A stretch of DNA of 40,058 bases from a virus (lineage: Duplodnaviria > Heunggongvirae > Uroviricota > Caudoviricetes). The stretch lies in the IMG/VR virus record IMGVR_UViG_3300028456_000007. The stretch is one strand, 5' to 3'. The translations under genes were made by a program, and so were the position numbers. Each line of letters opens with the position of its first letter. Positions within the stretch are counted from its first letter, which is position 1. The notes below the pieces were generated by a model. The model searched no databases. It had not been told where the DNA came from and saw nothing but the letters and a program-made list of their open reading frames with translations. Of this stretch, positions 1 through 40,058 are shown one piece after another.

Positions 1-573
1 ATGTTTTGCGAAGAAAAAGTAGCTCAAATGGCTGCATACCTACTTCTTAAGAGAGGTGGGCGCATGGCATATCTGAAATTGATGAAGCTGCTCTATCTGT
101 CTAACCGCCAGTCGATTTTGAAGCATGGCAGGATGATCGGCGAAGATAGCCTTTACTCTATGAAATTTGGACCAGTCATGTCGAATACGCTGAACTTGAT
201 TCGCGGTAAGGCTGAAGGCATTGGTGACTACTGGTACAACTTGATAGAGACGAACGGGCATAATGTATCGTTGCGTTCAGATCCGAGGGAAATGGATGCA
301 GACGAGGTCTTTGATGAATTGAGTCGTGCAGATATCCGGATTTTAGATGAAATCTATTCTCGGTATGGGCATATGAACCGATTTGATCTCGCAAATATGA
401 CGCATTTAGAAAGCGTTTGTCCAGAGTGGCACGATCCTGGCAATTCTCGTAAGCCTATAGACCTGAAAGAAATGCTGATCAGTGAGGGTAAAAGCGAGGA
501 TGAGGCTAATCGCATAATTGGCAAAATGGAAGAATCTCAGAAACTTAAGGAATTTTCTTTGCAATTATCATGA
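1..573 (+). CDS. Panacea/DUF4065-domain protein (SocA/PanA-like putative antitoxin); possibly 5'-partial at window edge
   Basis: ORF begins at window position 1; segment AYLLLKRGG-RMAYLKLMKLLYLS resembles the conserved N-terminal core of DUF4065/Panacea proteins as recalled; stop overlaps next start (ATGA at 570-573). Confidence 0.5.
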   Translation: MFCEEKVAQMAAYLLLKRGGRMAYLKLMKLLYLSNRQSILKHGRMIGEDSLYSMKFGPVMSNTLNLIRGKAEGIGDYWYNLIETNGHNVSLRSDPREMDADEVFDELSRADIRILDEIYSRYGHMNRFDLANMTHLESVCPEWHDPGNSRKPIDLKEMLISEGKSEDEANRIIGKMEESQKLKEFSLQLS

Positions 574-989
574 CGGATTATCAGCCATACAGGAAAGGAA
601 CTGTGCTTGCCCCAACTGGACCATGCAATCATCTTCATGTGATTTGTAATGATCCTGTTTATTACCCCGTTAACGATTGTTATTGTGTTTTAGTTGTTAA
701 TATTTCTAGTATCAAGGATGGTGTCCCCCACGATCCGTCTTGCGTCTTGAATTCCGGTGATCATCGCTTTATCAAGCATCCAAGTTATGTTGTTTACGCT
801 GAAGCTATAATTTGGCGAGTGGATAACATGGTTAGAAAGCAGCGATCGGGTGAGATTTCTGTTCATGATGATATGCCAGAAGCTACATTCAATAGAATTC
901 TGGACGGTTTTGATATATCTGATGAAGTTACGCCAAAGAACCTTAAATTTAAAAATAAATATTGCGTATCATCTATTGATGATGAGTAA
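570..989 (+). CDS. hypothetical 139-aa protein translationally coupled to the Panacea-domain gene (candidate toxin/effector partner)
   Basis: 4-bp ATGA start/stop overlap with upstream gene; Cys/His-rich; no family recognised. Confidence 0.45.
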   Translation: MTDYQPYRKGTVLAPTGPCNHLHVICNDPVYYPVNDCYCVLVVNISSIKDGVPHDPSCVLNSGDHRFIKHPSYVVYAEAIIWRVDNMVRKQRSGEISVHDDMPEATFNRILDGFDISDEVTPKNLKFKNKYCVSSIDDE

Positions 990-1028
990 ACAACAGGAAT
1001 TGTTTCGGTATAGCTTCTGGAGTTTTCT

Positions 1029-1202
1029 ATGGAAGATCAAAAAGCAACCAAGCCACAGCTTAAGTTCGACACAATGAAAGCATTCGCAGGTATGGGTGCT
1101 GCTGTTGAAGTTCTGATGAAGGCTGCTCCTAATGCGTTCACTCACGTTACTGTCTCTGGTAAAGAGCAGCAGGGTAAGCTTCGTCGTCGCAAAGCAGTAT
1201 GA
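1029..1202 (+). CDS. small hypothetical protein (57 aa), below ORF-track length cutoff
   Basis: ATG 1029 preceded by GGAG at 1019-1022; 57 sense codons to TGA 1200-1202; basic C-terminus (KLRRRKAV). Confidence 0.3.
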   Translation: MEDQKATKPQLKFDTMKAFAGMGAAVEVLMKAAPNAFTHVTVSGKEQQGKLRRRKAV

Positions 1203-1340
1203 TTCATAGGTGGTGATTTTTTTAAAATGTCTTTAGACATAATGTCGTTCACTTAAGTGTGATGGTACTGCGTTTCACCAGATAATGGTTTTTTGATATC
1301 TTAATTTCCCTCGCTGGGAGGGTAAATACAGGTAGCATGA

Positions 1341-2375
1341 ATGCCACTAAAAGCGTCACTTAACGGAAAAGAAATTCATTCTTTTGAATTTAACTCTCAG
1401 GAATGGGAATATCTTAAACAGACATATAAAAGCCAGTCTTTGTTTATGTCGTGCTGTGGTCAGCCTGGTATACCTAAAACAAGCAAACTTAATAACTATT
1501 ACTTTGCACATAAATCCAAAAGCGATTGCCTGTATGCGAAAGAAAGCGCAGAACATTTATATCTCAAATTCTTAATCGCAAAATTAGCCAGTGATGCTGG
1601 CTGGTCAGTTACTACCGAAAAACAAGGGGCGACCCCAGCAGGAGAACAATGGATTGCCGATGTGTTTTGTACCAGAAATAACGCGAAACTGGTTTTCGAA
1701 GTACAGTTATCACCGCAAAAAGACGATGAATTTAAAGAACGTCAAAAACGATATATCGCATCAGGAGTCCGTGCACTGTGGTTGCGAAAGTTACGTAAAG
1801 GAAGTAAAGAGCATGGTGGGAATATATACCATAGCTACGATTTACCTGTTTTTGGTGTGCGTCAGAATGAAAATGGGGACTTGTATCTACCACAGTTTGG
1901 GATTAGTGTCAGGGAGTTTATCGCGGGTGTTTTTGCCAGAAAGCTATTATGGTTCCCAAAGGTTGGGGATGTGCTGACTGCAAAAATAGAATCGCGAGTT
2001 ACAAAATGCTGGAGATGTAAGAAACGAACTGGAATTATCAGAGGTATTTCTGTTTACAGTAAGTCCGTATTCGTCAAGTTTTTATCTTTTCGTGATTCTG
2101 ATGTCAAAGAACTAATAGCCACTCACGTGGATAACAAAAAACTCTGGGCGGCTGGAATTGGTACTGTTAAGGACAGAGACAGTGATTGTTATTTATCTAA
2201 CTGTTGCATACATTGTTATTCGATTATAGGAGATTTCTTTTTATTAGAGGTTTTCGACTATCCGAATGATAAACAAAAGATAATGATAGAATTTACTTTT
2301 AATTATGCTAGCAATATGAAAATCTTATCCAGCGAGTGGGTATTTGATGGTAAAAAAGCTGAAATATTTTTCTGA
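1341..2375 (+). CDS. CoiA-like family protein (predicted PD-(D/E)xK-type nuclease with Cys clusters)
   Basis: 344-aa ORF; CC..YYFAH motif followed by ESAEH..K..E..QWIADV..FEVQLS resembles competence protein CoiA family; extra CWRC...NCCIHC cluster; GGGAGGG SD upstream; clearly AT-rich versus rest of window. Confidence 0.55.
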   Translation: MPLKASLNGKEIHSFEFNSQEWEYLKQTYKSQSLFMSCCGQPGIPKTSKLNNYYFAHKSKSDCLYAKESAEHLYLKFLIAKLASDAGWSVTTEKQGATPAGEQWIADVFCTRNNAKLVFEVQLSPQKDDEFKERQKRYIASGVRALWLRKLRKGSKEHGGNIYHSYDLPVFGVRQNENGDLYLPQFGISVREFIAGVFARKLLWFPKVGDVLTAKIESRVTKCWRCKKRTGIIRGISVYSKSVFVKFLSFRDSDVKELIATHVDNKKLWAAGIGTVKDRDSDCYLSNCCIHCYSIIGDFFLLEVFDYPNDKQKIMIEFTFNYASNMKILSSEWVFDGKKAEIFF

Positions 2376-2535
2376 TGCTGTCTTATCCTCGTTGCCATCC
2401 CGAAATGACAGGAACATCTGTGGGATGTTCTGGGTATTGTGTTCATAACAAAATGCCCCCAACTATCAGAGCCGAGGGAAATTAAGATATCAAAATAACA
2501 TTATCTGGTGAAATGCAGAGCAGCTCATCTTAAGT

Positions 2536-2562
2536 GAACGGCATTGGCCTTTATGCGTTTTT
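2536..2562 (+). terminator. weak candidate terminator downstream of CoiA-like gene
   Basis: short stem GCAT..ATGC followed by T8 run (2555-2562). Confidence 0.25.
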
Positions 2563-2567
2563 TTTCT

Positions 2568-2849
2568 TTAGTGATGTTCTTTGCTCTTCTGTTTGTCTGT
2601 TCTGACCCGTTCCCACTCGATACGTCCTTCTTCTCGTCTTTTATCTATGTATTCCGCAAGATCCTGAATATTGATGCAACGTTTTGCTTTTTGTGATGTG
2701 CCAATGCGATATGTAGGAACAGGCAACTTACAAGCGTTTGCTTTTGCTTCTGCTGTGGCTGGACTCATACCAAAGTACTTTTGGCTAACTGCTGAGAGTT
2801 CAATGTTTGAGGTATTGAATTCAGCCATCAGTAAAAACAAGGTGTTCAT
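2568..2849 (-). CDS. PrtN/excisionase-like small DNA-binding protein (putative recombination directionality factor)
   Basis: ORF 2568..2876; likely start MNTLFLLMAEF at ATG 2849-2847 with GGAGAA SD; sequence pattern resembles PrtN-family excisionase-like prophage proteins; sits at prophage end opposite to int. Confidence 0.5.
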   Translation of the reverse strand: MNTLFLLMAEFNTSNIELSAVSQKYFGMSPATAEAKANACKLPVPTYRIGTSQKAKRCINIQDLAEYIDKRREEGRIEWERVRTDKQKSKEHH

Positions 2850-2885
2850 AATTTTCTCCATCAAAACCGGCTGCACCCGGAAAAA

Positions 2886-3170
2886 TCATAATTCTGTGCT
2901 GGTGGCAGGAATTAATTTCTGCCAGATAGCTGAAACATATTTTGCCTGATGACGAGCATCAGCCAGGGCGTTGTGCCGTTCGCCATCGAAAGGCATGTCC
3001 ATTTTGGGGTCGAATCCGATGGAACGCCCAAGCGTAACGATCGTGCGTACATCGTGATCATTCCAGTACGCCCATGGGCAGATTTGTCCTGCTCGTTCAT
3101 AAGCTCCGCGTAAAATTACGTTGTCGAAGGTGGCCCCGTTACCCCAAACTTTTAAATATTTCGAAAACAT
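2886..3170 (-). pseudogene. DEDD-type 3'-5' exonuclease, C-terminal fragment only
   Basis: Exo II-like WGNGATFD and Exo III-like HNALADARHQA motifs present but no Exo I region; ORF starts immediately after stop of upstream HD gene. Confidence 0.4.
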
Positions 3171-3707
3171 TCATGCGCATTTGCGTAACTCCGATAACTC
3201 GTTAAAACGTTCCATAAACATCCCGTAGGCATGGCCTGGTGACAGTGGAATAACTTTGAACATCTCTGTTGCCGGGATGCCTTCCAGTACAGGCCAGAAA
3301 GAGCCATCATCAAGCCCGAGATCGCGGCGTTCGGTTGCCAGCATAATAAGATCGGCATATTTCACTGGCGTGCTCATAACAGGAGGTAACCCGTATTTCT
3401 CACGGATTACGGCGTCTATTTTTTCTTCCATCCGTTTATAGTCAGGAAGAAGTCGTTTCAGTGGCGCGGGGATGTCCTGGCAATATGCTTCTGTTGCATC
3501 ATGCATTAACGCTTCAAAAGCAAATTCCTGCGGCACCAGCTGGCTGCAAAGCACCGCATGCTGGGCGACACTGTAGAAGTGTGAAAGATGTCCTGCAAAG
3601 CGACAGATATTTGAAAGGGAAACTGCGATATCGTTAATCACGATGTCGTCTTTATTTATCCTGTCATAATAAAAATGCTTCCCGGAAAAAGTTTTAATAA
3701 ATGACAT
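3171..3707 (-). CDS. HD-domain phosphohydrolase (YfdR-like prophage 5'-nucleotidase family)
   Basis: H...HD motif (FAGH ... MHDATEAY); probable start MSFIKTF at ATG 3707-3705 with GGAGAA SD, giving 178 aa (ORF track start 3734). Confidence 0.6.
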   Translation of the reverse strand: MSFIKTFSGKHFYYDRINKDDIVINDIAVSLSNICRFAGHLSHFYSVAQHAVLCSQLVPQEFAFEALMHDATEAYCQDIPAPLKRLLPDYKRMEEKIDAVIREKYGLPPVMSTPVKYADLIMLATERRDLGLDDGSFWPVLEGIPATEMFKVIPLSPGHAYGMFMERFNELSELRKCA

Positions 3708-3834
3708 TTTGTTCTCCACGTATATGCGCTGCACCGCGCTGAATTCTGGTAAAAGGAAGCCCTCACCATCCGGTGATTATTGAGTTAATTACGTTTCCAT
3801 AAATGCCCCCGCAGAGGCATTTGCAGTAATGAAA

Positions 3835-4659
3835 TCAGGCGGTGAAAGTACCAATAAAGGTTTCTACTTTGCTGTCTTTGAATTTCTCAACAAGCAGATC
3901 ACGAAATTCGTTAGCCATTTCTTCCTGCACCGCTTCCAGCTGAATAATGCGCAGAACCAGTACAGGACGATCGCCAGTGATAATGCTGAGGCGTAATTTA
4001 AACGGACGTTCTTTCAGACCTTCAAACGGAACGCATTTAAATTCAAATGCCACTGGCATAATGTCTTTGGTCTTCGCTTCGACAGACTCCATCAGGGAGC
4101 GTTTGCCGCTGAAGTCATTATCTTCAAAATCAGCGGTCTGGTTTGCTTCAATCGTGATTTTACGGACTGCCGCAGCCGCTTTGGTTGCCTGAATGGTGTC
4201 ACCATTAGCATCAAAGCCCACAAGGTAGTCGGCCCAGTCTTCAATCCATTCTGCCAGTGACTTCTGGGAGTTACGCTCGCCATTAACAGACAACAGAGCA
4301 GAAAACGGTGCTGTCTTTTTCAGTTTGAGAGTGGCGGTGTTATCTGCGTGACCTGGTTCATCAATAGTACCCAGGTTAAGCACACTGACGGCTCGCATAT
4401 TATCGGCATCGATAAAGCAGCGGGTGCCTTCATCTGCAAGATCTTTAGAATAACGGGTAAAGTCATCGATGCAGGCAGTGGAAAGCGCACCACGGAAACG
4501 GAAGCGATTTAAATTAAATTTTTCCAGATCATGAATGCGGAAATTCTCAGGCAATGCCACAGCATCGGCACCAATCTTACTGATAATTTCATTAACACCC
4601 TGAGCAGAAATAAGGGCATGGATTTGATTAATTGCGGTTGCGTCTAAGTTCTGAGACAT
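3835..4659 (-). CDS. prophage early-region protein, YfdQ-like (DUF2303-type)
   Basis: 274-aa ORF; recalled resemblance to CPS-53/KpLE1 YfdQ family; unverified. Confidence 0.5.
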
Positions 4660-4724
4660 AATAAGTCCTCACTATATTAAGATATTCAGTGATGAGATAA
4701 ATAATCAGTTAATTAAGAACGATA

Positions 4725-5087
4725 TTAATGACCTGCTGCGCGGAGTTTTCCGTCAGGTTCACCGGCAAGAGTCAGTAATTGTCCCTGGTCTTCCTGCAGA
4801 ATAGTCAGGCGACCACCGCGATTGACATACATCGGCGTTTCGGTGGTGTCTTCTTCGGAAATTTTCCCGCGGTTAGTTGGGCGAACATATGAGAGTTTGT
4901 GTTTGATTTTCACACGGTTCTCATCAAACGGTTCGATTTCCAGATTGAGTGAGACCTTCCCTTTGGTTTTCGTGTTCATCACACCGGAAGCGACTTCACT
5001 GAGAACTGCGCCAATTTTGGTTTCAAATACGCCGCCGTCCAGCTCCCCGATAAATGCCTGCACATCAGTACTGCGTTCGCTAGCCAT
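4725..5087 (-). CDS. hypothetical early-left protein (YfdP-like), first gene downstream of pL
   Basis: ORF track 4725..5273, but GAGGAG SD precedes internal ATG 5087-5085 (MASERSTD...), giving 120 aa; upstream extension overlaps operators. Confidence 0.5.
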   Translation of the reverse strand: MASERSTDVQAFIGELDGGVFETKIGAVLSEVASGVMNTKTKGKVSLNLEIEPFDENRVKIKHKLSYVRPTNRGKISEEDTTETPMYVNRGGRLTILQEDQGQLLTLAGEPDGKLRAAGH

Positions 5088-5428
5088 TTTGCTGCTCCTC
5101 ATCATATCGACCCTGCAAGGTCGGTTGGTTTCTCCACAAAACAGAGAAGAACACCTGCGGTGGCAGCCGCCCGGATGGATTGGGTTATGAGCCCGTCGTC
5201 CGGTGATGCTCTTCTCTGTTTTGTAAAAAGAGCGGTACCAGCCGGAAGCAAGTGTACAAACTGGTACCGCCAAAGCAGTGGCTGTTGTGGTGACCGGTGC
5301 TGATCTCCGGCTTGCGGTTATTTCAGACTCTCACGGGCGTTTAATTGCCCCGCCGAACAGCTCTTTTCCGCAATAGCTGCAATGTCTTTCGCGCATCAGC
5401 CTGCGCCTTCACCACAACTCTAAAAACA

Positions 5429-5482
5429 AATGTAGGATATCCAACATGTGGGTGTCAAGAGTTTATGTTGGTTATCCTACAT
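5429..5482 (-). promoter_or_regulatory. pL-like promoter with two operator sites (OL)
   Basis: reverse-strand TTGACA (5458..5453) - 18 bp - TACATT (5434..5429); operators ATGTAGGATATCCAACAT (5430..5447) and ATGTTGGTTATCCTACAT (5465..5482). Confidence 0.5.
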
Positions 5483-5504
5483 AAAAAGATAGGCTCATAA
5501 AAAA

Positions 5505-5523
5505 AACCGGGGATACCCCGGTT
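5505..5523 (-). terminator. rho-independent terminator downstream of repressor gene (bidirectional)
   Basis: 8-bp stem AACCGGGG/CCCCGGTT with 3-nt loop; A8 run upstream and T-run downstream on forward strand (U-run on reverse). Confidence 0.6.
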
Positions 5524-5545
5524 TTGCGATAGTGAGGAAGATGTG

Positions 5546-6199
5546 TCAAAAATCCATTATTACTTGTTTGACAAGACCAACTATTCTGCAGTTCTCACCG
5601 CATTCAATAGTTTTATAGTTAGGATTTAGTGGGACGAGATACCTGTTCGGCCAGTCCTCAACAAATTTTTTGAGTGTCGCTTCTTGCCCACCATTGATAT
5701 GGGCAACAACGATTTTTCCGTTAATACACTCTGTATCAATAATATCTGGCTCTACGATAACGATAGAACCTTCTGGTATCGATGGTGAGCCGAGGGGATT
5801 GGTCATTGAATCACCACGGACCCGTAGTGCAAATGCCATTTCTGATACAAGGGCGGTAGTATAAACCCACTCTTCAGCATCTTCTTTCCTGACACCAGGC
5901 TCCGTCATTGTCCATGAACCCGCCTGAACCCACGAGATGAGGGGGACTTTTTTAACTGCGAATATTTCAGGTTTTAGATTTATCTTTGGTTCAGGCGAGC
6001 CTTTTCCGCTAACAAGCCACAGAGGATCGCATTTAAGTGCGTTGGCTAGGGCTTGAAGGTTGGCTCCATTTGGTTGGTAGTCGTCCTTTTCCCATCCAGT
6101 AACCGTGACACGGTTCACACCAGTCAAATCAGCCAGTGCTTGTTGTGTCAGGTTCAGTTCTTTTCGCCTTTGGCGAATACGATCACTCATGTTCATCAT
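5546..6199 (-). CDS. CI-like phage repressor (N-terminal HTH, C-terminal LexA/S24 peptidase-like autocleavage domain)
   Basis: HTH segment LTQQALADLTGVNRVTVTGWE; C-terminal VRGDSM ... KIVVAHINGGQEATLKKF typical of S24 family; start ambiguous among ATGs 6199/6196/6190 (ORF track 6223). Confidence 0.85.
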   Translation of the reverse strand: MMNMSDRIRQRRKELNLTQQALADLTGVNRVTVTGWEKDDYQPNGANLQALANALKCDPLWLVSGKGSPEPKINLKPEIFAVKKVPLISWVQAGSWTMTEPGVRKEDAEEWVYTTALVSEMAFALRVRGDSMTNPLGSPSIPEGSIVIVEPDIIDTECINGKIVVAHINGGQEATLKKFVEDWPNRYLVPLNPNYKTIECGENCRIVGLVKQVIMDF

Positions 6200-6263
6200 G
6201 TAGGCAATCCTACCACATGCCAATGTAGGATTCTTGACATTGACATGTTGGATATCCTACATT
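6198..6263 (+). promoter_or_regulatory. OR operator cluster with PR-like promoter
   Basis: three sites with palindromic core GT(A/T)GGATATCC(A/T)AC: 6200..6213, 6225..6238 (half-site), 6247..6260; TTGACA 6234..6239 - 18 bp - TACATT 6258..6263; cro ATG at 6295. Confidence 0.55.
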
Positions 6264-6294
6264 TCTGCTTAACGTAATTTAACGGGAGACAGAA

Positions 6295-6492
6295 ATGCGG
6301 AAATCCGACGTGATTAATTATTTCGGCGGAGTTTGTAAAACCGCCGAAGCCCTAGGTATTAAGCATCCGTCTGTTTCAGAGTGGCCTGAGATTATTCCTG
6401 AAGGCCGAGCGTACCAGTTAGAAAAAATTACTAACGGGAAACTGAAAGTTGACGTGTCTTTATATCAAAAGACTAACAGTGCTGCGGCATAA
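6295..6492 (+). CDS. Cro-like small DNA-binding regulator
   Basis: 65-aa ORF divergent from repressor across operators; GGGAGA SD. Confidence 0.6.
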   Translation: MRKSDVINYFGGVCKTAEALGIKHPSVSEWPEIIPEGRAYQLEKITNGKLKVDVSLYQKTNSAAA

Positions 6493-6519
6493 AAACACCA
6501 CAGAAATGAGGAATTAACC

Positions 6520-7098
6520 GTGGGTAAAGAACCTGAATGGAAAGTTGATAAACAACCAGCATGGCTGGTGGCAGCAATACGAAGAACGATTGCTGATTTA
6601 CCTCATGGCTATGAGGAAGCAGCAGAAATTCTTGGTTTGTATAAATCTGATGATATCACCCCAGCAAAAGATCAATTGCATAACAGACTGCGTAGCGGTG
6701 GGGATCAAATTTTTCCACTTGAGTGGGCCATGGTTTTACAGGATGCCAGTGGTACCAGGCATGTAACAGATGCAATAGCCCGTCGTAGTAATGGGGTGTT
6801 TGTGCCGCTGGTGGTCATTGATGACATTGACAATGGTGACATTAATCAGCGGCTGATGGAGTCAATAGAATGGATTGGCAAGCATTCCCAGTACTTACGC
6901 AAGGCAACTGCTGATGGAGTTATTGACCAGGCTGAGCGTGAGCAAATCGAAGAGAACAGCTACCAAGTAATGGCGAAGTGGCAGGAGCATTTAACACTGT
7001 TATTTCGTGTTTTTTGTGCGCCGGAAAAGAGTAACGCCCGCGAGTGTGCAGCTCCGGGCGTCGTGGCGTTTTGTGTCTGTGGAGAAACTAACGCATGA
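6520..7098 (+). CDS. hypothetical early-right protein (possibly CII-like regulator)
   Basis: 192-aa ORF directly after cro; family assignment uncertain. Confidence 0.35.
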   Translation: MGKEPEWKVDKQPAWLVAAIRRTIADLPHGYEEAAEILGLYKSDDITPAKDQLHNRLRSGGDQIFPLEWAMVLQDASGTRHVTDAIARRSNGVFVPLVVIDDIDNGDINQRLMESIEWIGKHSQYLRKATADGVIDQAEREQIEENSYQVMAKWQEHLTLLFRVFCAPEKSNARECAAPGVVAFCVCGETNA

Positions 7099-8246
7099 AC
7101 AGTTTAACGGCAAATAACCGTTTGTCGCAACAGCTGGTGGTCAGCGTCGCTGAACACCTGTTGTTACGGCATGAATGCAGATTACCAAATCACCTGGCTG
7201 TAAGTAACCACAGAGAACTTTACCTGACTGTGGGGGGCGAGTTGTGCAGGAACTTAACCGCTGGTTTCGTGACGGAAGAGGGCTTTATGTCCATGTTATT
7301 CGTTGGGAGCCAGAAACACAGCGCGTTATCTATCTTCGCAAAGACTACCCGCATGAGTGCTTTAGTCCTTTGTGGAAATTCAGGCGTGATTTTGTTGAGT
7401 GTGAAGGACCACCAGCACATTGATTCTGCCATTCCGGGACGTTACACTGTTCAGGCACCTTATAAAGCGGGTGCCGGGCGTGGAAACCCGGAATTCACCA
7501 AAGCGCACAACCGCGCTCTTGCGGTTTTTTTGTGTCATGAGCAGCATTACGCCCAAATTATGGTGGGGCGTGCAGGGCCAACTTCGGTTGGGCCGGGTTC
7601 TTTGGTGACCGGTATTTCCACCCCTGTACGTCTCACCACCAATAAGGTCGTGGAAAGCCTTGGTGGTGAGTTATTTAAAATCACCAAAGAGGCTGCCATC
7701 ATGGCTACGATCCCAACCCTCACTCAACCTGAAATTGCCATCGTTGATGGTCAGGCTGTTACTTCATCCCTGGCTGTTGCCAACTTCTTCTCCAAACGTC
7801 ATGACGATGTACTGAAAAAGATCCGCACGCTTGAATGCTCCGCATCATTCACTGCCCGCAATTTTTCGGTGAGTGATTACACCGATTGCACAGGCCGCAA
7901 ACTACCTTGCTATCAAATAACCCGCGACGGCTTTGCGTTTCTTGCTATGGGTTTCACGGGTAAACGTGCTGCCCAGTTCAAAGAGGCATACATCAATGCC
8001 TTTAACCAGATGGAGAAACAGCTTTCAAGGCCCGCTGTACCGAGCGACGTTGCACATAACGCCAGCGTTCTCTGTTCCTACATTTCATCAATTCATCAGG
8101 TCTGGCTGCAGCAGCTTTATCCTATGTTGGCAAAAGCCGAATCTCCGCTGGCTGTTAGCTTATATGACTATATTAATGATGCTTCGGCGCTGGCCTGCCT
8201 CATAAATTTGTCGCTGAACCCTTCAGAGGTAAGGGGGCGCAAATGA
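7095..8246 (+). CDS. Rha-family phage regulatory protein (Rha-like domain in C-terminal half; alternative start ATG 7701)
   Basis: ATGA coupling to upstream gene at 7095; Rha-like segment IAIVDGQAVTSSLAVANFF...YQITRDGFAFLAMGFTGKRA; AAGAGG SD before ATG 7701; no in-frame stop between 7095 and 8246. Confidence 0.5.
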   Translation: MNSLTANNRLSQQLVVSVAEHLLLRHECRLPNHLAVSNHRELYLTVGGELCRNLTAGFVTEEGFMSMLFVGSQKHSALSIFAKTTRMSALVLCGNSGVILLSVKDHQHIDSAIPGRYTVQAPYKAGAGRGNPEFTKAHNRALAVFLCHEQHYAQIMVGRAGPTSVGPGSLVTGISTPVRLTTNKVVESLGGELFKITKEAAIMATIPTLTQPEIAIVDGQAVTSSLAVANFFSKRHDDVLKKIRTLECSASFTARNFSVSDYTDCTGRKLPCYQITRDGFAFLAMGFTGKRAAQFKEAYINAFNQMEKQLSRPAVPSDVAHNASVLCSYISSIHQVWLQQLYPMLAKAESPLAVSLYDYINDASALACLINLSLNPSEVRGRK

Positions 8247-8467
8247 TCCGGAATATTTTCAAACGTTTTACCAATCAGACTTTCCGTTGTCCTCGTCCGG
8301 GTCAGTGGTACACCACGCCTGCAGGGCATGTTCTACGTGTTAGCCTGGTTGACCGTGAATGTCAGAAGGTGGTTTGTGAACCGCTGGGCCGTAATTACCG
8401 CGTCAGTATGCCGCTTATAGCCTTTCGCTCCAGAAAAAACATGAAGCATCTCGGAGGTGCAGCATGA
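8243..8467 (+). CDS. hypothetical protein
   Basis: 74-aa ORF with ATGA coupling to upstream and downstream genes. Confidence 0.4.
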   Translation: MIRNIFKRFTNQTFRCPRPGQWYTTPAGHVLRVSLVDRECQKVVCEPLGRNYRVSMPLIAFRSRKNMKHLGGAA

Positions 8468-9282
8468 GTATGGAGCTGATGGTTAAAGCGATGAAAATTC
8501 GAGTGGGTAATCCATTGCGAAAACTGGTTCTGATCAAGCTGGCTGATAATGCCAGCGATCAGGGTGAGTGCTGGCCCAGCTACCAGCATATTGCTGACCA
8601 GTGCGAGATTAGCAAACGTTCTGTGATGAATCATATTGCGGCCCTTTGTGATTCCGGGCTGGTAAAAAAAGTCACCCGGAAAGGTGAAAAAGGTAACTCA
8701 AGTAATATCTATCTCCTTCATCTTGATGGTGCAGGAGATTCACTAGGGGGTAGTGCAAATAATTCACTATCTGGTGCAGCAAATTCACCAGGTAGTGCAG
8801 GAGTTGCACCAGGGGGTGGTGCAGGAGATTCACCCAGAACCAGTCACTCTTTTGAACCAGTCAAAGAACCAGTCAATGAACCAATAGCTGTTGGTGCATC
8901 TGCTGATGAGTCCGTGCGAGTTCGTTCAAACCGACCGGAATACTCTCCGGAGTTTGAGCAGGCATGGCTGGCATACCCCAAACGTGCTGGTGGCAATTCA
9001 AAATCTGCAGCCTTCAAAGCCTGGAAAGCCCGTTTGAATGAGGGGGTAAAACCCGAAACCATGCTGGAAGGTGTGAAACGCTACGCGGGCTGGGTATCTG
9101 CGATGGGTAACAGCGGCACACAATTTGTGAAACAGGCTGTCACGTTCTTTGGTCCGGATCGTCATTTCGAAGAATCCTGGGAAGTTCCTGCGGTATCTGC
9201 AGCCAGACGCGAGGACCCGTACTTCAAAGCCAGTTACGACAACGTGGACTACAGCCAGATCCCGGCAGGATTCAGGGGGTGA
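8464..9282 (+). CDS. replication initiation protein (N-terminal winged-helix domain, O-like)
   Basis: N-terminal LRKLVLIKLADNASDQGECWPSYQHIADQCEISKRSVMNHIAAL resembles phage replication-protein HTH domains; Gly/Ser linker encoded by iteron-like repeats. Confidence 0.5.
   Translation: MSMELMVKAMKIRVGNPLRKLVLIKLADNASDQGECWPSYQHIADQCEISKRSVMNHIAALCDSGLVKKVTRKGEKGNSSNIYLLHLDGAGDSLGGSANNSLSGAANSPGSAGVAPGGGAGDSPRTSHSFEPVKEPVNEPIAVGASADESVRVRSNRPEYSPEFEQAWLAYPKRAGGNSKSAAFKAWKARLNEGVKPETMLEGVKRYAGWVSAMGNSGTQFVKQAVTFFGPDRHFEESWEVPAVSAARREDPYFKASYDNVDYSQIPAGFRG
8728..8875. repeat. iteron-like direct repeats inside replication gene (candidate ori)
   Basis: five 16-bp near-palindromic units (GGTGCAGGAGATTCAC type) at 8728, 8752, 8773, 8794, 8818 with 21-24 bp spacing, then three perfect GAACCAGTCA copies at 8837, 8854, 8866. 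Confidence 0.45.
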
Positions 9283-9284
9283 TC

Positions 9285-9773
9285 ATGAGTCTTTTGAATG
9301 AAGTTCAGAAATTCATTGAAGCCCATCCGGGGTGTACTTCCGGAGACATTGCGGATGCTTTTGCAGGTTACTCACGGCAGCGCGTTCTGCAGTCAGCAAG
9401 CAAGTTACGTCAGAGTGGGCGTGTGGCTCACCGTTGTGAAGGGGATACACGCAGACATTTCCCGCGCCTGACTGAGAGAGCGCAGGAGCCGGAACCACAA
9501 CCAGTTCGTGAAACCAGACCTGTGCGCAATTTCTATGTCGGCACTAACGATCCCCGGGTGATTTTGTGCCTGACCCGCCAGGCGGAAGAACTGGAGTCCA
9601 GGGGCTTATACCGTCGTGCTGCAACGGTGTGGATGGCGGCATTCCGTGAAAGCCACTCCCAGCCAGAACGAAACAATTTTCTGGCGCGTCGTGAGCAGTG
9701 TTTACGGAAAAGCAGCAAGCGCGCTGTATCGGGTGATGAGTGGTATCTGTCAGGGAATTACGTGGGGGCTTAA
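9285..9773 (+). CDS. PerC/Pch-like transcriptional regulator family protein with N-terminal extension
   Basis: C-terminal AEELESRGLYRRAATVWMAAF ... ARREQCLRK matches PerC-family pattern as recalled; ATG 9285 after GTG 9279. Confidence 0.45.
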   Translation: MSLLNEVQKFIEAHPGCTSGDIADAFAGYSRQRVLQSASKLRQSGRVAHRCEGDTRRHFPRLTERAQEPEPQPVRETRPVRNFYVGTNDPRVILCLTRQAEELESRGLYRRAATVWMAAFRESHSQPERNNFLARREQCLRKSSKRAVSGDEWYLSGNYVGA

Positions 9774-10426
9774 TGAGTAATAAATATTGCCAGGCGCTGG
9801 TGGAGCTGCGGAATAAACCAGCCCATGAACTGAAGGAAGTGGGCGATCAGTGGCGCACGCCGGATAACATTTTCTGGGGAATTAACACCCTGTTTGGCCC
9901 GTTTGTTCTGGATCTGTTCACTGATGGTGATAACGCCAAATGTGCCGCTTATTACACTGCGGAAGACAACGCGCTGGCGCATGACTGGTCTGAACGTCTT
10001 GCGGAGCTTAAAGGTGCTGCCTTTGGTAATCCCCCGTACAGCCGCGCCAGTCAGCATGAAGGGCAATACATCACCGGCATGCGTTACATCATGAAGCATG
10101 CCAGTGCCATGCGTGATAAGGGCGGACGCTATGTTTTCCTGATCAAAGCTGCCACCAGCGAAGTGTGGTGGCCGGAAGATGCAGATCATATTGCTTTTAT
10201 TCGCGGGCGTATTGGTTTTGAACTGCCTGCCTGGTTTATCCCGAAGGACGAGAAGCAGGTGCCGACAGGCGCTTTCTTCGCTGGTGCTATTGCTGTTTTC
10301 GACAAGACCTGGAAGGGACCGGCAATCAGCTACATCGGGCGCGATGAACTTGAGGCATGTGGTGAGGCGTTTCTGGCGCAGGTTCGCCAGCAGGCAGAAA
10401 AACTGGTCAGGGAGATGGCGGCATGA
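9773..10426 (+). CDS. phage DNA N6-adenine methyltransferase (Dam-like)
   Basis: NPPY motif (FGNPPYS) and WRTPDNIFWGINTLFGPFVLD N-terminal pattern; ATG 9773 overlaps upstream stop. Confidence 0.8.
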   Translation: MSNKYCQALVELRNKPAHELKEVGDQWRTPDNIFWGINTLFGPFVLDLFTDGDNAKCAAYYTAEDNALAHDWSERLAELKGAAFGNPPYSRASQHEGQYITGMRYIMKHASAMRDKGGRYVFLIKAATSEVWWPEDADHIAFIRGRIGFELPAWFIPKDEKQVPTGAFFAGAIAVFDKTWKGPAISYIGRDELEACGEAFLAQVRQQAEKLVREMAA

Positions 10427-10749
10427 CGACGTTAACTCAATGCCAGCAGCAGGTGCTGGATATGCTGATTTCTTATCAGAAAGAACGTGGCTTCCCGCCA
10501 ACCAATCAGGAGGTGGCAACCATGCTGGGATACCGTTCGGTGAATGCAGCGGTGGAGCATCTTCGCGCACTGGAGAAAAAAGGCGTCATCACGATAAAGC
10601 GTGGCGTGGCCCGGGGGATAACGCTTCATACCGCGGTGAAGGACGACGACAGCGAGGCGGTCGGGATTATCCGCGCACTGCTTGCCGGTGAGGAAAACGC
10701 CAGGCTGCGTGCAACCCACTGGTTACATGAGAGGGACCTGAAAGTATGA
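10423..10749 (+). CDS. LexA N-terminal DNA-binding-domain homolog lacking S24 peptidase domain
   Basis: LTQCQQQVLDMLISYQKERGFPPTNQEVATMLGYRSVNAAVEHLRALEKKGVI aligns closely with LexA residues ~1-70 (winged HTH); only 108 aa, no Ser/Lys peptidase region. Confidence 0.6.
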   Translation: MTTLTQCQQQVLDMLISYQKERGFPPTNQEVATMLGYRSVNAAVEHLRALEKKGVITIKRGVARGITLHTAVKDDDSEAVGIIRALLAGEENARLRATHWLHERDLKV

Positions 10750-11135
10750 AGCTGATCCTGCCTTTTCCGCCCAGCGTGAACACGTACTGGCGACACCCCA
10801 ACAAAGGGGCGTTTGCTGGTAAGAGCCTGATAAGCGCGGCGGGGCGCAAATTCCAGAGCGCGGCGTGTGCAGCAATAGTTGAGCAGTTACGTCGTCTGCC
10901 AAAACCAACGTCGGCACCTGCTTCAGTGGAGATCGTGTTGTTTCCTCCTGATAACAGGATCCGCGATCTGGACAACTATAACAAGGCACTGTTTGACGCC
11001 CTGACACACGCGGGTGTGTGGGAAGACGACAGCCAGGTGAAAAGAATGCTGGTGGAGTGGGGACCGGTTATCCCGGAAGGGAAGGTCGAGATCACTATCA
11101 GTAAGTACGAGAAAACGGCGGGTGCAGCCGCCTGA
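10746..11135 (+). CDS. rusA: RusA-family Holliday junction resolvase
   Basis: MKLILPFPPSVNTYWRH N-terminus and length typical of RusA. Confidence 0.85.
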   Translation: MKLILPFPPSVNTYWRHPNKGAFAGKSLISAAGRKFQSAACAAIVEQLRRLPKPTSAPASVEIVLFPPDNRIRDLDNYNKALFDALTHAGVWEDDSQVKRMLVEWGPVIPEGKVEITISKYEKTAGAAA

Positions 11136-11154
11136 TTAAGAGGAGAAACGAAGT

Positions 11155-11964
11155 ATGAATAATCTGATGGTCATTGATGGTATTGAAGTTCGTCGTGATG
11201 CTTATGGGCGTTACAGCCTGAACGATCTGCATCGCGCAGCAGTAGCATCTGGTGCAAATGCCAGAACCAAGGAGCCAGGAAAGTTTCTTTCCAGCCAACA
11301 AACTGTTGAGCTTGTTCATGAATTGACCAACACCCAGAATTTGGGTGTTGACCCGGTGAGTGTGATTCATGGGGGAAATGAACGGGGAACGTATGTCTGT
11401 AAGGAACTGGTGTATGCCTATGCAATGTGGATCAGCCCGTCATTCCATCTGAAGGTGATCCGTACTTTCGACATGGTAACCAGCGCACCGGAAAAATTAT
11501 CCGGACAGGCTGCTGACAAGATGCAGGCTGGTGTGATTCTGCTGGACTTTATGCGCCGGGAATTAAACCTGTCTAACTCTTCAGTGCTTGGTGCCTGTCA
11601 GAAACTCCAGGAGGCTGTTGGCTTACCGAATCTGGCACCGCGCTATGCCATTGATGCTCCTGCTGATGCACACGATGGCTCAAGTCGCCCGACACTGTCA
11701 CTGAGTGCACTGCTGAAACAGTATGGTATCCGCCTGACGGCTAATCAGGCATATCACCAGATGGCGAAGCTGGGGATCGTTGAACAACGCGAACGATACA
11801 GCCGTACCGCGATTAACAACATCAAAAAATTCTGGTCGCTGACAGCGAAAGGCTGCATGTTCGGCAAGAACATCACCAGTCCCGCAAATCCGCGCGAGAC
11901 GCAGCCGCATTTCTTCGAATCCCGATTCCCTGAGCTGTTAAAGCTGCTCGATACCGTTCATTGA
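11155..11964 (+). CDS. KilA-N domain protein (antirepressor-like)
   Basis: N-terminal VIDGIEVRRDAYGRYSLNDLHRAA ... VCKELVYAYAMWISP pattern of KilA-N domain. Confidence 0.65.
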   Translation: MNNLMVIDGIEVRRDAYGRYSLNDLHRAAVASGANARTKEPGKFLSSQQTVELVHELTNTQNLGVDPVSVIHGGNERGTYVCKELVYAYAMWISPSFHLKVIRTFDMVTSAPEKLSGQAADKMQAGVILLDFMRRELNLSNSSVLGACQKLQEAVGLPNLAPRYAIDAPADAHDGSSRPTLSLSALLKQYGIRLTANQAYHQMAKLGIVEQRERYSRTAINNIKKFWSLTAKGCMFGKNITSPANPRETQPHFFESRFPELLKLLDTVH

Positions 11965-11965
11965 G

Positions 11966-12961
11966 GTGACCGTGAGAGCACTACTGACCCCTGAAATTGC
12001 CCCGCGTATGGGGATCGTATTGTTCAGGCCAGGTTCAGAGCTGATGCCCCTGTTTATGCAGGGGCGTGTCCTGCTGGAGCCTGAGCCGGAGCGTTATTCA
12101 TCTTTCGCCAGTGGTGCCGTTCCCGCGGCATCACAACCGCTGGCGGATGATCCTGCTGTTCGGGCCGTGTTCCGCAATGAGGCAGTGATCCGTCGTGCTG
12201 GTGGCGTGGAATGTCTTGAAAGCTGGTTACTTCGTGAAAAAGGCTGCCAGTGGCCTCATTCCGACTGGCACAGCGAGAACATGACCACAATGCGACACGC
12301 TCCGGGCGCAATCCGTCTGTGCTGGCACTGTGATAACCAGCTGCGCGATCAGTTCACGGAGCGGCTGGAATCAATGGCAACGGATAACTGTGCCCGCTGG
12401 GTGTTGTCTGTTGTGCGTCGGGATCTCGGTTTTGATGATAGTCACGTTGTGACAATGCCGGAACTGTGCTGGTGGCTGATTCGTAATGACCTGGCGGATG
12501 CCTTACCGGAAAGTGCAGCCCGTAAGGCACTGAGATTACCAAAGCCTGTTGTGCCGTCTGTCACCCGGGAGAGTGACCTTGTTCCTTCGGTTCCTGCCAC
12601 CAGCATTATCCAGGATAAAGCGAAAAAGGTGCTGGAGCTGAAAGTGGATCCGGAGTCGCCGGAGTCTTTTATGTTACGCCCTAAACGTCGCCGCTGGGTT
12701 AACGAAAAGTACACGCGCTGGGTTAAGACGCAGCCGTGTGCATGTTGTGGAAAGCCTGCTGATGATCCCCACCACCTGATAGGTCACGGTCAGGGTGGAA
12801 TGGGTACAAAAGCGCATGACCTCTTTGTGTTGCCTTTGTGCAGAAAGCATCACGACGAGCTGCATGCGGATACCGTGGCATTTGAAGAGAAGTATGGCTC
12901 CCAGTTGGAGCTGATATTTCGTTTTATCGATCGTGCGCTGGCAATAGGCGTACTGGCGTAA
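11966..12961 (+). CDS. DUF968-like nin-region protein with C-terminal HNH-like Cys/His cluster
   Basis: C-terminal CACCGKPADDPHHLIGHG ... LPLCRKHHDELH; GTG start at 11966 uncertain. Confidence 0.45.
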   Translation: MTVRALLTPEIAPRMGIVLFRPGSELMPLFMQGRVLLEPEPERYSSFASGAVPAASQPLADDPAVRAVFRNEAVIRRAGGVECLESWLLREKGCQWPHSDWHSENMTTMRHAPGAIRLCWHCDNQLRDQFTERLESMATDNCARWVLSVVRRDLGFDDSHVVTMPELCWWLIRNDLADALPESAARKALRLPKPVVPSVTRESDLVPSVPATSIIQDKAKKVLELKVDPESPESFMLRPKRRRWVNEKYTRWVKTQPCACCGKPADDPHHLIGHGQGGMGTKAHDLFVLPLCRKHHDELHADTVAFEEKYGSQLELIFRFIDRALAIGVLA

Positions 12962-12974
12962 GTGGAGAACGAGC

Positions 12975-13727
12975 ATGAACCTTGAAGCCTTACCGAAATA
13001 TTACTCCCCGAAATCTCCAAAACTGAGCGATGACGCACCGGCGACAGGCTCTGGTGGTTTAACAATTACGGATGTGATGGCTGCGCAGGGGATGGTGCAG
13101 TCGAAAGCACCGCTTGGGTTTGCCTTATTCCTGGCAAAAGTTGGTGTTCAGGATCCTCAGTTTGCGATTGAAGGTCTGCTCAATTACGCGATGGCACTGG
13201 ATAACCCGACATTGAATAAATTGAGTGAAGAAACCCGGCTACAGATCATTCCTTACCTTGTGAATTTTGCCTTTGCTGATTATTCCAGGTCTGCGGCAAG
13301 TAAGGCTCGCTGTGAGCATTGTGCTGGTACTGGATTTCATAATGTATTGCGCGAAGTGGTGAAACACTCCAGAAGCGGGGAATCTGTTATCAAGGAAGAG
13401 TGGGTGAAGGAACTATGTCAGCATTGTCATGGTAAGGGAGAAGTCAGCACAGCGTGTAGAGGGTGTAAGGGGAAAGGTATTGTACTGGATGAAAAAAGAA
13501 CCCGGCTTCATGGTGCGCCTGTTTATAAGATTTGTGGGCGTTGCAATGGAAACCGGTTTAGCCGTTTACCAACCACACTGGCGCGGCATCATGTCCAGAA
13601 GCTGGTACCGGACCTGACGGATTATCAGTGGTACAAAGGATATGCAGATGTCATTGATAAACTGGTTACAAAGTGCTGGCAGGAAGAAGCATATGCAGAG
13701 ACACAATTGAGAAAAGTGACAAGATAA
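12975..13727 (+). CDS. Q-like late gene antiterminator (zinc-finger type)
   Basis: CEHCAGTG...CQHCHGKG...CRGCKGKG...CGRCNG zinc-binding repeats; position just upstream of a short terminated leader and lysis genes. Confidence 0.65.
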   Translation: MNLEALPKYYSPKSPKLSDDAPATGSGGLTITDVMAAQGMVQSKAPLGFALFLAKVGVQDPQFAIEGLLNYAMALDNPTLNKLSEETRLQIIPYLVNFAFADYSRSAASKARCEHCAGTGFHNVLREVVKHSRSGESVIKEEWVKELCQHCHGKGEVSTACRGCKGKGIVLDEKRTRLHGAPVYKICGRCNGNRFSRLPTTLARHHVQKLVPDLTDYQWYKGYADVIDKLVTKCWQEEAYAETQLRKVTR

Positions 13728-13758
13728 ATGATTTTCGCCGAAGATGGCGACATGATGC

Positions 13759-13795
13759 TTGCATTTTTCAAAAAATATGGTTAGGATTCTCCTAA
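13759..13795 (+). promoter_or_regulatory. candidate late promoter region with 6-3-6 palindrome TTAGGATTCTCCTAA
   Basis: TTGCAT at 13759..13764; perfect inverted repeat 13781..13795; lies between Q gene and terminator. Confidence 0.3.
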
Positions 13796-13837
13796 CGATG
13801 GGCTTTGTATGTCTGCCGTTAACGAAATCATAACAAA

Positions 13838-13859
13838 CCTCGCTTCGGCGGGGTTTTTG
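13838..13859 (+). terminator. tR'-like rho-independent terminator downstream of Q
   Basis: stem CCUCGC/GCGGGG with UUCG tetraloop followed by TTTTT-G-CTTTT. Confidence 0.55.
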
Positions 13860-13877
13860 CTTTTCTGGAGGTCAATA

Positions 13878-14135
13878 ATGCAGGGCGAAAAGCAGCAGCC
13901 ATATTTTTTTAACCCTGGTATGACTGTTGAACAGCTTGAAGACTGGCTGGAGCAGCAAAAGCTTCATCTAAGCCGCTATAACCGTCTGGTAAAAGAAAAA
14001 GCAGAGCTTGAAGAACGGCTCAGTGATATTTCTGTGGAAATTGAACGAATGTCTGCTGGTGGTTTTAACGGAAAGTTGAGTTTCCCCTGGGAGTCAAGTT
14101 CGCTTCTGAGAAATCATCAACAGGGTAGTATTTGA
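13878..14135 (+). CDS. hypothetical coiled-coil protein at start of late operon
   Basis: GGAGG SD before ATG 13878 (ORF track start 13809 would span the terminator); 86 aa. Confidence 0.4.
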   Translation: MQGEKQQPYFFNPGMTVEQLEDWLEQQKLHLSRYNRLVKEKAELEERLSDISVEIERMSAGGFNGKLSFPWESSSLLRNHQQGSI

Positions 14136-14214
14136 CTGAAATAATAAACAGACTGTCATTAAGATCCCTTCCCCTCATATCTGAGAGGACCAACAGCAAT
14201 TAAGAGGGGGCTAA

Positions 14215-14601
14215 ATGTCCGATCCGATTTCCGGTACTGGGCTGGCTGGTGGTGCCCTGACGGGTGCCAGCGTTTATGGACTGCTGACCGGAACTGATTA
14301 CGGCGTTGTATTTGGCGCATTTGCAGGGGCTGTATTCTACATAGCAACAGCAGCAGATCTGAGTGCATCGCGCCGACTGGCATATTTTATCGTGTCATAT
14401 ATTGCCGGGATTCTTTGCTCTGGGTTGGTTGGCTCCAAGCTGGCGAACTTGACCGGATACAGTGATAAACCTCTGGATGCTATTGGTGCCGTAATCGTCT
14501 CTGCTTTAGCCGTTAAAATCCTGACGTTCCTGAATAATCAGGATATCGGCTCGCTGGTGGCGCTCATAACGCGCCGGGGAGGTTCAGGTGGAGCTAAATG
14601 A
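14215..14601 (+). CDS. putative holin (multi-TM, Gly/Ala-rich)
   Basis: hydrophobic segments, charged C-terminus, immediately upstream of endolysin. Confidence 0.55.
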   Translation: MSDPISGTGLAGGALTGASVYGLLTGTDYGVVFGAFAGAVFYIATAADLSASRRLAYFIVSYIAGILCSGLVGSKLANLTGYSDKPLDAIGAVIVSALAVKILTFLNNQDIGSLVALITRRGGSGGAK

Positions 14602-14869
14602 CCCGACAGCAACTATAAATGCGCTGTTATGTGCTTGTGTTGTTATTACTCTGATGTTTTATCGTCGTGGTGATTCGCGGCATCGTCCTTGGGTTTCACG
14701 TTTAGCCTGGCTGATTACTGTTACATACAGTGCTGTTCCGTTGGCCTATCTCTGTGGGATTTATCCCCATTCCTCATGGCCCATTATCGTGGCGAACACT
14801 ATTTTTCTTTCCGTGCTGGTGGCCGTCAGAGGCAACGTTGCACGTCTGGTTGATCATCTGAGGCACTAA
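14588..14869 (+). CDS. holin-like small membrane protein (second holin/antiholin candidate)
   Basis: 93 aa with 2-3 predicted TM segments, overlapping neighbours. Confidence 0.45.
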   Translation: MELNDPTATINALLCACVVITLMFYRRGDSRHRPWVSRLAWLITVTYSAVPLAYLCGIYPHSSWPIIVANTIFLSVLVAVRGNVARLVDHLRH

Positions 14870-15483
14870 TGAACCAACAATTATTTCAAAAGGCGGCTGG
14901 TATTAGCGCCGGGCTGGCTGCGCGCTGGTTTCCGCACATTGATGCGGCGATGAAGGAATTCGGCATTACAGCACCAGCGGATCAGGCAATGTTTATCGCT
15001 CAGGTAGGCCATGAGTCGATGGGGTTTAGCGCCGTAGTTGAAAATTTTAACTACACACCATCTGCGCTGGTGGCGACGTTCGGAAAGAGGATCACACAGC
15101 AGCAGGCTGATGCCCTTGGCAGAACATCCGGACATGCAGCTCGTCAGGATGCTATTGCCAATCTGGTGTATAGCAACCGACTGGGTAACAAAGCACCAGG
15201 TGATGGCTGGAAATATCGTGGTAGAGGATTAATTCAAATCACTGGCCTCCATAATTATCGCATCTGTGGCGCGGCGCTGAAGTTAGATCTGGTGACTTCA
15301 CCTGAACAACTGGAACAGGAACTACAGGCTGCGCGCTCAGCTGCATGGTTCTACACCTCTAAAGGTTGCATGATCTACGGTGCCGATATTAACCGTGTTA
15401 CGCGCATCATTAACGGCGGTTTGAACGGTATTGAGGATCGTAAGGTCCGATACAACAAGGCGCGGGCGGCGCTGCTGGTATGA
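14869..15483 (+). CDS. endolysin, glycoside hydrolase family 19-like lysozyme
   Basis: FIAQVGHESMGF ... YRGRGLIQITGLHNY ... WFYTSKG motifs typical of GH19 phage lysozymes. Confidence 0.85.
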   Translation: MNQQLFQKAAGISAGLAARWFPHIDAAMKEFGITAPADQAMFIAQVGHESMGFSAVVENFNYTPSALVATFGKRITQQQADALGRTSGHAARQDAIANLVYSNRLGNKAPGDGWKYRGRGLIQITGLHNYRICGAALKLDLVTSPEQLEQELQAARSAAWFYTSKGCMIYGADINRVTRIINGGLNGIEDRKVRYNKARAALLV

Positions 15484-15872
15484 AGATGAGTTATTGGGCG
15501 CTCATTTTAACGTTTATTGCTTGTGTCGCTGGTGGTCTTGTCTGGTCAGCGAATCACTATCATGGAAAGTTTCTGAAGGAGCAGAAGCGTGCTGATGCTG
15601 CGGAACAGCGAGCTGATTCTACTGAGGCTATCACCGCGAATGTTCTGCGTACTATGGCAATAACGAACATCATTCAGGAGGCGAATCAACATGCAAAACA
15701 GCAGATCGCACTGGAGTCACAGAGAACCCAGGAAGATATCAAAGTGGCTGTTGCGGATGATGATTGTGCTTCACGTCCTGTGCCTGCTGCCGCTGCTGAC
15801 CGGTTGCGGAAGTACGCGAACAGTTTACGTCCAGGTTCCGGTAGTTCCGTTACCAGCCAGCCTGACGGCTGA
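15480..15872 (+). CDS. Rz-like i-spanin
   Basis: N-terminal TM helix then coiled-coil periplasmic domain; ATGA coupling to endolysin. Confidence 0.65.
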   Translation: MKMSYWALILTFIACVAGGLVWSANHYHGKFLKEQKRADAAEQRADSTEAITANVLRTMAITNIIQEANQHAKQQIALESQRTQEDIKVAVADDDCASRPVPAAAADRLRKYANSLRPGSGSSVTSQPDG

Positions 15873-16026
15873 ACCCCCTCAGCCTGATTTACCTGATCAT
15901 TTTACGTGGGGCTCGAGCTTAGATCTGAATGTCGCCTTGTTGTCTGCATTGGCGCAGTGTAATACCGATAAAGCTGACATCAGAAGGATTGAAGTTGAGC
16001 GTGGTCACATCATGCAAAAAAAATGA
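15757..16026 (+). CDS. Rz1-like o-spanin lipoprotein (overlapping Rz in +1 frame)
   Basis: lipobox LLTGC, proline-rich mature region; starts inside Rz and extends past its stop. Confidence 0.6.
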   Translation: MMIVLHVLCLLPLLTGCGSTRTVYVQVPVVPLPASLTAEPPQPDLPDHFTWGSSLDLNVALLSALAQCNTDKADIRRIEVERGHIMQKK

Positions 16027-16118
16027 TGTTAACTTTGTTTTGTTCCTTGATTTGATATGTGATGGCCCAATAGATACAAAGCACCTGATTTTGGTGACTC
16101 TTTTAAAGGGCTTTACAC

Positions 16119-16439
16119 ATGAAAGATGGTATCTATTTTGTTGTTTTCAGAAGCAATCAACGTGATTTTGGTAATGGTACCGTAGTTGTCAAAAACAATG
16201 CAGTAAACGGCGGAGATTTTGGTTTTACGTATCAGGGAAAAATTGACGGTAGCCAACTTATTCTGCGCGTATCGCAGCATGATTTAAATGTCACCTCGGT
16301 TTTCCCTGGGGTAAAGAACTTTGAATTGAGTCTTTCTTTGCAGGAACGAGGACGTGATTACCTGTTAAATGGATCTGTGGTCGGAATGCCTCAGATGCAA
16401 ATTTCAATTAGTGCAAAATACATTGGTGATCTGATTTAG
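16119..16439 (+). CDS. hypothetical protein (moron between lysis and packaging genes)
   Basis: 106-aa AT-rich ORF with its own downstream terminator. Confidence 0.45.
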   Translation: MKDGIYFVVFRSNQRDFGNGTVVVKNNAVNGGDFGFTYQGKIDGSQLILRVSQHDLNVTSVFPGVKNFELSLSLQERGRDYLLNGSVVGMPQMQISISAKYIGDLI

Positions 16440-16460
16440 TTTATCGAGATGATAATTGAA

Positions 16461-16480
16461 CCGCCTCCGGGCGGTTTTTT
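16461..16480 (+). terminator. rho-independent terminator
   Basis: CCGCC-TCCG-GGCGG hairpin followed by T6. Confidence 0.6.
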
Positions 16481-16531
16481 ATTGCCATTTCTATGGTCTG
16501 TTCCATCGTAATAACTTAAAGGGAAGCATTA

Positions 16532-16882
16532 ATGCCGCCACGAACCCCGAAAGCCTGCCGTGTTCGCGGCTGCCGCCATACCACTACTGACCCTTCAGGC
16601 TACTGCGAAAGCCACAAAAGCGAAGGCTGGAAGCAATACAAACCTGGACAATCCCGTCATCAGCGCGGCTACGGTTCGAAGTGGGACAGTATCCGCGCGC
16701 GTGTTCTGAAGCGTGACAAAGGCCTGTGTCAGTTATGTCTGCGTGCTGGTGTGGTGCGTGAGGCGAAAACTGTTGACCACATCATCCCTAAAGCGCATGG
16801 CGGCACTGATGCTGACAGTAATCTGCAGAGTCTGTGCTGGCCGTGTCATAAGGCGAAGACGGCCCGTGAACGGTTAAAGTGA
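16532..16882 (+). CDS. HNH endonuclease (packaging-associated)
   Basis: CxxC ... DHIIPKAHGGTDADSNLQSLCWPCH motif; immediately upstream of terminase genes. Confidence 0.85.
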   Translation: MPPRTPKACRVRGCRHTTTDPSGYCESHKSEGWKQYKPGQSRHQRGYGSKWDSIRARVLKRDKGLCQLCLRAGVVREAKTVDHIIPKAHGGTDADSNLQSLCWPCHKAKTARERLK

Positions 16883-16998
16883 TAATAATTCTCAACTGTC
16901 TGAGGGGAGGGGCGGGTCAAATCCCTGCAGCCTGACGTCTTCCGGACTGCCCGCCCCATCGTTTTTTTATACCCGCGAAAAATGAAATTTAACCAGGA
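16883..16998. other. probable cos/packaging-site region
   Basis: intergenic between HNH and terminase small subunit; GC-rich imperfect inverted repeat GGGGCGGGTC ... GACTGCCCGCCCC followed by T7. Confidence 0.3.
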
Positions 16999-17007
16999 GT
17001 GCCGCAT

Positions 17008-17502
17008 ATGGCTGGAACGGCGGGGCGTTCCGGGCGTCGCCCCAAGCCAACGGCGCGCAAGGCGCTGGCCGGAAACCCCGGCAAGCGAGCCCTGAACAAA
17101 GATGAACCTGTTTTTACGCCCATCAAAGGTGTTGAGCCACCAGAGTGGTTCGCTGAAGAAGATCTCCCTCTCGCCACGATCATGTGGCAACTGACAACCA
17201 AAGAACTCTGCGGTCAGGGCCTGCTGTGCGTGACTGACCTGGCGGTACTTGAGCGGTGGTGCGTGGCCTATGAGTTCTGGCGACGTGCCGTGAAAAATAT
17301 TGCCATACAGGGCAACACCATCACCGGTGCAATGGGCGGCAGGGTCAAAAATCCGGAGCTGACCGCCAAAAAAGAACAGGAGTCCGAGATGAGCAGCACG
17401 GGGGCAATGCTCGGACTCGACCCCAGCAGCCGCCAGCGTCTGATTGGCCTGGCGGGGCAGAAGAAAGCCACTAACCCGTTTCTGAAAATTATCGAATCAT
17501 GA
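17008..17502 (+). CDS. terminase small subunit
   Basis: AGGAG SD before ATG 17008 (track GTG 16999); basic N-terminus; ATGA coupling to large subunit. Confidence 0.75.
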
Positions 17503-19232
17503 GCCGGAAATCTTACCCCAACGTAAATGCTGCAAATCAGTATGCCCGGGATGTCGTGCGCGGAAAGATTGTTGCCTGCCAGTTTGTGATTCAGGCCTGC
17601 CAGCGCCATCTTGATGACCTGATGGCGGAAAAAAGTAAGTCGTTTCGTTACCGCTTCGACAAGGACCTGGCTGAACGGGCCGCGAAATTTATTCAGCTGT
17701 TGCCGCACACCAAGGGGGAGTGGGCATTCAAACGGATGCCCATCACGCTGGAGCCGTGGCAGCTATTTGTGATCTGCTGTGCGTTTGGCTGGGTCAATAA
17801 AGGCACCCGGTTGCGCCGCTTCCGGGAGGTGTACACCGAAATCCCCCGTAAGAACGGCAAATCAGCAATCTCTGCCGGTGTTGCCCTGTATTGTTTTGCC
17901 TGTGATAACGAGTTTGGCGCGGAAGTGTATTCCGGTGCCACGACAGAGAAACAGGCGTGGGAAGTCTTTCGCCCGGCGCGACTGATGTGTAAACGCACCC
18001 CCATGCTGACGGAAGCGTTCGGGATTGAGGTTAACGCCTCAAACATGAACCGTCCGGAGGATGGCGCGCGGTTTGAACCGCTGATCGGCAACCCAGGTGA
18101 TGGTTCATCACCCCACTGTGCCGTGGTTGATGAATATCACGAGCATGCCACCGATGCGCTTTATACCACAATGCTTACCGGGATGGGGGCGCGACGTCAG
18201 CCACTGATGTGGGCCATCACCACCGCCGGGTACAACATTGAGGGGCCGTGCTACGACAAGCGGCGGGAAGTCATCGAGATGCTCAACGGCTCGGTGCCTA
18301 ACGATGAACTGTTCGGGATCATCTATACCGTTGATGAAGGTGACGACTGGACCGACCCGCAGGTGCTGGAAAAAGCCAATCCAAATATTGGCGTGTCGGT
18401 TTATCGCGAATTTTTGTTAAGTCAGCAGCAGCGTGCGAAAAATAACGCCCGTCTGGCAAACGTCTTTAAAACAAAACACCTCAATATCTGGGTGTCGGCG
18501 CGTTCGGCGTATTTCAACCTGGTGAGCTGGCAGAGCTGCGAGGATAAATCACTGACCCTTGAGCAGTTCGAGGGGCAGCCGTGCATTCTGGCCTTTGACC
18601 TGGCGCGTAAGCTGGATATGAACAGCATGGCGCGACTTTATACCCGCGAGATTGACGGTAAAACGCATTACTACAGTGTGGCCCCGCGCTTCTGGGTACC
18701 GTATGACACGGTGTACAGCGTCGAGAAAAATGAAGATAGACGGACAGCCGAACGCTTTCAGAAATGGGTGGAAATGGGCGTCCTGACCGTTACCGATGGT
18801 GCAGAGGTGGATTATCGCTACATCCTCGAGGAGGCCAAAGCGGCGAACAAAATCAGCCCGGTCAGTGAGTCACCCATCGACCCCTTCGGGGCGACCGGGC
18901 TGTCACATGACCTTGCTGATGAAGATCTGAATCCCGTCACTATCGTCCAGAACTTCGCCAATATGTCCGATCCGATGAAAGAGCTGGAAGCAGCGATTGA
19001 ATCGGGACGCTTTCATCATGACGGCAATCCCATCATGACCTGGTGTATCGGCAATGTGGTCGGCAAAAACATGCCAGGTAACGATGATTTAGTGAAGCCC
19101 GTCAAGGAGCAGGCGGAAAACAAAATCGATGGTGCGGTTGCACTGATTATGACGATCGGTCGGGCAATGCTCAAAGAACCTGACGATTTCCTCTCATCTC
19201 TTGATCCGGACGATGATCTCTTAATTCTATGA
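17499..19232 (+). CDS. terminase large subunit
   Basis: 577 aa; Walker-type ATPase region and nuclease C-terminal region; gene order. Confidence 0.9.
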
Positions 19233-19387
19233 AATCACTAATTGCTGATGTTATCGGGCTGGCTGGTTTTGGCCTGCTTACGTGCGGGGTTTACCTGCAG
19301 TTTGGTATGGCTCCGGCTCTAATTTTGTCCGGTGCTTTACTGCTGGTGGGCGCACTGGCTATGGCCAGAAGGGGGACGCGTGCTGCT
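19229..19387 (+). CDS. small hydrophobic protein (52 aa), not in ORF track
   Basis: ATGA overlap with terminase stop; predicted two TM segments. Confidence 0.3.
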
Positions 19388-20606
19388 TGATGCTCTGTTC
19401 AGAAGTAAATCACTGGAGAATCCTTCCACCCCGATAACCGGTGATGCCGTTGATACTGATGGGCTGTTCCGGGCAGACGTTTATGTCAGTCCTGAGACTG
19501 CGATGAAACTGGCTGCGGTGTATTCCTGTATCTATGTCCTGTCTTCCAGCCTTGCCCAGATGCCGTTGCATGTTATGCGCAGGCACAAGGGGAAGGTTGA
19601 ACCCGCACGCGATCATCCGGCGTTTTATCTGGTTCATGATGAGCCCAATACCTGGCAAACCAGCTACAAATGGCGCGAACTGAAGCAACGTCACATCCTT
19701 GGCTGGGGGAATGGGTATACCTGGGTGAAACGTAATCGTCGCGGTGAAGTTATATCCCTGGATTGCTGTATGCCGTGGGAAACGACGCTGATGAATACTG
19801 GTGGCCGATATACCTACGGTTTGTACAACGAATATGGGGCGTTTGCGATCAGTCCGGACGATATGATCCACATCCGTGCGCTGGGTAATAATCAGAAGAT
19901 GGGGCTGAGTCCGATTATGCAACATGCCGAAACAATAGGCATGGGGATGAGCGGTCAGAAGTACACAGAAAGCTTCTTCAGCGGTAATGCCCGTCCGGCG
20001 GGGATAGTATCCGTTAAAAGCGGACTCAATAAGGAAAGCTGGGGCTGGCTTAAAGATCAGTGGCAGAAGGCATCGCAGGCGTTACGCCGCCAGGAAAACA
20101 AAACCATGCTGCTGCCAGCCGATCTGGATTACAAGGCACTGACTGTGTCGCCAGTTGACGCTCAGATCATTGACATGATGAAGCTGAACCGTTCAATGAT
20201 CGCCGGTATTTTCAATATTCCTGCGCACATGATTAATGACCTCGAAAAAGCCACCTTCTCCAATATTTCTGCGCAGGCGATTCAGTTTGTCCGCTACACG
20301 ATGATGCCGTGGGTGACGAACTGGGAGCAGGAGCTTAACCGTCGCTTGTTTACCCGCGCTGAGTTAGCCGCCGGGTATTACGTCAGGTTCAATCTGACGG
20401 GGCTTTTACGCGGAACTCCGCAGGAGCGCGCGCAATTCTATCACTTCGCTATTACCGATGGATGGATGAGCCGTAATGAGGCCCGCGCATTCGAGGATAT
20501 GAATCCGGTTGAAGGGCTGGACGAGATGCTGGTAAGCGTGAATGCTGCTAACCCGGCAGGAGATTTTAAGCCCCCAAAAAACGATGAGGGAAAAACCAAT
20601 GAATGA
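19380..20606 (+). CDS. portal protein (HK97 family)
   Basis: gene order and size; likely GTG start 19380 after AAGGGGG SD (track start 19332). Confidence 0.85.
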   Translation: MLLDALFRSKSLENPSTPITGDAVDTDGLFRADVYVSPETAMKLAAVYSCIYVLSSSLAQMPLHVMRRHKGKVEPARDHPAFYLVHDEPNTWQTSYKWRELKQRHILGWGNGYTWVKRNRRGEVISLDCCMPWETTLMNTGGRYTYGLYNEYGAFAISPDDMIHIRALGNNQKMGLSPIMQHAETIGMGMSGQKYTESFFSGNARPAGIVSVKSGLNKESWGWLKDQWQKASQALRRQENKTMLLPADLDYKALTVSPVDAQIIDMMKLNRSMIAGIFNIPAHMINDLEKATFSNISAQAIQFVRYTMMPWVTNWEQELNRRLFTRAELAAGYYVRFNLTGLLRGTPQERAQFYHFAITDGWMSRNEARAFEDMNPVEGLDEMLVSVNAANPAGDFKPPKNDEGKTNE

Positions 20607-21201
20607 CCGTGAAATCCGTTGTTACAGCGGTGAGGTGCGTGCTGAGAGGCATGACGATAACCCGGCGCACATTATCGGTTATGGATCGGTGTTTGACTGT
20701 CGTTCTGAGCTGATATTCGGTTCATTCCGCGAAATCATCCGGCCCGGCGCTTTTGACGATGTGCTTGGTGATGATGTACGCGCACTGTTTAACCACGATC
20801 CTAATTTTATTCTTGGGCGTAGTGCAGCAGGCACGCTGAATCTTTCAGTTGATGAGCGCGGATTACGCTATGACATCCAGGCTCCGGAGACACAGACCAT
20901 TCGTGATCTGGTGCTGGCCCCGATGCAACGTGGAGATATTAACCAGTCATCTTTCGCTTTCCGTGTCGCCCGTGACGGTGAGGAGTGGTATCAGGATGAG
21001 GACGGGGTTGTTATTCGCGAGATAACCCGCTTTTCCCGTCTGCTGGATGTCAGTCCTGTGACATATCCTGCCTATCAGGAGGCTGACTCGGCTGTTCGCT
21101 CCATGAAAGCATGGCAGGAGGCGCGCAACAGCGGCGCGCTACAGAAAGCCATTAATCAACGTATGGCGCGTGAACGCGTCCTGACCCTTCTTAACGCGTA
21201 A
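20599..21201 (+). CDS. prohead maturation protease (HK97 gp4-like)
   Basis: gene order between portal and capsid; ATG 20599 overlaps portal stop. Confidence 0.8.
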   Translation: MNDREIRCYSGEVRAERHDDNPAHIIGYGSVFDCRSELIFGSFREIIRPGAFDDVLGDDVRALFNHDPNFILGRSAAGTLNLSVDERGLRYDIQAPETQTIRDLVLAPMQRGDINQSSFAFRVARDGEEWYQDEDGVVIREITRFSRLLDVSPVTYPAYQEADSAVRSMKAWQEARNSGALQKAINQRMARERVLTLLNA

Positions 21202-21211
21202 AGGAAACATC

Positions 21212-22441
21212 ATGAAACTGCATGAACTGAAACAGAAACGTAATACTATCGCAACTGACATGCGCGCCCTGAATGAAAAAATTGGTGATAACGCATGGAC
21301 GGAAGAGCAGCGCACTGAGTGGAACAAAGCAAAATCCGAACTGGAAGCGCTTGATGAACGAATTGCACGCGAAGAAGAACTGCGTCGTCAGGATCAGGCG
21401 TACATTGAAAGCAATGAGGAAGAGCAGCGTCAGAATCTTGATCCGGAAAACAATTCGCAACAGGATGAGAAACGAGCTCAGGTTTTTGATAAGTGGATGC
21501 GTCACGGTGCCAGTGAGCTGACATCAGAAGAGCGAAAGGCGTTGCGTGAACTTCGTGCCCAGGGTGTAGCTCAGGATGAAAAGGGCGGATATACCGTACC
21601 AGAAACATTCCTGGCGAAAGTTGTTGAGAAGATGAAATCCTACGGTGGCATCGCCAGTGTGGCGCAGATTCTGACCACTTCTGACGGTCGCACCATGGAG
21701 TGGGCAACAGCTGATGGTACTTCCGAAGTTGGTGTTCTGCTGGGCGAAAATGAAGAAGCCGGTGAAGAAGACACCGATTTCGGTATGGGAAGTCTTGGGG
21801 CGCTCAAAATGACATCGAAAATCATTCGTGTGTCTAATGAGTTGCTGCAGGACAGCGCGATCGATATGGAAGCTTATCTTGCCCGTCGCATTGCTGAACG
21901 TATTGGTCGTGGTGAAGCCCGTTATCTGATTCAGGGGACTGGTGCTGGTACGCCTAAACAACCCAAAGGGCTGGCAGCATCAGTGACCGGCACAACACAG
22001 ACTGCCGCGGCAAATGCGGTGAAGTGGCAGGAAATTCTGGCTCTGAAACACAGCATTGATCCTGTATATCGTCGCGGACCGAAATTCCGCCTGGCATTTA
22101 ACGATAATACGCTGAAACTGATCAGTGAGATGGAAGACGGTCAGGGACGCCCTTTATGGTTGCCGGATATTGTTGGTGTGGCACCTGCTTCAGTGTTGAA
22201 TGTACCTTATGTCATTGATCAGGAAATTGATGATATCGGGGCGGGTAAAAAATTCATGTTCTGTGGTGACTTTGATCGCTTCATTATCCGTCGTGTGCGA
22301 TACATGATTCTTAAACGTCTGGTTGAGCGTTACGCGGAATATGATCAGACCGGTTTTCTGGCCTTCCATCGTTTTGACTGTATCCTGGAAGACACCTCTG
22401 CCATTAAAGCGCTGGTGGGGAAAGGTAGCGTTGGTGGTTGA
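21212..22441 (+). CDS. major capsid protein (HK97 fold) with N-terminal scaffolding delta domain
   Basis: coiled-coil N-terminus followed by capsid domain; size and position. Confidence 0.9.
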   Translation: MKLHELKQKRNTIATDMRALNEKIGDNAWTEEQRTEWNKAKSELEALDERIAREEELRRQDQAYIESNEEEQRQNLDPENNSQQDEKRAQVFDKWMRHGASELTSEERKALRELRAQGVAQDEKGGYTVPETFLAKVVEKMKSYGGIASVAQILTTSDGRTMEWATADGTSEVGVLLGENEEAGEEDTDFGMGSLGALKMTSKIIRVSNELLQDSAIDMEAYLARRIAERIGRGEARYLIQGTGAGTPKQPKGLAASVTGTTQTAAANAVKWQEILALKHSIDPVYRRGPKFRLAFNDNTLKLISEMEDGQGRPLWLPDIVGVAPASVLNVPYVIDQEIDDIGAGKKFMFCGDFDRFIIRRVRYMILKRLVERYAEYDQTGFLAFHRFDCILEDTSAIKALVGKGSVGG

Positions 22442-22467
22442 TTAGTCTTTTTACGTAATACAGCACG

Positions 22468-22487
22468 CCGCGTAATGCGGTTTTTTT
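22468..22487 (+). terminator. weak candidate terminator after capsid gene
   Basis: short CCGC/GCGG stem followed by T7. Confidence 0.3.
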
Positions 22488-22519
22488 GTGCCCGCGTTCT
22501 GGCGGGCACAGGAGGTTTT

Positions 22520-22843
22520 ATGCTGTTAAAAATGGAAGAGATTAAGCTTCAGCTTCGTCTGGATGATGATTTCTCTGATGAAGATGAGTTGCTTGAACTA
22601 CTTGGGAAGGCCGCTCAGAGTCGGACGGAAAACTTCCTTAACCGTACGTTGTATGCAACCGCAGATGACAGGCCTGCGGATGATCCTGATGGGCTTGTGA
22701 TATCTGATGATGTGAAGCTGGCGCTCCTGCTACTTGTCAGCCATTTCTACGAAAACCGCTCAACGGTTACAGACGTTGAGAAAATGGAGTTGCCAATGAG
22801 TTTTAACTGGTTGGTTGTTCCTTATCGCCTTATACCACTATGA
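22520..22843 (+). CDS. head-tail connector protein (gp6-like)
   Basis: GGAGG SD before ATG 22520; size and position after capsid. Confidence 0.55.
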   Translation: MLLKMEEIKLQLRLDDDFSDEDELLELLGKAAQSRTENFLNRTLYATADDRPADDPDGLVISDDVKLALLLLVSHFYENRSTVTDVEKMELPMSFNWLVVPYRLIPL

Positions 22844-23250
22844 AAATTCGTCAGGCGCAGACCAGCGCAACCTACATTCTGCCGGACCCCGGTGAACTGA
22901 ATAAACGCGTCCTGATCCGCCAGCGGGTGGATATGCCCGCGGATAACTTTGGCGTGGAGCCTCAATACCCGGTTGCGTTCCGGGCATGGGCGAAGGTTAT
23001 CCAGACCAGTGCCACCACCTGGCAGGAAACCGCGCAGACTGGAGACGCCATCACCCATTACATCACCATTCGCTACCGCCGGGGGATCACCGCTGATTAT
23101 GAGGTGGTCTGCGGTGACAGTGTGTACCGGGTGAAACGTCAGCGCGATCTGAACGGGGCGCGGCGCTTTCTGCTGCTGGAGTGTACGGAACTGGGCGAAT
23201 TTACGCAGAGTCACGGAGGCAGCAATGGCGACTCCCTTTTTTCACGTTGA
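22840..23250 (+). CDS. head-tail adaptor / head closure protein
   Basis: position and size; ATGA coupling. Confidence 0.5.
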   Translation: MKIRQAQTSATYILPDPGELNKRVLIRQRVDMPADNFGVEPQYPVAFRAWAKVIQTSATTWQETAQTGDAITHYITIRYRRGITADYEVVCGDSVYRVKRQRDLNGARRFLLLECTELGEFTQSHGGSNGDSLFSR

Positions 23251-23731
23251 TGTTCAGCAGCCCGCGGAGATGCGCTTTAACCGCGCCCGTGTCCGGCGGG
23301 CGTTTGTCACGATTGGGCAGCGTCATATGCGTGATGCCCGTCGGCTGGTGATGCGCCGTGCGCGGTCGGCACCGGGTGAAAATCCCGGTTATCAGACCGG
23401 ACGTCTGGCTCGTTCGATTGGTTACATGGTGCCGAGAGCCAGTAAAAAGCGAGCCGGTTTTATGACACGCATTGCCCCTAACCAGCGCAACGGGAAGGGG
23501 AACCGGATGATCTCTGGTGACTTCTATCCGGCGTTTCTGTTTTTTGGTGTCCGGGGAGGAGCAAAACGTCGTCGTAGCCATCATCGTGGTGCATCCGGTG
23601 GCAGCGGCTGGCGGCTGGCTCCACGTAATAACTTTATGGTGGAAACGCTTGAAAAGAACCGCAGCTGGACACGCTATTTTCTGGCGCGGGAATTACGTAA
23701 ATCACTGAAGCCGGAGCGACGACGCAGATGA
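23225..23731 (+). CDS. virion morphogenesis protein (HK97 gp10-like), Arg-rich
   Basis: position between head-tail joining genes and tail genes. Confidence 0.4.
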   Translation: MATPFFHVDVQQPAEMRFNRARVRRAFVTIGQRHMRDARRLVMRRARSAPGENPGYQTGRLARSIGYMVPRASKKRAGFMTRIAPNQRNGKGNRMISGDFYPAFLFFGVRGGAKRRRSHHRGASGGSGWRLAPRNNFMVETLEKNRSWTRYFLARELRKSLKPERRRR

Positions 23732-24288
23732 AACTGACGCCTGTTATTGCTGCGCTGCGTGCCCGCTGCCCGTATTTTGAAAACCGGGTGGCAGGCGCGG
23801 CACAGTTCAAAAATCTGCCGGAGGTCGGAAAGCTGAGACTCCCGGCGGCGTATGTGGTACCGGGTGATGACTCTCCGGGAGAAAACAAAAGCCAGACCGA
23901 CTACTGGCAGGAGCTGAAAGAGGGCTTCTCCGTGGTTGTCATACTGAGTAACGGGCGTGATGAGCGCGGTCAGTTTGCCTCGTATGATGTGGTGGACGAT
24001 GTCCGGCAGATGCTCTTTAAGGCCCTGCTGGGCTGGAACCCGGAAGCGTGCGGTAACCCGATTACCTATGACGGCGGCACGCTGCTGGATCTGAATCGTC
24101 ATGAGCTGATTTATCAGTTCGATTTTTCGGTCATCAGCGAGCTGACCGAAGACGATACCCGCCAGCAGGATGAGCTGAACAGTCTGGATGAACTGCGAAC
24201 GCTGGCGATTGATGTTGATTATCTCGATCCCGGTAACGGGCCTGACGGCGATATCGAACATCACACCGAAATAACCCTTCCTTCCTGA
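23728..24288 (+). CDS. Mu gp37-like virion protein (tail terminator candidate)
   Basis: position before sheath; recalled resemblance to Mu-like gp37 family. Confidence 0.4.
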   Translation: MKLTPVIAALRARCPYFENRVAGAAQFKNLPEVGKLRLPAAYVVPGDDSPGENKSQTDYWQELKEGFSVVVILSNGRDERGQFASYDVVDDVRQMLFKALLGWNPEACGNPITYDGGTLLDLNRHELIYQFDFSVISELTEDDTRQQDELNSLDELRTLAIDVDYLDPGNGPDGDIEHHTEITLPS

Positions 24289-24296
24289 GAATCTTC

Positions 24297-24467
24297 ATGT
24301 TTGTGAAACCTGTTAAAGGGCGGTCAGTGCCTGACCCTGCCCGCGGTGACCTTTTGCCCACCGAAGGGCGAAATGTTGACGAGAACAACTACTGGCTGCG
24401 CCGTGAAGCAGCGGGTGATATCCGGCGCGTGAATAAAAAGGTGAACACCGATGACGATAAGCTTTAA
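24297..24467 (+). CDS. small protein (56 aa, DUF2635-like), not in ORF track
   Basis: MFVKPVKGRSVPDP ... YWLRR pattern recalled from Mu-like prophages; overlaps sheath start. Confidence 0.4.
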   Translation: MFVKPVKGRSVPDPARGDLLPTEGRNVDENNYWLRREAAGDIRRVNKKVNTDDDKL

Positions 24468-25947
24468 CACCATTCCGTCGAATACGCTGGTTCCGCTGTT
24501 TTATGCGGAAATGGATAACCAGGCGGCGAATACTGCACAGGACAGCGGGGCATCGTTGCTGATTGGTCACGCCAATAACGGTGCAGAGATTATTGCCAAC
24601 AGTCTGGTGCTGATGCCGTCGGCAGACTATGCACGCCAGATTTGTGGTGCGGGAAGTCAGCTGGCGCGTATGGTCGAGGCTTATCGCCAGACCGACCCGT
24701 TTGGCGAGCTGTATGTGATTGCCGTTCCGGAAGCCACAGGCGCGGCGGCAACGGTTACGCTGACGGTGACCGGGGCGGCAACCGAAACCGGCACGGTGAA
24801 TGTTTATGTGGGACGTACCCGCGTGCAGGCACCGGTGACCAACGGCGATAACGTCGCGACGATTGCCAGCAGTATCAAAGATGCCATTAATGCCGTTCCG
24901 GCCCTGCCGTTTACGGCCTCATCTTCGGCAGGCGTGGTCACGCTGACCGCGCGTCATAAGGGGCTTTGCGGGAATGAAATTCCTGTCAGCCTCAATTACT
25001 ACGGCTTTGGTGGGGGCGAAGTGCTGCCAGCGGGCGTACAGATTGCCGTGGCGACGGGGAGCGCCGGAACGGGCGCTCCGGTTCTCACCGGTGCGGTGGC
25101 TGCAATGGCGGATGAGCCGTTTGATTATATTGGCCTGCCGTTCAACGACACGGCCTCCGTTAACACGCTGGTGACCGAGATGAACGATACCAGCGGTCGC
25201 TGGAGCTATGCGCGTCAGCTGTATGGTCATGTGTATACGGCAAAGATCGGCACGCTGTCAGAACTGGTGACCGCAGGTGACCAGTTTAACCAGCAGCACA
25301 TTACCCTGGCGGGATACGAAAAAGACACTCAGACGCCAGCCGACGAGCTGGCGGCAAGCCGTACCGCCCGCGCAGCTGTGTTTATTCGCAACGATCCGGC
25401 ACGTCCCACGCAGACCGGTGAGCTGGTGGGTATGCTGCCTGCGCCGAAGGGGAAACGGTTCACGATGACCGAGCAACAGACCCTGCTGTCTCATGGCGTG
25501 GCAACGGCGTATGTCGAAAGCGGGGTGCTGCGCATTCAGCGTGATGTCACCACGTACAGGAAAAATGCTTACGGGGTTGCGGATAACAGCTACCTCGACA
25601 GCGAGACGCTGCATACCAGTGCGTATGTACTGCGCAAACTGAAATCCGTCATTACCAGTAAGTACGGGCGTCACAAGCTTGCCAGCGACGGTACCCGCTT
25701 TGGTCCCGGTCAGGCGATTGTCACCCCGGCGGTAATCAAAGGGGAACTGCTGGCAACCTACCGTCAGCTTGAGCGTGCGGGGATCGTGGAAAACTACGAA
25801 CTGTTTAAGCAGTACCTGGTTGTGGAGCGTGATGCCAGCGATCCGAACCGCCTGAACACGCTGTTCCCGCCTGACTATGTTAACCAGTTGCGTGTTTTTG
25901 CCGTGGTTAACCAGTTCCGTCTTCAGTATTCAGAGGAGTCTGCATAA
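24451..25947 (+). CDS. contractile tail sheath protein (Mu L-like)
   Basis: 498 aa; followed by tube and tape-measure genes. Confidence 0.85.
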   Translation: MTISFNTIPSNTLVPLFYAEMDNQAANTAQDSGASLLIGHANNGAEIIANSLVLMPSADYARQICGAGSQLARMVEAYRQTDPFGELYVIAVPEATGAAATVTLTVTGAATETGTVNVYVGRTRVQAPVTNGDNVATIASSIKDAINAVPALPFTASSSAGVVTLTARHKGLCGNEIPVSLNYYGFGGGEVLPAGVQIAVATGSAGTGAPVLTGAVAAMADEPFDYIGLPFNDTASVNTLVTEMNDTSGRWSYARQLYGHVYTAKIGTLSELVTAGDQFNQQHITLAGYEKDTQTPADELAASRTARAAVFIRNDPARPTQTGELVGMLPAPKGKRFTMTEQQTLLSHGVATAYVESGVLRIQRDVTTYRKNAYGVADNSYLDSETLHTSAYVLRKLKSVITSKYGRHKLASDGTRFGPGQAIVTPAVIKGELLATYRQLERAGIVENYELFKQYLVVERDASDPNRLNTLFPPDYVNQLRVFAVVNQFRLQYSEESA

Positions 25948-26303
25948 TGGCCCGTATCGGGGGAACCTGTTATTTCAAAATTGACGGTCAGCAGCTATCG
26001 CTGACCGGCGGCATTGAGGTGCCCATGAACAGGACGGTCAATGATGACATCATCGGCCTGGACGGTTCAGTGGACCGCAAGGAAACTCACCGTGCGCCTT
26101 ATGTCAAAGGGACCTTCAAGGTGCCGAAGAATTTTCCGGTGAGCAAAATCACCTCGTCTGATGAGATGACAATCACTGCCGAGCTGGCGAACGGTCAGGT
26201 CTATGTATTGTCGTCAGCCTGGCTGCACGGCGAAGCGAACCATAATGCCGAAGAAGGTACGGTTGATCTTGAGTTCCACGGTGAAGAAGGGGATTACCAG
26301 TGA
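25947..26303 (+). CDS. tail tube protein
   Basis: 118 aa directly after sheath. Confidence 0.7.
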   Translation: MARIGGTCYFKIDGQQLSLTGGIEVPMNRTVNDDIIGLDGSVDRKETHRAPYVKGTFKVPKNFPVSKITSSDEMTITAELANGQVYVLSSAWLHGEANHNAEEGTVDLEFHGEEGDYQ

Positions 26304-26623
26304 TTGAGCTTGTACTTAAAAAACCGATCATCGCCCACAAAGAAACACTGCATGTGCTGGAAATACGTGAGCCTACGTATGACGAGATTGAGGCGCTGGG
26401 GTTCCCTTTCTCTGTTTCGCCTGATGGTGGTATGAAAATGGACAGTCAGGTAGCGCTGAAATATATCCCGCTTCTGGCCGGGATCCCGCGCTCGTCTGCA
26501 GCGCAGATGACGAAGCTGGATATTTTTAAGGCAGGCATGATTGTAATGCGTTTTTTTACCGGCTTGGAGACGGAAGAGACCTCCGGAAGCGATTCTACAA
26601 TGTCGCGTGGTTCTGGAAATTAA
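26300..26623 (+). CDS. tail assembly chaperone
   Basis: small ORF between tube and tape measure. Confidence 0.5.
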   Translation: MIELVLKKPIIAHKETLHVLEIREPTYDEIEALGFPFSVSPDGGMKMDSQVALKYIPLLAGIPRSSAAQMTKLDIFKAGMIVMRFFTGLETEETSGSDSTMSRGSGN

Positions 26624-26707
26624 ACCCCCTTGAACTTCGCCGGACGGCTATTTCCCACTTTGCTGATCTGGAGGCAGAGGCCGTCCGTATAAATGAGGAG
26701 ATGAAGC

Positions 26708-28609
26708 ATGGCTGATAATTTTCAGCTTAAAGCCATCATAACCGCCGTTGACAGGCTATCCGGCCCGCTTAAAGGTATGCAGCGTCAGCTTAAGGGGTTT
26801 CAGAAAGAAGTCTCCAGCCTTGCTCTGGGCGCTGCCGGGGCGGGTACTGCAATAATGGGGGCACTGGCACTCCCTGTAAAATCAGCCATCACCCTTGAAT
26901 CGAAGATGGCTGATGTCCGCAAAGTGGTGGACGGTCTGGATACGCCGGATGCGTTTAAGGCCATGACGGAGCAGGTACGCGCTTTGTCTACTGAGCTTCC
27001 CATGTCTGCAGACGGGATCGCGGAAATTGTGGCGGCTGGCGGTCAGGCCGGGATTGCACGTGATGAACTGATGCAGTTTGCCACTGATGCGGTGAAGATG
27101 GGCGTGGCCTTTGATACCACGGCTGAAGAGTCCGGGCAGATGATGGCCCAGTGGCGTACTGCGTTTAATATGACGCAGGATGAAGTGGCCGGGCTGGCTG
27201 ACAAAATCAACTACCTTGGTAATACCGGCCCGGCGAATGCGAAGAAAATCTCCGATATTGTTACGCGTATTGGTCCTTTAGGTGGTGTTGCAGGTGTGGC
27301 TTCCGGCGAAATCGCGGCAATGGGGGCAACCATTGCCGGGATGGGCGTGGAGTCAGAAATTGCCGCCACAGGGATCAAGAACTTCATGCTTTCCCTGACC
27401 GCGGGAAATTCCGCGACAAAATCGCAGAAACAGGCATTACGTTTTCTGCGGATCAATCCGAAGAAATTAGCTGCTGATATGCAGAAAGATGCCCGGGGAA
27501 CCATGCTGTCTGTACTGGATGCGATGGCTAAAGTGCCTAAAGAAAAACAGGCAGCTGTGCTGAATGCCCTGTTCGGGAAAGAGTCTCTGGGCGCGATAGC
27601 ACCTCTGCTGACTAACCTTGATTTGTTGCGTACCAACTTCAGGCGGGTTGCGGATTCCCAGCAGTATGGCAGTTCGATGCAGAAGGAATATGCTTCGAGG
27701 GCAGCGACGACGGAAAACCAGCTTTTACTTCTGCAAAATCAACTTGATGCCATTTCTTCCACTCTGGGGGAAACGTTTCTTCCTGAGGTTAATGATGGTC
27801 TTGAAGCGGTAAAACCGCTCCTTGAGGAAGTGAGAACGTTTGTCCGTGAAAACCCGGAGCTCGTTAAGACCATTGCTAAAATCGGTCTGGCTTTACTGAC
27901 AGTGGGGGCCGCTGCAGGCTCTTTGTCCAGAATCATGAAAGTTCTCGGCGGTGTGATGAATATGACGCCTGCTAAGGGGCTGATTGCTCTTCTGGTTGGT
28001 GGCGCTTACCTCATTATTGATAATTGGGAAACCGTAGGTCCTGTCATAAAAAAAGTCTGGCACGTGGTGGATGAAACGGCGCAGGCGATGGGGGGATGGG
28101 AAACTGTTCTGAAAGCGATTGCCCTGTTTATGGCAACCAAATGGGTTGCTGACGTTACCAAATCCATTACCGCAGTGACCAGAGAGATGCGTACGCTGGG
28201 GAAGGTATCGGCAGAAACGGGATTGATGGGGAAAGGCCGCGGCTTTATCGGGAAGGCCGGGGTATATGGTTTTCTGGGAACCCTGATGTATGAGCCGGTT
28301 AAAGATACTTTGGAAAGTGTTGTTCCTGAAGATACGGTTAACTGGCTGGATAATAAAGGGCTGTTTCTGGCTTCAGACTGGACGCCTTTTTTTGATCGTA
28401 AAGAGTACGAGCAGTATCAGGCCAGCCTGAGTCAGTACAAACCCAATGTTCCGCTGTTGAATCCATCTTCTTCCATGACACAGCACAGCGAGCTGAAAGT
28501 CACGTTCGAGAATGCTCCGCCAGGTATGAAGATAATTGATGTACCGGGCAAAGCCGATCCCCTGATGAAAATCACGCACGATGTGGGGTATTCTCCATTC
28601 AGACGATAA
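26708..28609 (+). CDS. tail tape measure protein
   Basis: 633 aa, Ala/Gly-rich helical, central hydrophobic segment. Confidence 0.85.
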   Translation: MADNFQLKAIITAVDRLSGPLKGMQRQLKGFQKEVSSLALGAAGAGTAIMGALALPVKSAITLESKMADVRKVVDGLDTPDAFKAMTEQVRALSTELPMSADGIAEIVAAGGQAGIARDELMQFATDAVKMGVAFDTTAEESGQMMAQWRTAFNMTQDEVAGLADKINYLGNTGPANAKKISDIVTRIGPLGGVAGVASGEIAAMGATIAGMGVESEIAATGIKNFMLSLTAGNSATKSQKQALRFLRINPKKLAADMQKDARGTMLSVLDAMAKVPKEKQAAVLNALFGKESLGAIAPLLTNLDLLRTNFRRVADSQQYGSSMQKEYASRAATTENQLLLLQNQLDAISSTLGETFLPEVNDGLEAVKPLLEEVRTFVRENPELVKTIAKIGLALLTVGAAAGSLSRIMKVLGGVMNMTPAKGLIALLVGGAYLIIDNWETVGPVIKKVWHVVDETAQAMGGWETVLKAIALFMATKWVADVTKSITAVTREMRTLGKVSAETGLMGKGRGFIGKAGVYGFLGTLMYEPVKDTLESVVPEDTVNWLDNKGLFLASDWTPFFDRKEYEQYQASLSQYKPNVPLLNPSSSMTQHSELKVTFENAPPGMKIIDVPGKADPLMKITHDVGYSPFRR

Positions 28610-28673
28610 TATAACTACTTTAATCAAGTAGGGTTATTGAGTGGTAAAGTTTGTGCTGAATGTAGGAGAGAAT

Positions 28674-29162
28674 ATGAAGAAAATGTTTATATTGTTGTTG
28701 GCTGTAGGACTGCCATTAAACTCCTTTGCGAAGCCAGTAACGGAAAAGCAGCTTGCTACATACTTTATAGATAACGTTAAAACTTCAGCGGATAAGAATA
28801 TAGATCTAGATGTAGAGGGAATAAATAGACTGTCTGTAATATGCCCAGCAAAGTCGGCAAGTGGAACTCTTTTAATAAAAAAAGCATCCTACGAGTTTAA
28901 TAAAAGCATTGGTGCTTTTGATTTTGAAAATAACTCACAATCTGCACCATTGACTTTTATTGTACCAATTAGTGAGGATGAAAATAACTTTGACTCGGAA
29001 ATTATTGGTTTCTCTTTTGCATTTAAAATGCCAAGAGGGCAATTCTTTGTTGATGTTACGAAAACAGGGAAGGTAAAGGCTGGCGTAAATATTAGTGGTG
29101 AAAGCGGAATTACTTATTCATCATGTAGAATAGATACTCATAATGTTGATTATGATCGTTAA
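28674..29162 (+). CDS. secreted hypothetical protein (moron inside tail operon)
   Basis: AGGAGA SD before ATG 28674 (MKKMFILLLAVGLPLNSFA signal peptide); strongly AT-rich; own terminator. Confidence 0.55.
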   Translation: MKKMFILLLAVGLPLNSFAKPVTEKQLATYFIDNVKTSADKNIDLDVEGINRLSVICPAKSASGTLLIKKASYEFNKSIGAFDFENNSQSAPLTFIVPISEDENNFDSEIIGFSFAFKMPRGQFFVDVTKTGKVKAGVNISGESGITYSSCRIDTHNVDYDR

Positions 29163-29182
29163 TTTTATTACCTAATAAAAAA

Positions 29183-29208
29183 CCGCGTTTACACGCGGTT
29201 TTTATTTG
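29183..29208. terminator. rho-independent terminator (bidirectional)
   Basis: ACCGCG-TTTACA-CGCGGT hairpin flanked by A-run upstream and T-run downstream. Confidence 0.6.
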
Positions 29209-29218
29209 AGGTGACGCC

Positions 29219-30592
29219 ATGGATTTTTCTCATATTTCTTCGTACCTATCCTCTGATTCTCGAAGTGGCTGGCGTGAAAAGCTACTTGAAGCATCATTTC
29301 GAGGTGTGCCGTTTAAGGTTGAAGAAGAAAGTGCGGGAACCGGTCGCCGTGTGGAAACACATGAATACCCGAACCGCGACAAGCCCTATACCGAAGATCT
29401 GGGAAAAGTCACTTTCCGCCCGTCCATCACAGCTTATGTGGTGGGAGATGACTGCTTTGACCAGCGCGATCGCCTGATTGAAGCGCTGAATAAACCCGGT
29501 CCCGGCACGCTTGTCCACCCGACATATGGTGAGCTGAAAGTCTGTGTTGACGGGGAAGTTCGGGTCAGCACATCGAAAAGTGAAGGGCGTATTGTCCGCT
29601 TTGACCTGAAGTTTGTCGAAGCAGGAGAACTCTCTTACCCCACATCAGGTGCGGCGACGGCGCAGACGCTGATGTCATCCTGTTCTGCACTGGATGACTG
29701 CATCAGTGACAGCTTCAGCGGTTTCAGTATCGATGGTGTGGCGGATTTCGTGCAGAACGACGTTATCGGTAATGCCAGCATAATGCTGGGGTATGTTTCT
29801 GATGCGATGAAAGTGGTGGATTCTGCCGTATCGGATGCCGCCAGGCTGTTGCAGGGGGATATCTCGGTACTTCTGCCGCCGCCATCGTCAGGCAAAAATT
29901 TCGTTGAGCAGGTGCAGAAAATGTGGCGTACCGGGAAACGCCTTTATGGTAACGCCAGCGACCTGGTCACCATGATCAAAACGCTTTCCGGTGTCAGCCT
30001 CGGCAGCGATCTGCAACCGCGCGGCGTCTGGAAAACGGACAGTAAAACCACCGCCACGGCGACGCAGCAGCGTAACGTGGTTGCCAGCACCCTTCGTACG
30101 ACCGCAATCAGCGAAGCGGCGTATGCCGTCACCCGATTGCCTGCGCCAACAACTTCCGCGGTGATGCAGAATTCCGCAGTGGGGCAGGCAACAACACCTG
30201 CGCAGAGCACTGGCTGGCCTTCCGTCACGCATCCGGCACTGAACAATGCACCGGCGGTGAAAAACACAGTTGACCTGCCGACGTGGGAAGAACTGACTGA
30301 CATTCGCGACACACTGAATACGGCAATTGATAAGGAGTTGTCCCGTACAACCAGTGATGCGCTGTTTCTGGCGCTGCGCCGGGTGAAAGCAGATCTGAAT
30401 GCGGATATCAACACGCGCCTTGAACAGTCTGCACGGATCATTCAGCGCACGCCGGATGAGGTTTTACCCGCGCTGGTGCTGGCGGCGACCTGGTTTGATA
30501 ACGCGGCGCGTGATGCGGACATTATCCGGCGTAATGCCATTACGCATCCCGGCTTTGTGCCGGTGATCCCTCTGAAGGTGCCAGTGCAATGA
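29219..30592 (+). CDS. DNA circulation protein (Mu gp43-like)
   Basis: N-terminal region and position after tape measure. Confidence 0.7.
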   Translation: MDFSHISSYLSSDSRSGWREKLLEASFRGVPFKVEEESAGTGRRVETHEYPNRDKPYTEDLGKVTFRPSITAYVVGDDCFDQRDRLIEALNKPGPGTLVHPTYGELKVCVDGEVRVSTSKSEGRIVRFDLKFVEAGELSYPTSGAATAQTLMSSCSALDDCISDSFSGFSIDGVADFVQNDVIGNASIMLGYVSDAMKVVDSAVSDAARLLQGDISVLLPPPSSGKNFVEQVQKMWRTGKRLYGNASDLVTMIKTLSGVSLGSDLQPRGVWKTDSKTTATATQQRNVVASTLRTTAISEAAYAVTRLPAPTTSAVMQNSAVGQATTPAQSTGWPSVTHPALNNAPAVKNTVDLPTWEELTDIRDTLNTAIDKELSRTTSDALFLALRRVKADLNADINTRLEQSARIIQRTPDEVLPALVLAATWFDNAARDADIIRRNAITHPGFVPVIPLKVPVQ

Positions 30593-31668
30593 ACGACAAT
30601 GTCACGCTACGGGTAAATGGCCGGGAGTGGAATGGCTGGACATCGGTGCGCATCGGTGCCGGTATTGAACGGCTGGCGCGGGATTTCAGTGTGGAGATCA
30701 CTCGCCAGTGGCCGGGAGATGAGGGTATCACCACGCTTCAGCCGCGCATTAAAAACGGTTCAAAAGTGGAGGTGCTGATTGGTGATGAGCTGGTGATCAC
30801 CGGCTGGGTGGAGGCGACGCCCGTTCGTTACGATGCCCGTTCGGTCAGCACCGGTATTGCCGGACGCAGTCTGACCGCTGACCTGATTGACTGTGCAGCC
30901 GAACCGACACAGTTTAACGGACGATCGCTGGTACAGATAGCGCAGGCGCTTGCTGCGCCTTTCGGCATTGAGGTGGTGAACAACGGTGCGCCGTCGGGTG
31001 TTATTCCTGACGTCCAGCCCGATCACGGCGAAACGGTGATTGAGGTGATCAACAAAATACTCGGTCAGCAGCAGGCACTGGCTTACGACGACCCGCACGG
31101 CAGGCTGGTGATTGGCGGTATTGGCTCAACGCGGGCACATACCGCGCTGGTACTCGGGGAAAACATCCTTTCCTGCGATACGGAGAAGAGTATCCGGGAG
31201 CGGTTTTCTGTTTACCAGGTGGCGGGGCAGCGTGCCGGAAACGACGATGATTTCGGTGAGGCCACCACCACCGCGCTGCGGGCCCGCACAGAGGACGCAT
31301 TTATTGCCCGTTACCGTCCGATGTATATCAGGCAGACAGGGCAGGCCACGGGGGCAGGCTGTATTGCGCGTGCTGACTTTGAAGCCCGACAACGGGCGGC
31401 GCGGACGGATGAAACCACCTATGTGGTGCAGGGCTGGCGACAGAGTAACGGTACGCTGTGGCAGCCCAACCAGCGGGTGATTGTCTTCGATCCGGTCTGT
31501 GGTTTCGACAATACCGAACTGCTTGTTTCGGAAGTCACGTTTACTCAGGACCAGAACGGCACCCTGACGGAAATCCGTGTCGGCCCACCTGATGCTTATC
31601 TGCCTGAACCCGAAGCCCCCGGCGCGCGGAAAAAGAAAAAAGCCAGAGTACAGGAGGACCCGTTCTGA
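30589..31668 (+). CDS. baseplate hub protein (Mu gp44 / gpD-like)
   Basis: position and size; ATGA coupling. Confidence 0.7.
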   Translation: MNDNVTLRVNGREWNGWTSVRIGAGIERLARDFSVEITRQWPGDEGITTLQPRIKNGSKVEVLIGDELVITGWVEATPVRYDARSVSTGIAGRSLTADLIDCAAEPTQFNGRSLVQIAQALAAPFGIEVVNNGAPSGVIPDVQPDHGETVIEVINKILGQQQALAYDDPHGRLVIGGIGSTRAHTALVLGENILSCDTEKSIRERFSVYQVAGQRAGNDDDFGEATTTALRARTEDAFIARYRPMYIRQTGQATGAGCIARADFEARQRAARTDETTYVVQGWRQSNGTLWQPNQRVIVFDPVCGFDNTELLVSEVTFTQDQNGTLTEIRVGPPDAYLPEPEAPGARKKKKARVQEDPF

Positions 31669-32216
31669 TGAGGACGATTGAAGCCATGCAGCGACAACTC
31701 CTCGGCCTGATTGGGCGGGCAGTGGTGAAAAGCATCAGTGCCGCCACGAAATGTCAGACCGTGGATGTGTCTCTGATTGCCGGTGAACCCAAAGCCGGGG
31801 TTGAACATCTTGAACCCTACGGTTTTACCTCAAGGGCAAACAGCGGTGCGGAAGCGGTGGTGTTGTTTCCGGATGGCGACCGTTCTCATGCGGTGGTTGT
31901 TACGGTGTCGGACCGGCGCTACCGCCTGAAAGGGCTGCAGACGGGTGAGGTGGCTGTCTATGACGATCAGGGGCAGTCCGTGACGCTGACCCGGGAGGGG
32001 ATCGTGGTGGACGGTGCAGGTAAAACGATCACGTTTCGCAATGCGCCTAAGGCTCGTTTTGAAATGGACCTGGAAGTGACCGGACAGGTGAAAGACCTGT
32101 GCGACTCCGGCGGCACCACCATGTCAGCGATGCGGCTTGCCTATAACGGGCATCGTCACAGAGAGAACGGTCAGGGCAGTAACACCGACAAACCTGATAA
32201 AGCGATGGAGGCATGA
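31668..32216 (+). CDS. baseplate spike protein (gpV / Mu gp45-like)
   Basis: position and size. Confidence 0.7.
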   Translation: MRTIEAMQRQLLGLIGRAVVKSISAATKCQTVDVSLIAGEPKAGVEHLEPYGFTSRANSGAEAVVLFPDGDRSHAVVVTVSDRRYRLKGLQTGEVAVYDDQGQSVTLTREGIVVDGAGKTITFRNAPKARFEMDLEVTGQVKDLCDSGGTTMSAMRLAYNGHRHRENGQGSNTDKPDKAMEA

Positions 32217-32641
32217 TGGAACTGTGGCTGACGGTGAACGGTAAACGCACCTGCGCCAGCGCACCGCTGGATCCGCTGACCCGTGCCGTGGTGATTTCCC
32301 TGTTCACCTGGCGGCGGGCTGAACCTGATGACAATGCCGACGTCCCGATGGGATGGTGGGGGGATACCTGGCCTGCGGTACAGAATGACCGTTACGGCTC
32401 CCGACTGTGGCTGCTTCAGCGCAGCAAACTGACCAATCAGCTGGTGCAGACGGTAAGGGGGTATATCCGCGAATGCCTGCAATGGATGATTGATGACGGC
32501 GTGGTGTCCCGTATTGATCTGGATATCCGCCGCACCGGGATTAATGAACTGGGTAACAGTATCACTCTCTGGCGTCGTGACGGACCGGTAATGATTTCTT
32601 TTGATGATCTGTGGAGTGCGATAACGCATGGCGGACAGTGA
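32213..32641 (+). CDS. baseplate wedge protein (gpW/gp25-like, Mu gp46-like)
   Basis: position and size. Confidence 0.65.
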   Translation: MMELWLTVNGKRTCASAPLDPLTRAVVISLFTWRRAEPDDNADVPMGWWGDTWPAVQNDRYGSRLWLLQRSKLTNQLVQTVRGYIRECLQWMIDDGVVSRIDLDIRRTGINELGNSITLWRRDGPVMISFDDLWSAITHGGQ

Positions 32642-33686
32642 ATTTCAGCGCCCGACGCTGGCAGAAAATATCAGTATGCTCCGTAACGATTTATTCGCCA
32701 GGCTGGACGTCAGCGACACGCTCCGGCGCATGGATGAAGACGTGCGGGCAAAGGTGTATGCGGCGGCGCTGCATACGGTTTACGGGTACATCGATTATCT
32801 GGCAATGAATATGCTGCCTGACCTGTGCGATGAGTCCTGGCTGGCGCGACATGCTGCGATGAAACGGTGTCCGCGCAAGGGGGCCACGGCTGCCAGCGGG
32901 TATATGCGCTGGGAAGGTGTCAGCGATGGCCTGAAGGTGACCGCCGGGAGTGTTATTCAGCGCGATGACCTGGTTCAGTACACGGCAACTGCCGATGCAA
33001 CCAGCACTGGTGGTGTCCTGCGTGTGCCGATCACTTGCTCAACTACAGGCGCGGTCGGTAACGCTGACGACGGTACGGCATTAATCCTGGTCACGCCGGT
33101 GAATGGTCTGCCGTCTTCCGGTGTGGCTGACACCCTGACAGGCGGATTTGATACTGAAGAGCTGGAAACGTGGCGCGCCCGCGTCATTGAGCGGTATTAC
33201 TGGACGCCGCAGGGCGGGGCTGACGGGGACTATGTCGTCTGGGCTAAAGAAGTGCCCGGCATTACCCGCGCATGGACATACCGTCACTGGATGGGAACGG
33301 GAACTGTCGGTGTGATGATTGCCAGCAGTGACCTGATTAATCCCATTCCGGAAGAATCAACGGAAACGGCAGCAAGACAACATATCGGGCCACTGGCCCC
33401 GGTGGCAGGCTCTGATTTGTATGTATTCAGGCCGGTGGCACATACGGTGGATTTTCATATCCGCGTGACGCCGGACACACCGGAAATACGGGCTGCCATT
33501 ACCGCGGAGTTGCGTTCGTTCCTGCTGCGTGATGGTTATCCGCAGGGAGAACTGAAGGTGTCACGTATCAGTGAAGCGATTTCCGGTGCGAACGGGGAAT
33601 ACAGCCATCAGTTGCTTGCACCGGTGGACAATATCTCCATTGCGAAAAACGAACTGGCGGTACTGGGGACGATTTCATGGACGTGA
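32628..33686 (+). CDS. baseplate J-like protein (Mu gp47-like)
   Basis: 352 aa; position. Confidence 0.8.
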
Positions 33687-34261
33687 CAAACGATGATTAC
33701 ATCCGCCTGTTATCGGCACTGTTGCCGCCCGGTCCGGCGTGGTCAGCCAGCGATCCGGCGATTGCCGGTGCGGCACCGTCATTAACCCGTGTTCATCAGC
33801 GTGCGGATGCCCTGATGCGGGAGCTGGATCCGCGCACCACCACTGAACTGATAAACCGCTGGGAGCGTCTGTGCGGTCTGCCGGATGAATGTATTCCGGC
33901 GGGAACGCAGACCCTTCGCCAGCGTCAGCAACGGCTGGATGCGAAGGTTAACCTGGCGGGCGGCATCAACGAGGATTTTTATCTTGCACAGCTTGCTGCC
34001 CTGGGCAGACCAGATGCCACCATCACGCGATACGACAAAAGCACGTTCACCTGCTCATCGGCCTGTACTGACGCGGTGAATGCGCCGGAATGGCGGTATT
34101 ACTGGCAGGTCAACATGCCAACCACCACCAACACCACTTGGATGACATGTGGCGATCCCTGTGATTCCGCGCTGCGTATCTGGGGCGACACCGTTGTCGA
34201 GTGTGTGCTTAACAAACTCTGCCCGTCGCATACCTACGTAATTTTTAAATATCCGGAGTAA
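33677..34261 (+). CDS. tail protein (Mu gp48-like, DUF2313-type)
   Basis: position between baseplate J and tail fibre. Confidence 0.6.
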
Positions 34262-34264
34262 TCC

Positions 34265-35017
34265 ATGCATCGTATAGACACGAAAACCGCGCAGAAGGAT
34301 AAGTTCGGCGCGGGTAAGAACGGTTTTACCCGTGGTAACCCCCAGACCGGCACGCCTGCCACCGATCTGGATGATGACTACTTTGATATGTTGCAGGAAG
34401 AACTCTGCAGCGTGGTGGAGGCATCCGGTGCCAGCCTGGAGAAGGCGCGGCACGACCAGTTGCTTACCGCGCTTCGTGCGCTGCTGTTAAGCCGCAAGAA
34501 TCCGTTTGGCGATATCAAATCGGATGGCACTGTGCAAACGGCTCTCGAAAACCTTGGTTTGGGAGAAGGCTCTGCATTACCCGTAGGTGTGCCTGTCCCG
34601 TGGCCTTTATCCACAACGCCAACAGGCTGGCTGAAATGCAACGGTGCGTCTTTTTCTGCTGAAGAATACCCGGAACTGGCAAAGGCTTATCCGACAAATA
34701 AATTGCCTGATTTACGTGGTGAGTTTATTCGTGGCTGGGATGACGGGCGCGGTGTCGATAGCGGTCGCGCGCTTCTTTCTGCCCAAGGCGATGCTATTCG
34801 AAACATTACCGGGCGTGTAGATAATGCGCTAACAAGTGCTCCAACTATTTATCATGGAGCTATGCAATATCAAGGCGCCAGCTCTGTAACAATGGCTGAA
34901 GGCGGTAAGGTTGTATCCGCAATGAATATTTCTTTTGATGCTTCACGTGTTGTTTCGACAGCTTCTGAGAACCGCCCCCGCAACATTGCATTTAATTTCA
35001 TGGTAAGGGCTAAATAA
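34265..35017 (+). CDS. tail fibre protein, constant N-terminal part fused to currently expressed variable C-terminal part
   Basis: N-terminus [21 protein letters not shown] resembles Mu S-type fibre; crossover site falls at residues ~97-101 (LGLGE). Confidence 0.8.
34542..34567. other. hix/gix-like recombination site (left, inside tail fibre gene)
   Basis: CTCTCGAAAACC-TT-GGTTTGGGAGAA; compare recalled hixL TTCTTGAAAACC-AA-GGTTTTTGATAA. Confidence 0.6.
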
Positions 35018-35610
35018 TGAAACCTGTATTTGATGAAAATGACCTGGCAACAGAGGCGGGCAACATCCGTTGTTTCTACTTCGATCCTGTAACGTTCGAA
35101 TATACTGGCTGGTCTGACGAATATATTAATGTTGGTGTAAGCATGCCTGGCCATTCAACAGATATTGACCCAGGTGATGAAGTGGACGGAAAAATTGCAG
35201 TGTTCACAAACGGTCAGTGGGAGCTGTACGAGGACCATCGAGGGGGCGCGGTTTATTCAACAACCGATGCTTCAGCCGTTACGGTGGACTATATTGGCCC
35301 GGTAAAGGATGGTTACACCATCCTTGCACCTTCAGGCCCATACGATAAATGGGATGGAGAGAAATGGGTGACCGATACTGAGGCACAGCATAGCGCCGCA
35401 GTAGACGCGGCAGAAGTACAGCGTCAGTCACTGATTAATACTGCAATGGCTTCCATTAGTCTGATTCAACTTAAATTGCAGGCCGGGCGGAAGCTGATGC
35501 AGGCAGAGACCACCCGACTTAACACTGTGCTGGATTACATTGACGCGGTGACGGCAACAGATACCAGCACAGCGCCGGATGTCATCTGGCCTGAACTGCC
35601 GGAGGCGTAG
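35017..35610 (+). CDS. tail fibre assembly protein
   Basis: Tfa-like sequence directly after fibre gene. Confidence 0.8.
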   Translation: MKPVFDENDLATEAGNIRCFYFDPVTFEYTGWSDEYINVGVSMPGHSTDIDPGDEVDGKIAVFTNGQWELYEDHRGGAVYSTTDASAVTVDYIGPVKDGYTILAPSGPYDKWDGEKWVTDTEAQHSAAVDAAEVQRQSLINTAMASISLIQLKLQAGRKLMQAETTRLNTVLDYIDAVTATDTSTAPDVIWPELPEA

Positions 35611-36019
35611 GCCATTCAATATCTGGCACACTGGAGGTATCAACCAGCTCCAGTGCGTCCAGGTAATCCAGCCACAAATTATATTGCGCCAGTTCCTCGT
35701 CTTTCAGACGACCAATAGCGGCTTTACCGGGCCATTGTTTACTGTTCATGTATTCGTTGGCCTGATTAAGCAATAATTGCCTTTCTGATTCTGCCTGTTG
35801 AATAAGTTCTTCATGTGATGGTGAAGGTATTAGTGCCCATGTGGGTAATCCATTTTCTCCTGCAACACGAATTTTGCCATCTGGGGGCGTATTTATTGCA
35901 AATTCATTATAAACATCGTCACTGACAGCCAGAGCATCATCTGGCCATGAATTTGCATTAATGTAATCATCCTTAAGTGCAGGATTCACAAAAATGTTTA
36001 AAGATGGACTATAAAACAT
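35582..36019 (-). CDS. alternative tail fibre assembly protein (paired with silent fibre variant)
   Basis: Tfa-like sequence on opposite strand, convergent with the other assembly gene. Confidence 0.75.
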   Translation of the reverse strand: MFYSPSLNIFVNPALKDDYINANSWPDDALAVSDDVYNEFAINTPPDGKIRVAGENGLPTWALIPSPSHEELIQQAESERQLLLNQANEYMNSKQWPGKAAIGRLKDEELAQYNLWLDYLDALELVDTSSVPDIEWPTPPAVQAR

Positions 36020-36020
36020 A

Positions 36021-36356
36021 TTACACCCCTATAGCGATATAACGACCTAATACAGCGTTTGCAGCAGTCGCTATGCTTGAAAAACCGCGGAACTGATTTG
36101 ATGTAATTGCAGAAGCCGACAGGATTCCTGCGCCTGAAGGTGTATGCCCCACATGACTAACTATCATTACATAACATGCTGACGGAAAGGCAAAAGGAAA
36201 ATCATTAAGATATCCGGCATCTTCACCACCAGACCCACCAAATCTCGCCTGCCCCCACTGAATAATCAGTGTTCTCCGGGAACCTGAAATAATTAACGGG
36301 ATCGTTACATACCCATTCAGGCCAATGACACCCGATGCAGTGCCAGCCAGAGATAA
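36021..36356 (-). CDS. alternative tail fibre C-terminal segment, silent in this orientation
   Basis: reverse-strand reading frame continues from the right crossover site (GLGELSLAGT...) with no own ATG; in-frame stop just outside the site. Confidence 0.6.
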   Translation of the reverse strand, partial: LSLAGTASGVIGLNGYVTIPLIISGSRRTLIIQWGQARFGGSGGEDAGYLNDFPFAFPSACYVMIVSHVGHTPSGAGILSASAITSNQFRGFSSIATAANAVLGRYIAIGV

Positions 36357-36382
36357 TTCTCCCAAACCAACCTTTCAAATAT
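36357..36382. other. hix/gix-like recombination site (right)
   Basis: reverse strand ATATTTGAAAGG-TT-GGTTTGGGAGAA; inner half identical to left site, outer half divergent. Confidence 0.55.
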
Positions 36383-36441
36383 TTTTCTGAATCAGGTGAT
36401 ATTTCGCCTCTTCTCCTGTTTTTACAACAGGAGAAGCACTC

Positions 36442-37005
36442 ATGATTTACGGGTATGTTCGTGTATCAACAAATCATCAGGATACAGAGTTGCAACGTCT
36501 TGCACTTGAGTCAGCTGGCTGTGAGCGAATTTATGAAGAATATGCCAGTGGCAGAACAGCTAATCGCCCTGTGTTAAAGGAATTAATTACGGTGATGAAA
36601 AGTGGAGATGAGTTGATTGTCTGGAAGTTAGATCGGATAGGGAGAAATGTGCTGCATGCGCTATTGATGTTTCAAAATCTGCACGAAAAAGGTGTTAATT
36701 TTCGGAGTATTACAGATGGCGTAGACCTGAAAACAGCAAGTGGTCGCTATAATTTCCGTAATATTCTTTCTGCTGCGCAGTATGAATCTGATTTGAATAG
36801 CGAGCGAACTTTAGCTGGTTTGGCTATTGCCAGATCCAAAGGCCGGATTGGTGGGCGTAGACCGAAGTTTAGCGACGAGCAGTGGCAACAGATGGGAGCG
36901 CTCATAGCGGCAGGGAAATCACGGCGTTATGTTGCACGTATCTATAACGTTGGGCTATCAACCCTATATAAACGATTTCCTGTTACTGGCATTCAAACGA
37001 AATAA
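36442..37005 (+). CDS. DNA invertase, serine recombinase (Pin/Gin/Hin/Cin family)
   Basis: YGYVRVSTNHQ catalytic Ser motif, resolvase-type N-terminal domain, C-terminal HTH; AGGAGAA SD. Confidence 0.9.
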   Translation: MIYGYVRVSTNHQDTELQRLALESAGCERIYEEYASGRTANRPVLKELITVMKSGDELIVWKLDRIGRNVLHALLMFQNLHEKGVNFRSITDGVDLKTASGRYNFRNILSAAQYESDLNSERTLAGLAIARSKGRIGGRRPKFSDEQWQQMGALIAAGKSRRYVARIYNVGLSTLYKRFPVTGIQTK

Positions 37006-37148
37006 TTTAAAAGCAATTTAAAGAGTTATTTGTCTAATGTTGGAAGCCGCAGCCACGTCGTATGCAAGAACGTGCTGCGGCTGGCTGGCGAACTTTCGAT
37101 AGTGCGAGTATTGAATGATTTCCAGCCGTTACCGATTTTACGTGTTAA

Positions 37149-37397
37149 TTAGTGAACAAACCACTCGTCAGCAGATTCCCAGGTATCTTTCAGAGTCTCC
37201 TGAACAAAAGTTTTTGCAGAATCCTTATCTGCGGTGCGTGTAACAGAAAGGCCATCGTTGCTGGTGGCTTTTACGATCACCTCTACATCGTCATAACGTT
37301 TACTGATGCGTCGGGTTAATTCTTCCTTTAACGCATCCACAGCACCGGTTGGCATTTTAGTCATTTTTTCTTTGGCTATGCAGATTTCAATACGCAT
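37149..37397 (-). CDS. dinI: DinI-family DNA-damage-inducible protein
   Basis: [11 protein letters not shown] ... [16 protein letters not shown] closely resembles DinI; LexA boxes upstream. Confidence 0.8.
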
Positions 37398-37410
37398 AAA
37401 AGTCCCTCTA

Positions 37411-37430
37411 TACTGTGTTTGTATACAGTA
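37411..37430. promoter_or_regulatory. LexA box (SOS operator) upstream of dinI-like gene
   Basis: TACTGTGTTTGTATACAGTA = TACTGT-N8-ACAGTA consensus. Confidence 0.7.
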
Positions 37431-37438
37431 TTATTTTT

Positions 37439-37458
37439 AACTGTATGGATAAACAGTG
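37439..37458. promoter_or_regulatory. second LexA box
   Basis: AACTGTATGGATAAACAGTG = CTGT-N8-ACAG core. Confidence 0.5.
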
Positions 37459-38556
37459 TCAAGAGGTCTTATTTCTGCTCCTTTGGAGCTCTTCAAAACG
37501 ATTATGTAAAGATTTCGGATACAGTTCGGTATATACCTGCCATAGCACGTTTAATGAACGATGCCCTGTAACCTGGGCGACTTCCTCAATACTAAAACCA
37601 GCCTCAAATAAGCGACTTGCCCCTTCTCTACGCAAATCATGGTATCGCAGATCTTTAATACCTAATTTGCTTCTTACCCTCTGGAATCCCGCAGTAACAG
37701 AAGTGCTGTTATATGGAAAAATGAATTCTGATTTTTTGGGTTGTCGTTGGACGATATCCCAGGCTTCCCCAAGCAAGGCTACTTTCATATGGTTGCCTTC
37801 CTTTTTACGTGGATCTTTCCTGTCTCTTACGAGTATGGATTTTTGTTCCTGATCGAGATCCTCCCATCGTAATCGGCATACTTCACCGATTCGCATACAT
37901 GACCACACAGAAAATTTGAGGATATCAACGAACGGAATTTTTGAGCATTTATGTGTAGATCGTTGTTGAAGACCTTCAATGAGCATGTCCAGTTCATCAG
38001 ATGCCGGTCTACGATTACGACGATTTGATTTACCAATTAAACCAAGTTTAAGTAGATATGGACGAGCGGCTTTTGCTGGGTTTGATGTGTAATTAATTCC
38101 ATATACAGGTTTGGCAGCATCCAGAACACTGCCAAGATAACTAACATCGTGGCTAACTGTAGCTGGACCTGCACCAGCGTTGTTTCTTAGCCTGCAATGT
38201 TCAATTACGTCATTTTCTGTCAGTTCAGATAGTTTGATCGCGGAGATGTCACTATCCATAAGCAGTTCCAGCACATATCTTTTAGTACGGCCTGCTTTAC
38301 CTCCGGCATTTGGGTCATTTAAATATTTGTGTAGTAAGTCACGGACTGTAAGTCCGTCAACTGCATTTGATGATGGAATGCCATATAGATCTAATTCCAT
38401 CACTTTCTGTGTGCCCCATGTTTTGGCATGAGCATGTTTAGGGAATGTTTTGCTTTCCCTGTAAGTGATAACACCTTTTTCTTTGATAATCACATTACAG
38501 CGATAGCGTGGTGTGCCATCGGATTTTAGTCGTTTCTCTATGTTATAGTACGCCAT
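37459..38556 (-). CDS. int: tyrosine site-specific integrase (dusA-associated type)
   Basis: C-terminal catalytic pattern HDLRREGASRL ... TGHRSLNVLWQVY; adjacent to 5' end of dusA. Confidence 0.9.
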   Translation of the reverse strand: MAYYNIEKRLKSDGTPRYRCNVIIKEKGVITYRESKTFPKHAHAKTWGTQKVMELDLYGIPSSNAVDGLTVRDLLHKYLNDPNAGGKAGRTKRYVLELLMDSDISAIKLSELTENDVIEHCRLRNNAGAGPATVSHDVSYLGSVLDAAKPVYGINYTSNPAKAARPYLLKLGLIGKSNRRNRRPASDELDMLIEGLQQRSTHKCSKIPFVDILKFSVWSCMRIGEVCRLRWEDLDQEQKSILVRDRKDPRKKEGNHMKVALLGEAWDIVQRQPKKSEFIFPYNSTSVTAGFQRVRSKLGIKDLRYHDLRREGASRLFEAGFSIEEVAQVTGHRSLNVLWQVYTELYPKSLHNRFEELQRSRNKTS

Positions 38557-38644
38557 TACACGACCTCGTTATTTCGGGTTCCCATAAAACGTGGGAACCT
38601 GAGCGGGAACCTAACGCGAGAAAAATAGCCTGAAATGTTCAAAA

Positions 38645-39682
38645 ATGCACGATAATCATGAAACACAAAAAATTAATCAAACCAGCGTGATGCCTGAAAA
38701 AACTGGTGTTTACTGGAATTCTCGGTTTAGCATTGCTCCTATGCTCGACTGGACGGACAGACATTGCCGCTATTTCTTGCGTCTGCTTTCCCGCAATACG
38801 TTGCTGTATACCGAAATGGTGACCACAGGGGCGATTATTCACGGTAAAGGTGATTACCTGGCGTACAGTGAAGAAGAACATCCGGTAGCGTTGCAACTCG
38901 GCGGTAGCGATCCGGCGGCGCTGGCACAGTGTGCGAAGCTGGCAGAAGCGCGTGGATATGATGAGATCAACCTGAATGTCGGCTGCCCGTCTGACCGGGT
39001 GCAGAACGGCATGTTTGGTGCGTGTCTGATGGGTAATGCGCAGCTGGTTGCCGACTGCGTGAAAGCGATGCGCGATGTGGTGTCGATTCCAGTGACGGTG
39101 AAAACGCGTATTGGCATCGATGACCAGGACAGCTATGAATTTCTCTGCGATTTCATCAACACCGTTTCCGGCAAAGGCGAGTGTGAGATGTTTATCATCC
39201 ACGCACGTAAAGCCTGGCTTTCGGGGTTAAGCCCGAAAGAAAACCGTGAAATCCCGCCGCTCGATTATCCGCGTGTGTATCAACTGAAGCGTGACTTTCC
39301 GCATCTGACAATGTCGATTAACGGTGGTATCAAGTCGCTGGAAGAGGCCAAAGCACACCTGCAACATATGGATGGCGTGATGGTCGGGCGCGAGGCGTAT
39401 CAGAATCCGGGTATTCTGGCGGCGGTAGACCGGGAGATCTTTGGTTCCTCGGATACCGATGCCGATCCAGTGGCGGTAGTGCGCGCCATGTATCCGTACA
39501 TTGAGCGTGAACTCAGCCAGGGGACGTATCTCGGCCATATTACCCGGCATATGTTGGGCTTGTTCCAGGGTATTCCTGGCGCGCGGCAGTGGCGGCGTTA
39601 TTTAAGTGAAAATGCCCATAAAGCGGGTGCAGACATTAATGTGCTGGAACACGCGCTCAAACTGGTGGCGGATAAGCGTTAA
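38645..39682 (+). CDS. dusA: tRNA-dihydrouridine synthase A
   Basis: 345-aa ORF recognised as DusA from memory of the E. coli protein; TIM-barrel Dus pattern (NLNVGCP ... K-x-R); conserved host neighbour pspG follows. Confidence 0.9.
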
Positions 39683-39815
39683 CTTTTCACCAAAAAGTAG
39701 TCAAATTCACCACGCCCTGCGCACCGTCGCGGGGCATTTTGCTGTTAAATCAATAGATTATTTTTGGCATGATTCTTGTAATGCCAGCAAGAGATTTCAT
39801 ATTTGGGAGAGCATC

Positions 39816-40058
39816 ATGCTGGAACTACTTTTTGTGTTTGGCTTTTTTGTCATGCTGATGGTCACCGGCGTTTCGTTGCTGGGCATTATCGCCGCGCTGG
39901 TTGTGGCGACGGCCATTATGTTCCTCGGCGGTATGCTGGCATTGATGATTAAGTTGCTGCCGTGGTTACTACTGGCGATTGCGGTGGTGTGGGTTATTAA
40001 GGCGATTAAAGCACCAAAAGTGCCGAAATATCAGCGTTATGACCGCTGGCGTTACTAA
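39816..40058 (+). CDS. pspG: phage shock protein G
   Basis: 80-aa hydrophobic protein MLELLFVFGFFVMLMV ... KYQRYDRWRY; GGGAGA SD; ORF-track upstream extension rejected. Confidence 0.85.
   Translation: MLELLFVFGFFVMLMVTGVSLLGIIAALVVATAIMFLGGMLALMIKLLPWLLLAIAVVWVIKAIKAPKVPKYQRYDRWRY

Follow-up and report, generated by a model that had tools for sequence, protein, structure and literature searches.

The first 989 bp of the window, by which we mean the whole 40,058-nucleotide viral stretch of DNA that was analysed (IMG/VR record IMGVR_UViG_3300028456_000007), contain two overlapping genes, panA and panT, that very probably form a type II PanAT toxin-antitoxin module. In such a module, the Panacea protein PanA would bind and silence the MazF-fold toxin PanT, which would stop translation, probably by cleaving RNA. 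The gene pair is located at the left (attL) end of a prophage that is integrated at dusA and that is contained as a whole in the window. The features that are relevant to this interpretation are the following:

1-573, plus strand: panA (ORF1), encoding a putative antitoxin of 190 aa, in which a stand-alone Panacea/DUF4065 core, lacking an N-terminal domain, is joined to two C-terminal helices
570-573, plus strand: ATGA start/stop overlap, read from the sequence, by which translation of panA and panT is probably coupled
570-989, plus strand: panT (ORF2), encoding a 139-aa putative toxin with a predicted MazF/Kid/CcdB-like fold, assigned to PanT cluster T6
591-605, plus strand: AGGAAAGGAA followed by GTG 603, the alternative panT start used by RefSeq, which gives a 128-aa product and is probably not the true start
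1029-1202, plus strand: ORF of 57 aa (PHROG 2741, function unassigned) that accompanies the pair in E. coli
1341-2375, plus strand: gene for a CoiA-like protein of 344 aa (PF06054, E 7e-10) with a Cys-rich C-terminal half; 37.8% GC
37459-38556, minus strand: tyrosine integrase gene at the right end of the window
38645-39682: intact dusA at the right end of the window, where pspG is also found

Two overlapping and strictly linked genes

The window begins with the ATG of ORF1, and the TGA of ORF1 (571-573) overlaps the ATG of ORF2 (570-572). The ATGA overlap at 570-573 that was described in the first-pass annotation is thus confirmed, and the same applies to two further observations made there, namely the AT-rich nature of the region (43.1% GC in ORF1 and 38.3% in ORF2 versus 51% in the remaining prophage) and the Cys/His-rich composition of the 139-aa ORF (6 Cys and 6 His). 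The majority of the related loci show a panA/panT overlap of either 4 or 1 nt, and overlaps of the same size are given for the cluster T6 pairs in the available part of Dataset S1 of Kurata et al. (2022; PMC8832971).

Both ORFs were compared with their orthologues from Kosakonia and Pluralibacter, which share 82-87% amino acid identity with the E. coli proteins. The synonymous sites turned out to be saturated (pS 0.78-0.82), while the non-synonymous divergence was 0.08-0.11. Since NG86 dN/dS values are unusable with saturated synonymous sites, pN/pS was taken as the measure of selection; it ranged from 0.10 to 0.14 for panA and panT alike. Therefore, as judged from the sequences, panA and panT are both real genes under purifying selection.

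In every E. coli genome that was inspected, RefSeq/PGAP starts panT at GTG 603, resulting in a protein of 128 aa (WP_014640052.1). However, ATG 570 is probably the better start, because the 11 residues before GTG 603 are conserved as protein (the N-terminal M..Y.PYRKGT of the 139-aa PanT is kept in homologues) and because residues 11-16 form strand 1 of the predicted fold. The RefSeq protein would thus be 11 residues short, and the overlap with panA also stands if translation starts at ATG 570.

When species-representative genomes were scanned with the motif of the ORF2 family, 26 loci were recovered. In all of the 26 loci that hold upstream DNA, a PanA homologue is encoded directly upstream of the ORF2 homologue. 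These linked loci extend from Alpha- to Gammaproteobacteria, ranging from Sphingomonas and Aureimonas to Enterobacterales, and the identities of PanA and PanT drop together. The conserved two-gene arrangement expected of Panacea loci, which recurs in two or more species with no more than 100 nt between the genes, was thus present in 26 of 26 cases. The proposal of the first-pass annotation that the genes constitute a toxin-antitoxin pair is therefore well supported by the Panacea match described below, the 4-nt overlap, the strict co-occurrence and the accessory position of the pair.

We considered the 57-aa ORF as a possible third gene of the module but discarded this idea, since Kosakonia and Pluralibacter lack it next to the pair and phage mEp460 carries it by itself. 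As its linkage to the pair is limited to E. coli, the module consists of two genes.

In E. coli strain AR_0089 (NZ_CP032265.1; locus L032, 3574-4800), IS903B splits panT at about codon 50, corresponding to about position 717 of the window, and panA is intact. This prophage is a natural toxin knock-out and, as a single case, it has decayed in the direction expected of a toxin-antitoxin pair. Moreover, the PanT homologue of Proteus (P0017) is deposited in GenBank under three accession numbers from a single series (AYY81064, AYY81154 and AYY82117), so one Proteus genome may contain the module in several identical copies.

Putative antitoxin and toxin

The first-pass annotation had recognised a Panacea/DUF4065 core in ORF1, and an HMM search bore this out. 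ORF1 matches the Pfam family SocA_Panacea (PF13274) with 70.9 bits (gathering cut-off 25.7; E 2.2e-19), and the match spans residues 27-137 of the protein and positions 1-109 of the 113 positions of the profile. In RefSeq, the product is named 'Panacea domain-containing protein' (WP_000458584.1). The GPV signature, which has been described as critical for neutralisation (Kurata et al. 2022, PMC8832971), is present in the sequence F56-G57-P58-V59. Among 40 homologues, there is no variation at G57 and P58, nor at T134, H135, E142 and W143, and V59 shows at least 90% conservation. The AF2 model of PanA is confident across all 190 residues (pLDDT 93.2) and shows the Panacea core, to which two helices are appended C-terminally (residues 155-161 and 166-189); there is no extra N-terminal domain. 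Comparison of PanA with the PDB, both by sequence profile and with Foldseek, did not reveal any solved Panacea structure.

It has been shown that a stand-alone Panacea domain can neutralise a toxin directly (Ernits et al. 2023, PMC10440598). In other PanA proteins, binding is brought about by appended elements, in one case by two C-terminal helices, and the Panacea domain may then serve as a sensor (Ernits et al. 2023, PMC10440598). In the module described here, panA would be translated first, with panT coupled to it via the ATGA overlap, and PanA would neutralise PanT by direct binding, possibly through its own C-terminal helices. The fact that PanA is devoid of a DNA-binding domain counts against this explanation, since the regulation of the operon is left unexplained.

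No significant match to ORF2 was obtained in Pfam, NCBIfam or PADLOC, and its sole database match is PHROG 19071, a family with unassigned function. A word-indexed search with ORF2 returned 62 clusters, all of which are gammaproteobacterial and none of which has a Pfam domain. An exhaustive profile search with the ORF2 family detected at least 2,710 representatives at E <= 0.001, of which 940 match at E <= 1e-10, the family size being counted in representatives of clusters of 50% identity. According to these sequence searches, ORF2 belongs to a large family without a Pfam model.

The structure model of PanT is confident, and its top structural neighbours are MazF, Kid and CcdB according to two methods, the matches to MazF and Kid exceeding the one to CcdB. 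By structure comparison, PanT thus falls within the MazF/Kid/CcdB fold. In contrast, sequence methods show no relationship. When the PDB was searched by sequence, using ORF2 by itself, a profile of 32 sequences or one of 95 sequences, only chance-level matches were obtained. None of 95 members of the PanT family matches PemK_toxin (PF02452), and they do not consistently match any other Pfam family either. Finally, hhalign assigned probabilities of 0.2-0.4% to the comparison of the PanT family profile with E. coli MazF and with a small hand-compiled alignment of five MazF/Kid/EndoA/ChpBK sequences. We therefore classify PanT as a protein with a predicted MazF fold rather than as a member of the Pfam family PemK_toxin, a link that is drawn entirely from structure comparison. 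In the first-pass annotation, the 139-aa ORF could not be placed in any family, which agrees with the results for Pfam, NCBIfam and PADLOC; however, structure comparison and homology place the protein in the MazF/Kid/CcdB fold and in cluster T6, respectively.

In MazF, strands 1 and 2 are connected by a long loop leading to the catalytic residue Arg29. In the PanT model, the corresponding loop has only 2 residues, and the protein possesses an extra C-terminal helix. Among 95 diverse members of the family, H21 is invariant and D55, C58 and H65 are at least 90% conserved. In a manual alignment by strand order, H21 of PanT would take the place of H28/R29 of MazF, and S46/S47 that of T52/T53; the conserved Asp, Cys and His would fall in the long loop behind the strand equivalent to the one ending at T52 of MazF. 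The chemistry of PanT may therefore differ from that of MazF, because the conserved H21/D55/C58/H65 set is not the Arg/Thr catalytic pair of MazF. These non-MazF conserved residues are the sole unusual point of the module. The short loop, the additional helix and the conserved His/Asp/Cys/His also distinguish PanT from the toxins of the MazEF and Kis-Kid (PemIK) systems, to which it has no detectable relationship at the sequence level. Moreover, the antitoxin is a Panacea protein here and not a DNA binder of the AbrB/MazE fold.

Assignment to cluster T6 and alternative modes of action

In 2022, the genomic neighbourhoods of DUF4065/Panacea genes were surveyed, and 88 clusters of partner toxins were defined (Kurata et al. 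2022, PNAS, PMC8832971). Cluster T6, for which at least 57 rows are found in the available part of Dataset S1, was labelled as "EndoA/PemK/MazF-family RNAses" using HHpred; its members are pairs from many Proteobacteria in which the PanA gene comes first and the overlap is -1 or -4 (PMC8832971). The T6 PanT from Pseudomonas moraviensis has been studied experimentally: it is toxic in E. coli and is rescued by its own PanA, the two proteins form a complex in a pull-down, and the toxin specifically inhibits the incorporation of 35S-Met, thus affecting protein synthesis and not the incorporation of thymidine or uridine (PMC8832971). Among the T6 rows in this part of the dataset (at least 57; PMC8832971), no E. 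coli entry was found. Several relatives of the E. coli pair link it to this cluster. The PanT of Pantoea septica LMG 5345 (L008) is 56% identical to ORF2, and the 4-nt overlap of the genes corresponds to the -4 given in the T6 row for this strain. Similarly, the PanT of Chimaeribacter coloradensis 2016-Iso4 (L007), which is listed in T6 as "Yersiniaceae bacterium 2016Iso4", is 55% identical to ORF2, and its 1-nt overlap corresponds to the -1 in the T6 row. Furthermore, a Pseudomonas PanA starting with MIFSEQKVAQ is 42% identical to the PanA of the window, and the 132-aa protein that follows it with a 1-nt overlap is 43% identical to ORF2 (E 1e-32). The ten residues MIFSEQKVAQ are those that were restored to the P. 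moraviensis PanA by Kurata et al. (PMC8832971). On the basis of strain identity, gene arrangement and homology, which we judge to be sufficient, panT belongs to T6, and its relationship to the tested toxin of P. moraviensis is inferred through these relatives.

In both the E. coli and the P. moraviensis system, the Panacea antitoxin stands alone and lacks an N-terminal domain, the antitoxin gene comes first and overlaps the toxin gene by 1-4 nt, and the toxin, about 130-140 aa in length, has a MazF-like fold and no match in CDD or Pfam; the E. coli copy is carried by a prophage, at the attL end next to dusA. By homology to the validated T6 member, free PanT would arrest growth by blocking translation, most probably through cutting RNA. 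For the E. coli pair, we infer toxicity, neutralisation, RNase activity and the binding surface by analogy. The suggestion that the 139-aa ORF may be an undescribed toxin has to be given up, given its MazF/Kid/CcdB fold and its membership in T6, one member of which has been validated experimentally. Thus, the pair does not represent a new kind of system, the T6 toxin type being already catalogued. However, a RefSeq hypothetical protein that had been started 11 codons late is now placed in a defined toxin family, and panAT of E. coli could serve as a convenient native-host system for studying what triggers PanATs and what MazF-fold T6 toxins cleave or modify.

Other explanations for the gene pair can be weighed against this module. 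CcdB, the toxin of the F plasmid system CcdAB, poisons gyrase. PanT might act in a CcdB-like manner by poisoning gyrase or another non-RNA target, or it might attack a different substrate by means of a metal-dependent or Cys/His/Asp chemistry. We regard this as improbable, because the matches to MazF and Kid are the stronger ones and because the T6 homologue blocks translation and leaves thymidine and uridine incorporation unaffected; the antitoxins of the two systems differ, too. It is somewhat more doubtful still that the 139-aa protein is not a toxin and that the linkage reflects another joint function. Indeed, no toxicity in E. coli was seen for 8 of the 25 PanT candidates assayed (PMC8832971), but a validated toxin belongs to the same homologous cluster as PanT, the predicted fold is that of a toxin superfamily, and the two genes are strictly linked and overlap. 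The lowest probability of all is assigned to a role of PanA in proteolysis, namely as an adaptor handing the toxin over to ClpXP instead of acting as a stoichiometric inhibitor, as known from the type VI system SocAB of Caulobacter. SocA is the founding Panacea protein and works via ClpXP, and both modes of action are compatible according to Kurata et al. (PMC8832971). However, although the Panacea domain of the antitoxin is common to both systems, PanA of the window is not a SocA equivalog, its score of 14.4 bits with the NCBIfam model NF047745 lying far below the cut-off of 190, which makes the adaptor role unlikely. In addition, the T6 proteins formed a stable complex in the pull-down, and SocB, whose target is the replication clamp, is not related to PanT (PMC8832971). 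The type II module with a translation-blocking toxin is therefore retained as the preferred explanation.

Prophage setting and possible role of the module

Positions 1-2400 of the window are 99.9% identical to the chromosome of the enterotoxigenic E. coli (ETEC) strain H10407, in which the Panacea gene follows a 105-bp dusA remnant downstream of lexA-dinF-zur. The native upstream DNA of the pair in H10407 (L001, 7750-8000; about 250 bp) contains a promoter-like site, TTGACC-17-TAAACT. The window also carries genes for a terminase, a tail sheath and a CI-like repressor as well as other phage genes. With these phage genes, and with the integrase gene, the intact dusA and pspG at its right end, the window spans a whole prophage integrated at dusA, and panAT lies at the attL end of this prophage. 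In phage Lys8385Vzw, panAT is found 455 bp from the integrase gene; therefore, the order in the circular phage genome is int, attP, panA and panT. The module would thus be an AT-rich accessory cassette that lies beside int-attP when the phage genome is circular. Both genes are transcribed towards the end of an early-left operon on the opposite strand, which comprises a PrtN/Xis-like gene, an exonuclease gene, yfdR and yfdQ.

The 989-bp pair is present in 208 of 5,426 complete E. coli genomes (about 4%), in all cases on the chromosome and in 206 of them at near full length. The carriers include ETEC H10407 and prophages of O103 and O111 Shiga toxin-producing E. coli (STEC). In four further E. 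coli contexts, panAT was invariably found at the dusA side. The gene for the CoiA-like protein is rare: among 565 E. coli genomes with part of the region in common, only 12 possess it, and it is absent from Lys8385Vzw. The protein has no match in PADLOC, PHROG or the PDB. Its gene is a rare accessory insert between panAT and the PrtN/Xis-like gene, and it may be a defence gene.

Two biological roles of the module can be envisaged, both of which we put forward tentatively and on an equal footing. In a lysogen, panAT could act in abortive infection or superinfection defence. An incoming phage would inactivate or titrate PanA, with the Panacea domain as the sensor, and the PanT set free would shut down translation. 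For this role speak the AT-rich composition of the cassette, its transcription against the early-left operon and its position at the int-attP junction, which is typical of accessory genes expressed in lysogens; moreover, a second rare low-GC gene, the one for the CoiA-like nuclease, follows panAT in the window. Panacea has also been proposed as a sensor domain (Ernits et al. 2023, PMC10440598), and the toxSAS/CapRel relatives defend against phages. However, PADLOC-DB v2 yielded no match at E <= 0.1 for PanA, PanT, the 57-aa ORF or the CoiA-like protein, phage-challenge data for a T6 PanAT were not found in the literature, and the location suits stabilisation just as well. The other role is that of an addiction or stabilisation cassette penalising loss of the prophage, or of a selfish toxin-antitoxin pair without benefit for the host. 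In line with this possibility, all E. coli contexts that were inspected have the module at one particular end of a single dusA prophage family, and the module adjoins int in Lys8385Vzw and is exclusively chromosomal in the 208 genomes; in addition, PanATs are located near recombination hot spots (Kurata et al. 2022, PMC8832971). The prophage of AR_0089, however, persists without the toxin. An unlikely though more far-reaching scenario would combine a new chemistry with a defence role: the PanTs of T6 would not be ordinary MazF RNases; their scaffold would be MazF-like, with a loop of 2 residues, but the active site would be a new one made up of His21/Asp55/Cys58/His65, either a metal centre or a Cys/His/Asp centre, and in prophages Panacea would sense phage and free the toxin as an abortive-infection defence.

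Three other parts of the prophage deserve mention. The gene for the Rv2179c-like 3'-5' exonuclease (window 2886-3734, minus strand) encodes the C-terminal half only, which matches positions 98-177 of the 177-position profile, and is directly adjacent to yfdR. H10407 has a full exonuclease gene of 573 bp and, in the interval before yfdR, two more genes that the prophage of the window lacks. This difference shows that a deletion has occurred in the early-left operon of the window prophage. On the plus strand at 7455-7643, matches to the Rfam families isrK (67 bits) and C4 antisense RNA (83.6 bits) were obtained, both of which exceed the gathering scores. They are located in the 5' part of an ORF with an Ash/Rha domain (7095-8246), an arrangement like that of the C4 immunity RNA of the P1/P7 type. 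Finally, at the right end of the prophage, before the integrase gene, a Hin-type resolvase/invertase gene (36442-37005) adjoins a gene for tail-fibre assembly, so this part of the prophage may contain an invertible tail-fibre segment.

Follow-up and report, generated by a model that had tools for sequence, protein, structure and literature searches.

Accessory cargo at the left edge of a prophage integrated in dusA, including a CoiA-like gene in an IS4-type cassette

The 2.4 kb at the left edge of the phage DNA analyzed here is ordinary accessory cargo within a single prophage integrated in dusA. The DNA, hereafter the window, is the whole 40,058-nucleotide stretch of IMG/VR record IMGVR_UViG_3300028456_000007. 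The explanation that best accounts for it, and in which we have high confidence as a whole, is that a single temperate phage of about 39 kb, whose early genes are lambdoid and whose tail is contractile, occupies bases 1..38748 and is integrated in the 5' end of dusA. This explanation draws on the observed architecture of the attachment sites, on the observed variability of the slot that holds the cargo, and on the ends and duplications of a small cassette found within it. A preliminary description of the window had left two options for its left boundary: the prophage could extend past the window to an attL outside it, with the 2.4 kb as part of its cargo, or a separate element could be stacked at dusA. 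Related prophages and the attP site of phage mEp460 supported the former.

Attachment sites of the dusA prophage

A dusA-specific tyrosine integrase is encoded on the minus strand at 37459..38556 (PF00589 and PHROG integrase families). The region containing it (query 37300..38760) was 97-99.7% identical at the DNA level to Enterobacteria phage mEp460 (NC_019716) and Escherichia phage 1720a-02, the closest sequenced phages. The GC content of the integrase gene is low (0.417), as is that of the left edge of the window. The integrase abuts dusA, as had been claimed, with 88 bp between its open reading frame (ORF) and the dusA start. The dusA gene (38645..39682, plus strand) remains intact after the insertion: it matched PF01207 over its full length, and its ORF encodes 345 residues that include the entire Dus domain.

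The beginning of this dusA gene is a replacement 5' end supplied by the phage (38645..38740, plus strand). It differs from the K-12 gene (92 of the first 110 nt identical, or 84%, with 9 of the first 36 residues changed) and matches the left arm of the mEp460 attP except for a few SNPs. Immediately after it lies the attR core, ATGCTCGA (38741..38748, plus strand), an 8-bp overlap region that is the sole stretch common to attB, attL, attR and attP and that occurs once in the whole window. The native remainder of dusA (38749..39682, plus strand) then follows, and matches K-12 dusA over the aligned stretch, which extended to window position 38835. In a three-way alignment, the left side of attB equalled that of attL and the right side of attB equalled that of attR, with the breakpoint at ATGCTCGA. 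The attP predicted from these sites is contained in the genome of a free phage, as the attP in the linear virion genome of mEp460 has the left arm of attR and the right arm of attL on either side of the core. The record of Lys8385Vzw was rejected as evidence for attP because the core is duplicated in tandem in it (ATGCTCGAATGCTCGA), which suggests that this record may have been joined from two prophage ends. The attP was taken from mEp460 in its place.

Three GGGARCC motifs lie in the P arm at 38577..38611, out of 14 occurrences in the window. In a 4.4-kb stretch of mEp460, all five occurrences of the motif were within the attP region, three to the left and two to the right of the core. Based on these positions, we consider the cluster at 38577..38611 to be candidate arm-type integrase binding sites.

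According to the mechanism we propose, the tyrosine integrase would recombine attP with attB across the 8-bp overlap ATGCTCGA. The attP site is located between int and the cargo slot; next to int it holds the sequence that replaces the start of dusA, and next to the slot it holds a P' arm of 254 bp. Integration would place int and this replacement sequence at attR, inside the window. The attL site, which would end 255 bp left of base 1, would contain the original start of dusA, then the core, then the P' arm. The order expected at attL is ATGCTCGA and then TAGGATGTACCG of the P' arm, and the expected circle junction (attP) would read GCTCCTATGCTCGATAGGATG.

The left boundary was located in relatives that were 97-99.8% identical over 1..3163, which include the ETEC strain H10407 and contigs encoding an identical CoiA-like protein. 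In every one of these relatives, a distance of exactly 255 bp separates the position of base 1 from the end of the displaced native dusA 5' sequence and core ATGCTCGA upstream of it. The core and P' arm were found 255 bp before the Panacea ATG at nine loci, four of them from draft genomes whose CoiA-like protein is 100% identical to that of the window. An intact attL was present 255 bp before panA in all relatives with upstream sequence (at least 10 loci, including all the long contigs with the identical CoiA-like protein), with the one exception of GU2018_CL13, which has a variant of the core and the same breakpoint. The displaced dusA 5' end was seen as an imperfect direct repeat at the far boundary in at least 10 relatives, and the P' arm was joined directly to the cargo in all of them. 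Beyond attL, the relatives have the native zur-yjbM synteny, and the upstream order lexA-dinF-yjbJ-zur-DUF2713 is the arrangement at the empty K-12 locus. In relatives, then, the dusA core lies upstream of position 1 without a break in synteny, the finding that the preliminary description had tied to cargo inside the prophage.

The accessory slot between attP and xis

The gene order of mEp460 is dinI-int-attP-cargo-small ORF-xis-exo, and from int to exo it is identical to that of the phage studied here. Since the mEp460 virion carries attP together with this gene order, the attP-xis slot is part of the phage itself. This variable accessory slot accounts for the 2.4 kb that separates the P' arm from xis, and here it contains PanA and a putative toxin with a predicted MazF fold, a conserved small ORF and a secondary insertion. 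The slot holds a Panacea gene and a 139-residue partner in H10407 and RM8385, a different Panacea gene and a 153-residue partner in FAM21845, a hypothetical protein and YafO in M8, and gp23 in mEp460. The small ORF (57 residues; 1029..1202, plus strand; phrog_2741 at 1e-34) is part of the phage backbone next to xis, and its homologue in mEp460, gp24, is directly beside the excisionase. The gene that had been described as excisionase-like, on the minus strand at 2568..2849 (or to 2876), encodes an excisionase of the PrtN family based on its matches to PF11112 (80 bits) and phrog_1300 ('excisionase') and on the annotation of its mEp460 homologue as excisionase. A scan of 1..3000 for promoters and terminators found fewer promoter-like sites than in shuffled sequences and no useful terminator.

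The first gene after the P' arm is a panA-type antitoxin gene (1..573, plus strand). Its match to the Panacea/SocA domain PF13274 (70.9 bits against a cut-off of 25.7) and to phrog_1281 agreed with its earlier label of Panacea, and the RefSeq label in H10407 is 'Panacea domain-containing protein'. The start of the following ORF, which encodes a putative toxin partner of 139 residues (570..989, plus strand; phrog_19071), overlaps the panA stop by 4 bp, giving a co-oriented two-gene arrangement. The AlphaFold model of the partner (pLDDT 90.5) is predicted to have a MazF fold: the top approximately 40 PDB matches were all MazF/Kid toxins, although these matches were moderate, with E values of about 1e-3 and TM scores of 0.6-0.65 (target-normalised) or 0.5 (query-normalised). 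A small co-oriented second ORF is also present behind the first cargo gene in three related dusA prophages, and in one of these it encodes the toxin YafO. The pairing of PanA with MazF/PemK-like toxins has been experimentally validated (Kurata et al. 2022, PMC8832971). The genes described here resemble those PanAT systems in having a Panacea protein and an overlapping small ORF and in being borne by a prophage; they differ in that the toxin had no Pfam or PADLOC match and is related to MazF solely through its predicted fold. PanA and its partner with the predicted MazF fold probably constitute a toxin-antitoxin pair, which would act in stabilisation or abortive infection.

Because the genome from which the window derives was not among the records found, what precedes base 1 is known by inference, and attL in that genome is presumed to lie where it does in the relatives. 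Of 5426 complete E. coli genomes, none covers more than 90% of bases 1..25000, and the contigs that encode the identical CoiA-like protein match the window at 99.46% identity over 1..3163 and diverge beyond it. It is very unlikely that the left end of the source prophage has degraded, with attL deleted or rearranged, the prophage locked in place and the cargo abutting unrelated chromosome. Some decay has occurred, as a 1.44-kb deletion in the window truncates the exonuclease gene, and in one relative contig an IS abuts the cassette described below. However, such a degraded end is difficult to reconcile with the intact attL of every relative with upstream sequence other than GU2018_CL13. The first base of the window is also that of the panA ATG, as would be expected of a cut made at a gene boundary and not of a biological break.

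Even less credible is the possibility that bases 1..2567 are an integrative island in tandem with the prophage that has its own att junction before xis, a reading that is already contradicted. The 2.4 kb is indeed compositionally distinct, as had been noted (GC of 0.399 for 1..2567 against 0.514 for 2568..37400), its gene content is atypical of phages, and the CoiA-like gene has no PHROG family match, all of which would suit an island. Against this, a PHROG family was found for each of the other three genes, namely the Panacea gene, its partner and the small ORF, no recombinase gene is present in 1..2567, the P' arm abuts the cargo directly in the relatives and the mEp460 virion genome packages an equivalent slot between attP and xis. 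In addition, 1..2600 contains no core, dusA-like or attP-like sequence. Alignment of 38560..38800 with these bases gave best scores of 12 (plus strand) and 15 (minus strand), which is chance level (12.1 +/- 1.5 for shuffled queries, with a maximum of 17), and a 26-nt attP-type probe had no match at three or fewer mismatches; the earlier search by eye for a copy of the dusA 5' end in 1..2567 had likewise found none. Nothing is stacked at dusA, because neither an additional att site nor an additional integrase is present. The proposal of a separate insertion fails at the level of dusA, and stands only for 1240..2546, a segment that makes up half of the region and is nested within the prophage cargo by IS4-type transposition.

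The IS4-type cassette and its CoiA-like gene

This nested segment is a 1307-bp mobile insertion cassette (MIC) derived from the IS4 family (1240..2546, plus strand), and was identified by its inverted ends, its target duplications and its presence at a second locus. The left terminal inverted repeat is at 1240..1313 (plus strand, terminus TAATGTCGTTCACTTAAG) and the right at 2473..2546 (minus strand, terminus CAATGCCGTTCACTTAAG when read inward). The cassette ends are identical to IS4 terminal repeats at 15 of 18 positions, and the terminal 18 nt of the right end are identical to the ends of insZ-type IS; over 74 nt, the arms have about 75-82% identity to insZ-type IS4-family ends. A left-arm query (1236..1320) had matches in 2356 E. 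coli genomes. The terminus CAATGCCGTTCACTTAAG fits the end consensus of the IS4 subgroup, -AATR--------WTW, whose members produce 10-13 bp duplications (PMC2266710). There is no transposase gene in the cassette, as its sole long ORF is the CoiA-like gene, which has no DDE domain.

The cassette is flanked by the halves of a terminator. A hairpin, ATGTCTTTAGACAT (1227..1240), holds the left copy of a decayed 10-bp duplication, GTCTTTAGAC at 1229..1238, at which position NR3736 retains GCCTTTAGGC. The right copy, GCCTTTATGC (2547..2556), aligns to GCCTTCAGGC of uninterrupted phages and is followed by the T-run of the original bidirectional terminator. The two copies match at 7 of 10 positions in the window and at 9 of 10 in NR3736. 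Most related prophages have no cassette and have the terminator aaaacccgccttcaggcgggtttttt at that place instead; the cassette is present in 12 of the 5426 complete E. coli genomes. It also occurs end to end, at 88.8% identity, at an unrelated second locus next to thiM/thiD. The homology at that locus spans 1242..2551 only, and so starts and stops at the cassette ends, and the target duplication there is perfect (10/10, CCTTCAAAGG). No exact empty site for the second locus was recovered (relatives spanning it are 84-89% identical and diverged at the junction), and for this reason the case for transposition at that locus rests on the duplication itself. The insZ element of K-12 is itself in a terminator hairpin with a 10-bp duplication.

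Based on these ends and duplications, we propose that transposition placed a non-autonomous cassette in the loop of the terminator hairpin that separates the small ORF from xis, and that the gene for a CoiA-like PD-(D/E)XK nuclease would have arrived with it. Mobilisation of the cassette may have been effected in trans by an insZ-type transposase. An intact cognate transposase was not seen among four sampled IS copies, all of which were pseudogenes (frameshifted) or truncated, and this would also be expected if the CoiA segment were a moron acquired by illegitimate or homologous recombination, with repeats that are incidental regulatory or terminator sequences. We consider such an origin improbable. 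The imperfect duplication in the window, the single copy of the cassette wherever it was found, and the homologues on an IncFII plasmid, which keeps the left repeat only, and in a Salmonella satellite, which has neither repeat, are compatible with it. Incidental repeats would not, however, account for termini that are identical to IS4-family element ends over 18 nt and similar over 74 nt, for homology at the second locus that is bounded by the repeat termini and a perfect 10-bp duplication, for the better-preserved duplication in NR3736, or for the terminator hairpin target common to the cassette and the K-12 insZ element.

The passenger gene (1341..2375, plus strand) encodes a CoiA-like PD-(D/E)XK nuclease of 344 residues. 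The label CoiA-like had been assigned previously and was borne out by a match to PF06054 (39.6 bits against a cut-off of 20.3), while the score for the CoiA N-terminal domain PF25164 (18.6 bits) was under its cut-off of 26.3. Residues D107, E120 and Q122 are invariant, and the protein has CC..H..C and CxxC..CxxC clusters. Its model (pLDDT 89.8) has a PD-(D/E)XK-like core that resembles Bax1, the R2 endonuclease domain, Hjc and Can2. The protein had no PHROG or PADLOC match; the PADLOC defence search gave no hit for any of five proteins, two of which were searched up to E = 10, and NCBIfam and PDB sequence searches were uninformative. Homologues are found on enterobacterial mobile elements, namely a prophage, an island, an IncFII plasmid and a P4-like satellite.

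We also considered whether the CoiA-like protein could be the transposase of its own cassette. This was rejected, as the ends are those of a DDE-type IS4-family element and as homologues occur without one or both repeats. Because the ends belong to a DDE-type IS, mobilisation of the cassette by a PD-(D/E)XK protein is nearly excluded, and is far less likely than a role in defence. Any such role is conjectural. We speculate, with considerable doubt, that the gene is a single-gene anti-phage or anti-plasmid defence carried on an IS4-type non-autonomous cassette that homes to terminator hairpins.

Relation to known elements and implications

The arrangement at dusA matches the general scheme published for dusA-associated integrase (DAI) islands (Farrugia et al. 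2015, PMC4482086). As in those elements, the integrase gene and dusA are neighbours with divergent transcription, the element has inserted in the 5' end of dusA and supplies a new one, and the original 5' end has been moved to the far boundary as an imperfect direct repeat. Compared with mEp460, the slot has a PanA/MazF-like pair and the CoiA cassette in place of gp23, and the structural module specifies a contractile tail (sheath, tube and baseplate), whereas mEp460 is annotated with a lambda-like tail fibre protein.

Known MICs include MIC231 of Bacillus cereus, derived from IS231 of the IS4 family, and the qnrD/qnrS2 cassettes of Proteeae and Aeromonas. The cassette resembles these in that IS-derived inverted ends flank a passenger gene without a transposase, in having a target duplication of IS4-family length (10 bp) and in its presumed mobilisation in trans. 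It differs in its ends, which come from an insZ-type enterobacterial element of the IS4 subgroup and are each a 74-nt copy of one and the same IS end (the transposase 3'-side), in its passenger, a CoiA-like nuclease, and in its targets, the loops of terminator hairpins. Up to 2008, derivatives with a passenger gene had been reported in the IS4 family for the IS231 subgroup only (PMC2266710). The passenger protein shares with the CoiA competence proteins of Firmicutes (PF06054) a nuclease-like domain above the Pfam threshold and a conserved D...E-x-Q motif. In contrast to them, its N-terminal CoiA domain is sub-threshold, it has an extra C-terminal four-cysteine domain, and it is the single-gene passenger of enterobacterial mobile elements, not a member of a competence regulon.

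Overall, the arrangement of the left end is ordinary, and the sole mildly new point beyond routine annotation is the location of the CoiA-like gene in a small IS4-type cassette within the cargo. With its boundary corrected, the prophage begins about 262 bp left of the window and ends at 38748, and annotation should treat the PanA/MazF-like pair and the CoiA-like gene as cargo of the phage and not as a second island. The attP-xis slot of the widespread dusA phages of E. coli is a site at which toxin-antitoxin-type pairs are swapped. The cassette documents a route by which a single nuclease gene has moved between a prophage and another island, and is an enterobacterial addition to the IS4-family derivatives that carry a passenger and target terminator hairpins. 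If our speculation on a defence function is correct, IS4-family transposases would shuttle defence genes among prophage slots, genomic islands, plasmids and satellites.

Position of the left prophage end

At the right end of the window, dusA (38645..39682) is followed by pspG. Upstream, the integrase gene (37459..38556, minus strand) adjoins dusA across a gap of 88 bp, as proposed in the preliminary description. The ORF at 2568..2849, described there as excisionase-like, matched PF11112 (PrtN family) and, among PHROG families, phrog_1300 (excisionase). The domain labels proposed further left were likewise borne out, with a Panacea domain in the ORF at 1..573 and a CoiA nuclease-like domain in that at 1341..2375, and this left region is compositionally distinct, as had been noted (GC 0.399 for 1..2567 vs 0.514 for 2568..37400). 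Going by the annotation of ETEC H10407, its closest complete genome, the stretch from xis to int comprises lambdoid early genes, lysis, terminase, portal and capsid genes, a contractile tail and baseplate, then an invertible tail-fibre segment, and finally dinI. No tRNA genes were found in the window.

Near the integrase, a serine recombinase gene (36442..37005) adjoins tail-fibre assembly ORFs of opposite orientation (35582..36019 and 36021..36365, both on the minus strand), and 35582..37005 looks like a Pin/Gin-type invertible tail-fibre segment. Near xis, the window is without approximately 1.44 kb that is present in H10407 (region 2886..3734, junction 3158..3163). Of the 3'-5' exonuclease gene this loss has left the 94 C-terminal codons (2886..3170), which are now joined to an ORF of the yfdR region (3171..3734); the two BLAST segments overlap by 6 bp, suggestive of a deletion through microhomology.

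The preliminary description had seen no copy of the dusA 5' sequence in the left region, and alignment agreed: local alignments of 38560..38800 against 1..2600 scored 12 and 15, at the level of shuffled queries (12.1 +/- 1.5, maximum 17). The 8-bp core ATGCTCGA occurs once in the 40 kb, at 38741..38748, and a 26-nt attP-type probe had no match with up to 3 mismatches allowed.

The location of attL was instead indicated by relatives. Window positions 1..2897 are 99.8% identical to ETEC H10407, in which a 105-bp dusA 5' pseudogene fragment, annotated in RefSeq, lies just upstream of the Panacea gene and is preceded by DUF2713/yjbM, zur, yjbJ, dinF and lexA, the same gene order as before the unoccupied dusA of K-12. 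In a three-way alignment of K-12 attB, H10407 attL and the window attR, the left side of attB runs on into attL and its right side into attR, with the switch point at ATGCTCGA. The H10407 core ends 255 bp before the counterpart of window base 1. The 20-nt junction ATGCTCGATAGGATGTACCG was found at the same 255-bp distance in RM8385, 2013C-3264 and NR3736, in four draft-genome contigs whose CoiA-like protein is 100% identical to that of the window, and in one further contig assembled from a sequencing run (Logan), which has this protein too. In one B2-type strain, GU2018_CL13 (NZ_AP029000.1, approximately 1100..1135 of the retrieved locus), the core is the variant ATGCTTGA and the displaced native dusA 5' remnant differs strongly from that of K-12, with the breakpoint unchanged; the remnant could represent either a dusA allele of that lineage or the 5' end brought by a previous occupant. 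As the best complete genome covers only 90% of window positions 1..25000, we infer the attL position in the source from these relatives, and do so strongly: it would lie approximately 255 bp beyond the window.

The phage origin of the region between attP and xis

Phage mEp460, whose linear deposited record we took as the virion genome, is 97% identical in DNA to window positions 37300..38760, a query covering dinI, int and an attP arm. In order, mEp460 has tail fibre, dinI, int, attP, gp23, gp24 (a homologue of the 57-aa ORF of the window), an excisionase of the PrtN family and exonuclease. Its attP, ...GCATTGCTCCT ATGCTCGA TAGGATGTACCG..., consists of the left arm of the window attR, the core and the right arm of the attL of lysogens. 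The motif GGGARCC occurs five times in a 4.4-kb stretch of mEp460, always within attP (three in the P arm, on the int side, and two in the P' arm), and these motifs are candidate arm-type integrase sites. In the window the P-arm trio lies at 38577..38611; the P' pair falls in the 254 bp just outside it. The att core is in tandem duplicate (ATGCTCGAATGCTCGA; 2157..2172 of the retrieved locus) in the deposited "complete genome" of phage Lys8385Vzw (MT225100.1), which suggests that this record joins two prophage ends rather than reading a true attP.

The preliminary description had weighed cargo inside the prophage, with attL beyond the window, against a separate element stacked at dusA. Because mEp460 has the slot between attP and its excisionase, the slot is packaged phage DNA. 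A separate stacked element is not supported. Integration would bring this slot beside attL and leave int and xis at opposite prophage ends, the arrangement that had been supposed from the window. We conclude that there is one prophage, with the cargo inside it, attL approximately 255 bp beyond the window and nothing stacked at dusA. This prophage fits the scheme for dusA-associated integrase elements, in which dusA gains a new 5' end from the element while its original one marks the outer boundary (PMC4482086). The surrogate 5' end matches K-12 at 92 of 110 nt, with 9 of the first 36 residues changed.

The contents of the slot differ among related dusA prophages: a Panacea gene with a 139-aa partner in the window, H10407 and RM8385, a different Panacea gene with a 153-aa partner in FAM21845, a hypothetical protein with a YafO toxin in M8, and gp23 in mEp460. 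The Panacea protein, the 139-aa partner and the small ORF all had PHROG matches; the partner had no match in Pfam or PADLOC. Its confident AlphaFold model (pLDDT 90.5) had MazF/Kid toxins as all of its best approximately 40 PDB matches (target-normalised TM 0.6-0.65, E ~1e-3). Since pairing of PanA antitoxins with MazF-like toxins has been validated experimentally (PMC8832971), these fold matches lead us to read 1..989 as a putative PanA/MazF-like toxin-antitoxin pair.

The cassette carrying the CoiA-like gene

The CoiA-like gene is absent from most related prophages, in which 47 bp with a bidirectional terminator, aaaacccgccttcaggcgggtttttt, separate the small ORF from xis. The insert was present in 12 of 5426 complete E. 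coli genomes, always at the same site. It is flanked by inverted repeats (1241..1313 and 2473..2545), with one extra terminal base per side (T1240, G2546), so that the cassette termini fall at 1240 and 2546. Its outermost 18 nt, TAATGTCGTTCACTTAAG and CAATGCCGTTCACTTAAG, match IS4 terminal repeats at 15 of 18 positions, and its termini fit the IS4-subgroup end consensus -AATR--------WTW (PMC2266710). In 2356 genomes, a left-arm query (1236..1320) matched transposase genes or pseudogenes of the IS4 family, among them the insZ remnant that K-12-type strains have between tdk and adhE. Both arms are 75-82% identical to insZ-type ends across 74 nt; in the right arm, the terminal 18 nt match these ends exactly.

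A second locus, beside thiM/thiD, carries a CoiA-like homologue (89% protein identity). Its DNA homology covers exactly 1242..2551, repeat to repeat, and a direct repeat of 10 bp without mismatch, CCTTCAAAGG, borders the unit on both sides. At the phage locus of NR3736, the most divergent copy, the left-hand GCCTTTAGGC and the right-hand GCCTTTATGC match at 9 of 10 positions, and this duplication corresponds to the loop and stem of the terminator AAAACGCC-TTTA-GGCGTTTT. The left copy of the window lineage has turned into GTCTTTAGAC, by two changes that keep a hairpin, ATGTCTTTAGACAT (1227..1240). This paired change, from GCC..GGC in NR3736 (approximately 2615..2634 of its locus) to GTC..GAC, may reflect selection for a terminator after the small ORF once the cassette had split the original one. 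The K-12 insZ element, too, lies in the hairpin of a terminator and has a duplication of 10 bp, CCCAGAAGGG. At the tdk-adhE locus retrieved (2487..3501), this pseudo-element sits in hairpin ACGGCCCCAGAAGGGGCCGT and its ends are unlike each other, one IS4-like (GATCAGTTAAG) and the other cassette-arm-like (GTTCACTTAAG).

Given the IS4-type ends, the second locus, the target duplications and the lack of a transposase gene between the ends, the CoiA-like insert is built like a mobile insertion cassette of IS4-family origin. No exact empty sites for the cassette were recovered, and all four cognate IS copies sampled were defective. In a Logan contig (SRR11354623), an AT-rich IS (1..1075) whose DDE transposase is of IS4 type (PF13701/PF01609) abuts the cassette within the left repeat, at the equivalent of window position 1254 and at the contig end, which could be either a genuine insertion of the IS or a join made in assembly. 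At the second locus, two strains differ before the right repeat (approximately 5120..5160) in a poly-C tract, and one has an extra 20 bp.

The encoded protein had a CoiA_nuc match above threshold, with the CoiA N-terminal domain under its cut-off, and no match in PADLOC. Invariant across 47 homologues are, among others, D107, E120, Q122, an N-terminal CC..H..C cluster and a C-terminal CxxC..CxxC cluster. The core of its confident model (pLDDT 89.8) resembles PD-(D/E)XK nucleases (Bax1, the R2 endonuclease domain, Hjc, Can2 and McrC). The family is small (71 clusters), and its enterobacterial contexts are prophage, genomic island, IncFII plasmid, with small HTH/Cas2-like pairs as neighbours, and a Salmonella P4-like satellite, with TumE. 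Homologues of 76-79% protein identity at the retrieved loci L024-L029 lie beside small toxin-antitoxin-like pairs, and the IncFII neighbours include Cas2-like, DUF5397 and HTH genes. The IncFII copy retains the left IS4-type repeat only and the Salmonella satellite copy neither. A CoiA-domain protein has been reported as one of several newly described defence systems in E. coli (bioRxiv 2022.05.12.491691), with no link to the protein of the window established; a defence role is a reasonable guess, no more.

The low GC of the left region has two ordinary causes, a swappable toxin-antitoxin slot beside attP and a nested IS4-type cassette. The architecture was already known, and public genomes already have annotated near-identical copies of this left-end region. 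The cassette adds a new member to a known class of element, mobile insertion cassettes.

Follow-up and report, generated by a model that had tools for sequence, protein, structure and literature searches.

The CoiA-like gene at the left edge of this prophage is a real and well-delimited feature, a restriction-fold nuclease gene borne on a mobile element and a candidate defence gene. Its product would be a stand-alone, structure-specific DNA endonuclease of the CoiA family, built of three parts: a putative N-terminal zinc finger, a predicted catalytic core of the PD-EXQ type and, at the C-terminus, a domain with four invariant cysteines. Beyond the candidate nuclease itself, two things make it worth attention, namely the unmatched, putative zinc domain at its C-terminus and its delivery by a cassette derived from an IS4-family insertion sequence. 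The window (the whole 40,058-nucleotide stretch analysed here) is 99.4-99.9% identical to the prophage that lies in dusA of E. coli ETEC H10407, where RefSeq (PGAP) calls the gene 'competence protein CoiA', a name that is probably misleading for the family.

The CoiA-like protein and its domains

The gene and the three parts of its product are placed as follows.

1341..2375, + strand: CoiA-like ORF with an ATG start, 344 aa
1341..1535, + strand: part 1 of the CDS, N-terminal beta-rich, zinc-finger-like domain (aa 1-65; C38, C39, H57 and C63 invariant)
1536..1925, + strand: part 2, PD-(D/E)xK core of the CoiA 'PD-EXQ' type (aa 66-195; D107, E120, Q122, R134, K76 and H72)
1926..2375, + strand: part 3, C-terminal domain of about 150 aa (C223, C226, C289 and C292 invariant, W333; fold unmatched)

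A CoiA-like arrangement had been proposed for this protein from the letters of the sequence, together with an extra cysteine cluster, and every element of both is found in the ORF: C38-C39, Y53YFAH57, E102-QWIADV108 and F119EVQLS124 for the former, and C223xxC226, C283 and C288-C289xxC292 for the latter. The assignment also stands up to a profile search, in which Pfam CoiA_nuc (PF06054) matches aa 68-194 with E=7.4e-10 and 39.6 bits, the curated cutoff being 20.3 bits; a precomputed PF06054 match exists for most of the homologues as well. CoiA_N (PF25164) scores 18.6 bits on the N-terminal domain, below its cutoff of 26.3. By Pfam's criterion, then, the protein belongs to the CoiA nuclease-domain family. 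A phmmer search against the PDB sequences gave nothing significant, the best hit (E 0.97) being a CCHHC zinc finger.

In a 49-sequence alignment of the family, the four N-terminal residues C38, C39, H57 and C63, the core residues K76, D107, Q122 and R134, and the C-terminal C223, C226, C289, C292 and W333 are all invariant, and E120 is at least 90% conserved. The AlphaFold model is confident and has three domains (pLDDT 90.7, pTM 0.85), with an AF2 pLDDT above 89 in the N-terminal domain, and the PD-EXQ residues sit on its strands 103-112 and 115-122. The protein thus has the PD-EXQ site, with Asp in beta2, Glu-x-Gln in beta3 and a conserved Arg, as well as the alpha-beta-beta-beta-alpha-beta core fold with acidic catalytic residues that defines the PD-(D/E)xK superfamily, of which it is a member by fold. 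A 2005 study (PMC1189080) placed CoiA nearest to COG4636/1wdj and described it as a variant of the PD-EXQ type in which one more Arg is conserved; the domain anatomy seen here agrees with that description. To go by the motif, the catalytic pair would be equivalent to D95/E105 of S. pneumoniae CoiA.

The gene is under purifying selection. A comparison of the Salmonella copy with that of E. coli gives an overall dN/dS of 0.21-0.32; the N-terminal and nuclease domains have the lowest values (0.04-0.23) and the C-terminal domain the highest (0.32-0.54), a pattern that would fit a conserved catalytic engine joined to a faster-evolving recognition module.

That C-terminal domain is matched by no Pfam model of any kind (aa 196-344, across 29 family members), and a structure search with it found no match in the PDB or among the viral structures of BFVD; modelled by itself, it is nevertheless predicted with confidence (pLDDT 88.6). 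In Actinobacteria the four-cysteine domain occurs without a nuclease domain, either alone, in proteins of about 145 aa, or joined to DUF5710 (PF18974, 72 bits), at loci L070 3010-3522, L073 9030-9635, L071 and L074-L076, and it is therefore an independent module. With no solved or viral relative, the module could be a new sensor or DNA-binding domain.

In base composition the gene, with 37.8% GC (GC3 33%), is the minimum among all 1035-bp sliding windows of the 40 kb (mean 50.4%, sd 5.5%). The sequence-only reading had called it far more AT-rich than the phage genes around it. This is so relative to the phage body but not relative to the adjacent cargo genes (GC 38-43%), which are AT-rich themselves (the 139-aa ORF 38.3% GC, the excisionase gene 41.4% and the Panacea gene 43.1%), so the contrast is one with the phage body only. 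Two other patches of the window are AT-rich, 28641-29162 and 16119-16439 (GC 0.38-0.39). In one of them, a 173-aa ORF whose N terminus resembles a signal peptide is inserted between a tape-measure-like gene and the tail gene after it. The other contains a 106-aa ORF, with a small lipoprotein-like gene on one side and an HNH gene on the other, and both ORFs look like additional cargo.

The prophage edge and the insertion

The order of features at the left edge is truncated dusA, Panacea gene, 139-aa ORF, 57-aa ORF, CoiA-like gene and PrtN-family excisionase gene.

1-573: Panacea-domain gene (PF13274, 70.9 bits)
570-989: 139-aa ORF, overlapping the Panacea gene by 4 nt, without a Pfam match and matching phrog_19071
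1029-1202: 57-aa ORF, left of the CoiA-like gene
2568-2876, - strand: PrtN-family/excisionase gene, right of the CoiA-like gene

In the matching genomes the truncated dusA fragment lies about 250 bp to the left of window position 1, which makes the gene region the edge of the prophage. The neighbours are those named in the sequence-only reading, which had seen a single gene between a Panacea pair and an excisionase-like gene, with the 57-aa ORF to be added on the left. The pair of Panacea gene and 139-aa ORF is present in about 560 E. coli genomes; standing at the extreme margin of the prophage, it resembles a PanA antitoxin paired with an unclassified toxin. The window does not have 1,443 bp of the ETEC H10407 prophage (window 3158-3163 against L001 14165-15607); this deletion shortens the 3'-5' exonuclease gene to 94 aa (2886-3170) and takes out two more genes, so that the window represents a variant, not an exact copy, of the H10407 prophage.

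The flanking cargo is found in 562 of the 5,426 complete E. coli genomes and the CoiA-like gene in 12 of them, while in about 550 E. coli genomes these flanks enclose an empty site that is without the gene. At the empty sites the excisionase gene begins 47 bp after the 57-aa ORF. Window positions 1-1221/1236 and 2547-2880 align to these sites, which places the insertion at about 1237-2546, within a bidirectional terminator hairpin. The same flanks with an empty site in so many genomes directly support acquisition, and the recent arrival that had been suspected is in fact an insertion polymorphism, carried on an IS4-derived cassette.

At the left junction (window 1225-1240) the hairpin reads ATGTC-TTTA-GACAT, where the empty-site terminator (L077/L078) reads CCGCC-TTTA-GGCGG. 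The stem thus shows three apparently compensatory changes within 14 nt, in surrounding flanks that are 97-98% identical, which suggests that the cassette entered a different terminator allele or that the stem was reshaped after insertion.

The IS4-derived cassette

The inserted segment consists of an arm, the gene and a second, inverted arm.

1239..2546, + strand: whole non-autonomous cassette of 1.3 kb (arm - gene - arm), absent from related prophages
1229..1238, no strand: left copy of the putative target-site duplication (GTCTTTAGAC), in the remnant of the terminator hairpin
1241..1313, + strand: left terminal arm, starting AATGTCGTTCACTTAAG, matching IS4-family transposase pseudogenes (their terminus and 3' coding end) at 80-82% identity
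2395..2546, - strand: right terminal arm, inverted, ending ...CTTAAGTGAACGGCATT, 78-79% identical to IS relics over 150-152 nt
2547..2556, no strand: right copy of the putative target-site duplication (GCCTTTATGC)

The ends of the arms coincide with the boundaries of the empty-site alignment. The arms are inverted repeats of each other (46 nt at 93% and 17 nt at 94% complementarity), and both are 78-85% identical to the same end of one IS4-family element, which is their source. The only long ORF between them is the CoiA-like gene, and there is no transposase inside. The parent element has a DNA match in 2,721 of the 5,426 complete E. coli genomes; all four of the copies inspected (L086 3001-3260, L087, L088 2518-3414 and L089 2511-3824) are annotated pseudogenes, the K-12 copy lying between tdk and adhE, and the ORFs of the L089 relic encode a DDE_Tnp_1 transposase domain. 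The two flank copies in the window, GTCTTTAGAC and GCCTTTATGC, agree at 7 of 10 bases only; the empty site (L077/L078) reads GCCTTTAGGC within AAAACCCGCCTTTAGGCGGGTTTTTT.

The cassette is also found at a second site. In other E. coli strains an 89%-identical homologue adjoins thiM/thiD at the edge of a primase-bearing element (L079/L080), and its DNA homology to the window covers exactly 1242-2551, arms included; at this site (L079) a perfect 10-bp direct repeat, CCTTCAAAGG, flanks the cassette. No complete RefSeq E. coli genome contains the second-site cassette.

From its sequence organization, the cassette is a non-autonomous one of the mobile-insertion-cassette kind. Such mobile insertion cassettes, or cargo-carrying MITEs, include MIC231 of Bacillus cereus, which is built from IS231 ends. 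Like them, the present cassette has two inverted IS ends flanking a passenger gene without a transposase, bordering putative target-site duplications and an IS4-family origin. Unlike them, it has taken both arms, of 73 and 152 nt and thus long, from the same IS end, it carries a putative defence nuclease as passenger, and the copies of its parent IS seen in E. coli are all decayed. A non-autonomous cassette made of two inverted copies of one IS4-family end would then have dropped the gene into the cargo at the dusA edge.

The family and its genomic neighbourhoods

A word-indexed search returned 71 clusters of homologues, and an exhaustive profile search at least 806 representatives at 50% identity with E<=1e-30, and 5,536 with E<=1e-3; nearly all of the 806 are 320-390 aa long and match from end to end. 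A few members carry additions, P0167 (511 aa) having an extra C-terminal Bles03 domain at residues 401-486 (PF08939, E=3.9e-25) and P0072 and P0170 C-terminal extensions of about 100-130 aa. Related loci, found with a 22-sequence alignment, are sparse and occur in Proteobacteria and a small number of other phyla, Poribacteria among them. Members lie on islands and prophages, in P4-like satellites with AlpA, DUF927 primase and Ash, and in 99 plasmid records, including conjugative plasmids of Aeromonas; a few viral contigs also carry the gene. A literature search found no paper on this CoiA-like family.

The neighbourhoods were compared with PADLOC models, using 327 ORFs within 3.5 kb of 58 homologues and crude ORF calls. 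Strong matches among these neighbours are to SIR2-HerA, Septu and Shango, to type I, IIG and ISP restriction enzymes, to DISARM DrmD and HKD+Snf2, and to BrxH, PbeA and MADS components. By our rough estimate a recognised defence gene lies within 3.5 kb at roughly 40-50% of the loci, but these are aggregated counts without a matched background control and the enrichment in defence neighbours is therefore qualitative only. Read in that qualitative way, the homologues recurrently adjoin diverse known defence systems, as genes of defence islands and cargo regions do. A Caballeronia homologue, for example, directly follows a Type ISP restriction enzyme gene.

On pAsa4 of Aeromonas salmonicida (L096 1099-5032), an AAA-family ATPase and UvrD-helicase pair stands immediately upstream of the homologue and looks Gabija-like by its composition. 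A search for a conserved partner gene gave none; type I restriction R subunits, which make up the largest cluster of neighbours, are present at 8 of 62 loci.

In one subgroup (L014, L023 11133-12599, L053 and L069 11148-12476) the family adjoins a DUF7830-DUF6035-DUF7829 protein (PF25169/PF19500/PF25167), and the two could form a two-nuclease module there. The neighbour has a sister three-domain plan, with a Cys-rich N-terminus, a CoiA-related core and a C-terminal domain, and there are weak reciprocal matches, of our protein to DUF6035 (18.5 bits) and of the DUF7830-DUF6035-DUF7829 proteins to CoiA_nuc. It differs in having other N- and C-terminal domains, and these proteins are uncharacterised.

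Comparison with CoiA and with known defence systems

In the pneumococcal CoiA a zinc finger forms the N-terminus, and the extension at the C-terminus is uncharacterised; the enzyme needs both D95 and E105, nicks supercoiled DNA, cuts 5'-3' ssDNA-dsDNA junctions and resolves transformation D-loops (bioRxiv 10.1101/2024.02.06.579203). Our protein resembles CoiA (S. pneumoniae CoiA/B. subtilis YjbF; PF25164 + PF06054) in its zinc-finger-like N-terminal domain followed by a PD-EXQ core with the conserved Arg, in the similar overall size of its C-terminal extension, and in sharing the same nearest solved folds (COG4636/DUF820, 1wdj). The canonical CoiA is reported to be a core competence gene restricted to Bacillota, with YraN in its role elsewhere (bioRxiv 10.1101/2024.02.06.579203), whereas our family is sparse, rides on mobile elements and belongs to Proteobacteria and a few other phyla. 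Its CoiA_N score lies under the cutoff, its C-terminal domain, with a four-Cys signature of its own, is also without a Pfam match, and no link of the family to RadA or the competence regulon is seen.

The sequence-only reading knew of no named defence system built on a CoiA-like protein, which does not hold: DruB, a component of the named anti-phage system Druantia, has a CoiA-like domain by HHpred, the type I protein giving a 99.6% match to PF06054 over residues 1-150 (DefensePredictor Table S5, PMC13092281). DruB is, however, larger and the product of one of five genes (DruA-E), whereas our protein stands alone, without DruA, DruC, DruD or DruE neighbours, and it remains true that no described system is a stand-alone protein of this architecture. 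A second CoiA-similar protein is the B component of PD-lambda-4, a defence system of E. coli whose activity plaque assays have confirmed (HHpred probability 93.6%, residues 1-66 only; Vassallo et al. 2022, Table S3). That system differs in comprising two genes, 4.6 kb in all, with a P-loop partner, and the similarity is confined to the zinc-ribbon part of the old Pfam model; limited as it is to residues 1-66, PD-lambda-4B was set aside as a close relative. With single-protein PD-(D/E)xK defence nucleases such as Shedu SduA and the type IV restriction enzymes our protein has no specific sequence or domain homology beyond the superfamily fold.

Possible functions

The likeliest job of the protein would be single-gene defence or exclusion, directed against phages or other invading DNA. 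That it is a stand-alone nuclease of this kind, with a CoiA-like action on structured or junction DNA and zinc domains for recognition, we regard as about evenly balanced between right and wrong. The defence function is a candidate one, suggested by genomic context: relatives beside anti-phage systems, and arrival on a transposon-derived cassette, make the gene a good candidate for novel single-gene defence. If pneumococcal CoiA is a guide, the core might nick or cleave DNA at ssDNA-dsDNA junctions, in D-loops or in supercoiled form, and the fast-evolving C-terminal domain, presumably zinc-binding, would supply recognition of the target or the trigger.

Several observations count against the defence reading. 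No family of PADLOC-DB v2.0.0 (2023 library), which we take to include models for Druantia (DruB) and PD-lambda-4, matches the protein at E<=1; NCBIfam gives no match; in PHROGs there is a non-significant match only and no annotated PHROG model; and a promoter scan found no sigma-70-like site upstream of the gene on the + strand. In the window the allele also departs from the family consensus in its C-terminal motif, with a 4-aa deletion, G288C, and Tyr after C292 where most members have Asp. Cargo regions of mobile elements, moreover, carry non-defence genes too.

One alternative is that the protein serves the elements that carry it, as a resolvase of recombination or replication intermediates such as D-loops and branched DNA, and does not attack competitors. 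It is favoured by the D-loop resolvase activity of the canonical CoiA and by the presence of the family on prophages, satellites and conjugative plasmids; phages, moreover, commonly encode structure-specific nucleases, and this prophage has RusA. The gene is dispensable, however, having been added by a transposon-like cassette where some 550 related prophages do without it; it has no conserved recombinase or helicase partner, and the neighbours of the family are mostly defence genes and not replication modules. We consider this function unlikely.

A toxic, non-specific DNase, inactive until triggered, that mainly kills the host or stabilises the element by abortive infection or addiction and does not single out invader DNA, strikes us as improbable to the same degree. 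Such a role would suit a single-gene nuclease with an extra, regulatory-looking domain, next to a Panacea-type, toxin-antitoxin-like pair in the window, and abortive infection is the mode of many single-gene defence systems (Vassallo et al.). Against it, no conserved antitoxin-like partner accompanies the family, and the canonical CoiA is a structure-specific nicking enzyme and not a bulk DNase; the idea also overlaps with that of a defence nuclease, from which it differs in mode of action only.

It is very improbable that the protein mobilises its own cassette, as a transposase or homing endonuclease of the PD-(D/E)xK type that recognises the terminal inverted repeats, even though long repeats of this kind stand exactly at the ends of the insertion with only this ORF inside, and the cassette has been inserted at two sites. 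The Salmonella copy (79% identical) has the coding region alone in common with the window and is without arms, and flanking inverted repeats occur at none of about 58 distant homologue loci, so the arms belong to the vehicle and not to the protein family. They are copied from one end of an IS4-family element, the transposase encoded by that element is of the DDE type, and the 10-bp duplication fits transposition by a DDE enzyme of that family. Terminal inverted repeats as a family-wide trait, with the protein as their transposase, were rejected on the same grounds, since such repeats occur in just two places, the window and the E. coli copy of 89% identity.

That the gene encodes a true competence protein CoiA acting in natural transformation, as its PGAP name and its CoiA nuclease domain might suggest, is the least credible reading of all: the canonical gene is reported only from Bacillota, with YraN in the role elsewhere, while this one is prophage-borne, cassette-delivered and present in 0.2% of E. 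coli genomes (12 of 5,426), with relatives on islands, plasmids and satellites, a CoiA_N score below cutoff and a C-terminal domain without a Pfam match.

Implications

For the defence nuclease, a more specific proposal can be offered tentatively, as one that has rather less than an even chance of being right. The protein may be the E. coli member of a large, uncatalogued single-gene defence family (at least 800 clusters at 50% identity) in which a CoiA-type nuclease for junctions and D-loops, guided by a zinc domain of new fold, attacks the replication or recombination intermediates of invaders. In E. coli its gene would spread from one prophage or satellite to another as passenger on an IS4-derived cassette. 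If this is true, a mobile insertion cassette is here the vehicle of a defence gene. Should the gene prove protective against phages or plasmids, a compact (1 kb) and widespread nuclease family would join the defence catalogue, and CoiA, the D-loop resolvase of transformation, would be linked to immunity. It would also support the idea, hinted at by DruB, that structure-specific recombination nucleases have been recruited to recognise the DNA intermediates of invaders. The cassette, for its part, offers a concrete route by which single defence genes could hop between the cargo regions of unrelated mobile elements.

What the first reader, a model, noticed from the sequence alone, without database searches (positions are those of the whole stretch)
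5429..6263. Immunity region with matched pL and pR architecture and palindromic operators
Both sides of the repressor gene carry TTGACA - 18 bp - TACATT promoters overlapped by operators with core GT(A/T)GGATATCC(A/T)AC: two sites at OL and three at OR with centre spacings of 25 and 22 bp. A strong hairpin plus U-run terminator (5505..5523) sits between the repressor stop and OL, an unusually compact layout. The operator sequence defines this phage's immunity specificity.
Basis: seen in the sequence. Interest (0 to 1): 0.45.

Follow-up and report, generated by a model that had tools for sequence, protein, structure and literature searches.

The report
P22-type prophage immunity switch
This is an ordinary, intact lysis/lysogeny control region of an E. 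coli lambdoid prophage, built like that of phage P22 but with a different operator sequence; the one surprise is that a few bases between the operators change far more often than silent sites.

Summary
A 217-aa CI/C2-type repressor gene (6199..5546, minus strand) lies between two outward promoters, each TTGACA-18-TACATT. Both promoters are overlapped by 18-bp palindromic sites with consensus ATGTAGGAT|ATCCTACAT. There are two sites at OL (35 bp apart) and three at OR (25 and 22 bp apart). OR2 is a conserved half-site fused to the pR -35 hexamer. A hairpin with a U8 run terminates cI just before OL.

A matrix trained only on sites from other organisms ranks these five sites as the top five in the 40-kb window. 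The geometry holds in relatives whose repressors are only 49-86% identical. The operator type follows the recognition helix (GVNRVTVTGWE), not the C-terminal domain.

The closest known system is P22 immC. It shares the 18-bp operator with a 4-bp centre, the 35-bp OL1-OL2 spacing and the pL and pRM register. It differs at operator positions 3 and 6.

The layout is not unusually compact, because P22 is tighter. The specificity is not peculiar to this phage.

Verdict: a new member of a known kind, of low-to-moderate interest.

One unexplained extra: three 5-7-bp gaps between the elements plus one adjacent base (18 positions) show about 69-fold more recurrent substitution per site than the rest of the cassette.

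The parts
5429..5458 (-). pL: -35 TTGACA (5458..5453), 18-nt spacer, -10 TACATT (5434..5429); predicted start near 5422
   Evidence: The register is the same as the annotated P22 pL, where the -10 is one flanking nt plus the outer 5 nt of OL1. TTGAC-N-TACATT is conserved in relatives.
5430..5447 (.). OL1 operator ATGTAGGATATCCAACAT; covers the pL spacer and -10
   Evidence: Scores 28.6 bits with the independently trained matrix.
5465..5482 (.). OL2 operator ATGTTGGTTATCCTACAT; upstream of the pL -35, 35 bp from OL1
   Evidence: 26.8 bits. The 35-36 bp spacing is conserved in 7 diverged loci. By my reading of the P22 sequence within its annotated OL range, the P22 OL1-OL2 spacing is also 35 bp.
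5495..5525 (-). Intrinsic terminator ending cI transcripts: stem CCGGGG/CCCCGG extended by A-U pairs, 3-nt loop, U8 run
   Evidence: -17.5 kcal/mol, z -3.4. A hairpin plus T-run with a different sequence sits at the same place in mEp390, YeP1, 733R5, phi12.2, L090, L091 and L094. It is absent in L092 and L093.
5546..6199 (-). cI/C2-type repressor, 217 aa (start ATG 6199, stop codon 5548..5546). N-terminal HTH with recognition helix NRVTVTG; C-terminal S24 autopeptidase
   Evidence: Pfam HTH_3 1e-15 and Peptidase_S24 4e-25. 44% identity to P22 C2. C-terminal domain resembles lambda cI, E 1e-22. A93-G94, S131 and K177 are invariant in 34 homologues. The start codon overlapping OR3 is present in every diverged relative inspected (the set was anchored on this motif, so it does not test that point). 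In L094 it is the only in-frame ATG near the start.
6198..6215 (.). OR3 operator (minus-strand reading TGGTAGGATTGCCTACAT). Overlaps the cI ATG by 2 nt and contains the pRM -10
   Evidence: 21.5 bits. The 18-mer is identical in mEp390, whose repressor is 60% identical. Its centre is at -7.5 from the ATG in all 7 relatives.
6207..6235 (-). Inferred pRM: extended -10 TGG-TAGGAT (6215..6207), weak -35 AAGAAT (6235..6230), start about 6201-6199. The cI mRNA would be leaderless or nearly so
   Evidence: Inference. The register matches the pRM annotated in the P22 record: -10 at OR3 positions 4-9, -35 at OR2 positions 6-11, transcript start 4 nt before the ATG. TGGTAGGAT is conserved in at least 80% of 49 distinct OR regions. 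The scan's alternative, TTGGCA-17-CATGAT at 6223..6195, is not conserved in relatives.
6223..6240 (.). OR2: weak operator. The outer half ATGTAGGAT is conserved; the inner half is the pR -35 hexamer
   Evidence: Scores 12.4 bits. A half-site in the same position is present in all relatives.
6245..6262 (.). OR1 operator ATGTTGGATATCCTACAT; covers the pR spacer and -10
   Evidence: 28.6 bits. Its centre is at -54.5 from the cI ATG in 6 of 7 relatives.
6234..6263 (+). pR: -35 TTGACA (6234-6239), 18-nt spacer, -10 TACATT (6258-6263); predicted start near 6270
   Evidence: The TGTCAAG block is conserved in 49 distinct OR regions.
6295..6492 (+). cro, 65 aa, P22-Cro fold family; Shine-Dalgarno GGGAG at 6284-6288
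   Evidence: Pfam P22_Cro 8e-22. 47% identity to P22 Cro. PDB 1rzs, E 7e-12.
6520..7098 (+). CII-like activator (CP76 / phrog_101). Most of it travels with the cassette
   Evidence: Homology to mEp460, which has a different immunity, breaks at 5418/5419 and resumes at 7012.
5448..5452 (.). Hypervariable gap between the pL -35 and OL1
   Evidence: pi 0.159 against 0.0107 at 203 four-fold degenerate sites. 6-10 parsimony steps per site at 5449-5451.
6216..6222 (.). Hypervariable gap between OR3 and OR2 (inside the inferred pRM spacer)
   Evidence: pi 0.102. Position 6222 needs 14 steps. Replicated in metagenome contigs.
6240..6244 (.). Hypervariable gap between the pR -35 and OR1. The window carries the minority allele TTGAC, which creates the tandem TTGACATTGACA
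   Evidence: pi 0.180. Position 6244 needs 13 steps and 6243 needs 8.

Best explanation
Window 5419-7011 is the primary immunity (immC) cassette of a lambdoid E. coli prophage, built on the P22 plan.

Inferred mechanism in the lysogen:
- Dimers of the 217-aa repressor bind 18-bp two-fold symmetric operators (half-site ATGT[A/T]GGAT around a 4-bp A/T-rich centre) through a P22-C2-like helix-turn-helix.
- OL1 and OR1 cover the spacer and -10 of the twin promoters pL and pR and shut off the early operons.
- OR2 has only one good half-site, because its other half is the pR -35. It is probably filled cooperatively from OR1, 22 bp away.
- OL2 lies 35 bp from OL1, which is the 25-bp spacing plus one helical turn. 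It probably pairs with OL1 in the same way.
- The repressor gene is transcribed leftward from pRM, an extended -10 promoter (TGGTAGGAT) embedded in OR3. The mRNA would start at or 2 nt before the ATG, which overlaps OR3. High repressor levels would therefore shut off pRM.
- The hairpin-U8 terminator stops cI transcripts 16 nt before OL2, so maintenance transcription does not run into the pL operon.
- SOS-activated RecA would trigger self-cleavage at Ala93-Gly94 (Ser131/Lys177 dyad). That frees pR and pL, and the P22-type Cro then takes over the same sites.

Shown by sequence and comparison: the sites, their geometry, the protein domains, the covariation and the terminator structure.

Inferred only: binding, cooperativity, the pRM start point and the order of site occupancy.
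For: - Sites and promoters.
- The independently trained matrix ranks the five sites as the top five in 40 kb.
- OR1 at -54.5 and OR3 at -7.5 from the cI ATG, and OL2-OL1 at 35 bp, in 7 loci whose repressors are 49-86% identical. The footprint across 49 distinct OR regions keeps the operators and hexamers and little else.
- The exact 18-mer occurs in 102 of 2.9 million viral contigs. Of the 80 read, 77 have a repressor with helix GVNRVT(V/L)TGWE within about 110 bp, and 3 are chance hits inside ORFs.
- Covariation: helix SRVSVTK goes with GGTAAC...GGTACA sites, helix SPSAVTQ with AAGTAAGTATACTTACAT, and P22's SNVAISQ with ATTTAAGATATCTTAAAT, all at the same positions (PMC5175364).
- A chimera (P0112/L094) whose N-terminal domain is 67% identical to the window's and whose C-terminal domain is 73% identical to P22's carries window-type operators.
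- Domains and catalytic residues. Cro.
- Terminator. It is structurally conserved with different sequences in relatives.
- No other site in the window scores above 5.7 bits, so the predicted regulon is OL plus OR only.
- The same cassette, at least 99% identical, is present in phages deposited as isolates (Lys8385Vzw, vB_EcoM-720R4, SKA5, Stx2c phages) and in 140 of 5426 complete E. coli genomes.
Against: - No binding, footprint or transcript-start data exist for this operator type in the literature searched.
- The promoter matches alone are no better than chance.
- OR2 alone is within chance range.
- Two candidate pRM promoters exist, and the choice rests on conservation and on the P22 record's annotation.
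- The 18-nt spacers are suboptimal for sigma-70.
- There is no third OL site, so lambda-style OL3-OR3 looping cannot be assumed.
- The terminator is missing in two relatives (L092, L093), so it is not essential to the design.
Confidence: 0.85

Rival explanations
1. OR has only two true operators, OR1 and OR3, 47 bp apart. The 'OR2' half-site is a by-product of the overlapping pR -35 and pRM upstream sequences and does not bind repressor.
For: OR2 has 5 mismatches in the 14-bp core and scores 12.4 bits, within the range of the best chance hit in a 40-kb scan. OL also has only two sites.
Against: The CCTACAT-type half-site is kept at the same position (centre -32.5 from the cI ATG) in relatives where the surrounding gaps have diverged completely. 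The 22 and 25 bp spacings match P22's 23 and 25 bp, where three sites are annotated.
Confidence: 0.12
2. The repeats are simply duplicated promoter sequence (pL is a copy of pR), or they are sites for Cro or a host factor rather than operators for the S24 repressor.
For: pL and pR share a 40-nt inverted repeat. The -10 hexamer TACATT is part of the repeat.
Against: OL2 and OR3 are not parts of the pL/pR copy, yet they have the same dyad. The palindrome type follows the repressor's recognition helix, not its C-terminal domain, across 77 of 80 contigs and in a domain chimera. Cro helices differ between loci that share the operator type.
Confidence: 0.04
3. The cassette is a decayed remnant in a cryptic prophage and no longer works as a switch.
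For: Fragments of dead genes lie immediately left of pL: a phrog_3651 fragment at 5160-5303 and an ORF at 5345-5500 truncated at the cassette junction.
Against: cI, cro and the cII-like gene are full length. The cI protein is identical to a cluster of 270 member sequences. The cassette is at least 99% identical in phage records deposited as isolated or induced phages. Operators show less diversity than silent sites, pi 0.002-0.009 against 0.0107, which indicates ongoing purifying selection.
Confidence: 0.05

Closest known systems
Salmonella phage P22 immC (c2 repressor, cro, OR1-3, OL1-3, pL, pR, pRM)
   Same: - Repressor 44% identical overall, with the same HTH fold family. Cro 47% identical.
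- 18-bp operators with a 4-bp A/T centre. The P22 consensus ATTTAAGATATCTTAAAT (PMC5175364) and this one, ATGTAGGATATCCTACAT, agree at 14 of 18 positions.
- OR spacings 23/25 in P22 against 22/25 here. OL1-OL2 is 35 bp in both.
- The pL -10 is made of one flanking nt plus the outer 5 nt of OL1 in both.
- The pRM -10 falls at OR3 positions 4-9 and the -35 at OR2 positions 6-11 in both. OR3 abuts or overlaps the repressor ATG in both.
- Asn46, which reads the non-contacted centre in P22 (PMC4267663), is conserved.
   Different: - Operator positions 3 (T to G) and 6 (A to G) differ in each half-site. P22 repressor binds a site changed at position 3 (to C in the published test) only non-specifically (PMC4267663), so the two are very probably heteroimmune.
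- The recognition helix is NRVTVTG rather than SNVAISQ.
- There are only two OL sites; a canonical terminator sits where P22 has OL3.
- pR is a copy of pL, with OR1 over the spacer and -10 as in lambda. In P22, OR1 lies over the -10 and the start point.
- No gene-24/nutL antiterminator follows pL.
- The cII-like gene is of the CP76 type rather than P22 c1.
Phage lambda immunity region (cI, cro, OR, OL, pRM)
   Same: - The C-terminal domain is homologous to lambda cI (E 8e-25 full length; 1e-22 for the C-terminal domain).
- OR is tripartite between divergent cI and cro.
- OR1 lies over the pR spacer and -10, and OR2 at the -35.
- pL and pR are matched.
- The cI mRNA from pRM is leaderless or nearly so (inferred here; established for lambda from general knowledge).
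   Different: - Operators are 17 bp with a different sequence.
- The N-terminal domain is not detectably related in sequence beyond the HTH class.
- rexA and rexB lie between cI and OL.
- There are three OL sites, which support OL-OR looping.
Sequenced but uncharacterised phages with the same or sister cassettes: Lys8385Vzw, Stx2c_EH0430/EH0474, vB_EcoM-720R4, SKA5 (same cassette); mEp390 and Yersinia YeP1 (sister cassettes)
   Same: - The first group matches at 99.3-99.5% DNA identity over 5300-6500.
- mEp390 (repressor 60% identical) has the identical recognition helix. YeP1 (64%) differs by one residue (GVSRVTVTGWE). Both have the same operator geometry, and the mEp390 OR3 is the identical 18-mer.
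   Different: - In those records the gene is annotated only as 'LexA family' or 'cI'. No operators or promoters are annotated.
- mEp390 and YeP1 half-sites drift to GTAAGAT and GTCAGAT, so cross-immunity with this phage is uncertain.

Membership tests
Lambdoid immC region (CI/C2-type switch) | Repressor with an N-terminal HTH and a C-terminal LexA-like S24 autopeptidase, with an Ala-Gly cleavage site and a Ser/Lys dyad | tested here: met
   Pfam HTH_3 and Peptidase_S24. Aligns to lambda cI and P22 C2. A93-G94, S131 and K177 are invariant in 34 homologues.
Lambdoid immC region (CI/C2-type switch) | Divergently transcribed cro gene across a short intergenic region | tested here: met
   cro at 6295-6492 (+), P22_Cro 8e-22. 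95 bp separate the cI ATG from the cro ATG.
Lambdoid immC region (CI/C2-type switch) | Three related dyad-symmetric operators at OR that overlap pR and pRM | tested here: met
   OR1, OR2 and OR3 at 6245, 6223 and 6198. OR2 is a half-site. The positions are conserved in relatives.
Lambdoid immC region (CI/C2-type switch) | Operators of the same type overlapping pL on the other side of the repressor gene | tested here: met
   OL1 and OL2 at 5430 and 5465; pL at 5458..5429. There are two sites rather than three.
Lambdoid immC region (CI/C2-type switch) | Repressor binds the operators, represses pL and pR, and confers superinfection immunity | not testable with these tools
   There is only indirect support: helix/operator covariation and co-occurrence.
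P22 C2 repressor / operator family | N-terminal domain homologous to the P22 C2 DNA-binding domain | tested here: met
   PDB 1adr, 3jxb and 2r1j at E about 1e-13 over residues 1-63. N-terminal domain identity 44%.
P22 C2 repressor / operator family | 18-bp operator with two 7-bp contacted halves and a 4-bp non-contacted A/T-rich centre | tested here: met
   All strong sites are 18 bp, with centres ATAT, ATAT, TTAT and CAAT. The definition comes from PMC4267663 and PMC5175364.
P22 C2 repressor / operator family | P22 immunity specificity (operator ATTTAAG...CTTAAAT; helix SNVAISQ) | tested here: not met
   The half-site here is ATGTAGG and the helix is NRVTVTG. It has the same architecture but is not the same immunity group.
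Rho-independent terminator | G+C-rich hairpin followed directly by a U-run on the transcribed strand, downstream of a stop codon | tested here: met
   It starts 20 nt after the cI stop codon.
Leaderless or near-leaderless cI mRNA from pRM (lambda and P22 style) | pRM transcript starts at, or within a few nt of, the repressor start codon | tested here: inconclusive
   The conserved TGGTAGGAT ends 7 nt before the ATG at 6199. The P22 record places the RM 5' end 4 nt before the ATG. There are no transcript data.

The most novel reading that the evidence does not exclude
The few bases of the switch not covered by an operator or a promoter hexamer act as evolutionary tuning knobs. These are 5448-5452, 6216-6222, 6240-6244 and 6264. 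Lineages carrying an otherwise identical cassette have changed them repeatedly and independently: at least 75 inferred events in 18 bp against 95 in the other 1562 bp. This would reflect selection to reset pL, pR and pRM strength, and hence lysogen stability or induction threshold, without touching immunity specificity. The alternative is a local mutational hot spot created by the repressor- or polymerase-bound state of the DNA. Either would be a little-documented mode of evolution for a phage switch.
Probability: 0.35. Interest if true: 0.6.

Novelty: new member of a known kind. Interest (0 to 1): 0.3.

Why it matters
The cassette is common. It occurs in 140 of 5426 complete E. coli genomes and includes Stx2c-converting phages. 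A defined operator, promoter set and cassette boundary (5419-7011) therefore allow homo- and hetero-immunity to be predicted among these prophages, and allow reporters or induction-threshold experiments to be designed.

Aligning helix to half-site across the family (NRVTVTG with GTAGG, SRVSVTK with GTAAC/GTACC, SPSAVTQ with GTAAGT, SNVAISQ with TTAAG) gives a small natural recognition code for the well-studied P22 C2 scaffold.

The hypervariable gaps, if they reflect selection, would show where a bistable switch can be retuned in nature without breaking it.

Tried and rejected
These were useless for operator comparison. I used phage records, the look-up of encoding contigs and pattern scans instead.
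- The promoter scan proposed a pRM of TTGGCA-17-CATGAT (6223..6195). I rejected it because neither hexamer is conserved in mEp390, YeP1 or L090-L094. TGGTAGGAT is conserved and matches the P22 register.
- Start codons: the mechanical ORF starts at TTG 6223. The stretch 'GRIAY' is simply OR3 read in frame, and longer gene calls in Pantoea and Providencia are probably miscalls. ATG 6190 is possible but less conserved than ATG 6199.
- Rfam at permissive threshold over 5000-6600 gave nothing meaningful.
- Literature searches for the core sequence, for mEp390 and for Stx2c immunity found no characterisation. Degnan et al. 2007 on wild lambda-immunity phages, which I recall from memory, could not be retrieved.
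- I looked for a pRE or CII site (TTGC-N6-TTGC) around cro and the cII-like gene and found none.
- Gene conversion between pL and pR, or import from diverged sister cassettes, does not explain the gap alleles. The allele sets do not overlap.
- Linkage of gap alleles to the flanking mosaic context was tested and not found.
- A P22 immC control (19 copies) showed no hot spots, but it has only 18 variable sites and is underpowered.
Full report
**1. What is there**

Window 5200-6600 contains a minus-strand ORF for a repressor and, on each side of it, a short non-coding stretch carrying related palindromes.

The consensus scan finds two identical promoter-like sites pointing outward. TTGACA-18-TACATT lies on the + strand at 6234..6263 and on the - strand at 5458..5429. 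The scan also finds a strong terminator-like hairpin on the - strand at 5525..5503. The two promoters are the arms of a 40-nt inverted repeat that is 85% complementary.

All four lie in these two stretches, with 0-2 mismatches.

Read as 18-mers, the sites are:
- OL1 5430-5447
- OL2 5465-5482
- OR3 6198-6215
- OR2 6223-6240
- OR1 6245-6262

Centre spacings are 35 bp at OL and 25 and 22 bp at OR. OR2 matches in one half only; its other half is the pR -35 hexamer.

**2. Is it more than chance?**

A 10/12 promoter match is not rare. The window has 5, and random sequence of the same composition gives about 6. The promoters are therefore supported by position and conservation, not by the match itself.

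For the operators I built a weight matrix from 28 sites in seven other organisms' loci, excluding the window, and scanned all 40 kb. The five sites score 28.6, 28.6, 26.8, 21.5 and 12.4 bits. The next best hit scores 5.7. The best hit in random windows averages 9.8 +/- 3.1. OR2 alone is thus within chance range, but it sits exactly where relatives have the same half-site.

**3. The proteins**

The repressor (6199..5546, 217 aa) has HTH_3 and Peptidase_S24 domains.
- It is 44% identical to P22 C2 over its whole length.
- Its N-terminal domain matches the solved P22 C2 DNA-binding domain.
- Its C-terminal domain matches lambda cI.
- Ala93-Gly94, Ser131 and Lys177 are invariant in 34 homologues, so RecA-stimulated self-cleavage is expected.

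The divergent gene at 6295-6492 is a P22-type Cro, 47% identical, with a match to PDB 1rzs. A CP76/phrog_101 CII-like gene follows at 6520-7098.

**4. Comparative evidence**

The same cassette, at 99.3-99.5% identity, occurs in phages Lys8385Vzw, three Stx2c-converting phages, vB_EcoM-720R4 and SKA5. It is also in 140 of 5426 complete E. coli genomes. In those records it is annotated only as 'LexA family' or 'cI', with no operators marked.

More distant repressors, 49-86% identical, come from Raoultella, Pantoea, Salmonella, Providencia, Morganella, coliphage mEp390 and Yersinia phage YeP1. They keep the whole plan:
- OR1 centred at -54.5 and OR3 at -7.5 from the repressor ATG.
- A half-site OR2 fused to TGTCAA.
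- OL2-OL1 spacing of 35 (once 36) bp.
- TTGACA-18-TACATT at pL.

In most of them a hairpin plus T-run, with a different sequence, lies between the stop codon and OL2.

Across 49 distinct OR regions, the invariant or nearly invariant columns are the operators and hexamers.

The bare 18-mer ATGTWGGATATCCWAC AT (no space) occurs in 102 of 2.9 million viral contigs. Of the 80 I read:
- 76 have a repressor with helix GVNRVT(V/L)TGWE within about 110 bp.
- One more has the gene cut by the contig end.
- Three are single chance hits inside unrelated ORFs.

**5. Covariation of helix and operator**

Relatives with a different recognition helix have different palindromes at the same positions:
- SRVSVTK goes with GGTAAC-N-GGTACA (733R5, ST13-OXA48phi12.2).
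- SPSAVTQ goes with AAGTAAGTATACTTACAT (L095).
- P22's SNVAISQ goes with ATTTAAGATATCTTAAAT (PMC5175364).

A natural chimera (P0112/L094) has an N-terminal domain 67% identical to the window's and a C-terminal domain 73% identical to P22's. It carries window-type operators. The operator type therefore travels with the N-terminal domain. That is what one expects if these are the repressor's binding sites.

**6. Comparison with P22**

From the annotated P22 record:
- P22's OR spacings are 23 and 25 bp.
- Its OL1-OL2 spacing is 35 bp, with the pL -35 between them.
- Its pL -10 is one flanking nt plus the outer 5 nt of OL1.
- Its pRM -10 occupies OR3 positions 4-9 and its -35 occupies OR2 positions 6-11.
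- OR3 abuts the c2 ATG.

Each of these registers is the same in the window.

In the window, OR3 positions 1-9 on the cI strand read TGG-TAGGAT. That is an extended -10 motif, conserved in at least 80% of relatives, and it ends 7 nt before the ATG at 6199. I therefore place pRM there and predict a leaderless or 2-nt-leader cI mRNA. The scan's other candidate (TTGGCA-17-CATGAT) is not conserved.

Differences from P22:
- Operator positions 3 and 6 differ. P22 repressor binds a site changed at position 3 (to C in the published test) only non-specifically, PMC4267663.
- There is no OL3; a canonical terminator sits in its place.
- pR is a copy of pL, with OR1 over the spacer and -10 as in lambda.
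- No antiterminator gene or nut site follows pL.
- The cII-like gene is of the CP76 type.

By analogy with P22, where the four central non-contacted bases tune affinity and G/C weakens binding (PMC4267663), OR1 and OL1 (centre ATAT) should be the strongest sites. OR3 (centre CAAT, which contains a G-C pair) should be weaker. This is inference.

**7.

'Unusually compact' is not supported. P22 has 38 bp between the c2 stop codon and OL3. The window has 63 bp, and relatives have the same layout.

'Defines this phage's immunity specificity' needs qualifying. The helix and operator type are shared by a broad enterobacterial family. Whether mEp390 or YeP1, with half-sites GTAAGAT and GTCAGAT, are cross-immune is open.

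**8. Cassette boundaries**

Against mEp460, which has a different immunity but the same flanks, homology ends at 5418 and resumes at 7012. Against vB_EcoM-720R4, homology runs 5333-7108. The exchangeable unit is therefore 5419-7011: pL/OL, terminator, cI, OR, cro and most of the cII-like gene. The left joint falls 3-4 bp beyond the predicted pL start.

**9. An unexpected pattern**

Among 54-74 near-identical copies (cI protein 99.5-100% identical), variation is concentrated in three tiny gaps:
- 5448-5452, between the pL -35 and OL1
- 6216-6222, between OR3 and OR2
- 6240-6244, between the pR -35 and OR1
- plus the single position 6264

Nucleotide diversity in the gaps is 0.16, 0.10 and 0.18. 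It is 0.0107 at 203 four-fold degenerate sites in the same copies, and 0.002-0.009 inside the operators.

On a tree built from the other sites, these 18 positions need 75 substitution steps. The remaining 1562 positions need 95. That is a 69-fold difference per site, with individual sites needing 10-14 steps. Because the tree was built from the non-gap sites, those sites fit it partly by construction.

An independent set of 15 metagenome contigs shows the same pattern: 0.14-0.24 in the gaps against 0.0038 at four-fold sites. Sister sub-families show variation at the same spots. The alleles are not tied to the flanking backbone. They are not shared with sister cassettes or exchanged between pL and pR. 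One other gap, 5459-5464, is invariant.

The window carries minority alleles at all three gaps (TGTGGG / CCA / TTGAC).

I cannot decide between two explanations. One is recurrent selection on promoter strength or repressor cooperativity; these are the only promoter positions free of operator constraint. The other is a local mutational hot spot. A P22 control was underpowered.

**10. Verdict**

The finding is a correct reading of an ordinary, intact P22-type immunity region with a previously uncharacterised operator specificity. It is a new member of a known kind. The hypervariable inter-operator gaps are the only feature that a specialist might find surprising.

Noticed in passing
window 5448-5452, 6216-6222, 6240-6244, 6264: Three 5-7-bp gaps between operator and promoter elements, plus position 6264, are 10-60 times more polymorphic than four-fold degenerate sites among near-identical copies of the cassette. 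They are massively homoplasious: 75 steps in 18 bp against 95 in 1562 bp. The pattern was replicated in metagenome contigs. The cause is unknown.
   Followed up: partly
window 7455-7531 and 7556-7643 (+), inside the mechanical ORF 7095-8246: Rfam gathering-level hits to isrK (67 bits) and C4 antisense RNA (83.6 bits), followed by an Ash/Rha antirepressor-like ORF (about 7716-8246; phrog_821, phrog_373). This is a second, P1 immI- or Gifsy-1 isrK-like immunity/antirepressor module inside the early-right operon. The 383-aa ORF is probably a false fusion.
   Followed up: partly
window 5080-5423 (- strand, leader of the pL transcript): There is no gene for about 335 nt downstream of pL. The RNA is strongly structured (z -4.7). 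It has a 13-bp hairpin followed by CUCUUUUU (about 5232-5271, terminator-like) and a 25-bp-stem hairpin (about 5130-5229, z -6.65). The segment is 98-100% identical in about 70 phage records with various immunities, so it belongs to the yfdP-yfdQ-yfdR early-left module.
   Followed up: partly
window 5160-5303 (+), 5300-5421, 5345-5500 (+): Dead-gene debris lies next to the cassette joint. There is a 47-aa fragment of phrog_3651. There is a 120-bp stretch that in P1-like phages (RCS47) is the 3' end of the plp lipoprotein gene. There is also an ORF that is a full 122-aa gene in mEp460 but is cut here at the 5418/5419 junction.
   Followed up: partly
L094 (Morganella contig) 1501-2145; protein P0112: A natural chimeric repressor: its N-terminal domain is 67% identical to the window's and its C-terminal domain is 73% identical to P22 C2. 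It has window-type operators and geometry. This is a clean example of domain-level mosaicism within a repressor gene.
   Followed up: yes
window 5436-5441 and 6251-6256: The centres of OL1 and OR1 contain GATATC, the EcoRV site. A host with that restriction system would cut this phage exactly at its two strongest operators.
   Followed up: no
window 5499-5506: The length of the A/T run of the cI terminator varies (7 or 8) among otherwise identical cassette copies.
   Followed up: no
L091 and L093 (Pantoea and Providencia loci); window 6199-6223: Longer repressor gene calls (232 and 223 aa; window ORF from TTG 6223) read OR3 in frame as 'GRIAY'. These are probably start-codon miscalls that have propagated in databases.
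   Followed up: partly

What the first reader, a model, noticed from the sequence alone, without database searches (positions are those of the whole stretch)
8728..8875. Iteron-like repeats embedded in the replication protein gene (candidate ori)
Five 16-bp near-palindromic repeats spaced 21-24 bp apart encode a Gly/Ser-rich linker, followed by three perfect GAACCAGTCA copies. Lambda-type phages place ori iterons inside the O gene, so these repeats are probably the origin bound by this protein's N-terminal domain.
Basis: partly seen in the sequence, partly recalled or inferred. Interest (0 to 1): 0.5.

Follow-up and report, generated by a model that had tools for sequence, protein, structure and literature searches.

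The report
Phage replication origin inside initiator gene
The repeats are real DNA-level signals: five palindromic binding-site-like units plus a short, unusually conserved motif, which most likely form the replication origin of a very common prophage family and lie inside the gene for the protein that should bind them.

Summary
Five dyad repeats (core GTGCA-N5-TKCAC, 19 bp with flanks) start at 8729, 8753, 8774, 8795 and 8819, and occur nowhere else in the 40 kb. GAACCAGTCA follows at 8837, 8854 and 8866. All lie in gene 8464..9282 (SfV orf39-like), which has a Pfam HTH_36 winged-helix N-domain, a predicted disordered linker and a helical C-domain.

About 90 diverse homologues from Gammaproteobacteria share one layout:
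- 1-9 dyad repeats spaced 21-24 bp, often in two or three reading frames.
- Repeat arms that change with the recognition helix.
- A last repeat that starts 17-19 nt before GAAYC of a ~35-nt block, AGAAYCAGTMAC-TCTYYT-GAAYCAGTCA-AW-GAAYC.

The block shows 5 synonymous against 125 non-synonymous variants. The N-domain in the same loci shows 1099 against 358. The block is therefore constrained as nucleic acid, not as peptide.

Protein low complexity is rejected. The best reading is a lambda-like origin inside the initiator gene, in a different initiator family. The window encodes no helicase, loader or primase. The conserved block is probably the unwinding or helicase-entry element. Nothing has been tested experimentally. 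I found no description of this origin in the papers I could read.

The parts
8464..9282 (+). Replication initiator gene (272 aa; SfV orf39 / ST64B sb42 type; PGAP name 'helix-turn-helix domain-containing protein'). It contains the candidate origin.
   Evidence: ORF. Pfam HTH_36 2.8e-11 and DnaD_N 8e-5. PHROG 270 'replication initiation protein' 1.5e-88. 98-99% DNA identity to mEp460, SfV and Stx2c phages, annotated there as replication protein.
8464..8727 (+). Coding sequence of the N-terminal winged-helix domain (aa 1-88), the presumed iteron-binding domain. The recognition helix is around aa 49-62 (ISKRSVMNHIAALC).
   Evidence: AF2 model: H3-11, H17-28, H40-47, H51-63, E67-73, E79-85, with pLDDT 77-90. 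Foldseek gives only weak (E about 1e-2) matches, to winged-helix proteins including the DnaD N-domain and the N-terminal domain of a DNA-binding protein (4pql; related entry 4pt7, 'Structure of initiator'). The helix sequence co-varies with the repeat arms.
8727..8745 (.). Iteron 1, TGGTGCAGGAGATTCACTA
8751..8769 (.). Iteron 2, TAGTGCAAATAATTCACTA
8772..8790 (.). Iteron 3, TGGTGCAGCAAATTCACCA
8793..8811 (.). Iteron 4, TAGTGCAGGAGTTGCACCA (both arms symmetric: GTGCA/TGCAC)
   Evidence: matches the pattern on both strands
8817..8835 (.). Iteron 5, TGGTGCAGGAGATTCACCC. It abuts the conserved block at the family-wide fixed distance.
   Evidence: The distance from the last repeat to GAAYC is 17-19 nt in 55 of 77 loci.
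8836..8870 (+). Family-wide conserved block AGAACCAGTCAC-TCTTTT-GAACCAGTCA-AA-GAACC. This is the candidate unwinding / helicase-entry element of the origin.
   Evidence: About 2 bits per position over ~38 nt in 79 unique sequences, dropping to ~0.2 bits immediately after, and a local A+T maximum of 61%. 5 synonymous vs 125 non-synonymous variants, against 1099 vs 358 in the N-domain. Found only behind this N-domain.
8866..8887 (+). Lineage-specific extra 12-bp unit GAACCAGTCAAT plus the degenerate unit GAACCAATAG. The tandem copy number is polymorphic among close relatives.
   Evidence: TRF reports period 12, 2.5 copies. Alignment of close relatives shows +/-12 bp indels exactly here, giving 1, 2 or 3 tandem units.
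8734..8931 (+). Coding sequence of the predicted disordered interdomain linker (aa 91-156). It holds the iterons and the block.
   Evidence: AF2 pLDDT 30-48 for residues 91-156.
8932..9279 (+). Coding sequence of the C-terminal domain (helices at aa 162-214). It is an exchangeable module, presumed to recruit the replicative helicase.
   Evidence: PHROG matches to C-terminal parts of 'replication initiation protein', 'DnaD-like helicase loader' and 'primosomal protein' families. The same C-domain is found on initiators with other N-domains. Recombinant P0064 is joined at the block.
6234..6263 (+). pR-like promoter of the early-right operon (cro, cII-like, Ash/Rha, orf, initiator). Transcription from here would run through the origin.
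   Evidence: TTGACA-18-TACATT, 10 of 12. The genes follow one another with overlapping stop/start codons.

Best explanation
Window 8727..8887 is the origin of replication of this SfV/mEp460-type lambdoid prophage. It lies inside the linker-coding part of its own initiator gene (8464..9282).

Proposed mechanism:
1. Dimers of the N-terminal winged-helix domain bind the five 19-bp dyad-symmetric iterons. The iterons are phased about two helical turns apart (24, 21, 21, 24 bp).
2. The resulting nucleoprotein complex destabilises the adjoining ~35-nt block and its 12-bp repeats (GAACCAGTCAAW), which are the locally most A+T-rich DNA.
3. The block's strict sequence conservation suggests it is read sequence-specifically, most likely as one DNA strand by the near-invariant part of the initiator. 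Plasmid winged-helix Rep proteins read their DUE 13-mers in this way.
4. The exchangeable C-terminal domain then brings in the replicative helicase. In this window that must be the host helicase, because no phage helicase, loader or primase is encoded.
5. Rightward transcription from the pR-like promoter crosses the site.

Shown here: the repeats, their geometry, their DNA-level (not peptide-level) nature, their co-variation with the recognition helix, the nucleic-acid constraint on the block, and the domain architecture.

Inferred: binding, unwinding, helicase recruitment and origin activity.
For: - Repeats are real and unique to this site.
- The gene is an HTH_36 / PHROG 'replication initiation protein' in the early-right operon.
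- 12 phage homologues and 80 species-level genomic homologues (Pseudomonas, Aeromonas, Shewanella, Marinomonas, Xenorhabdus, Vibrio, Enterobacterales and others) keep repeats at the same gene position. Spacings are dominated by 21-24 bp, typically 23, 22, 21, 24. The last repeat sits a fixed 17-19 nt before GAAYC.
- The automated count puts the repeats in two or more reading frames in 47 of 77 loci. Six loci checked by hand each have one repeat copy in a second frame, giving unrelated peptides.
- Within a gene all copies share arms; between genes the arms differ and track the recognition helix. SKRSVMNHI goes with GTGCA..MRHI goes with GTGAC in four backgrounds; SRSTVKSHI with GGGCA; SKSAV.. 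with TGCC.
- Close relatives differ only in iteron number (1, 2, 5, 7, 8 or 9) and in 12-mer number (1-3).
- Recombinant P0064 carries the phi24B-type N-domain together with phi24B-type iterons, joined at the block to the SfV-type C-domain.
- Block: ~2 bits per position, a local A+T maximum, and synonymous variation about 40-fold lower than in the N-domain, with a reversed synonymous/non-synonymous ratio.
- The block is found only behind this N-domain: 112 of 120 matches, the rest being contig ends or a broken frame.
- The repeats and block lie in a predicted disordered linker.
- No helicase, loader or primase is encoded in the window.
- Precedents: lambda, P27 and 933W O proteins bind iterons inside the O gene and also bind ssDNA of the adjacent region (PMC7466680). 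Winged-helix Rep proteins bind DUE repeats strand- and sequence-specifically, and those repeats are needed for origin activity (PMC4081077).
Against: - There is no experimental evidence of binding, unwinding or origin activity for any member of this family in the papers I could read. One Stx-phage survey says nothing is known about replication proteins of non-lambdoid 'Eru' phages (PMC8951638).
- Co-variation of helix and iterons is partly confounded by physical linkage and shared ancestry.
- The block is only moderately A+T-rich (61%). In this window the lowest-G+C stretch (37%, 8660-8739) lies to the left of the iterons, so unwinding could start there.
- What reads the block is unknown.
- The helicase-recruiting role of the C-domain rests on PHROG family names only. 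There is no Pfam or PDB match.
Confidence: 0.78

Rival explanations
1. The repeats are only a by-product of a low-complexity Gly/Ser/Ala/Pro linker. Peptide repeats would have arisen by duplication, with no cis-acting DNA function.
For: In this window all five repeats are in one frame and encode G/S-A-G/N-D/N-S-L/P-like heptapeptides. The region is predicted disordered. Copy number varies as expected for slippage-prone repeats.
Against: - In homologues the same 19-mer is read in different frames within one gene, for example SAAGSP and VQQIHQ.
- The units are dyad-symmetric and helically phased, which peptides do not require.
- Linker peptides differ completely between homologues (G/S/A-rich, P/S/D-rich, E/K/S-rich) while the DNA geometry is kept.
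- GAACCAGTCA copies 1 and 2 are in different frames.
- Synonymous sites in the block are frozen.
Confidence: 0.03
2. The dyad repeats are binding sites for the protein, but they serve regulation (autorepression of the operon, titration or handcuffing, or exclusion of related phages) rather than initiation. The true origin would lie elsewhere.
For: Iterons in plasmids also act in copy control. Cloned lambda ori/iteron DNA inhibits related phages (PMC3349717 and PMC4488673, seen). Nothing here shows unwinding.
Against: - No other repeat cluster or A+T-rich candidate with initiator-type features was seen in the early region.
- The fixed juxtaposition with a conserved A+T-richer repeat block mirrors origin architecture, not operator architecture.
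- The site is inside the gene, far downstream of the promoter.
Confidence: 0.1
3. The conserved block is kept because it encodes a short linear peptide motif, P-R-T-S-H-S-F-E-P-V-x-E-P (for example a docking site for a host replication protein), not because of the DNA.
For: The peptide is recognisable in most homologues. It lies in a disordered linker, where such motifs are typical.
Against: - The variation seen is almost all non-synonymous: T/I, H/N/Q, F/S/L/P, P/S (125 events). Synonymous changes are nearly absent (5 events). This is the reverse of the N-domain pattern.
- Rare codons such as AGA persist even in G+C-rich Pseudomonas prophages.
- Variants with changed spacing keep the 10-mer, not the peptide (L153, L162).
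Confidence: 0.05
4. The block is a module-boundary 'joint' kept similar by frequent homologous exchange between phages that swap C-domain/helicase modules, without a role in initiation.
For: N-domain-plus-iteron modules are found joined to different C-domains exactly at the block (P0064; phi24B, SI8, Vibrio phages). Conservation ends abruptly after it.
Against: Exchange needs pre-existing identity and cannot by itself hold about 35 nt nearly invariant from Pseudomonas to Vibrio to E. coli phages. The fixed distance to the last iteron and the internal 10-mer repeat structure point to a function. Recombination at the block is better seen as a consequence of its conservation.
Confidence: 0.06

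Closest known systems
Phage lambda ori-lambda inside gene O, and its relatives in Stx phages 933W and P27
   Same: - The origin lies in the part of the initiator gene that encodes the linker between a DNA-binding N-domain and a helicase-recruiting C-domain.
- It has several ~19-bp dyad-symmetric iterons.
- It is followed on the same side by an A+T-richer region.
- Iteron number varies between relatives: 4 in lambda, 6 in Stx phages, adding residues to the protein (PMC7466680).
- It lies in the pR operon.
   Different: - The initiator N-domain is Pfam HTH_36, not Phage_rep_O. BLASTP against P22 gp18, a Phage_rep_O protein, shows no similarity.
- No P/loader or helicase gene follows.
- The region right of the iterons is not a plain A+T-rich tract. 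It is a sequence-conserved repeat block shared by phages of many genera.
Phage P22 ori inside gene 18 (annotated rep_origin, NC_002371 32840-32984)
   Same: The iteron array lies inside the initiator gene and is followed by A-rich ~12-bp units. Its last iteron contains GAATCAGTCAAA, identical to a variant of the 12-mer found here.
   Different: Gene 18 is a Phage_rep_O protein and is followed by a DnaB-type helicase gene. The P22 iterons are TTTACCGAWTCGGTAAA. The shared 12-mer may be coincidental, because the P22 iteron consensus already matches it at 8 of 10 positions.
Iteron plasmid origins (RK2 oriV/TrfA, F/RepE and similar) with repeated 13-mers in the DUE
   Same: A winged-helix initiator binds iterons. 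Next to them lie short repeated sequence elements whose exact sequence is needed because the Rep protein binds one unwound strand specifically (PMC4081077). This is the best available model for the conserved GAAYCAGTCA repeats.
   Different: Plasmid iterons are direct repeats bound by monomers and lie outside the rep gene. Those origins usually also use DnaA boxes, and none occurs here. Here the iterons are palindromes, so dimers are expected, and they lie inside the gene.
DnaD / phage 'replisome organizer' type primosomal proteins
   Same: There is a weak Pfam DnaD_N match (8e-5, below the cut-off), a weak Foldseek match (E about 0.02) to the DnaD N-domain, and PHROG 'DnaD-like helicase loader' matches for the C-part.
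   Different: The Pfam score is below the gathering threshold. There is no significant PDB sequence match. Any functional equivalence is untested.

Membership tests
Lambda-type origin (ori inside the O gene, lambda O / Phage_rep_O initiator) | The origin lies within the initiator's own coding sequence, in the interdomain linker. | tested here: met
   The repeats at 8727-8887 lie inside ORF 8464..9282, in residues 88-141. The model is disordered for residues 91-156.
Lambda-type origin (ori inside the O gene, lambda O / Phage_rep_O initiator) | An array of about 4 or more dyad-symmetric ~19-bp iterons. | tested here: met
   Five 19-bp imperfect palindromes, spaced 24, 21, 21 and 24 bp. The same geometry is seen in about 90 homologues.
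Lambda-type origin (ori inside the O gene, lambda O / Phage_rep_O initiator) | An A+T-rich unwinding region directly beside the iterons. | tested here: inconclusive
   The block is the local A+T maximum (61% against 38-48%) across the family. It is not strongly A+T-rich, and in this window 8660-8739, left of the iterons, is lower in G+C.
Lambda-type origin (ori inside the O gene, lambda O / Phage_rep_O initiator) | The initiator N-domain belongs to Pfam Phage_rep_O (homology to lambda O). | tested here: not met
   Pfam gives HTH_36 and no Phage_rep_O match. P22 gp18 does match Phage_rep_O (6.9e-38) and shows no BLASTP similarity to this protein.
Lambda-type origin (ori inside the O gene, lambda O / Phage_rep_O initiator) | A partner gene for a helicase loader or helicase (P, DnaC-like, DnaB-like) lies next to the initiator. 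| tested here: not met
   The downstream genes are PerC-like, Dam, LexA-DBD, RusA, KilA-N, DUF968 and Q. No helicase, loader or primase is encoded anywhere in the window. Some relatives do have such genes.
Lambda-type origin (ori inside the O gene, lambda O / Phage_rep_O initiator) | The initiator binds the iterons and the fragment supports replication. | not testable with these tools
   This needs EMSA or footprinting and an ori-plasmid or marker-frequency assay.
Pfam HTH_36 / PHROG 270 'replication initiation protein' family (SfV orf39, ST64B sb42, phi24B 'O') | Sequence match to the family models above threshold. | tested here: met
   HTH_36 scores 43.5 bits against a cut-off of 25. PHROG 270 matches at 1.5e-88. 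The protein is 98.5% identical to SfV orf39.
Origin architecture of the HTH_36 initiator family, as defined here | Dyad repeats spaced 21-24 bp, the last one ending 2-3 nt (start 17-19 nt) before AGAAYCAGTMAC-TCTYYT-GAAYCAGTCA. | tested here: met
   In the window, iteron 5 ends at 8835 and the block starts at 8836 with zero mismatches to the consensus.
Iteron-type plasmid origin (Rep of the RepA/RepE/TrfA type) | Direct-repeat iterons outside the rep gene, DnaA box(es) and DUE 13-mers. | tested here: not met
   The repeats are palindromic and intragenic. There is no DnaA box within 25 kb (the only TTATCCACA is at 34607). Only the feature 'repeated short elements beside the iterons' is shared.

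The most novel reading that the evidence does not exclude
The ~35-nt block AGAAYCAGTMAC-TCTYYT-GAAYCAGTCA-AW-GAAYC would be a previously unrecognised, sequence-specific origin-opening element. It would be read, probably as single-stranded DNA, by the near-invariant first ~48 residues of the HTH_36 initiator. It would be conserved from Pseudomonas to Vibrio to E. coli prophages whatever helicase, loader or primase the phage uses. This would be a phage counterpart of DnaA-trios or plasmid DUE 13-mers. It would also explain why initiator-specificity modules and helicase-recruitment modules recombine exactly at this point.
Probability: 0.35. Interest if true: 0.65.

Novelty: new variant of a known kind. 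Interest (0 to 1): 0.5.

Why it matters
- Prevalence: this initiator gene is present (at least 80% coverage) in 897 of 5426 complete E. coli genomes. Relatives occur in prophages of many Gammaproteobacteria, including Stx-converting and serotype-converting phages. Yet it is annotated only as a 'helix-turn-helix domain-containing protein', and its origin is not annotated.
- Testable origin: a defined origin (iterons plus a conserved opening element) gives a direct starting point for studying how 'initiator-only' phages take over the host helicase.
- Specificity: it could explain replication specificity and incompatibility among co-resident prophages, because each recognition helix has its own iteron arms.
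- Stx phages: it offers a handle on replication-dependent toxin production in non-lambdoid Stx phages.
- Annotation: it suggests a simple DNA signature for marking such origins.
- Method: the reversed synonymous/non-synonymous pattern is a clear example of a cis-element overriding coding constraints.

Tried and rejected
- RNA element: Rfam gave only a chance miRNA hit (22 bits against a gathering score of 84). Folding of 8720-8890 is not unusual (z = -0.97).
- DnaA boxes: none near the site. The single TTATCCACA is at 34607, and the count is below chance expectation.
- Internal promoter or terminator at the repeats: none found.
- Inverted copy of the 10-mer at 8523-8532 (ACTGGTTCTG): the codons there are not conserved at synonymous sites in homologues, so I treat it as chance.
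- Solved structures: no significant sequence match, either with the single sequence or with the profile. Foldseek gave only generic winged-helix hits at E about 1e-2.
- Pfam and NCBIfam for the C-domain: nothing significant. One NCBIfam call failed because of a frame error and was not repeated.
- First viral-contig protein scan: it returned only near-identical E. coli prophages and added no diversity.
- Literature:
  - The SfV genome paper (PMC134923) is not held.
  - The Eru-type Stx-phage papers do not describe an origin for HTH_36 proteins.
  - A text search for GAACCAGTCA found only unrelated primers.
  - The Pf-5 paper's iterons concern an unrelated genomic island.
  - Weigel & Seitz 2006 (FEMS Microbiol Rev), which I recall classifying 'initiator-solo' phage modules, could not be read. 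Prior mention of these repeats there or in the SfV and ST64B papers cannot be excluded.
- Link to the P22 origin: the shared GAATCAGTCAAA is real, but it is part of P22's last iteron and may be coincidence.
Full report
**1. Observation.**
- The core GTGCA-N5-T(T/G)CAC starts at 8729, 8753, 8774, 8795 and 8819, with spacing 24, 21, 21 and 24 bp.
- With two flanking bases on each side, each unit is a 19-bp imperfect palindrome, T(A/G)GTGCA-N5-TKCAC(C/T)(A/C).
- Across the 40 kb the pattern (up to 1 mismatch) gives 12 matches against 3.3 expected; no shuffle reaches 12. All exact copies lie here.
- GAACCAGTCA occurs exactly three times, at 8837, 8854 and 8866, and only here.
- The 17-bp step between copies 1 and 2 puts them in different reading frames: R-T-S-H against E-P-V.
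- Everything lies inside ORF 8464..9282.

**2. Context.**
The window is a lambdoid prophage. The region is 98-99% identical to phages mEp460, SfV, 1720a-02 and several Stx2-converting phages. In those records the gene is called replication protein, 'O', primosomal protein I, or just HTH protein.
- The gene order is cI-like repressor (5546..6223, minus strand), a pR-like promoter (6234-6263), cro, a cII-like gene, an Ash/Rha protein, a small ORF, and then this gene.
- Downstream follow PerC-like, Dam, LexA-DBD-only, RusA, KilA-N, DUF968 and Q genes.
- No helicase, helicase loader or primase is encoded anywhere in the window. This is an 'initiator-only' replication module.
- The protein has a Pfam HTH_36 N-domain (2.8e-11) with a sub-threshold DnaD_N match. 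It matches PHROG 270 'replication initiation protein' (1.5e-88).
- An AlphaFold model places a confident winged-helix domain at residues 1-88, a disordered stretch at 91-156 and a small helical C-domain at 162-214. The repeats (residues 88-141) therefore sit in the interdomain linker.

**3. The repeats are DNA elements, not peptide repeats.**
I collected 12 diverse phage homologues. I also collected 80 homologues from one-genome-per-species bacterial assemblies, found with an N-domain-only profile so that the search was blind to the repeats. The 80 come from Pseudomonas, Aeromonas, Shewanella, Marinomonas, Xenorhabdus, Proteus, Providencia, Aliivibrio, Halomonas-like bacteria, Cardiobacteriaceae and others.
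- Nearly all intact genes have 3-6 dyad repeats at the same gene position.
- Spacings are dominated by 21, 22, 23 and 24 bp, typically 23, 22, 21, 24.
- Because 22 and 23 are not multiples of three, the automated count finds the same 19-mer in two or more frames within one gene in 47 of 77 loci.
- Six loci checked by hand each have one repeat copy in a second frame. In L099 the unit TAGTGCAGCAG.TTCACC. is translated as SAAGSP in one copy and VQQIHQ in another.
- Linker peptides differ completely between homologues while the DNA geometry is kept.

This rejects the low-complexity explanation.

**4. Specificity.**
Within a gene all copies share the same arms. Between genes the arms differ and follow the recognition helix:
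- SKRSVMNHI goes with GTGCA (E. coli, Salmonella, Pseudomonas).
- ..MRHI goes with GTGAC in four different backgrounds (Erwinia/Izhakiella, Vibrio, Psychrobacter).
- SRSTVKSHI goes with GGGCA (phi24B 'O', SI8).
- SKSAV.. goes with TGCC-type arms.
- DRSTVRKHI goes with TGTAGGCC-type sites.

Close relatives of the window protein differ only in the number of iteron-encoded heptapeptides: 1, 2, 5, 7, 8 or 9 (242-302 aa). One natural recombinant (P0064) carries the phi24B-type N-domain together with phi24B-type iterons, fused to the SfV-type C-domain. Lambdoid origins show the same behaviour: the DNA-binding domain and its iterons form one specificity module. Physical linkage contributes to this co-variation, so it is supportive rather than decisive.

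**5. The GAACCAGTCA copies belong to an exceptionally conserved block.**
Directly after the last iteron, every family member has AGAAYCAGTMAC-TCTYYT-GAAYCAGTCA-AW-GAAYC. The last iteron starts 17-19 nt before GAAYC in 55 of 77 loci. A few Shewanella and Aliivibrio loci keep two or three copies of the 10-mer with other spacings.
- In 79 unique sequences the block carries about 2 bits per position over ~38 nt. Conservation falls to background immediately afterwards, where the C-domains diverge.
- The block is also the local A+T maximum, 61% against 38-48%.
- In a codon alignment of 12 divergent homologues, conserved residues of the N-domain share codons in only 15-70% of pairs. Block codons are identical in nearly all pairs.
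- Over 51 unique blocks, codons 0-11 show 5 synonymous and 125 non-synonymous variants. The first 48 N-domain codons of the same loci show 1099 synonymous and 358 non-synonymous.
- The tolerated changes are pyrimidine swaps that alter the peptide (T/I, P/S, F/S/L/P) but keep the DNA motif.
- An exact-pattern scan of viral contigs found the block only behind this N-domain: 112 of 120 matches, the rest being contig ends or a broken frame.
- The block is independent of C-domain type and of the neighbouring helicase, loader or primase genes.

In the window the third GAACCAGTCA is a lineage-specific extra 12-bp unit. Close relatives have one, two or three tandem units.

**6. Mechanism proposed.**
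Shown here:
- the anatomy of the repeats and the block;
- their DNA-level constraint;
- the co-variation of repeat arms with the recognition helix;
- the domain layout of the protein;
- the absence of phage helicase genes.

Inferred:
- Winged-helix dimers bind the five iterons, which are phased about two helical turns apart.
- The complex opens the adjoining block and its 12-mers.
- The block's sequence is read specifically, most plausibly as one strand by the near-invariant part of the initiator. Plasmid winged-helix Rep proteins do this with their DUE 13-mers (PMC4081077). Lambda-type O proteins also bind ssDNA beside their iterons (PMC7466680).
- The C-domain recruits the host helicase.
- Transcription from the pR-like promoter crosses the site.

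Weak points:
- The block is only moderately A+T-rich.
- In this window 8660-8739, left of the iterons, is lower in G+C.

**7. Comparison with known systems.**
The architecture is that of ori-lambda inside gene O. The initiator, however, is not a Phage_rep_O protein, and no loader gene follows. The plain A+T-rich tract of lambda is replaced by a sequence-conserved repeat block. So it works like a lambda-type origin but is not a member of that family by homology.

P22's annotated origin (a Phage_rep_O initiator) has GAATCAGTCAAA in its last iteron. I regard this as possibly coincidental. Initiators that share the C-domain but have other N-domains carry their own repeats, followed by other A-rich 12-bp tandem units. 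This hints at a general 'iterons plus 12-mers' theme.

**8. Novelty and limits.**
I found no description of this origin or of the block in the papers I could read.
- Surveys of Stx-phage replication regions list HTH_36 proteins and state that nothing is known about their role in replication (PMC8951638).
- The SfV and ST64B genome papers and the 2006 review of phage replication modules could not be read, so an earlier mention of the repeats cannot be excluded.
- The gene is present in 897 of 5426 complete E. coli genomes under a generic name.

**Verdict.** I class it as a new variant of a known kind, of moderate interest. The most interesting open point is what reads the conserved block.

Noticed in passing
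L301 1341-1485 (phage P22, NC_002371 32840-32984): The last iteron of P22's annotated origin reads TTTACC-GAATCAGTCAAA-CACAAAAGAC. It therefore contains the same 12-mer as the block of the HTH_36 family, here read in a third frame (P-N-Q-S-N). It is kept in nearly all of the 80 P22-like loci fetched; two distinct variants lack it. The P22 iteron consensus already matches the motif at 8 of 10 positions, so this may be coincidence.
   Followed up: partly
L177 1151-1195 (Stx1_14040); L179 904-939 (phage 606R7): Initiators that share the window protein's C-domain but have different N-domains lack the block. They have their own repeats followed by other A-rich 12-bp tandem units (CAGAGAATACAA x3, ACAGATAAAGAT x3). 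'Iterons plus A-rich 12-mers' may be a general layout of in-gene phage origins.
   Followed up: partly
window 7095..8246: This 383-aa ORF fuses an Ash domain (PF10554) and a Rha domain (PF09669). The PHROG match covers only residues 61-383, so the real start may be further downstream. A terminator-like hairpin with a T-run lies inside it at 7509-7526.
   Followed up: no
window 10423..10749: A 108-aa protein consisting only of a LexA DNA-binding domain, with no S24 peptidase domain. It is encoded between the Dam methylase and RusA genes.
   Followed up: no
window 1..573 and 1341..2375: A SocA/Panacea antitoxin-domain protein and a CoiA-like nuclease-domain protein lie at the left end of the window. 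They may be accessory or defence cargo of the prophage.
   Followed up: no
window 9279..9773 and 9740..10426: The PerC-family gene (yfdN-like) directly follows the initiator gene, with overlapping stop and start codons, and overlaps the start of the phage Dam methylase gene. There are no GATC sites within the origin region 8700-8900.
   Followed up: no
proteins P0001, P0002, P0020, P0030, P0042, P0037: Near-identical E. coli/Shigella alleles of the initiator carry 1 to 9 iteron units. One allele (P0037) has lost the last iteron and the whole block and is probably a defective prophage copy. This natural allelic series could be used to test how many iterons are needed.
   Followed up: partly
L252 (IMG/VR contig IMGVR_UViG_2880183892_000004): The conserved block is present but the upstream reading frame is broken. 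The iteron region is read in another frame and no N-domain lies in frame. This may be a pseudogene or an assembly error.
   Followed up: no
window 12975..13727: The Q antiterminator homologue also matches the DnaJ-type CXXCXGXG zinc-finger model, just below that model's cut-off.
   Followed up: no

Follow-up and report, generated by a model that had tools for sequence, protein, structure and literature searches.

The DNA analyzed here is a stretch of 40,058 nucleotides, referred to below as the window. It is a prophage sequence that is closest to the dusA-associated prophage of ETEC H10407 (98-99% identity over 90-93% of the window), and its integrase gene adjoins dusA at the right end. The genes and signals that bear on the gene under study are as follows.

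5546-6223, minus strand: cI-like repressor gene (HTH_3 and Peptidase_S24)
6234-6263, plus strand: pR-like sigma-70 promoter, TTGACA-18-TACATT (consensus scan, 10/12 matches), divergent from the cI-like repressor gene
8464-9282, plus strand: replication-initiator-like gene with a winged helix (Pfam HTH_36, E=2.8e-11; DnaD_N below threshold)
9279-9773, plus strand: yfdN-type gene, 164 aa from GTG 9279, with its TAA stop at 9771-9773
9773-10426, plus strand: phage N6-adenine DNA methyltransferase gene (Pfam Dam PF05869, E=9.7e-46), directly 3' of yfdN
12975-13727, plus strand: antiterminator Q gene (Pfam Antiterm, E=1.1e-53), at the distal end of the early-right operon

The early rightward genes run in the order cro-like, cII-like, Rha/Ash, small ORF, replication initiator and yfdN, followed by Dam, a LexA-DBD-only protein, RusA, KilA-N, DUF968 and Q, after which the terminator scan placed a terminator-like hairpin (13835-13856). 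Origin-like iterons lie inside the replication-initiator-like gene, at about 8728-8833, and this upstream gene is annotated as 'replication protein' in SfV and mEp460. The yfdN gene can be read from GTG 9279, which is the start in RefSeq and in the K-12 convention, or from ATG 9285, which according to the ORF list and the sequence is in frame with the GTG and gives a protein of 162 aa. The GTG overlaps the TGA of the upstream gene (9280-9282) by 4 nt (GTGA), an overlap also found between yfdO and yfdN in the K-12 coordinates, and a G-rich, Shine-Dalgarno-like run (AGGGGG) lies close 5' of both candidate starts. It is plausible that either start works, and the other conclusions are unaffected by the choice. 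At the other end, the TAA stop and the ATG of the next gene have one base in common (TAATG).

The encoded protein showed 96% identity to E. coli K-12 YfdN (b2357) over 164 aa, and the PHROG 1324 profile ('transcriptional activator') matched its full length (residues 1-161, E=5e-78); PHROGs also contains separate families for the N-terminal half (23071) and the C-terminal half (2608). The same gene is known as SfV orf40 and mEp460 gp44, with 98-99% DNA identity to these two copies, has a homologue in SfIV, and also occurs in Stx2c- and Stx2a-converting phages. In RefSeq, several E. coli genomes carry a sequence with 100% DNA identity to the yfdN of the window, DNA matches of 99.6-99.8% bear the gene symbol yfdN, and the product name is 'PerC family transcriptional regulator', in many entries alongside that symbol. 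The full-length similarity to YfdN, SfV orf40 and the PHROG 1324 profile places the protein in the YfdN group, and on these sequence comparisons the gene is almost certainly the yfdN of an SfV-like/lambdoid prophage integrated beside dusA. An earlier note on this DNA had mentioned that PerC homologs (Pch) are carried on prophages, and the SfV-like, dusA-integrated prophage agrees with such a location. The feature is thus an ordinary one that is already known and annotated, and yfdN is a routine and correctly annotated part of very common prophages of E. coli, Shigella and Salmonella. It was found in 2668 of 5426 complete E. coli genomes (49%), with K-12 MG1655, ETEC H10407 and ExPEC strains among the carriers. 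Yet the K-12 entry, b2357 of the cryptic prophage CPS-53/KpLE1, is labelled 'uncharacterized protein YfdN', although about half of the complete E. coli genomes, including K-12, carry the gene. The CPS-53 locus has the same types of neighbours, with the replication-gene remnant yfdO upstream and the methyltransferase yfdM downstream. However, the K-12 neighbours are truncated remnants, whereas those in the window are complete and the prophage is apparently intact.

Structure prediction and profile comparison divide the protein into four parts.

9285-9464, plus strand: N-terminal winged helix-turn-helix domain, aa 1-60, predicted (AlphaFold2, Foldseek)
9465-9551, plus strand: Pro/Glu-rich variable linker, aa 61-89, predicted disordered
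9552-9713, plus strand: PerC-family three-helix module, aa 90-143 (AlphaFold2, Pfam)
9714-9770, plus strand: C-terminal tail, aa 144-162, with the conserved motif W-Y-L-S-G-N-Y-V-G

The earlier note had assigned the C-terminal half to the PerC family, and the profile search bears this out. Pfam PF06069 (PerC) matched residues 98-151 (nt 9576-9737) with 39 bits and E=1e-9, against a gathering cutoff of 22.6, and the match spanned positions 5-58 of the 90 in the profile. In a BLASTP comparison, PerC of the EPEC plasmid pMAR2 (89 aa) aligned with 32% identity over 56 aa (E=2e-7), and the profile-profile comparison of the family alignment (37 relatives) with PerC by hhalign gave a probability of 97.4% (E=1.4e-11). 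A word-indexed protein search with PerC as query returned PerC alone. All 37 diverse family members that were scanned matched PF06069. The core motif of the three-helix module, A..LE..GL.RRAATVW..AF....ER.....RR..CL, is conserved in the alignment of these relatives, and the core common to YfdN and PerC reads A..LE.(K/R)G.(Y/F)RRAA..W......ER.....R..C. Sequence comparison therefore identifies the C-terminal half of YfdN as a genuine PerC-family domain.

AlphaFold2, run on a 37-sequence alignment of YfdN relatives, predicted helices at 90-105, 109-122 and 126-143 in this domain (pLDDT about 97), and the domain modelled alone also formed a three-helix bundle. Its structural matches were only non-specific TPR/MIT-like three-helix folds (E>0.4), and in the fold search it resembled neither Hha/H-NS nor any DNA-binding fold. 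The module is basic, with a pI of 10.7 for aa 90-145. In the tail, which was modelled with low confidence, even the diverse relatives retain residues L155, G157 and G161, and this tail is also present in the single-domain PerC-like proteins P0190 and P0209. PerC itself has another C-terminal extension, without the WYLSGNYVG tail of YfdN.

The protein had also been described as longer than typical PerC proteins, with an extra N-terminal domain, and both points are supported. YfdN has 162-164 aa, compared with 89 aa for PerC and about 104 aa for PchA/B/C, and so departs from the single-domain size of the PerC family (about 90-105 aa). It is an architectural variant within the Pfam PerC family and is not excluded from PF06069. 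The N-terminal domain, a predicted winged helix that is conserved in the two-domain relatives, was modelled with pLDDT values of 91-96. The model contains helices at 3-13, 19-25 and 31-44 and strands at 47-52 and 55-60 that form a beta-hairpin wing, so that by predicted structure the three helices and the wing of the winged-helix fold are both present. A Foldseek search of the PDB with this domain returned the winged helices of ArsR/SmtB, BlaI/MecI, MarR, SlyA, DsrD and SSV1 F-93, with rmsd values of 1.6-2.5 A over about 60 residues, a probability of 1.0 and E-values of 0.005-0.1, which are weak because the domain is small. A structure search of BFVD gave only generic winged helices, and a sequence search of solved structures gave no match. 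Sequence profiles for winged helices matched below threshold: BilQ with 17 bits against a cutoff of 125, PHROG 1687 (MarR) with E=8e-5, and MarR_2, Penicillinase_R and HTH_24 in two to four of the 37 relatives (Penicillinase_R in four). The segment aa 1-62 has a pI of 9.8, and the winged helix may bind DNA, as the modelled fold and this basic pI suggest. Winged helices can bind proteins too.

Between the two domains, aa 61-89 were modelled with a pLDDT of about 54-56 and no secondary structure, and this linker varies in length and sequence across the family alignment. The full-length model reached a pTM of only 0.46 despite the high per-domain pLDDT, suggesting two independently folding domains with no fixed mutual orientation. 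As modelled, YfdN thus begins with a winged helix (about 60 aa), which a flexible linker (about 29 aa) joins to a basic PerC module (about 55 aa), and ends with a short, conserved aromatic/glycine tail. When 1.84 billion representative proteins were scanned in full, 104 relatives came up, about 25 of which are full-length two-domain proteins with 25-47% identity. These all start with the N-terminal motif MSL...(F/Y)I..NPG...I. Given that two-domain relatives with this common MSL...NPG start extend down to about 25% identity, the N-terminal 92 or so residues are not the product of a mis-called start. Alignment of these relatives indicates that the extra residues are a conserved domain plus linker and that the winged-helix + PerC architecture is old.

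The position of yfdN bears on when the protein is made. From 6263 to yfdN, the plus strand was free of promoter-like sites in the consensus scan, and the terminator-like hairpins 5' of yfdN are weak ones only, within upstream coding sequence. The pR-like promoter at 6234-6263 is therefore the likely source of the transcript that covers yfdN. Since yfdN lies in the early operon, with its start and stop abutting or overlapping both neighbours, it would be made upon repressor inactivation and not constitutively in the lysogen. We infer that yfdN is expressed only after inactivation of the prophage repressor, and is not an independently expressed lysogenic-conversion gene. The pch genes, by comparison, are independently expressed lysogenic-conversion genes.

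This difference is relevant to the functional claim of the earlier note, which pointed to the Pch proteins and their activation of virulence-island regulators. If YfdN acted in this way, it would be a Pch-like activator of ler/LEE1 or of another virulence-island master regulator. The genuine PerC domain and the core motif in common with PerC are consistent with such a role, as is the prophage location, which the pch genes also have (PMC6265319). In addition, Uhlich et al. removed yfdN from a K-12 ler::lacZ reporter strain as a precaution (PMC5931665). However, the identity to PerC is only 32% over 56 aa and the architecture differs. PerC (pEAF/pMAR2) and PchA/B/C (EHEC prophages) have the homologous three-helix core and are carried by mobile elements, like YfdN, but PerC (89 aa) and PchA/B/C (315-bp genes, about 104 aa; PMC5931665) are single-domain proteins without the winged helix and linker. 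The genetic setting differs as well: yfdN has a GC content of 54.6%, which is host-like, and lies within a repressor-controlled phage early operon, whereas perC has 34.8% GC and belongs to the plasmid perABC cluster, so that yfdN does not resemble an AT-rich gene with its own promoter. Moreover, 49% of complete E. coli genomes carry yfdN. Among them are K-12 MG1655, ETEC H10407 and ExPEC strains, which are not known to have the LEE, and the presence of yfdN is no evidence of an attaching-and-effacing host.

Activation of LEE1 is also an exception within the PerC family. PerC and PchA/B/C activate LEE1 by relieving H-NS silencing (PMC4764244), and such activation has been reported only for these proteins; PchD and PchE have minimal effect (PMC5931665). 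The PerC-like proteins of phage-inducible islands have no effect on LEE1 or repress it, and EcCIMP1_025 is one that represses it (PMC11773190). PchE, PchD and the island proteins (EcCIMP1_025, EcCIEDL933, EcCICFT073) are carried by phage-related elements after replication genes, like yfdN, and show little or no LEE1-activating activity. Thus, the proposed role as a Pch-like ler/virulence-island activator is unsupported, and, given how common the gene is, its place inside the early operon and its GC content, we regard it as very improbable. As for similarity in architecture, the island proteins are set apart by their description as PerC-like without a second domain (PMC11773190). We also considered PchE, which represses csgD/curli and affects flagella (PMC6265319, PMC7369912), as a characterized two-domain relative, but rejected it: the pchE locus, the one of this group that we examined, was identified via published primer arms and holds a short single-domain gene of 273 nt, after an SSB gene and before capsid genes, whereas YfdN is two-domain.

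Next, we compared the neighbourhood of yfdN across relatives, using a close set of 80 near-identical viral contigs (98-100% identical loci) and a diverse set of 41 viral loci obtained via alignment of distant members, in which the YfdN-like proteins go down to about 30% identity. The gene immediately 5' of yfdN is a replication initiator in 80 of the 80 close loci, where it occurs as three alleles of 313, 272 and 330 aa, and all 41 diverse loci have the same kind of initiator immediately 5', with a 4-nt overlap. Distant relatives keep the order rep, YfdN-like gene, methyltransferase and LexA-DBD. The methyltransferase slot holds three unrelated families: PF05869 in the window, MT-A70 in locus L008 and D12 in locus L013. 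In 19 of 77 close loci the methyltransferase is missing and the LexA-DBD gene lies directly 3' of yfdN, which indicates a facultative slot that says nothing for a part of YfdN. A functional link between the methyltransferase and YfdN was rejected, given that the slot is empty in these loci.

The near-constant place after the initiator gene raises the possibility that YfdN is a replication accessory, either a stand-in for a lambda P/DnaC-type loader or an origin-activating factor that works with the upstream initiator. It adjoins the iteron-bearing initiator gene, with the 4-nt overlap, in both the close and the diverse viral loci, and no helicase, loader or primase gene was recognized in the early region, where the right-operon genes were judged by Pfam and, in related prophages, the left-operon genes by their RefSeq names. 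In phages phiP27, Stx1_14744 and 75/02 Stx, whose initiators are related (about 73% identity in the C-terminal domain), the slot of YfdN is taken by a DnaC-like loader, in some cases together with a DnaB-like helicase. However, YfdN shows no similarity to known replication proteins, and the only family it matched is one of transcription regulators; searches of Pfam, NCBIfam and PHROGs gave no match to lambda P, DnaC or IstB-type ATPases. There are also exceptional positions: the homologue P0147 (40% identity) lies directly before Q, far from any initiator, and P0202 (29% identity) lies after RecT. In vB_EcoS-689R5, a related initiator with the same IPxGFRG tail is followed by nothing replication-related, so that the initiator seems able to act alone. 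We found no literature on 'initiator-solo' replication modules. The C-terminal 25 or so residues are common to all three initiator alleles found 5' of yfdN. We considered this tail as a docking site specific to YfdN and rejected the idea, because the terminal IPxGFRG motif is present whether YfdN, a DnaC-like gene or nothing replication-related follows the initiator; given its presence 5' of a DnaC-like gene, the tail does not co-vary with YfdN. A replication accessory is the main rival to a DNA-tethered regulator, which is discussed below, but is the weaker of the two, and we consider it unlikely.

Another family with a small basic three-helix module like that of YfdN is the ANR family (e.g. 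Aar), and YfdN could accordingly be an ANR-like anti-activator whose three-helix module inactivates a partner by direct contact, be it H-NS, a phage regulator or an activator of the AraC type; it would then work mainly as a repressor or anti-activator. In the ANR family, three-helix proteins form oligomers (PMC4983702), the representative-library relative P0199 bears the ANR family name, and the authors who found that a PerC-like island protein represses LEE1 proposed that it is ANR-like (PMC11773190). The similarity of YfdN itself is weak and confined to residues 96-142, where the NCBIfam model ANR_neg_reg (NF033650) matched with 22.5 bits. This lies below the curated cutoff of 32, so that YfdN falls outside the family, whereas the PerC match exceeds its own cutoff. 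ANR proteins are smaller than 10 kDa, contain no domain for DNA binding and usually have an AraC-type activator as their partner (PMC4983702). No AraC-family gene was found among the genes examined around yfdN, and a pure anti-activator would not need an added winged helix. This explanation therefore appears quite improbable.

Taken together, the best overall explanation is that the product of the early-operon gene yfdN is a DNA-tethered PerC-type regulator that acts in phage lytic development, and we consider this somewhat probable. The winged-helix + PerC layout hints at a way of guiding a PerC module to DNA. An analogous layout, with a minimal N-terminal winged helix and a small helical C-terminal (dimerization) domain, is found in the BlaI/MecI/CopY repressors, and BlaI and MecI were among the top structural matches of the N-terminal domain. 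However, the C-terminal domains are not homologous, the sequence matches are sub-threshold and YfdN has a long disordered linker, so that the likeness is one of analogy only.

As to how such a regulator might act, we can only offer a tentative mechanism, drawn by analogy, in which the winged helix would tether YfdN to DNA, and the PerC module would oligomerize and act on nucleoprotein complexes of the H-NS type or on partner regulators, by remodelling or displacing them. In this way, YfdN could tune the transcription of phage genes, and incidentally that of host genes, during lytic development, and would be a general phage early protein and not a LEE-specific activator. The mechanism is inferred from what is reported for two groups of proteins: Pch lifts the silencing of LEE1 by H-NS/StpA/Hha and localizes to DNA at many chromosomal sites (PMC4764244), and the three-helix ANR proteins form oligomers and bind H-NS as well as regulators of the AraC type (PMC4983702, PMC5570504). 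The basic character of both domains (pI 9.8 and 10.7) was counted in its favour. Counted against it were an unpublished remark by Fukui et al. that H-NS was not co-precipitated with PchA (PMC4764244), and the near-constant place after the replication initiator, which would fit a replication role too.

A broader and more speculative idea, to which we give rather little weight, is that YfdN-type proteins form a distinct class of phage early proteins, in which a DNA-tethered PerC module at or near the origin and early operon would clear H-NS-type silencing from phage DNA that is incoming or induced, or aid a lone initiator, and that PerC and Pch would be later, domain-stripped adaptations of this function. 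If YfdN is indeed an anti-silencing or origin-associated factor of phages, then it would provide an evolutionary context for PerC/Pch and a tractable K-12 model of the family.

Our literature search found no functional study of YfdN or of any two-domain member, and the mentions of the gene are incidental. In a table of differential expression of CFT073 under nitric oxide, yfdN stands beside the prophage genes yfdR and c3192 and phage tail genes (PMC5320621). A yfdN over-expression clone was a hit in a glycogen screen, and a 2.5-kb UTI89 fragment containing yfdN scored weakly for filamentation.

The replication-initiator gene directly upstream of yfdN (8464-9282, +) contains two sets of short repeats.

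8728, 8752, 8773, 8794 and 8818: starts of five iterons of about 16 nt each, of the form RGTGCAnnAnnTnCAC, spaced by 21-24 nt
8836-8875: three copies of the repeat GAACCAGTCA, 3' of the five iterons

To judge from this arrangement, the repeats at 8728-8875 resemble a replication origin, and their position inside the initiator gene is similar to that in lambda, where the origin lies inside gene O. The initiator also carries a C-terminal tail ending in IPxGFRG (9205-9282), which, in a comparison with loci L177-L180, L004, L008 and L013, is common to initiators that are otherwise quite different in their N-terminal and middle regions. This tail is found with yfdN as the following gene, with a DnaC-like loader gene in that place, and with nothing there. 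In contrast, initiators of the type found in phage phiP27 are supplied with their own DnaC and DnaB, and their C-terminal end is unlike the IPxGFRG tail. The tail may serve in the recruitment of a host factor.

YfdN also ends in a conserved tail, with the motif WYLSGNYVG (L155, G157 and G161; nt 9714-9770), which is shared by its two-domain relatives and by some single-domain PerC-like proteins (P0190 and P0209), whereas PerC itself does not have it. In the predicted model, this tail is of low confidence.

The genes downstream of yfdN compare as follows with those of the distant relatives L008 and L013.

9773-10426 (window): PF05869 methyltransferase, between yfdN and the LexA-DBD gene
1912-2580 (L008): MT-A70 methyltransferase, in the corresponding slot
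5444-6268 (L013): D12-class methyltransferase, in the corresponding slot
10423-10749, + (window): 108-aa protein with the LexA DNA-binding domain (DBD) alone, without an S24 peptidase domain

The synteny of the LexA-DBD gene with yfdN-like genes is kept even in these distant relatives. The intervening slot is occupied by three unrelated methyltransferase families and is vacant in 19 of 77 close relatives; in other words, it is facultative and subject to non-orthologous replacement.

The gene pchE was located via its published primer arms in E. coli 2013C-3342 (locus L176, 4627-5320). It is a short PerC-family gene with one domain, and in this strain it has an internal stop. An SSB gene lies directly upstream, capsid, protease and portal genes lie downstream, and the island also has a DUF927 primase-like gene. 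Like yfdN, pchE is a PerC-family gene just downstream of replication genes in a phage-related element.

A further ORF of the window matches Pfam GrlR.

16119-16439, +: GrlR-like ORF of 106 aa, with lysis genes on one side and HNH/terminase genes on the other

GrlR, which the LEE encodes, regulates type III secretion negatively. The Pfam GrlR match spans the whole ORF and lies essentially at the cutoff (26.7 bits against a threshold of 26.8), and the homologue in the ETEC strain H10407 is named 'GrlR family regulatory protein' in RefSeq. The ORF has the look of accessory cargo, and it hints more strongly than yfdN does at cross-talk with LEE-type regulation.

The window ends hold the following genes.

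1-573, +: Panacea-domain (SocA-like antitoxin) protein, at the left end
1341-2375, +: CoiA-like nuclease domain protein
35582-36019: tail-fibre assembly gene, oriented opposite to the adjoining invertase gene
36442-37005: Hin/Gin-type serine invertase gene
37459-38556, -: tyrosine integrase gene
38645-39682: dusA

The Panacea gene is overlapped downstream by a 139-aa ORF (within 1-989, +), for which no family match was found; the two are possibly a toxin-antitoxin pair. Together, the left-end genes (1-989 and 1341-2375) look like accessory or defence cargo. Because the invertase gene adjoins an oppositely oriented tail-fibre assembly gene, an invertible host-range segment is suggested at 35582-37005. 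The integrase gene abuts dusA, which is therefore the prophage integration site.

Follow-up and report, generated by a model that had tools for sequence, protein, structure and literature searches.

A one-gene GrlR-family cassette in the late-operon cargo slot of a temperate Escherichia phage

Introduction

What does a short, AT-rich gene do between the lysis and the packaging genes of a temperate phage, and could it be read while its neighbours are silent? The question is raised by positions 16027 to 16480 of a 40,058-nucleotide stretch of caudoviral DNA (IMG/VR record IMGVR_UViG_3300028456_000007), which as a whole is referred to below as the window. An earlier note, made from the sequence alone, had described this segment as a moron of the classic kind, carrying a promoter-like region and a terminator of its own, expressed in the lysogen and encoding a protein that the note did not recognise. 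Here we report a computational analysis of the segment, of its flanking signals, of the predicted protein and of homologous loci in phages, plasmids and chromosomes.

Results

An extra gene after the lysis cassette of a temperate myovirus

The window is a prophage matching Escherichia phage SKA5 and a prophage of ETEC H10407; 701 bases around the cassette are 100% identical in both, and of 5,426 complete E. coli genomes 54 carry an identical copy of the cassette, with ETEC H10407 and UPEC among the carriers. The host element is a temperate myovirus integrated at dusA: its integrase gene (37459–38556, minus strand) abuts dusA (38645–39682), and the phage genes specify an HK97-type head, a contractile tail and a Mu-like baseplate. 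Upstream of the segment lie Q (12975–13727), two holin genes, a GH19 endolysin gene and Rz/Rz1. Downstream, an HNH endonuclease gene is followed by TerS (16999–17502), TerL (17499–19232), the portal gene and the remaining structural genes. The placement between lysis and packaging genes given in the earlier note was therefore borne out. The features of the segment and of its immediate neighbours are as follows.

15480–16026, plus strand: spanin genes at the end of the lysis cassette (Rz at 15480–15872, embedded Rz1/LysC at 15691–16026)
16027–16118, plus strand: AT-rich intergenic gap, GC about 0.35–0.37, with a candidate promoter and a ribosome-binding site inside it
16052–16080, plus strand: best sigma-70-like candidate promoter, weak (TTGATA at 16052–16057, 17-nt spacer, TACAAA at 16075–16080)
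16106–16110, plus strand: Shine-Dalgarno-like AAGGG, 8 nt 5' of the ATG, by sequence inspection
16119–16439, plus strand: GrlR-family beta-barrel gene, 106 aa (PHROG 2483), product identical to RefSeq WP_000651450.1
16458–16480, plus strand: Rho-independent terminator with an 8-bp GC-rich stem, a UCCG loop and a T6 run
16532–16882, plus strand: HNH endonuclease gene, start of the packaging module and right neighbour of the cassette

The open reading frame runs from an ATG to a TAG codon and was found exactly as previously described. It is preceded by 92 nt of non-coding DNA that begin directly past the Rz1/LysC stop codon (16024–16026), in agreement with the AT-rich gap claimed for this position. 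The sequence of this gap is approximately 97% identical in the prophage of E. coli ACN002, despite a very different allele of the gene there; no conservation of the gap was found in Klebsiella or other genera. A GAGG or AAGG motif is located at an equal distance from the start codon in homologous loci. The compositional distinctness that had been noted was also confirmed, since the GC content of 16027–16480 is 0.390 as against 0.503 for the whole window, a value as low as this being reached by 3.8% of 454-nt segments (the 3.8th percentile of segments of equal size).

The frame 16119–16439 is a real gene. Its protein has 91 homologues of 49–93% identity, all of about 106 aa, and a global search of 1.84 billion representatives returned 505 clusters at 50% identity, nearly all of whose members are stand-alone proteins of 105–125 aa. 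Where computable, dN/dS was 0.04–0.26, and the fold is predicted with confidence (see below). Because of this constancy of length, the number of clusters, the low dN/dS and the fold prediction, the idea that a chance frame in an AT-rich spacer encodes no functional protein can be put aside with near certainty. Nothing speaks for it except the small size and the atypical composition of the frame; against it stand homologues of constant length, the clusters of the global search, a dN/dS well below 1 and a high-confidence predicted fold that matches a solved structure. An Rfam scan of 15800–16700 detected no known RNA element, giving two sub-threshold chance matches only, and around the cassette no insertion scars or att-like sites were detected, the only flanking repeats being short ones due to chance.

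The cassette occupies a variable cargo slot

Three relatives (L003, L004 and L005 in our numbering of loci) have the HNH and terminase genes in common with the window but hold unrelated ORFs in the interval that separates HNH from the lysis cassette. The slot of each contains:

L003: two hypothetical ORFs
L004: a reverse-strand 68-aa ORF
L005: a 168-aa ORF

The HNH starts of relatives with differing cargo are 91–96% identical to that of the window. Moreover, alignments of relatives to the 701-base query begin at its positions 629–653, most of them at 631–633 (window 16530–16532), such that homology to relatives without the cassette opens within a few bases of the HNH start codon (16532). The differing cargo and the sharp edge of homology at the HNH start together identify the interval as a variable cargo slot. 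No truly empty Rz1–HNH junction was present among the hits, and insertion is therefore deduced from the variability of the slot and not from a comparison of filled with empty sites.

The ACN002 prophage provides a second view of the same slot. It has a different holin and a different endolysin but the same Rz1 3' end, 92-nt gap and HNH gene. These flanks are approximately 97–100% identical to those of the window, and the first ~50 nt of the gene are also the same. The two alleles nevertheless show only 54% amino-acid identity overall and 33% over residues 41–106, and dS between them is saturated. Since near-identical flanks enclose alleles this divergent, the comparison indicates exchange of an anciently diverged cassette or allele between conserved flanks, and not diversification in situ. 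We also considered positive selection on the basis of dN/dS between the two E. coli alleles; with saturated dS this measure is uninformative.

A strong terminator and a weak candidate promoter

The hairpin GAACCGCC-UCCG-GGCGGUUU occupies 16458–16477, 18 nt 3' of the stop codon, and is followed by a T-run to 16480. It was reported by a terminator scan, and its folding energy is −17.2 kcal/mol (z = −3.3 relative to dinucleotide-shuffled sequences), which substantiates the clean hairpin terminator described earlier. An intrinsic terminator directly 3' of the stop codon was present in most of the 32 loci scanned, comprising phage, plasmid and chromosomal copies.

A terminator in this position is informative about transcription. 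Q is itself followed by a hairpin terminator (13835–13856), and so the structural genes downstream of 16480 need antiterminated polymerase. An antiterminated late polymerase would ignore the terminator at 16458, which would therefore act on Q-independent transcripts only. Indirectly, the position and conservation of the terminator thus favour some Q-independent transcription.

The promoter was a different matter. A consensus scan found no sigma-70 site in 16027–16118. Scoring with a position weight matrix, whose frequencies approximate those of published compilations, gave TTGATA-17-TACAAA a score of 8.2, which ranks in the top 5% among the 150-nt windows up to 6 kb to either side. Its −10 hexamer does not have the near-invariant final T, and this is why the consensus scan did not report it. 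The promoter-like region of the earlier note is therefore upheld as a locally high-ranking candidate, but not as a consensus site, and with its weak resemblance to the consensus the promoter is the weakest point of the moron reading. Much better sites are present at some homologous loci, including TTGCAA-16-TATAAT in Pectobacterium (L016) and TATAAT −10 boxes at the Klebsiella and Serratia rubidaea loci. A literature search found no transcriptome or other expression data for the locus.

In sum, the region has variable extra DNA between conserved neighbours, a distinct composition and its own factor-independent terminator. These parts of the classic moron signature stand, whereas the promoter part is weak. 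The description of the region as a one-gene accessory cassette in a late-operon cargo slot, between the spanin and the HNH–terminase genes, is largely supported.

The product is a GrlR-family beta-barrel

The remote-homology and structure predictions that the earlier note had proposed identified the protein. A phmmer search of the PDB matched residues 1–105 to GrlR (2OVS, 4KT5; E 1.6e-10). GrlR (PF16518) is encoded in the LEE of EHEC, EPEC and Citrobacter rodentium, where it represses type III secretion. The Pfam GrlR model PF16518 aligned over its entire length (profile positions 1–110 of 110, E 6.6e-6) at 26.7 bits, 0.1 bit short of the gathering score of 26.8, and most close homologues have a precomputed match to the same model. 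The NCBIfam GrlR equivalog PRK14051 matched with E 2.4e-10 at 40.5 bits, against a cutoff of 205. A full-length match (E 6e-53) was obtained to PHROG 2483, which is annotated as of unknown function. An AF2 model built from 86 homologues (pLDDT 93.8) had eight strands and was predicted to form a small, soluble, single-domain antiparallel beta-barrel superposable on GrlR. The protein thus truly belongs to the GrlR family and shares its fold; far from being unrecognisable, it already bears the PGAP name 'GrlR family regulatory protein' in RefSeq (WP_000651450.1).

A match to a known structural protein, which the earlier note had said would count against its reading, was looked for and none was found. 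Neither a catalytic motif nor a signal peptide nor a DNA-binding motif was detected in the protein. Among the fold neighbours of the barrel are the cyclic-dinucleotide receptor Cap15, avidins and YceI. The BFVD library of viral structures contained no match below E 8e-3, and the defence-protein HMMs of PADLOC-DB 2.0 gave 0 families at E ≤ 1. Rare fusions occur in the family, one with an N-terminal DUF4325 (STAS-like) domain and one with a partner without a Pfam match; they are too sparse to weigh.

A conserved barrel with a hypervariable face

In GrlR, the residues of the hydrophobic dimer interface have been defined, and the surface motif EDED (E46–D49) is required for binding of GrlA and for repression of LEE1 (PMC1868957). 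The interface residues I7, I23, I25, V39 and I107 of GrlR align to I5, T21, V23, T37 and I102 of the window protein. In the phage family, I5, T21, V23 and I102 show little or no variation, and conservation of T37 is moderate; two of the five equivalents are Thr and not Ile or Val. The inward-facing residues Y6, V8, F10, V22, V24, L47, L49 and V51 are conserved or invariant, as are the alternating, inward-facing hydrophobic residues of strands 6–8.

In an alignment of 86 family members, by contrast, the outward face of strands 5–8 and the hairpin equivalent to that bearing EDED were hypervariable. Variability amounted to 0.60 bits in the N-terminal half and 1.59 bits in the C-terminal half, and the EDED-equivalent hairpin, typically (Q/E/D)(G/D)(G/N/D)(R/K), was the most variable short segment, with a mean entropy of 2.0 bits. 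On this alignment, the GrlA-binding hairpin of GrlR corresponds to the hypervariable part of the phage family. Such a variable surface could be a binding face, but it could instead simply be unconstrained.

Homologues travel alone

Homologues occupy the interval from the spanin genes to the terminase gene in Klebsiella (L007–L009), Serratia (L024, L025), Scandinavium (L026) and Escherichia sp. (L027); one of the Serratia loci (L024) has the same HNH–TerS–TerL–portal order at only 31–79% amino-acid identity. Others lie between Q and the holin gene, in Arsenophonus (L006, beside Kiwa KwaAB), Salmonella (L013–L015, beside HigBA) and Providencia (L023). In Pectobacterium (L016–L018), an intact gene sits in a decayed prophage remnant common to several genomes. 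The family is also carried by 6–8 kb MOBQ plasmids of Acinetobacter, where it lies beside RelE/RelB (L019, L020), and by Pseudomonas syringae plasmids (L021). Further homologues adjoin T6SS VgrG/Tli4 (L010), a Rap1a immunity gene (L029) and GmrSD_N with HEPN (L033).

All-against-all BLAST of the neighbours at 21 distant loci identified no conserved partner gene, and neighbours were common only to near-identical or closely related pairs of loci. With no conserved neighbour and a recurring terminator, the mobile unit thus consists of the ORF plus its terminator. As judged from these gene neighbourhoods, the family is a solitary mobile unit of prophage cargo slots, plasmids and conflict islands. 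The adjacency to Kiwa was set aside, as it was seen at 2 loci only and both genes lie in generic cargo slots.

Discussion

A probable binder carried as cargo

Membership of this gene in an annotated family is not new: non-LEE homologues have been noted in the literature, and the window protein is an ordinary member. A literature search found no function given for phage GrlR-like proteins, PHROG 2483, PF16518 or WP_000651450. What is added here is the genomic anatomy (a solitary ORF with its terminator), the pattern of conservation and a caution on the database name.

Taken as a whole, the evidence makes it reasonably probable that the segment is a GrlR-family cargo cassette encoding a non-enzymatic binder. 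In the known system, a GrlR dimer binds the helix-turn-helix of GrlA (GrlR2–GrlA) and thereby represses (PMC9979310). By extension, we infer as the likeliest mode of action that the phage protein would dimerise in the manner of GrlR and act stoichiometrically, being neither an enzyme nor a DNA binder, and that its variable face would bind and sequester a partner. The likeliest partner might be the DNA-binding domain of a regulator, or another protein of a conflict system, and not the GrlA of the LEE. Sequestration of a protein in particular is an analogy with GrlR that we put forward tentatively, as possible but on balance doubtful. Recent work describes repression by GrlR in K-12 without GrlA as well (PMC9979310), which shows that the fold is able to act on a target generic to E. 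coli.

Concerning expression, during lytic growth the gene would be read within the Q-antiterminated late transcript. In the lysogen, any transcripts begun locally and independently of Q, whether at the weak TTGATA-17-TACAAA site or at another promoter, would be stopped at 16458–16480, and as a result of this stop the packaging genes would stay silent.

Alternative explanations

One alternative is that the gene lacks a promoter, depends entirely on the Q-antiterminated late operon for its transcription and plays its part around lysis or during late host takeover. The weakness of the candidate promoter would fit this, as would the position of the gene: each of the 11 prophage-type contexts examined has it next to the lysis cassette, either past Rz/Rz1 or in the Q-to-holin interval, and its strand is that of the lysis genes in the 9 contexts in which these are called or annotated. 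Moreover, no E. coli genome was found in which the Rz1 3' end of the window lacks a GrlR-like allele behind it. However, the Q-to-holin and Rz-to-terminase slots are generic cargo hot spots in lambdoid phages, and proximity to lysis genes is accordingly expected of any moron. Homologues also occur in the company of no lysis genes, on plasmids of Acinetobacter, Pseudomonas and Salmonella and on chromosomal islands, the gene has stayed intact in the decayed Pectobacterium remnant, and a terminator inside the late operon would serve no purpose for a purely late gene. We therefore regard a solely late role as unlikely. To much the same degree we doubt that the protein is a ligand-binding barrel or a conflict component and not a regulator of transcription, whether it soaks up a hydrophobic or nucleotide signal or serves as an immunity- or antitoxin-like binder in competition between phages or between bacteria. 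In structural terms ligand binding is equally compatible with the data: the hydrophobic cavity of GrlR held detergent in the crystal (PMC1868957), and the fold is common to ligand-binding barrels, with Cap15, avidins and YceI as neighbours. Toxin–antitoxin, T6SS and defence genes are also frequently nearby. Yet the likeness to Cap15 and avidins is at the generic fold level only (6–13% identity), there was no match in PADLOC or among BFVD structures, conserved interior residues are to be expected of any barrel core, and gene neighbourhood is weak evidence where cargo slots and islands gather unrelated genes.

The database name implies something else again, a functional GrlR, namely a prophage-borne repressor of the LEE that binds GrlA. 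The homology behind the name is genuine, being supported by Pfam, NCBIfam, PHROG, phmmer and the fold; the same prophage contains a PerC-family ORF (9279–9773), STEC or O103:H2 appears in the strain names of some carriers, and GrlR can repress independently of GrlA even in K-12. Nevertheless, we consider this reading highly improbable. The score of 40.5 bits against the GrlR equivalog is far under the cutoff of 205. In the window protein, G44-S45-Q46 and a gap stand where GrlR has EDED, and the motif is absent throughout the phage family. Opposite charges aid binding in the GrlR–GrlA pair, with pI values of 4.83 and 9.71, respectively (PMC1868957), such that an acidic GrlR complements a basic GrlA, whereas the window protein has a pI of 8.0. 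Unlike grlR, the window gene is part of a phage late region and not of a LEE, is followed by a terminator of its own and has no adjacent grlA; a scan of eight window ORFs, early-region regulator candidates included, gave no CaiF_GrlA Pfam match. To our knowledge, the carriers ETEC H10407 and UPEC, and the Klebsiella, Serratia, Arsenophonus, Pectobacterium and Pseudomonas carriers of homologues, are without a LEE. With the missing EDED, the differing pI, the sub-cutoff equivalog score and the lack of grlA, the protein does not qualify as a GrlR orthologue. Since the features that define the known mechanism of GrlR are absent, the annotation holds at the level of the fold only. Names such as 'GrlR family regulatory protein' and 'negative regulator GrlR' therefore invite the wrong idea that the gene controls type III secretion.

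Implications

Returning to the reading of the gene as a cargo cassette for a non-enzymatic binder, its practical value at present is modest: it draws attention to a compact and widespread cargo gene, represented by 505 clusters at 50% identity. A bolder extension, which we offer as a speculation with little probability attached, is that orphan GrlR-fold barrels constitute a sequestration module of mobile elements, in which a conserved dimeric scaffold presents a hypervariable face that neutralises variable targets. Conceivable targets are regulators of rival phages or plasmids, effectors of the T6SS or toxin kind, and nucleotide immune signals, bound as in Cap15. If this were true, the module would define a class of single-gene conflict or anti-defence factors, of which the GrlR of the LEE would be one domesticated member. 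Similarly, if the variable face proved to be the determinant of specificity, the GrlR–GrlA anti-activator pair would be shown to have arisen from a mobile-element protein.

Comparison with known systems

Lara-Ochoa et al. 2023 described GrlR 'orthologs' of 30–42% identity, without an assigned function, in several genera (PMC9979310). The window protein belongs to the same group as these non-LEE proteins and as PHROG 2483, and is nothing different in kind. The most instructive relative is on a Salmonella IncF plasmid (L022), whose GrlR-like copy is 37–39% identical to the window protein and, like it, is a GrlR-family protein outside the LEE. The gene order there is CaiF/GrlA – hypothetical – DUF3440 – ParB-N – GrlR-like, so that three genes separate the copy from a CaiF/GrlA-family regulator, which is encoded on the same strand 2.6 kb upstream. 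Unlike this plasmid copy, the window copy and all prophage copies examined are without a CaiF/GrlA partner.

As a genetic element, the cassette is best compared with the classical morons, such as lambda bor and lom. These were reportedly defined from comparisons of HK97, HK022 and lambda by Juhala et al. 2000 and Hendrix et al. 2000. The window gene differs from them in that no convincing sigma-70 promoter, an element which the classical definition includes, is evident, and the comparison differs in that no empty-site relative was found. In its other features the likeness is close: as with the classical morons, extra DNA of a GC content below that of the surrounding phage lies between conserved late genes, it contains just one ORF with a factor-independent terminator behind it, and the cargo held in the slot differs from one relative to the next.

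A second allele in the prophage slot

The GrlR-like gene of the window has a counterpart in the prophage of strain ACN002 (locus L002), and alignment of L002 2850-3730 with window 15850-16620 places two GrlR-like alleles in the same E. coli prophage slot. The two alleles share 54% amino acid identity with saturated dS, and are anciently diverged. Their flanks are approximately 97-100% identical, upstream gap included, and the switch point lies some 50 nt inside the GrlR-like gene itself.

Promoter-like sites and terminators

The relevant features downstream of the late antiterminator gene Q (12975-13727) are as follows:

Within 13759-13856, 3' of Q: promoter-like site TTGCAT-17-TAGGAT
13835-13856, after this site: strong hairpin terminator

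Taken together, the promoter-like site and hairpin make window 13759-13856 a PR'/tR'-like arrangement, indicating where the Q-dependent late operon begins. The top promoter-like match of a 5-kb scan was TTGACA-16-CAAAAT (10/12; window 16165-16192, minus strand). This site falls inside the GrlR-like ORF on its antisense strand, with an antisense ORF of 55 aa (16113-16280) downstream of it, and may be a chance match in AT-rich DNA.

Other regions of the prophage

Three further regions of the window contain the following features:

1-573: ORF with a Panacea/SocA-like antitoxin domain
570-989: 139-aa ORF overlapping the preceding one, no Pfam match
1341-2375: CoiA-like nuclease ORF
28641-29162: 173-aa ORF, no Pfam match
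36442-37005: serine invertase (Resolvase and HTH_7 domains)

A low-GC block (GC 0.35-0.37) at the left end of the prophage (1-2375) includes the first three ORFs, of which the first two may form a toxin-antitoxin cargo pair of the PanA type. Within the tail module, the 173-aa ORF, flanked by the genes for the tape measure (26708-28609) and for DNA circularisation, is a candidate second moron; it is also the island of lowest GC in the window (0.33). The serine invertase adjoins the tail-fibre C-terminal and assembly genes (35582-36365), which are oppositely oriented, and the whole region (35582-37005) looks like a host-range switch of the Gin/Cin type.

GrlR-family homologues elsewhere

Several homologues lie close to defence or immunity genes:

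L006 3405-5324: Arsenophonus prophage, Kiwa genes (KwaA/KwaB) near the GrlR-like gene
L025 832-5321: Serratia rubidaea prophage, Kiwa genes (KwaA/KwaB) near the GrlR-like gene
L010 5001-9933: non-phage copy adjoining T6SS VgrG and Tli4 immunity genes
L029 241-5321: non-phage copy adjoining a Rap1a immunity gene, itself preceded by an 849-aa ORF without a Pfam match
L033 77-2185: non-phage copy adjoining GmrSD_N and a RiboL-PSP HEPN protein

The surroundings of all three non-phage copies are conflict-system islands. One further homologue, P0201 (211 aa), carries a DUF4325 (STAS-like) domain at the N-terminus of the GrlR-like barrel. STAS domains are protein binders in partner-switching; this rare fusion, a single case, may be a gene-call artefact.

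Comparison with the LEE regulators

The early region of the prophage contains a PerC-family ORF (window 9279-9773; Pfam PF06069, E 1e-9). Since PerC/Pch proteins activate LEE in EPEC and EHEC, a single phage carries homologues of both a LEE-activator and a LEE-repressor family; most hosts are not known to carry LEE. On the Salmonella IncF plasmid p24399 (L022 1896-5327), the gene order is CaiF/GrlA-family regulator, hypothetical protein, DUF3440 protein, ParB-N domain protein and GrlR-family protein. The DUF3440 and ParB-N genes are reminiscent of the IbrA/IbrB pair. As in the window protein, EDED is absent from the plasmid GrlR-like protein, and the locus is a GrlA-GrlR-like pairing outside LEE.
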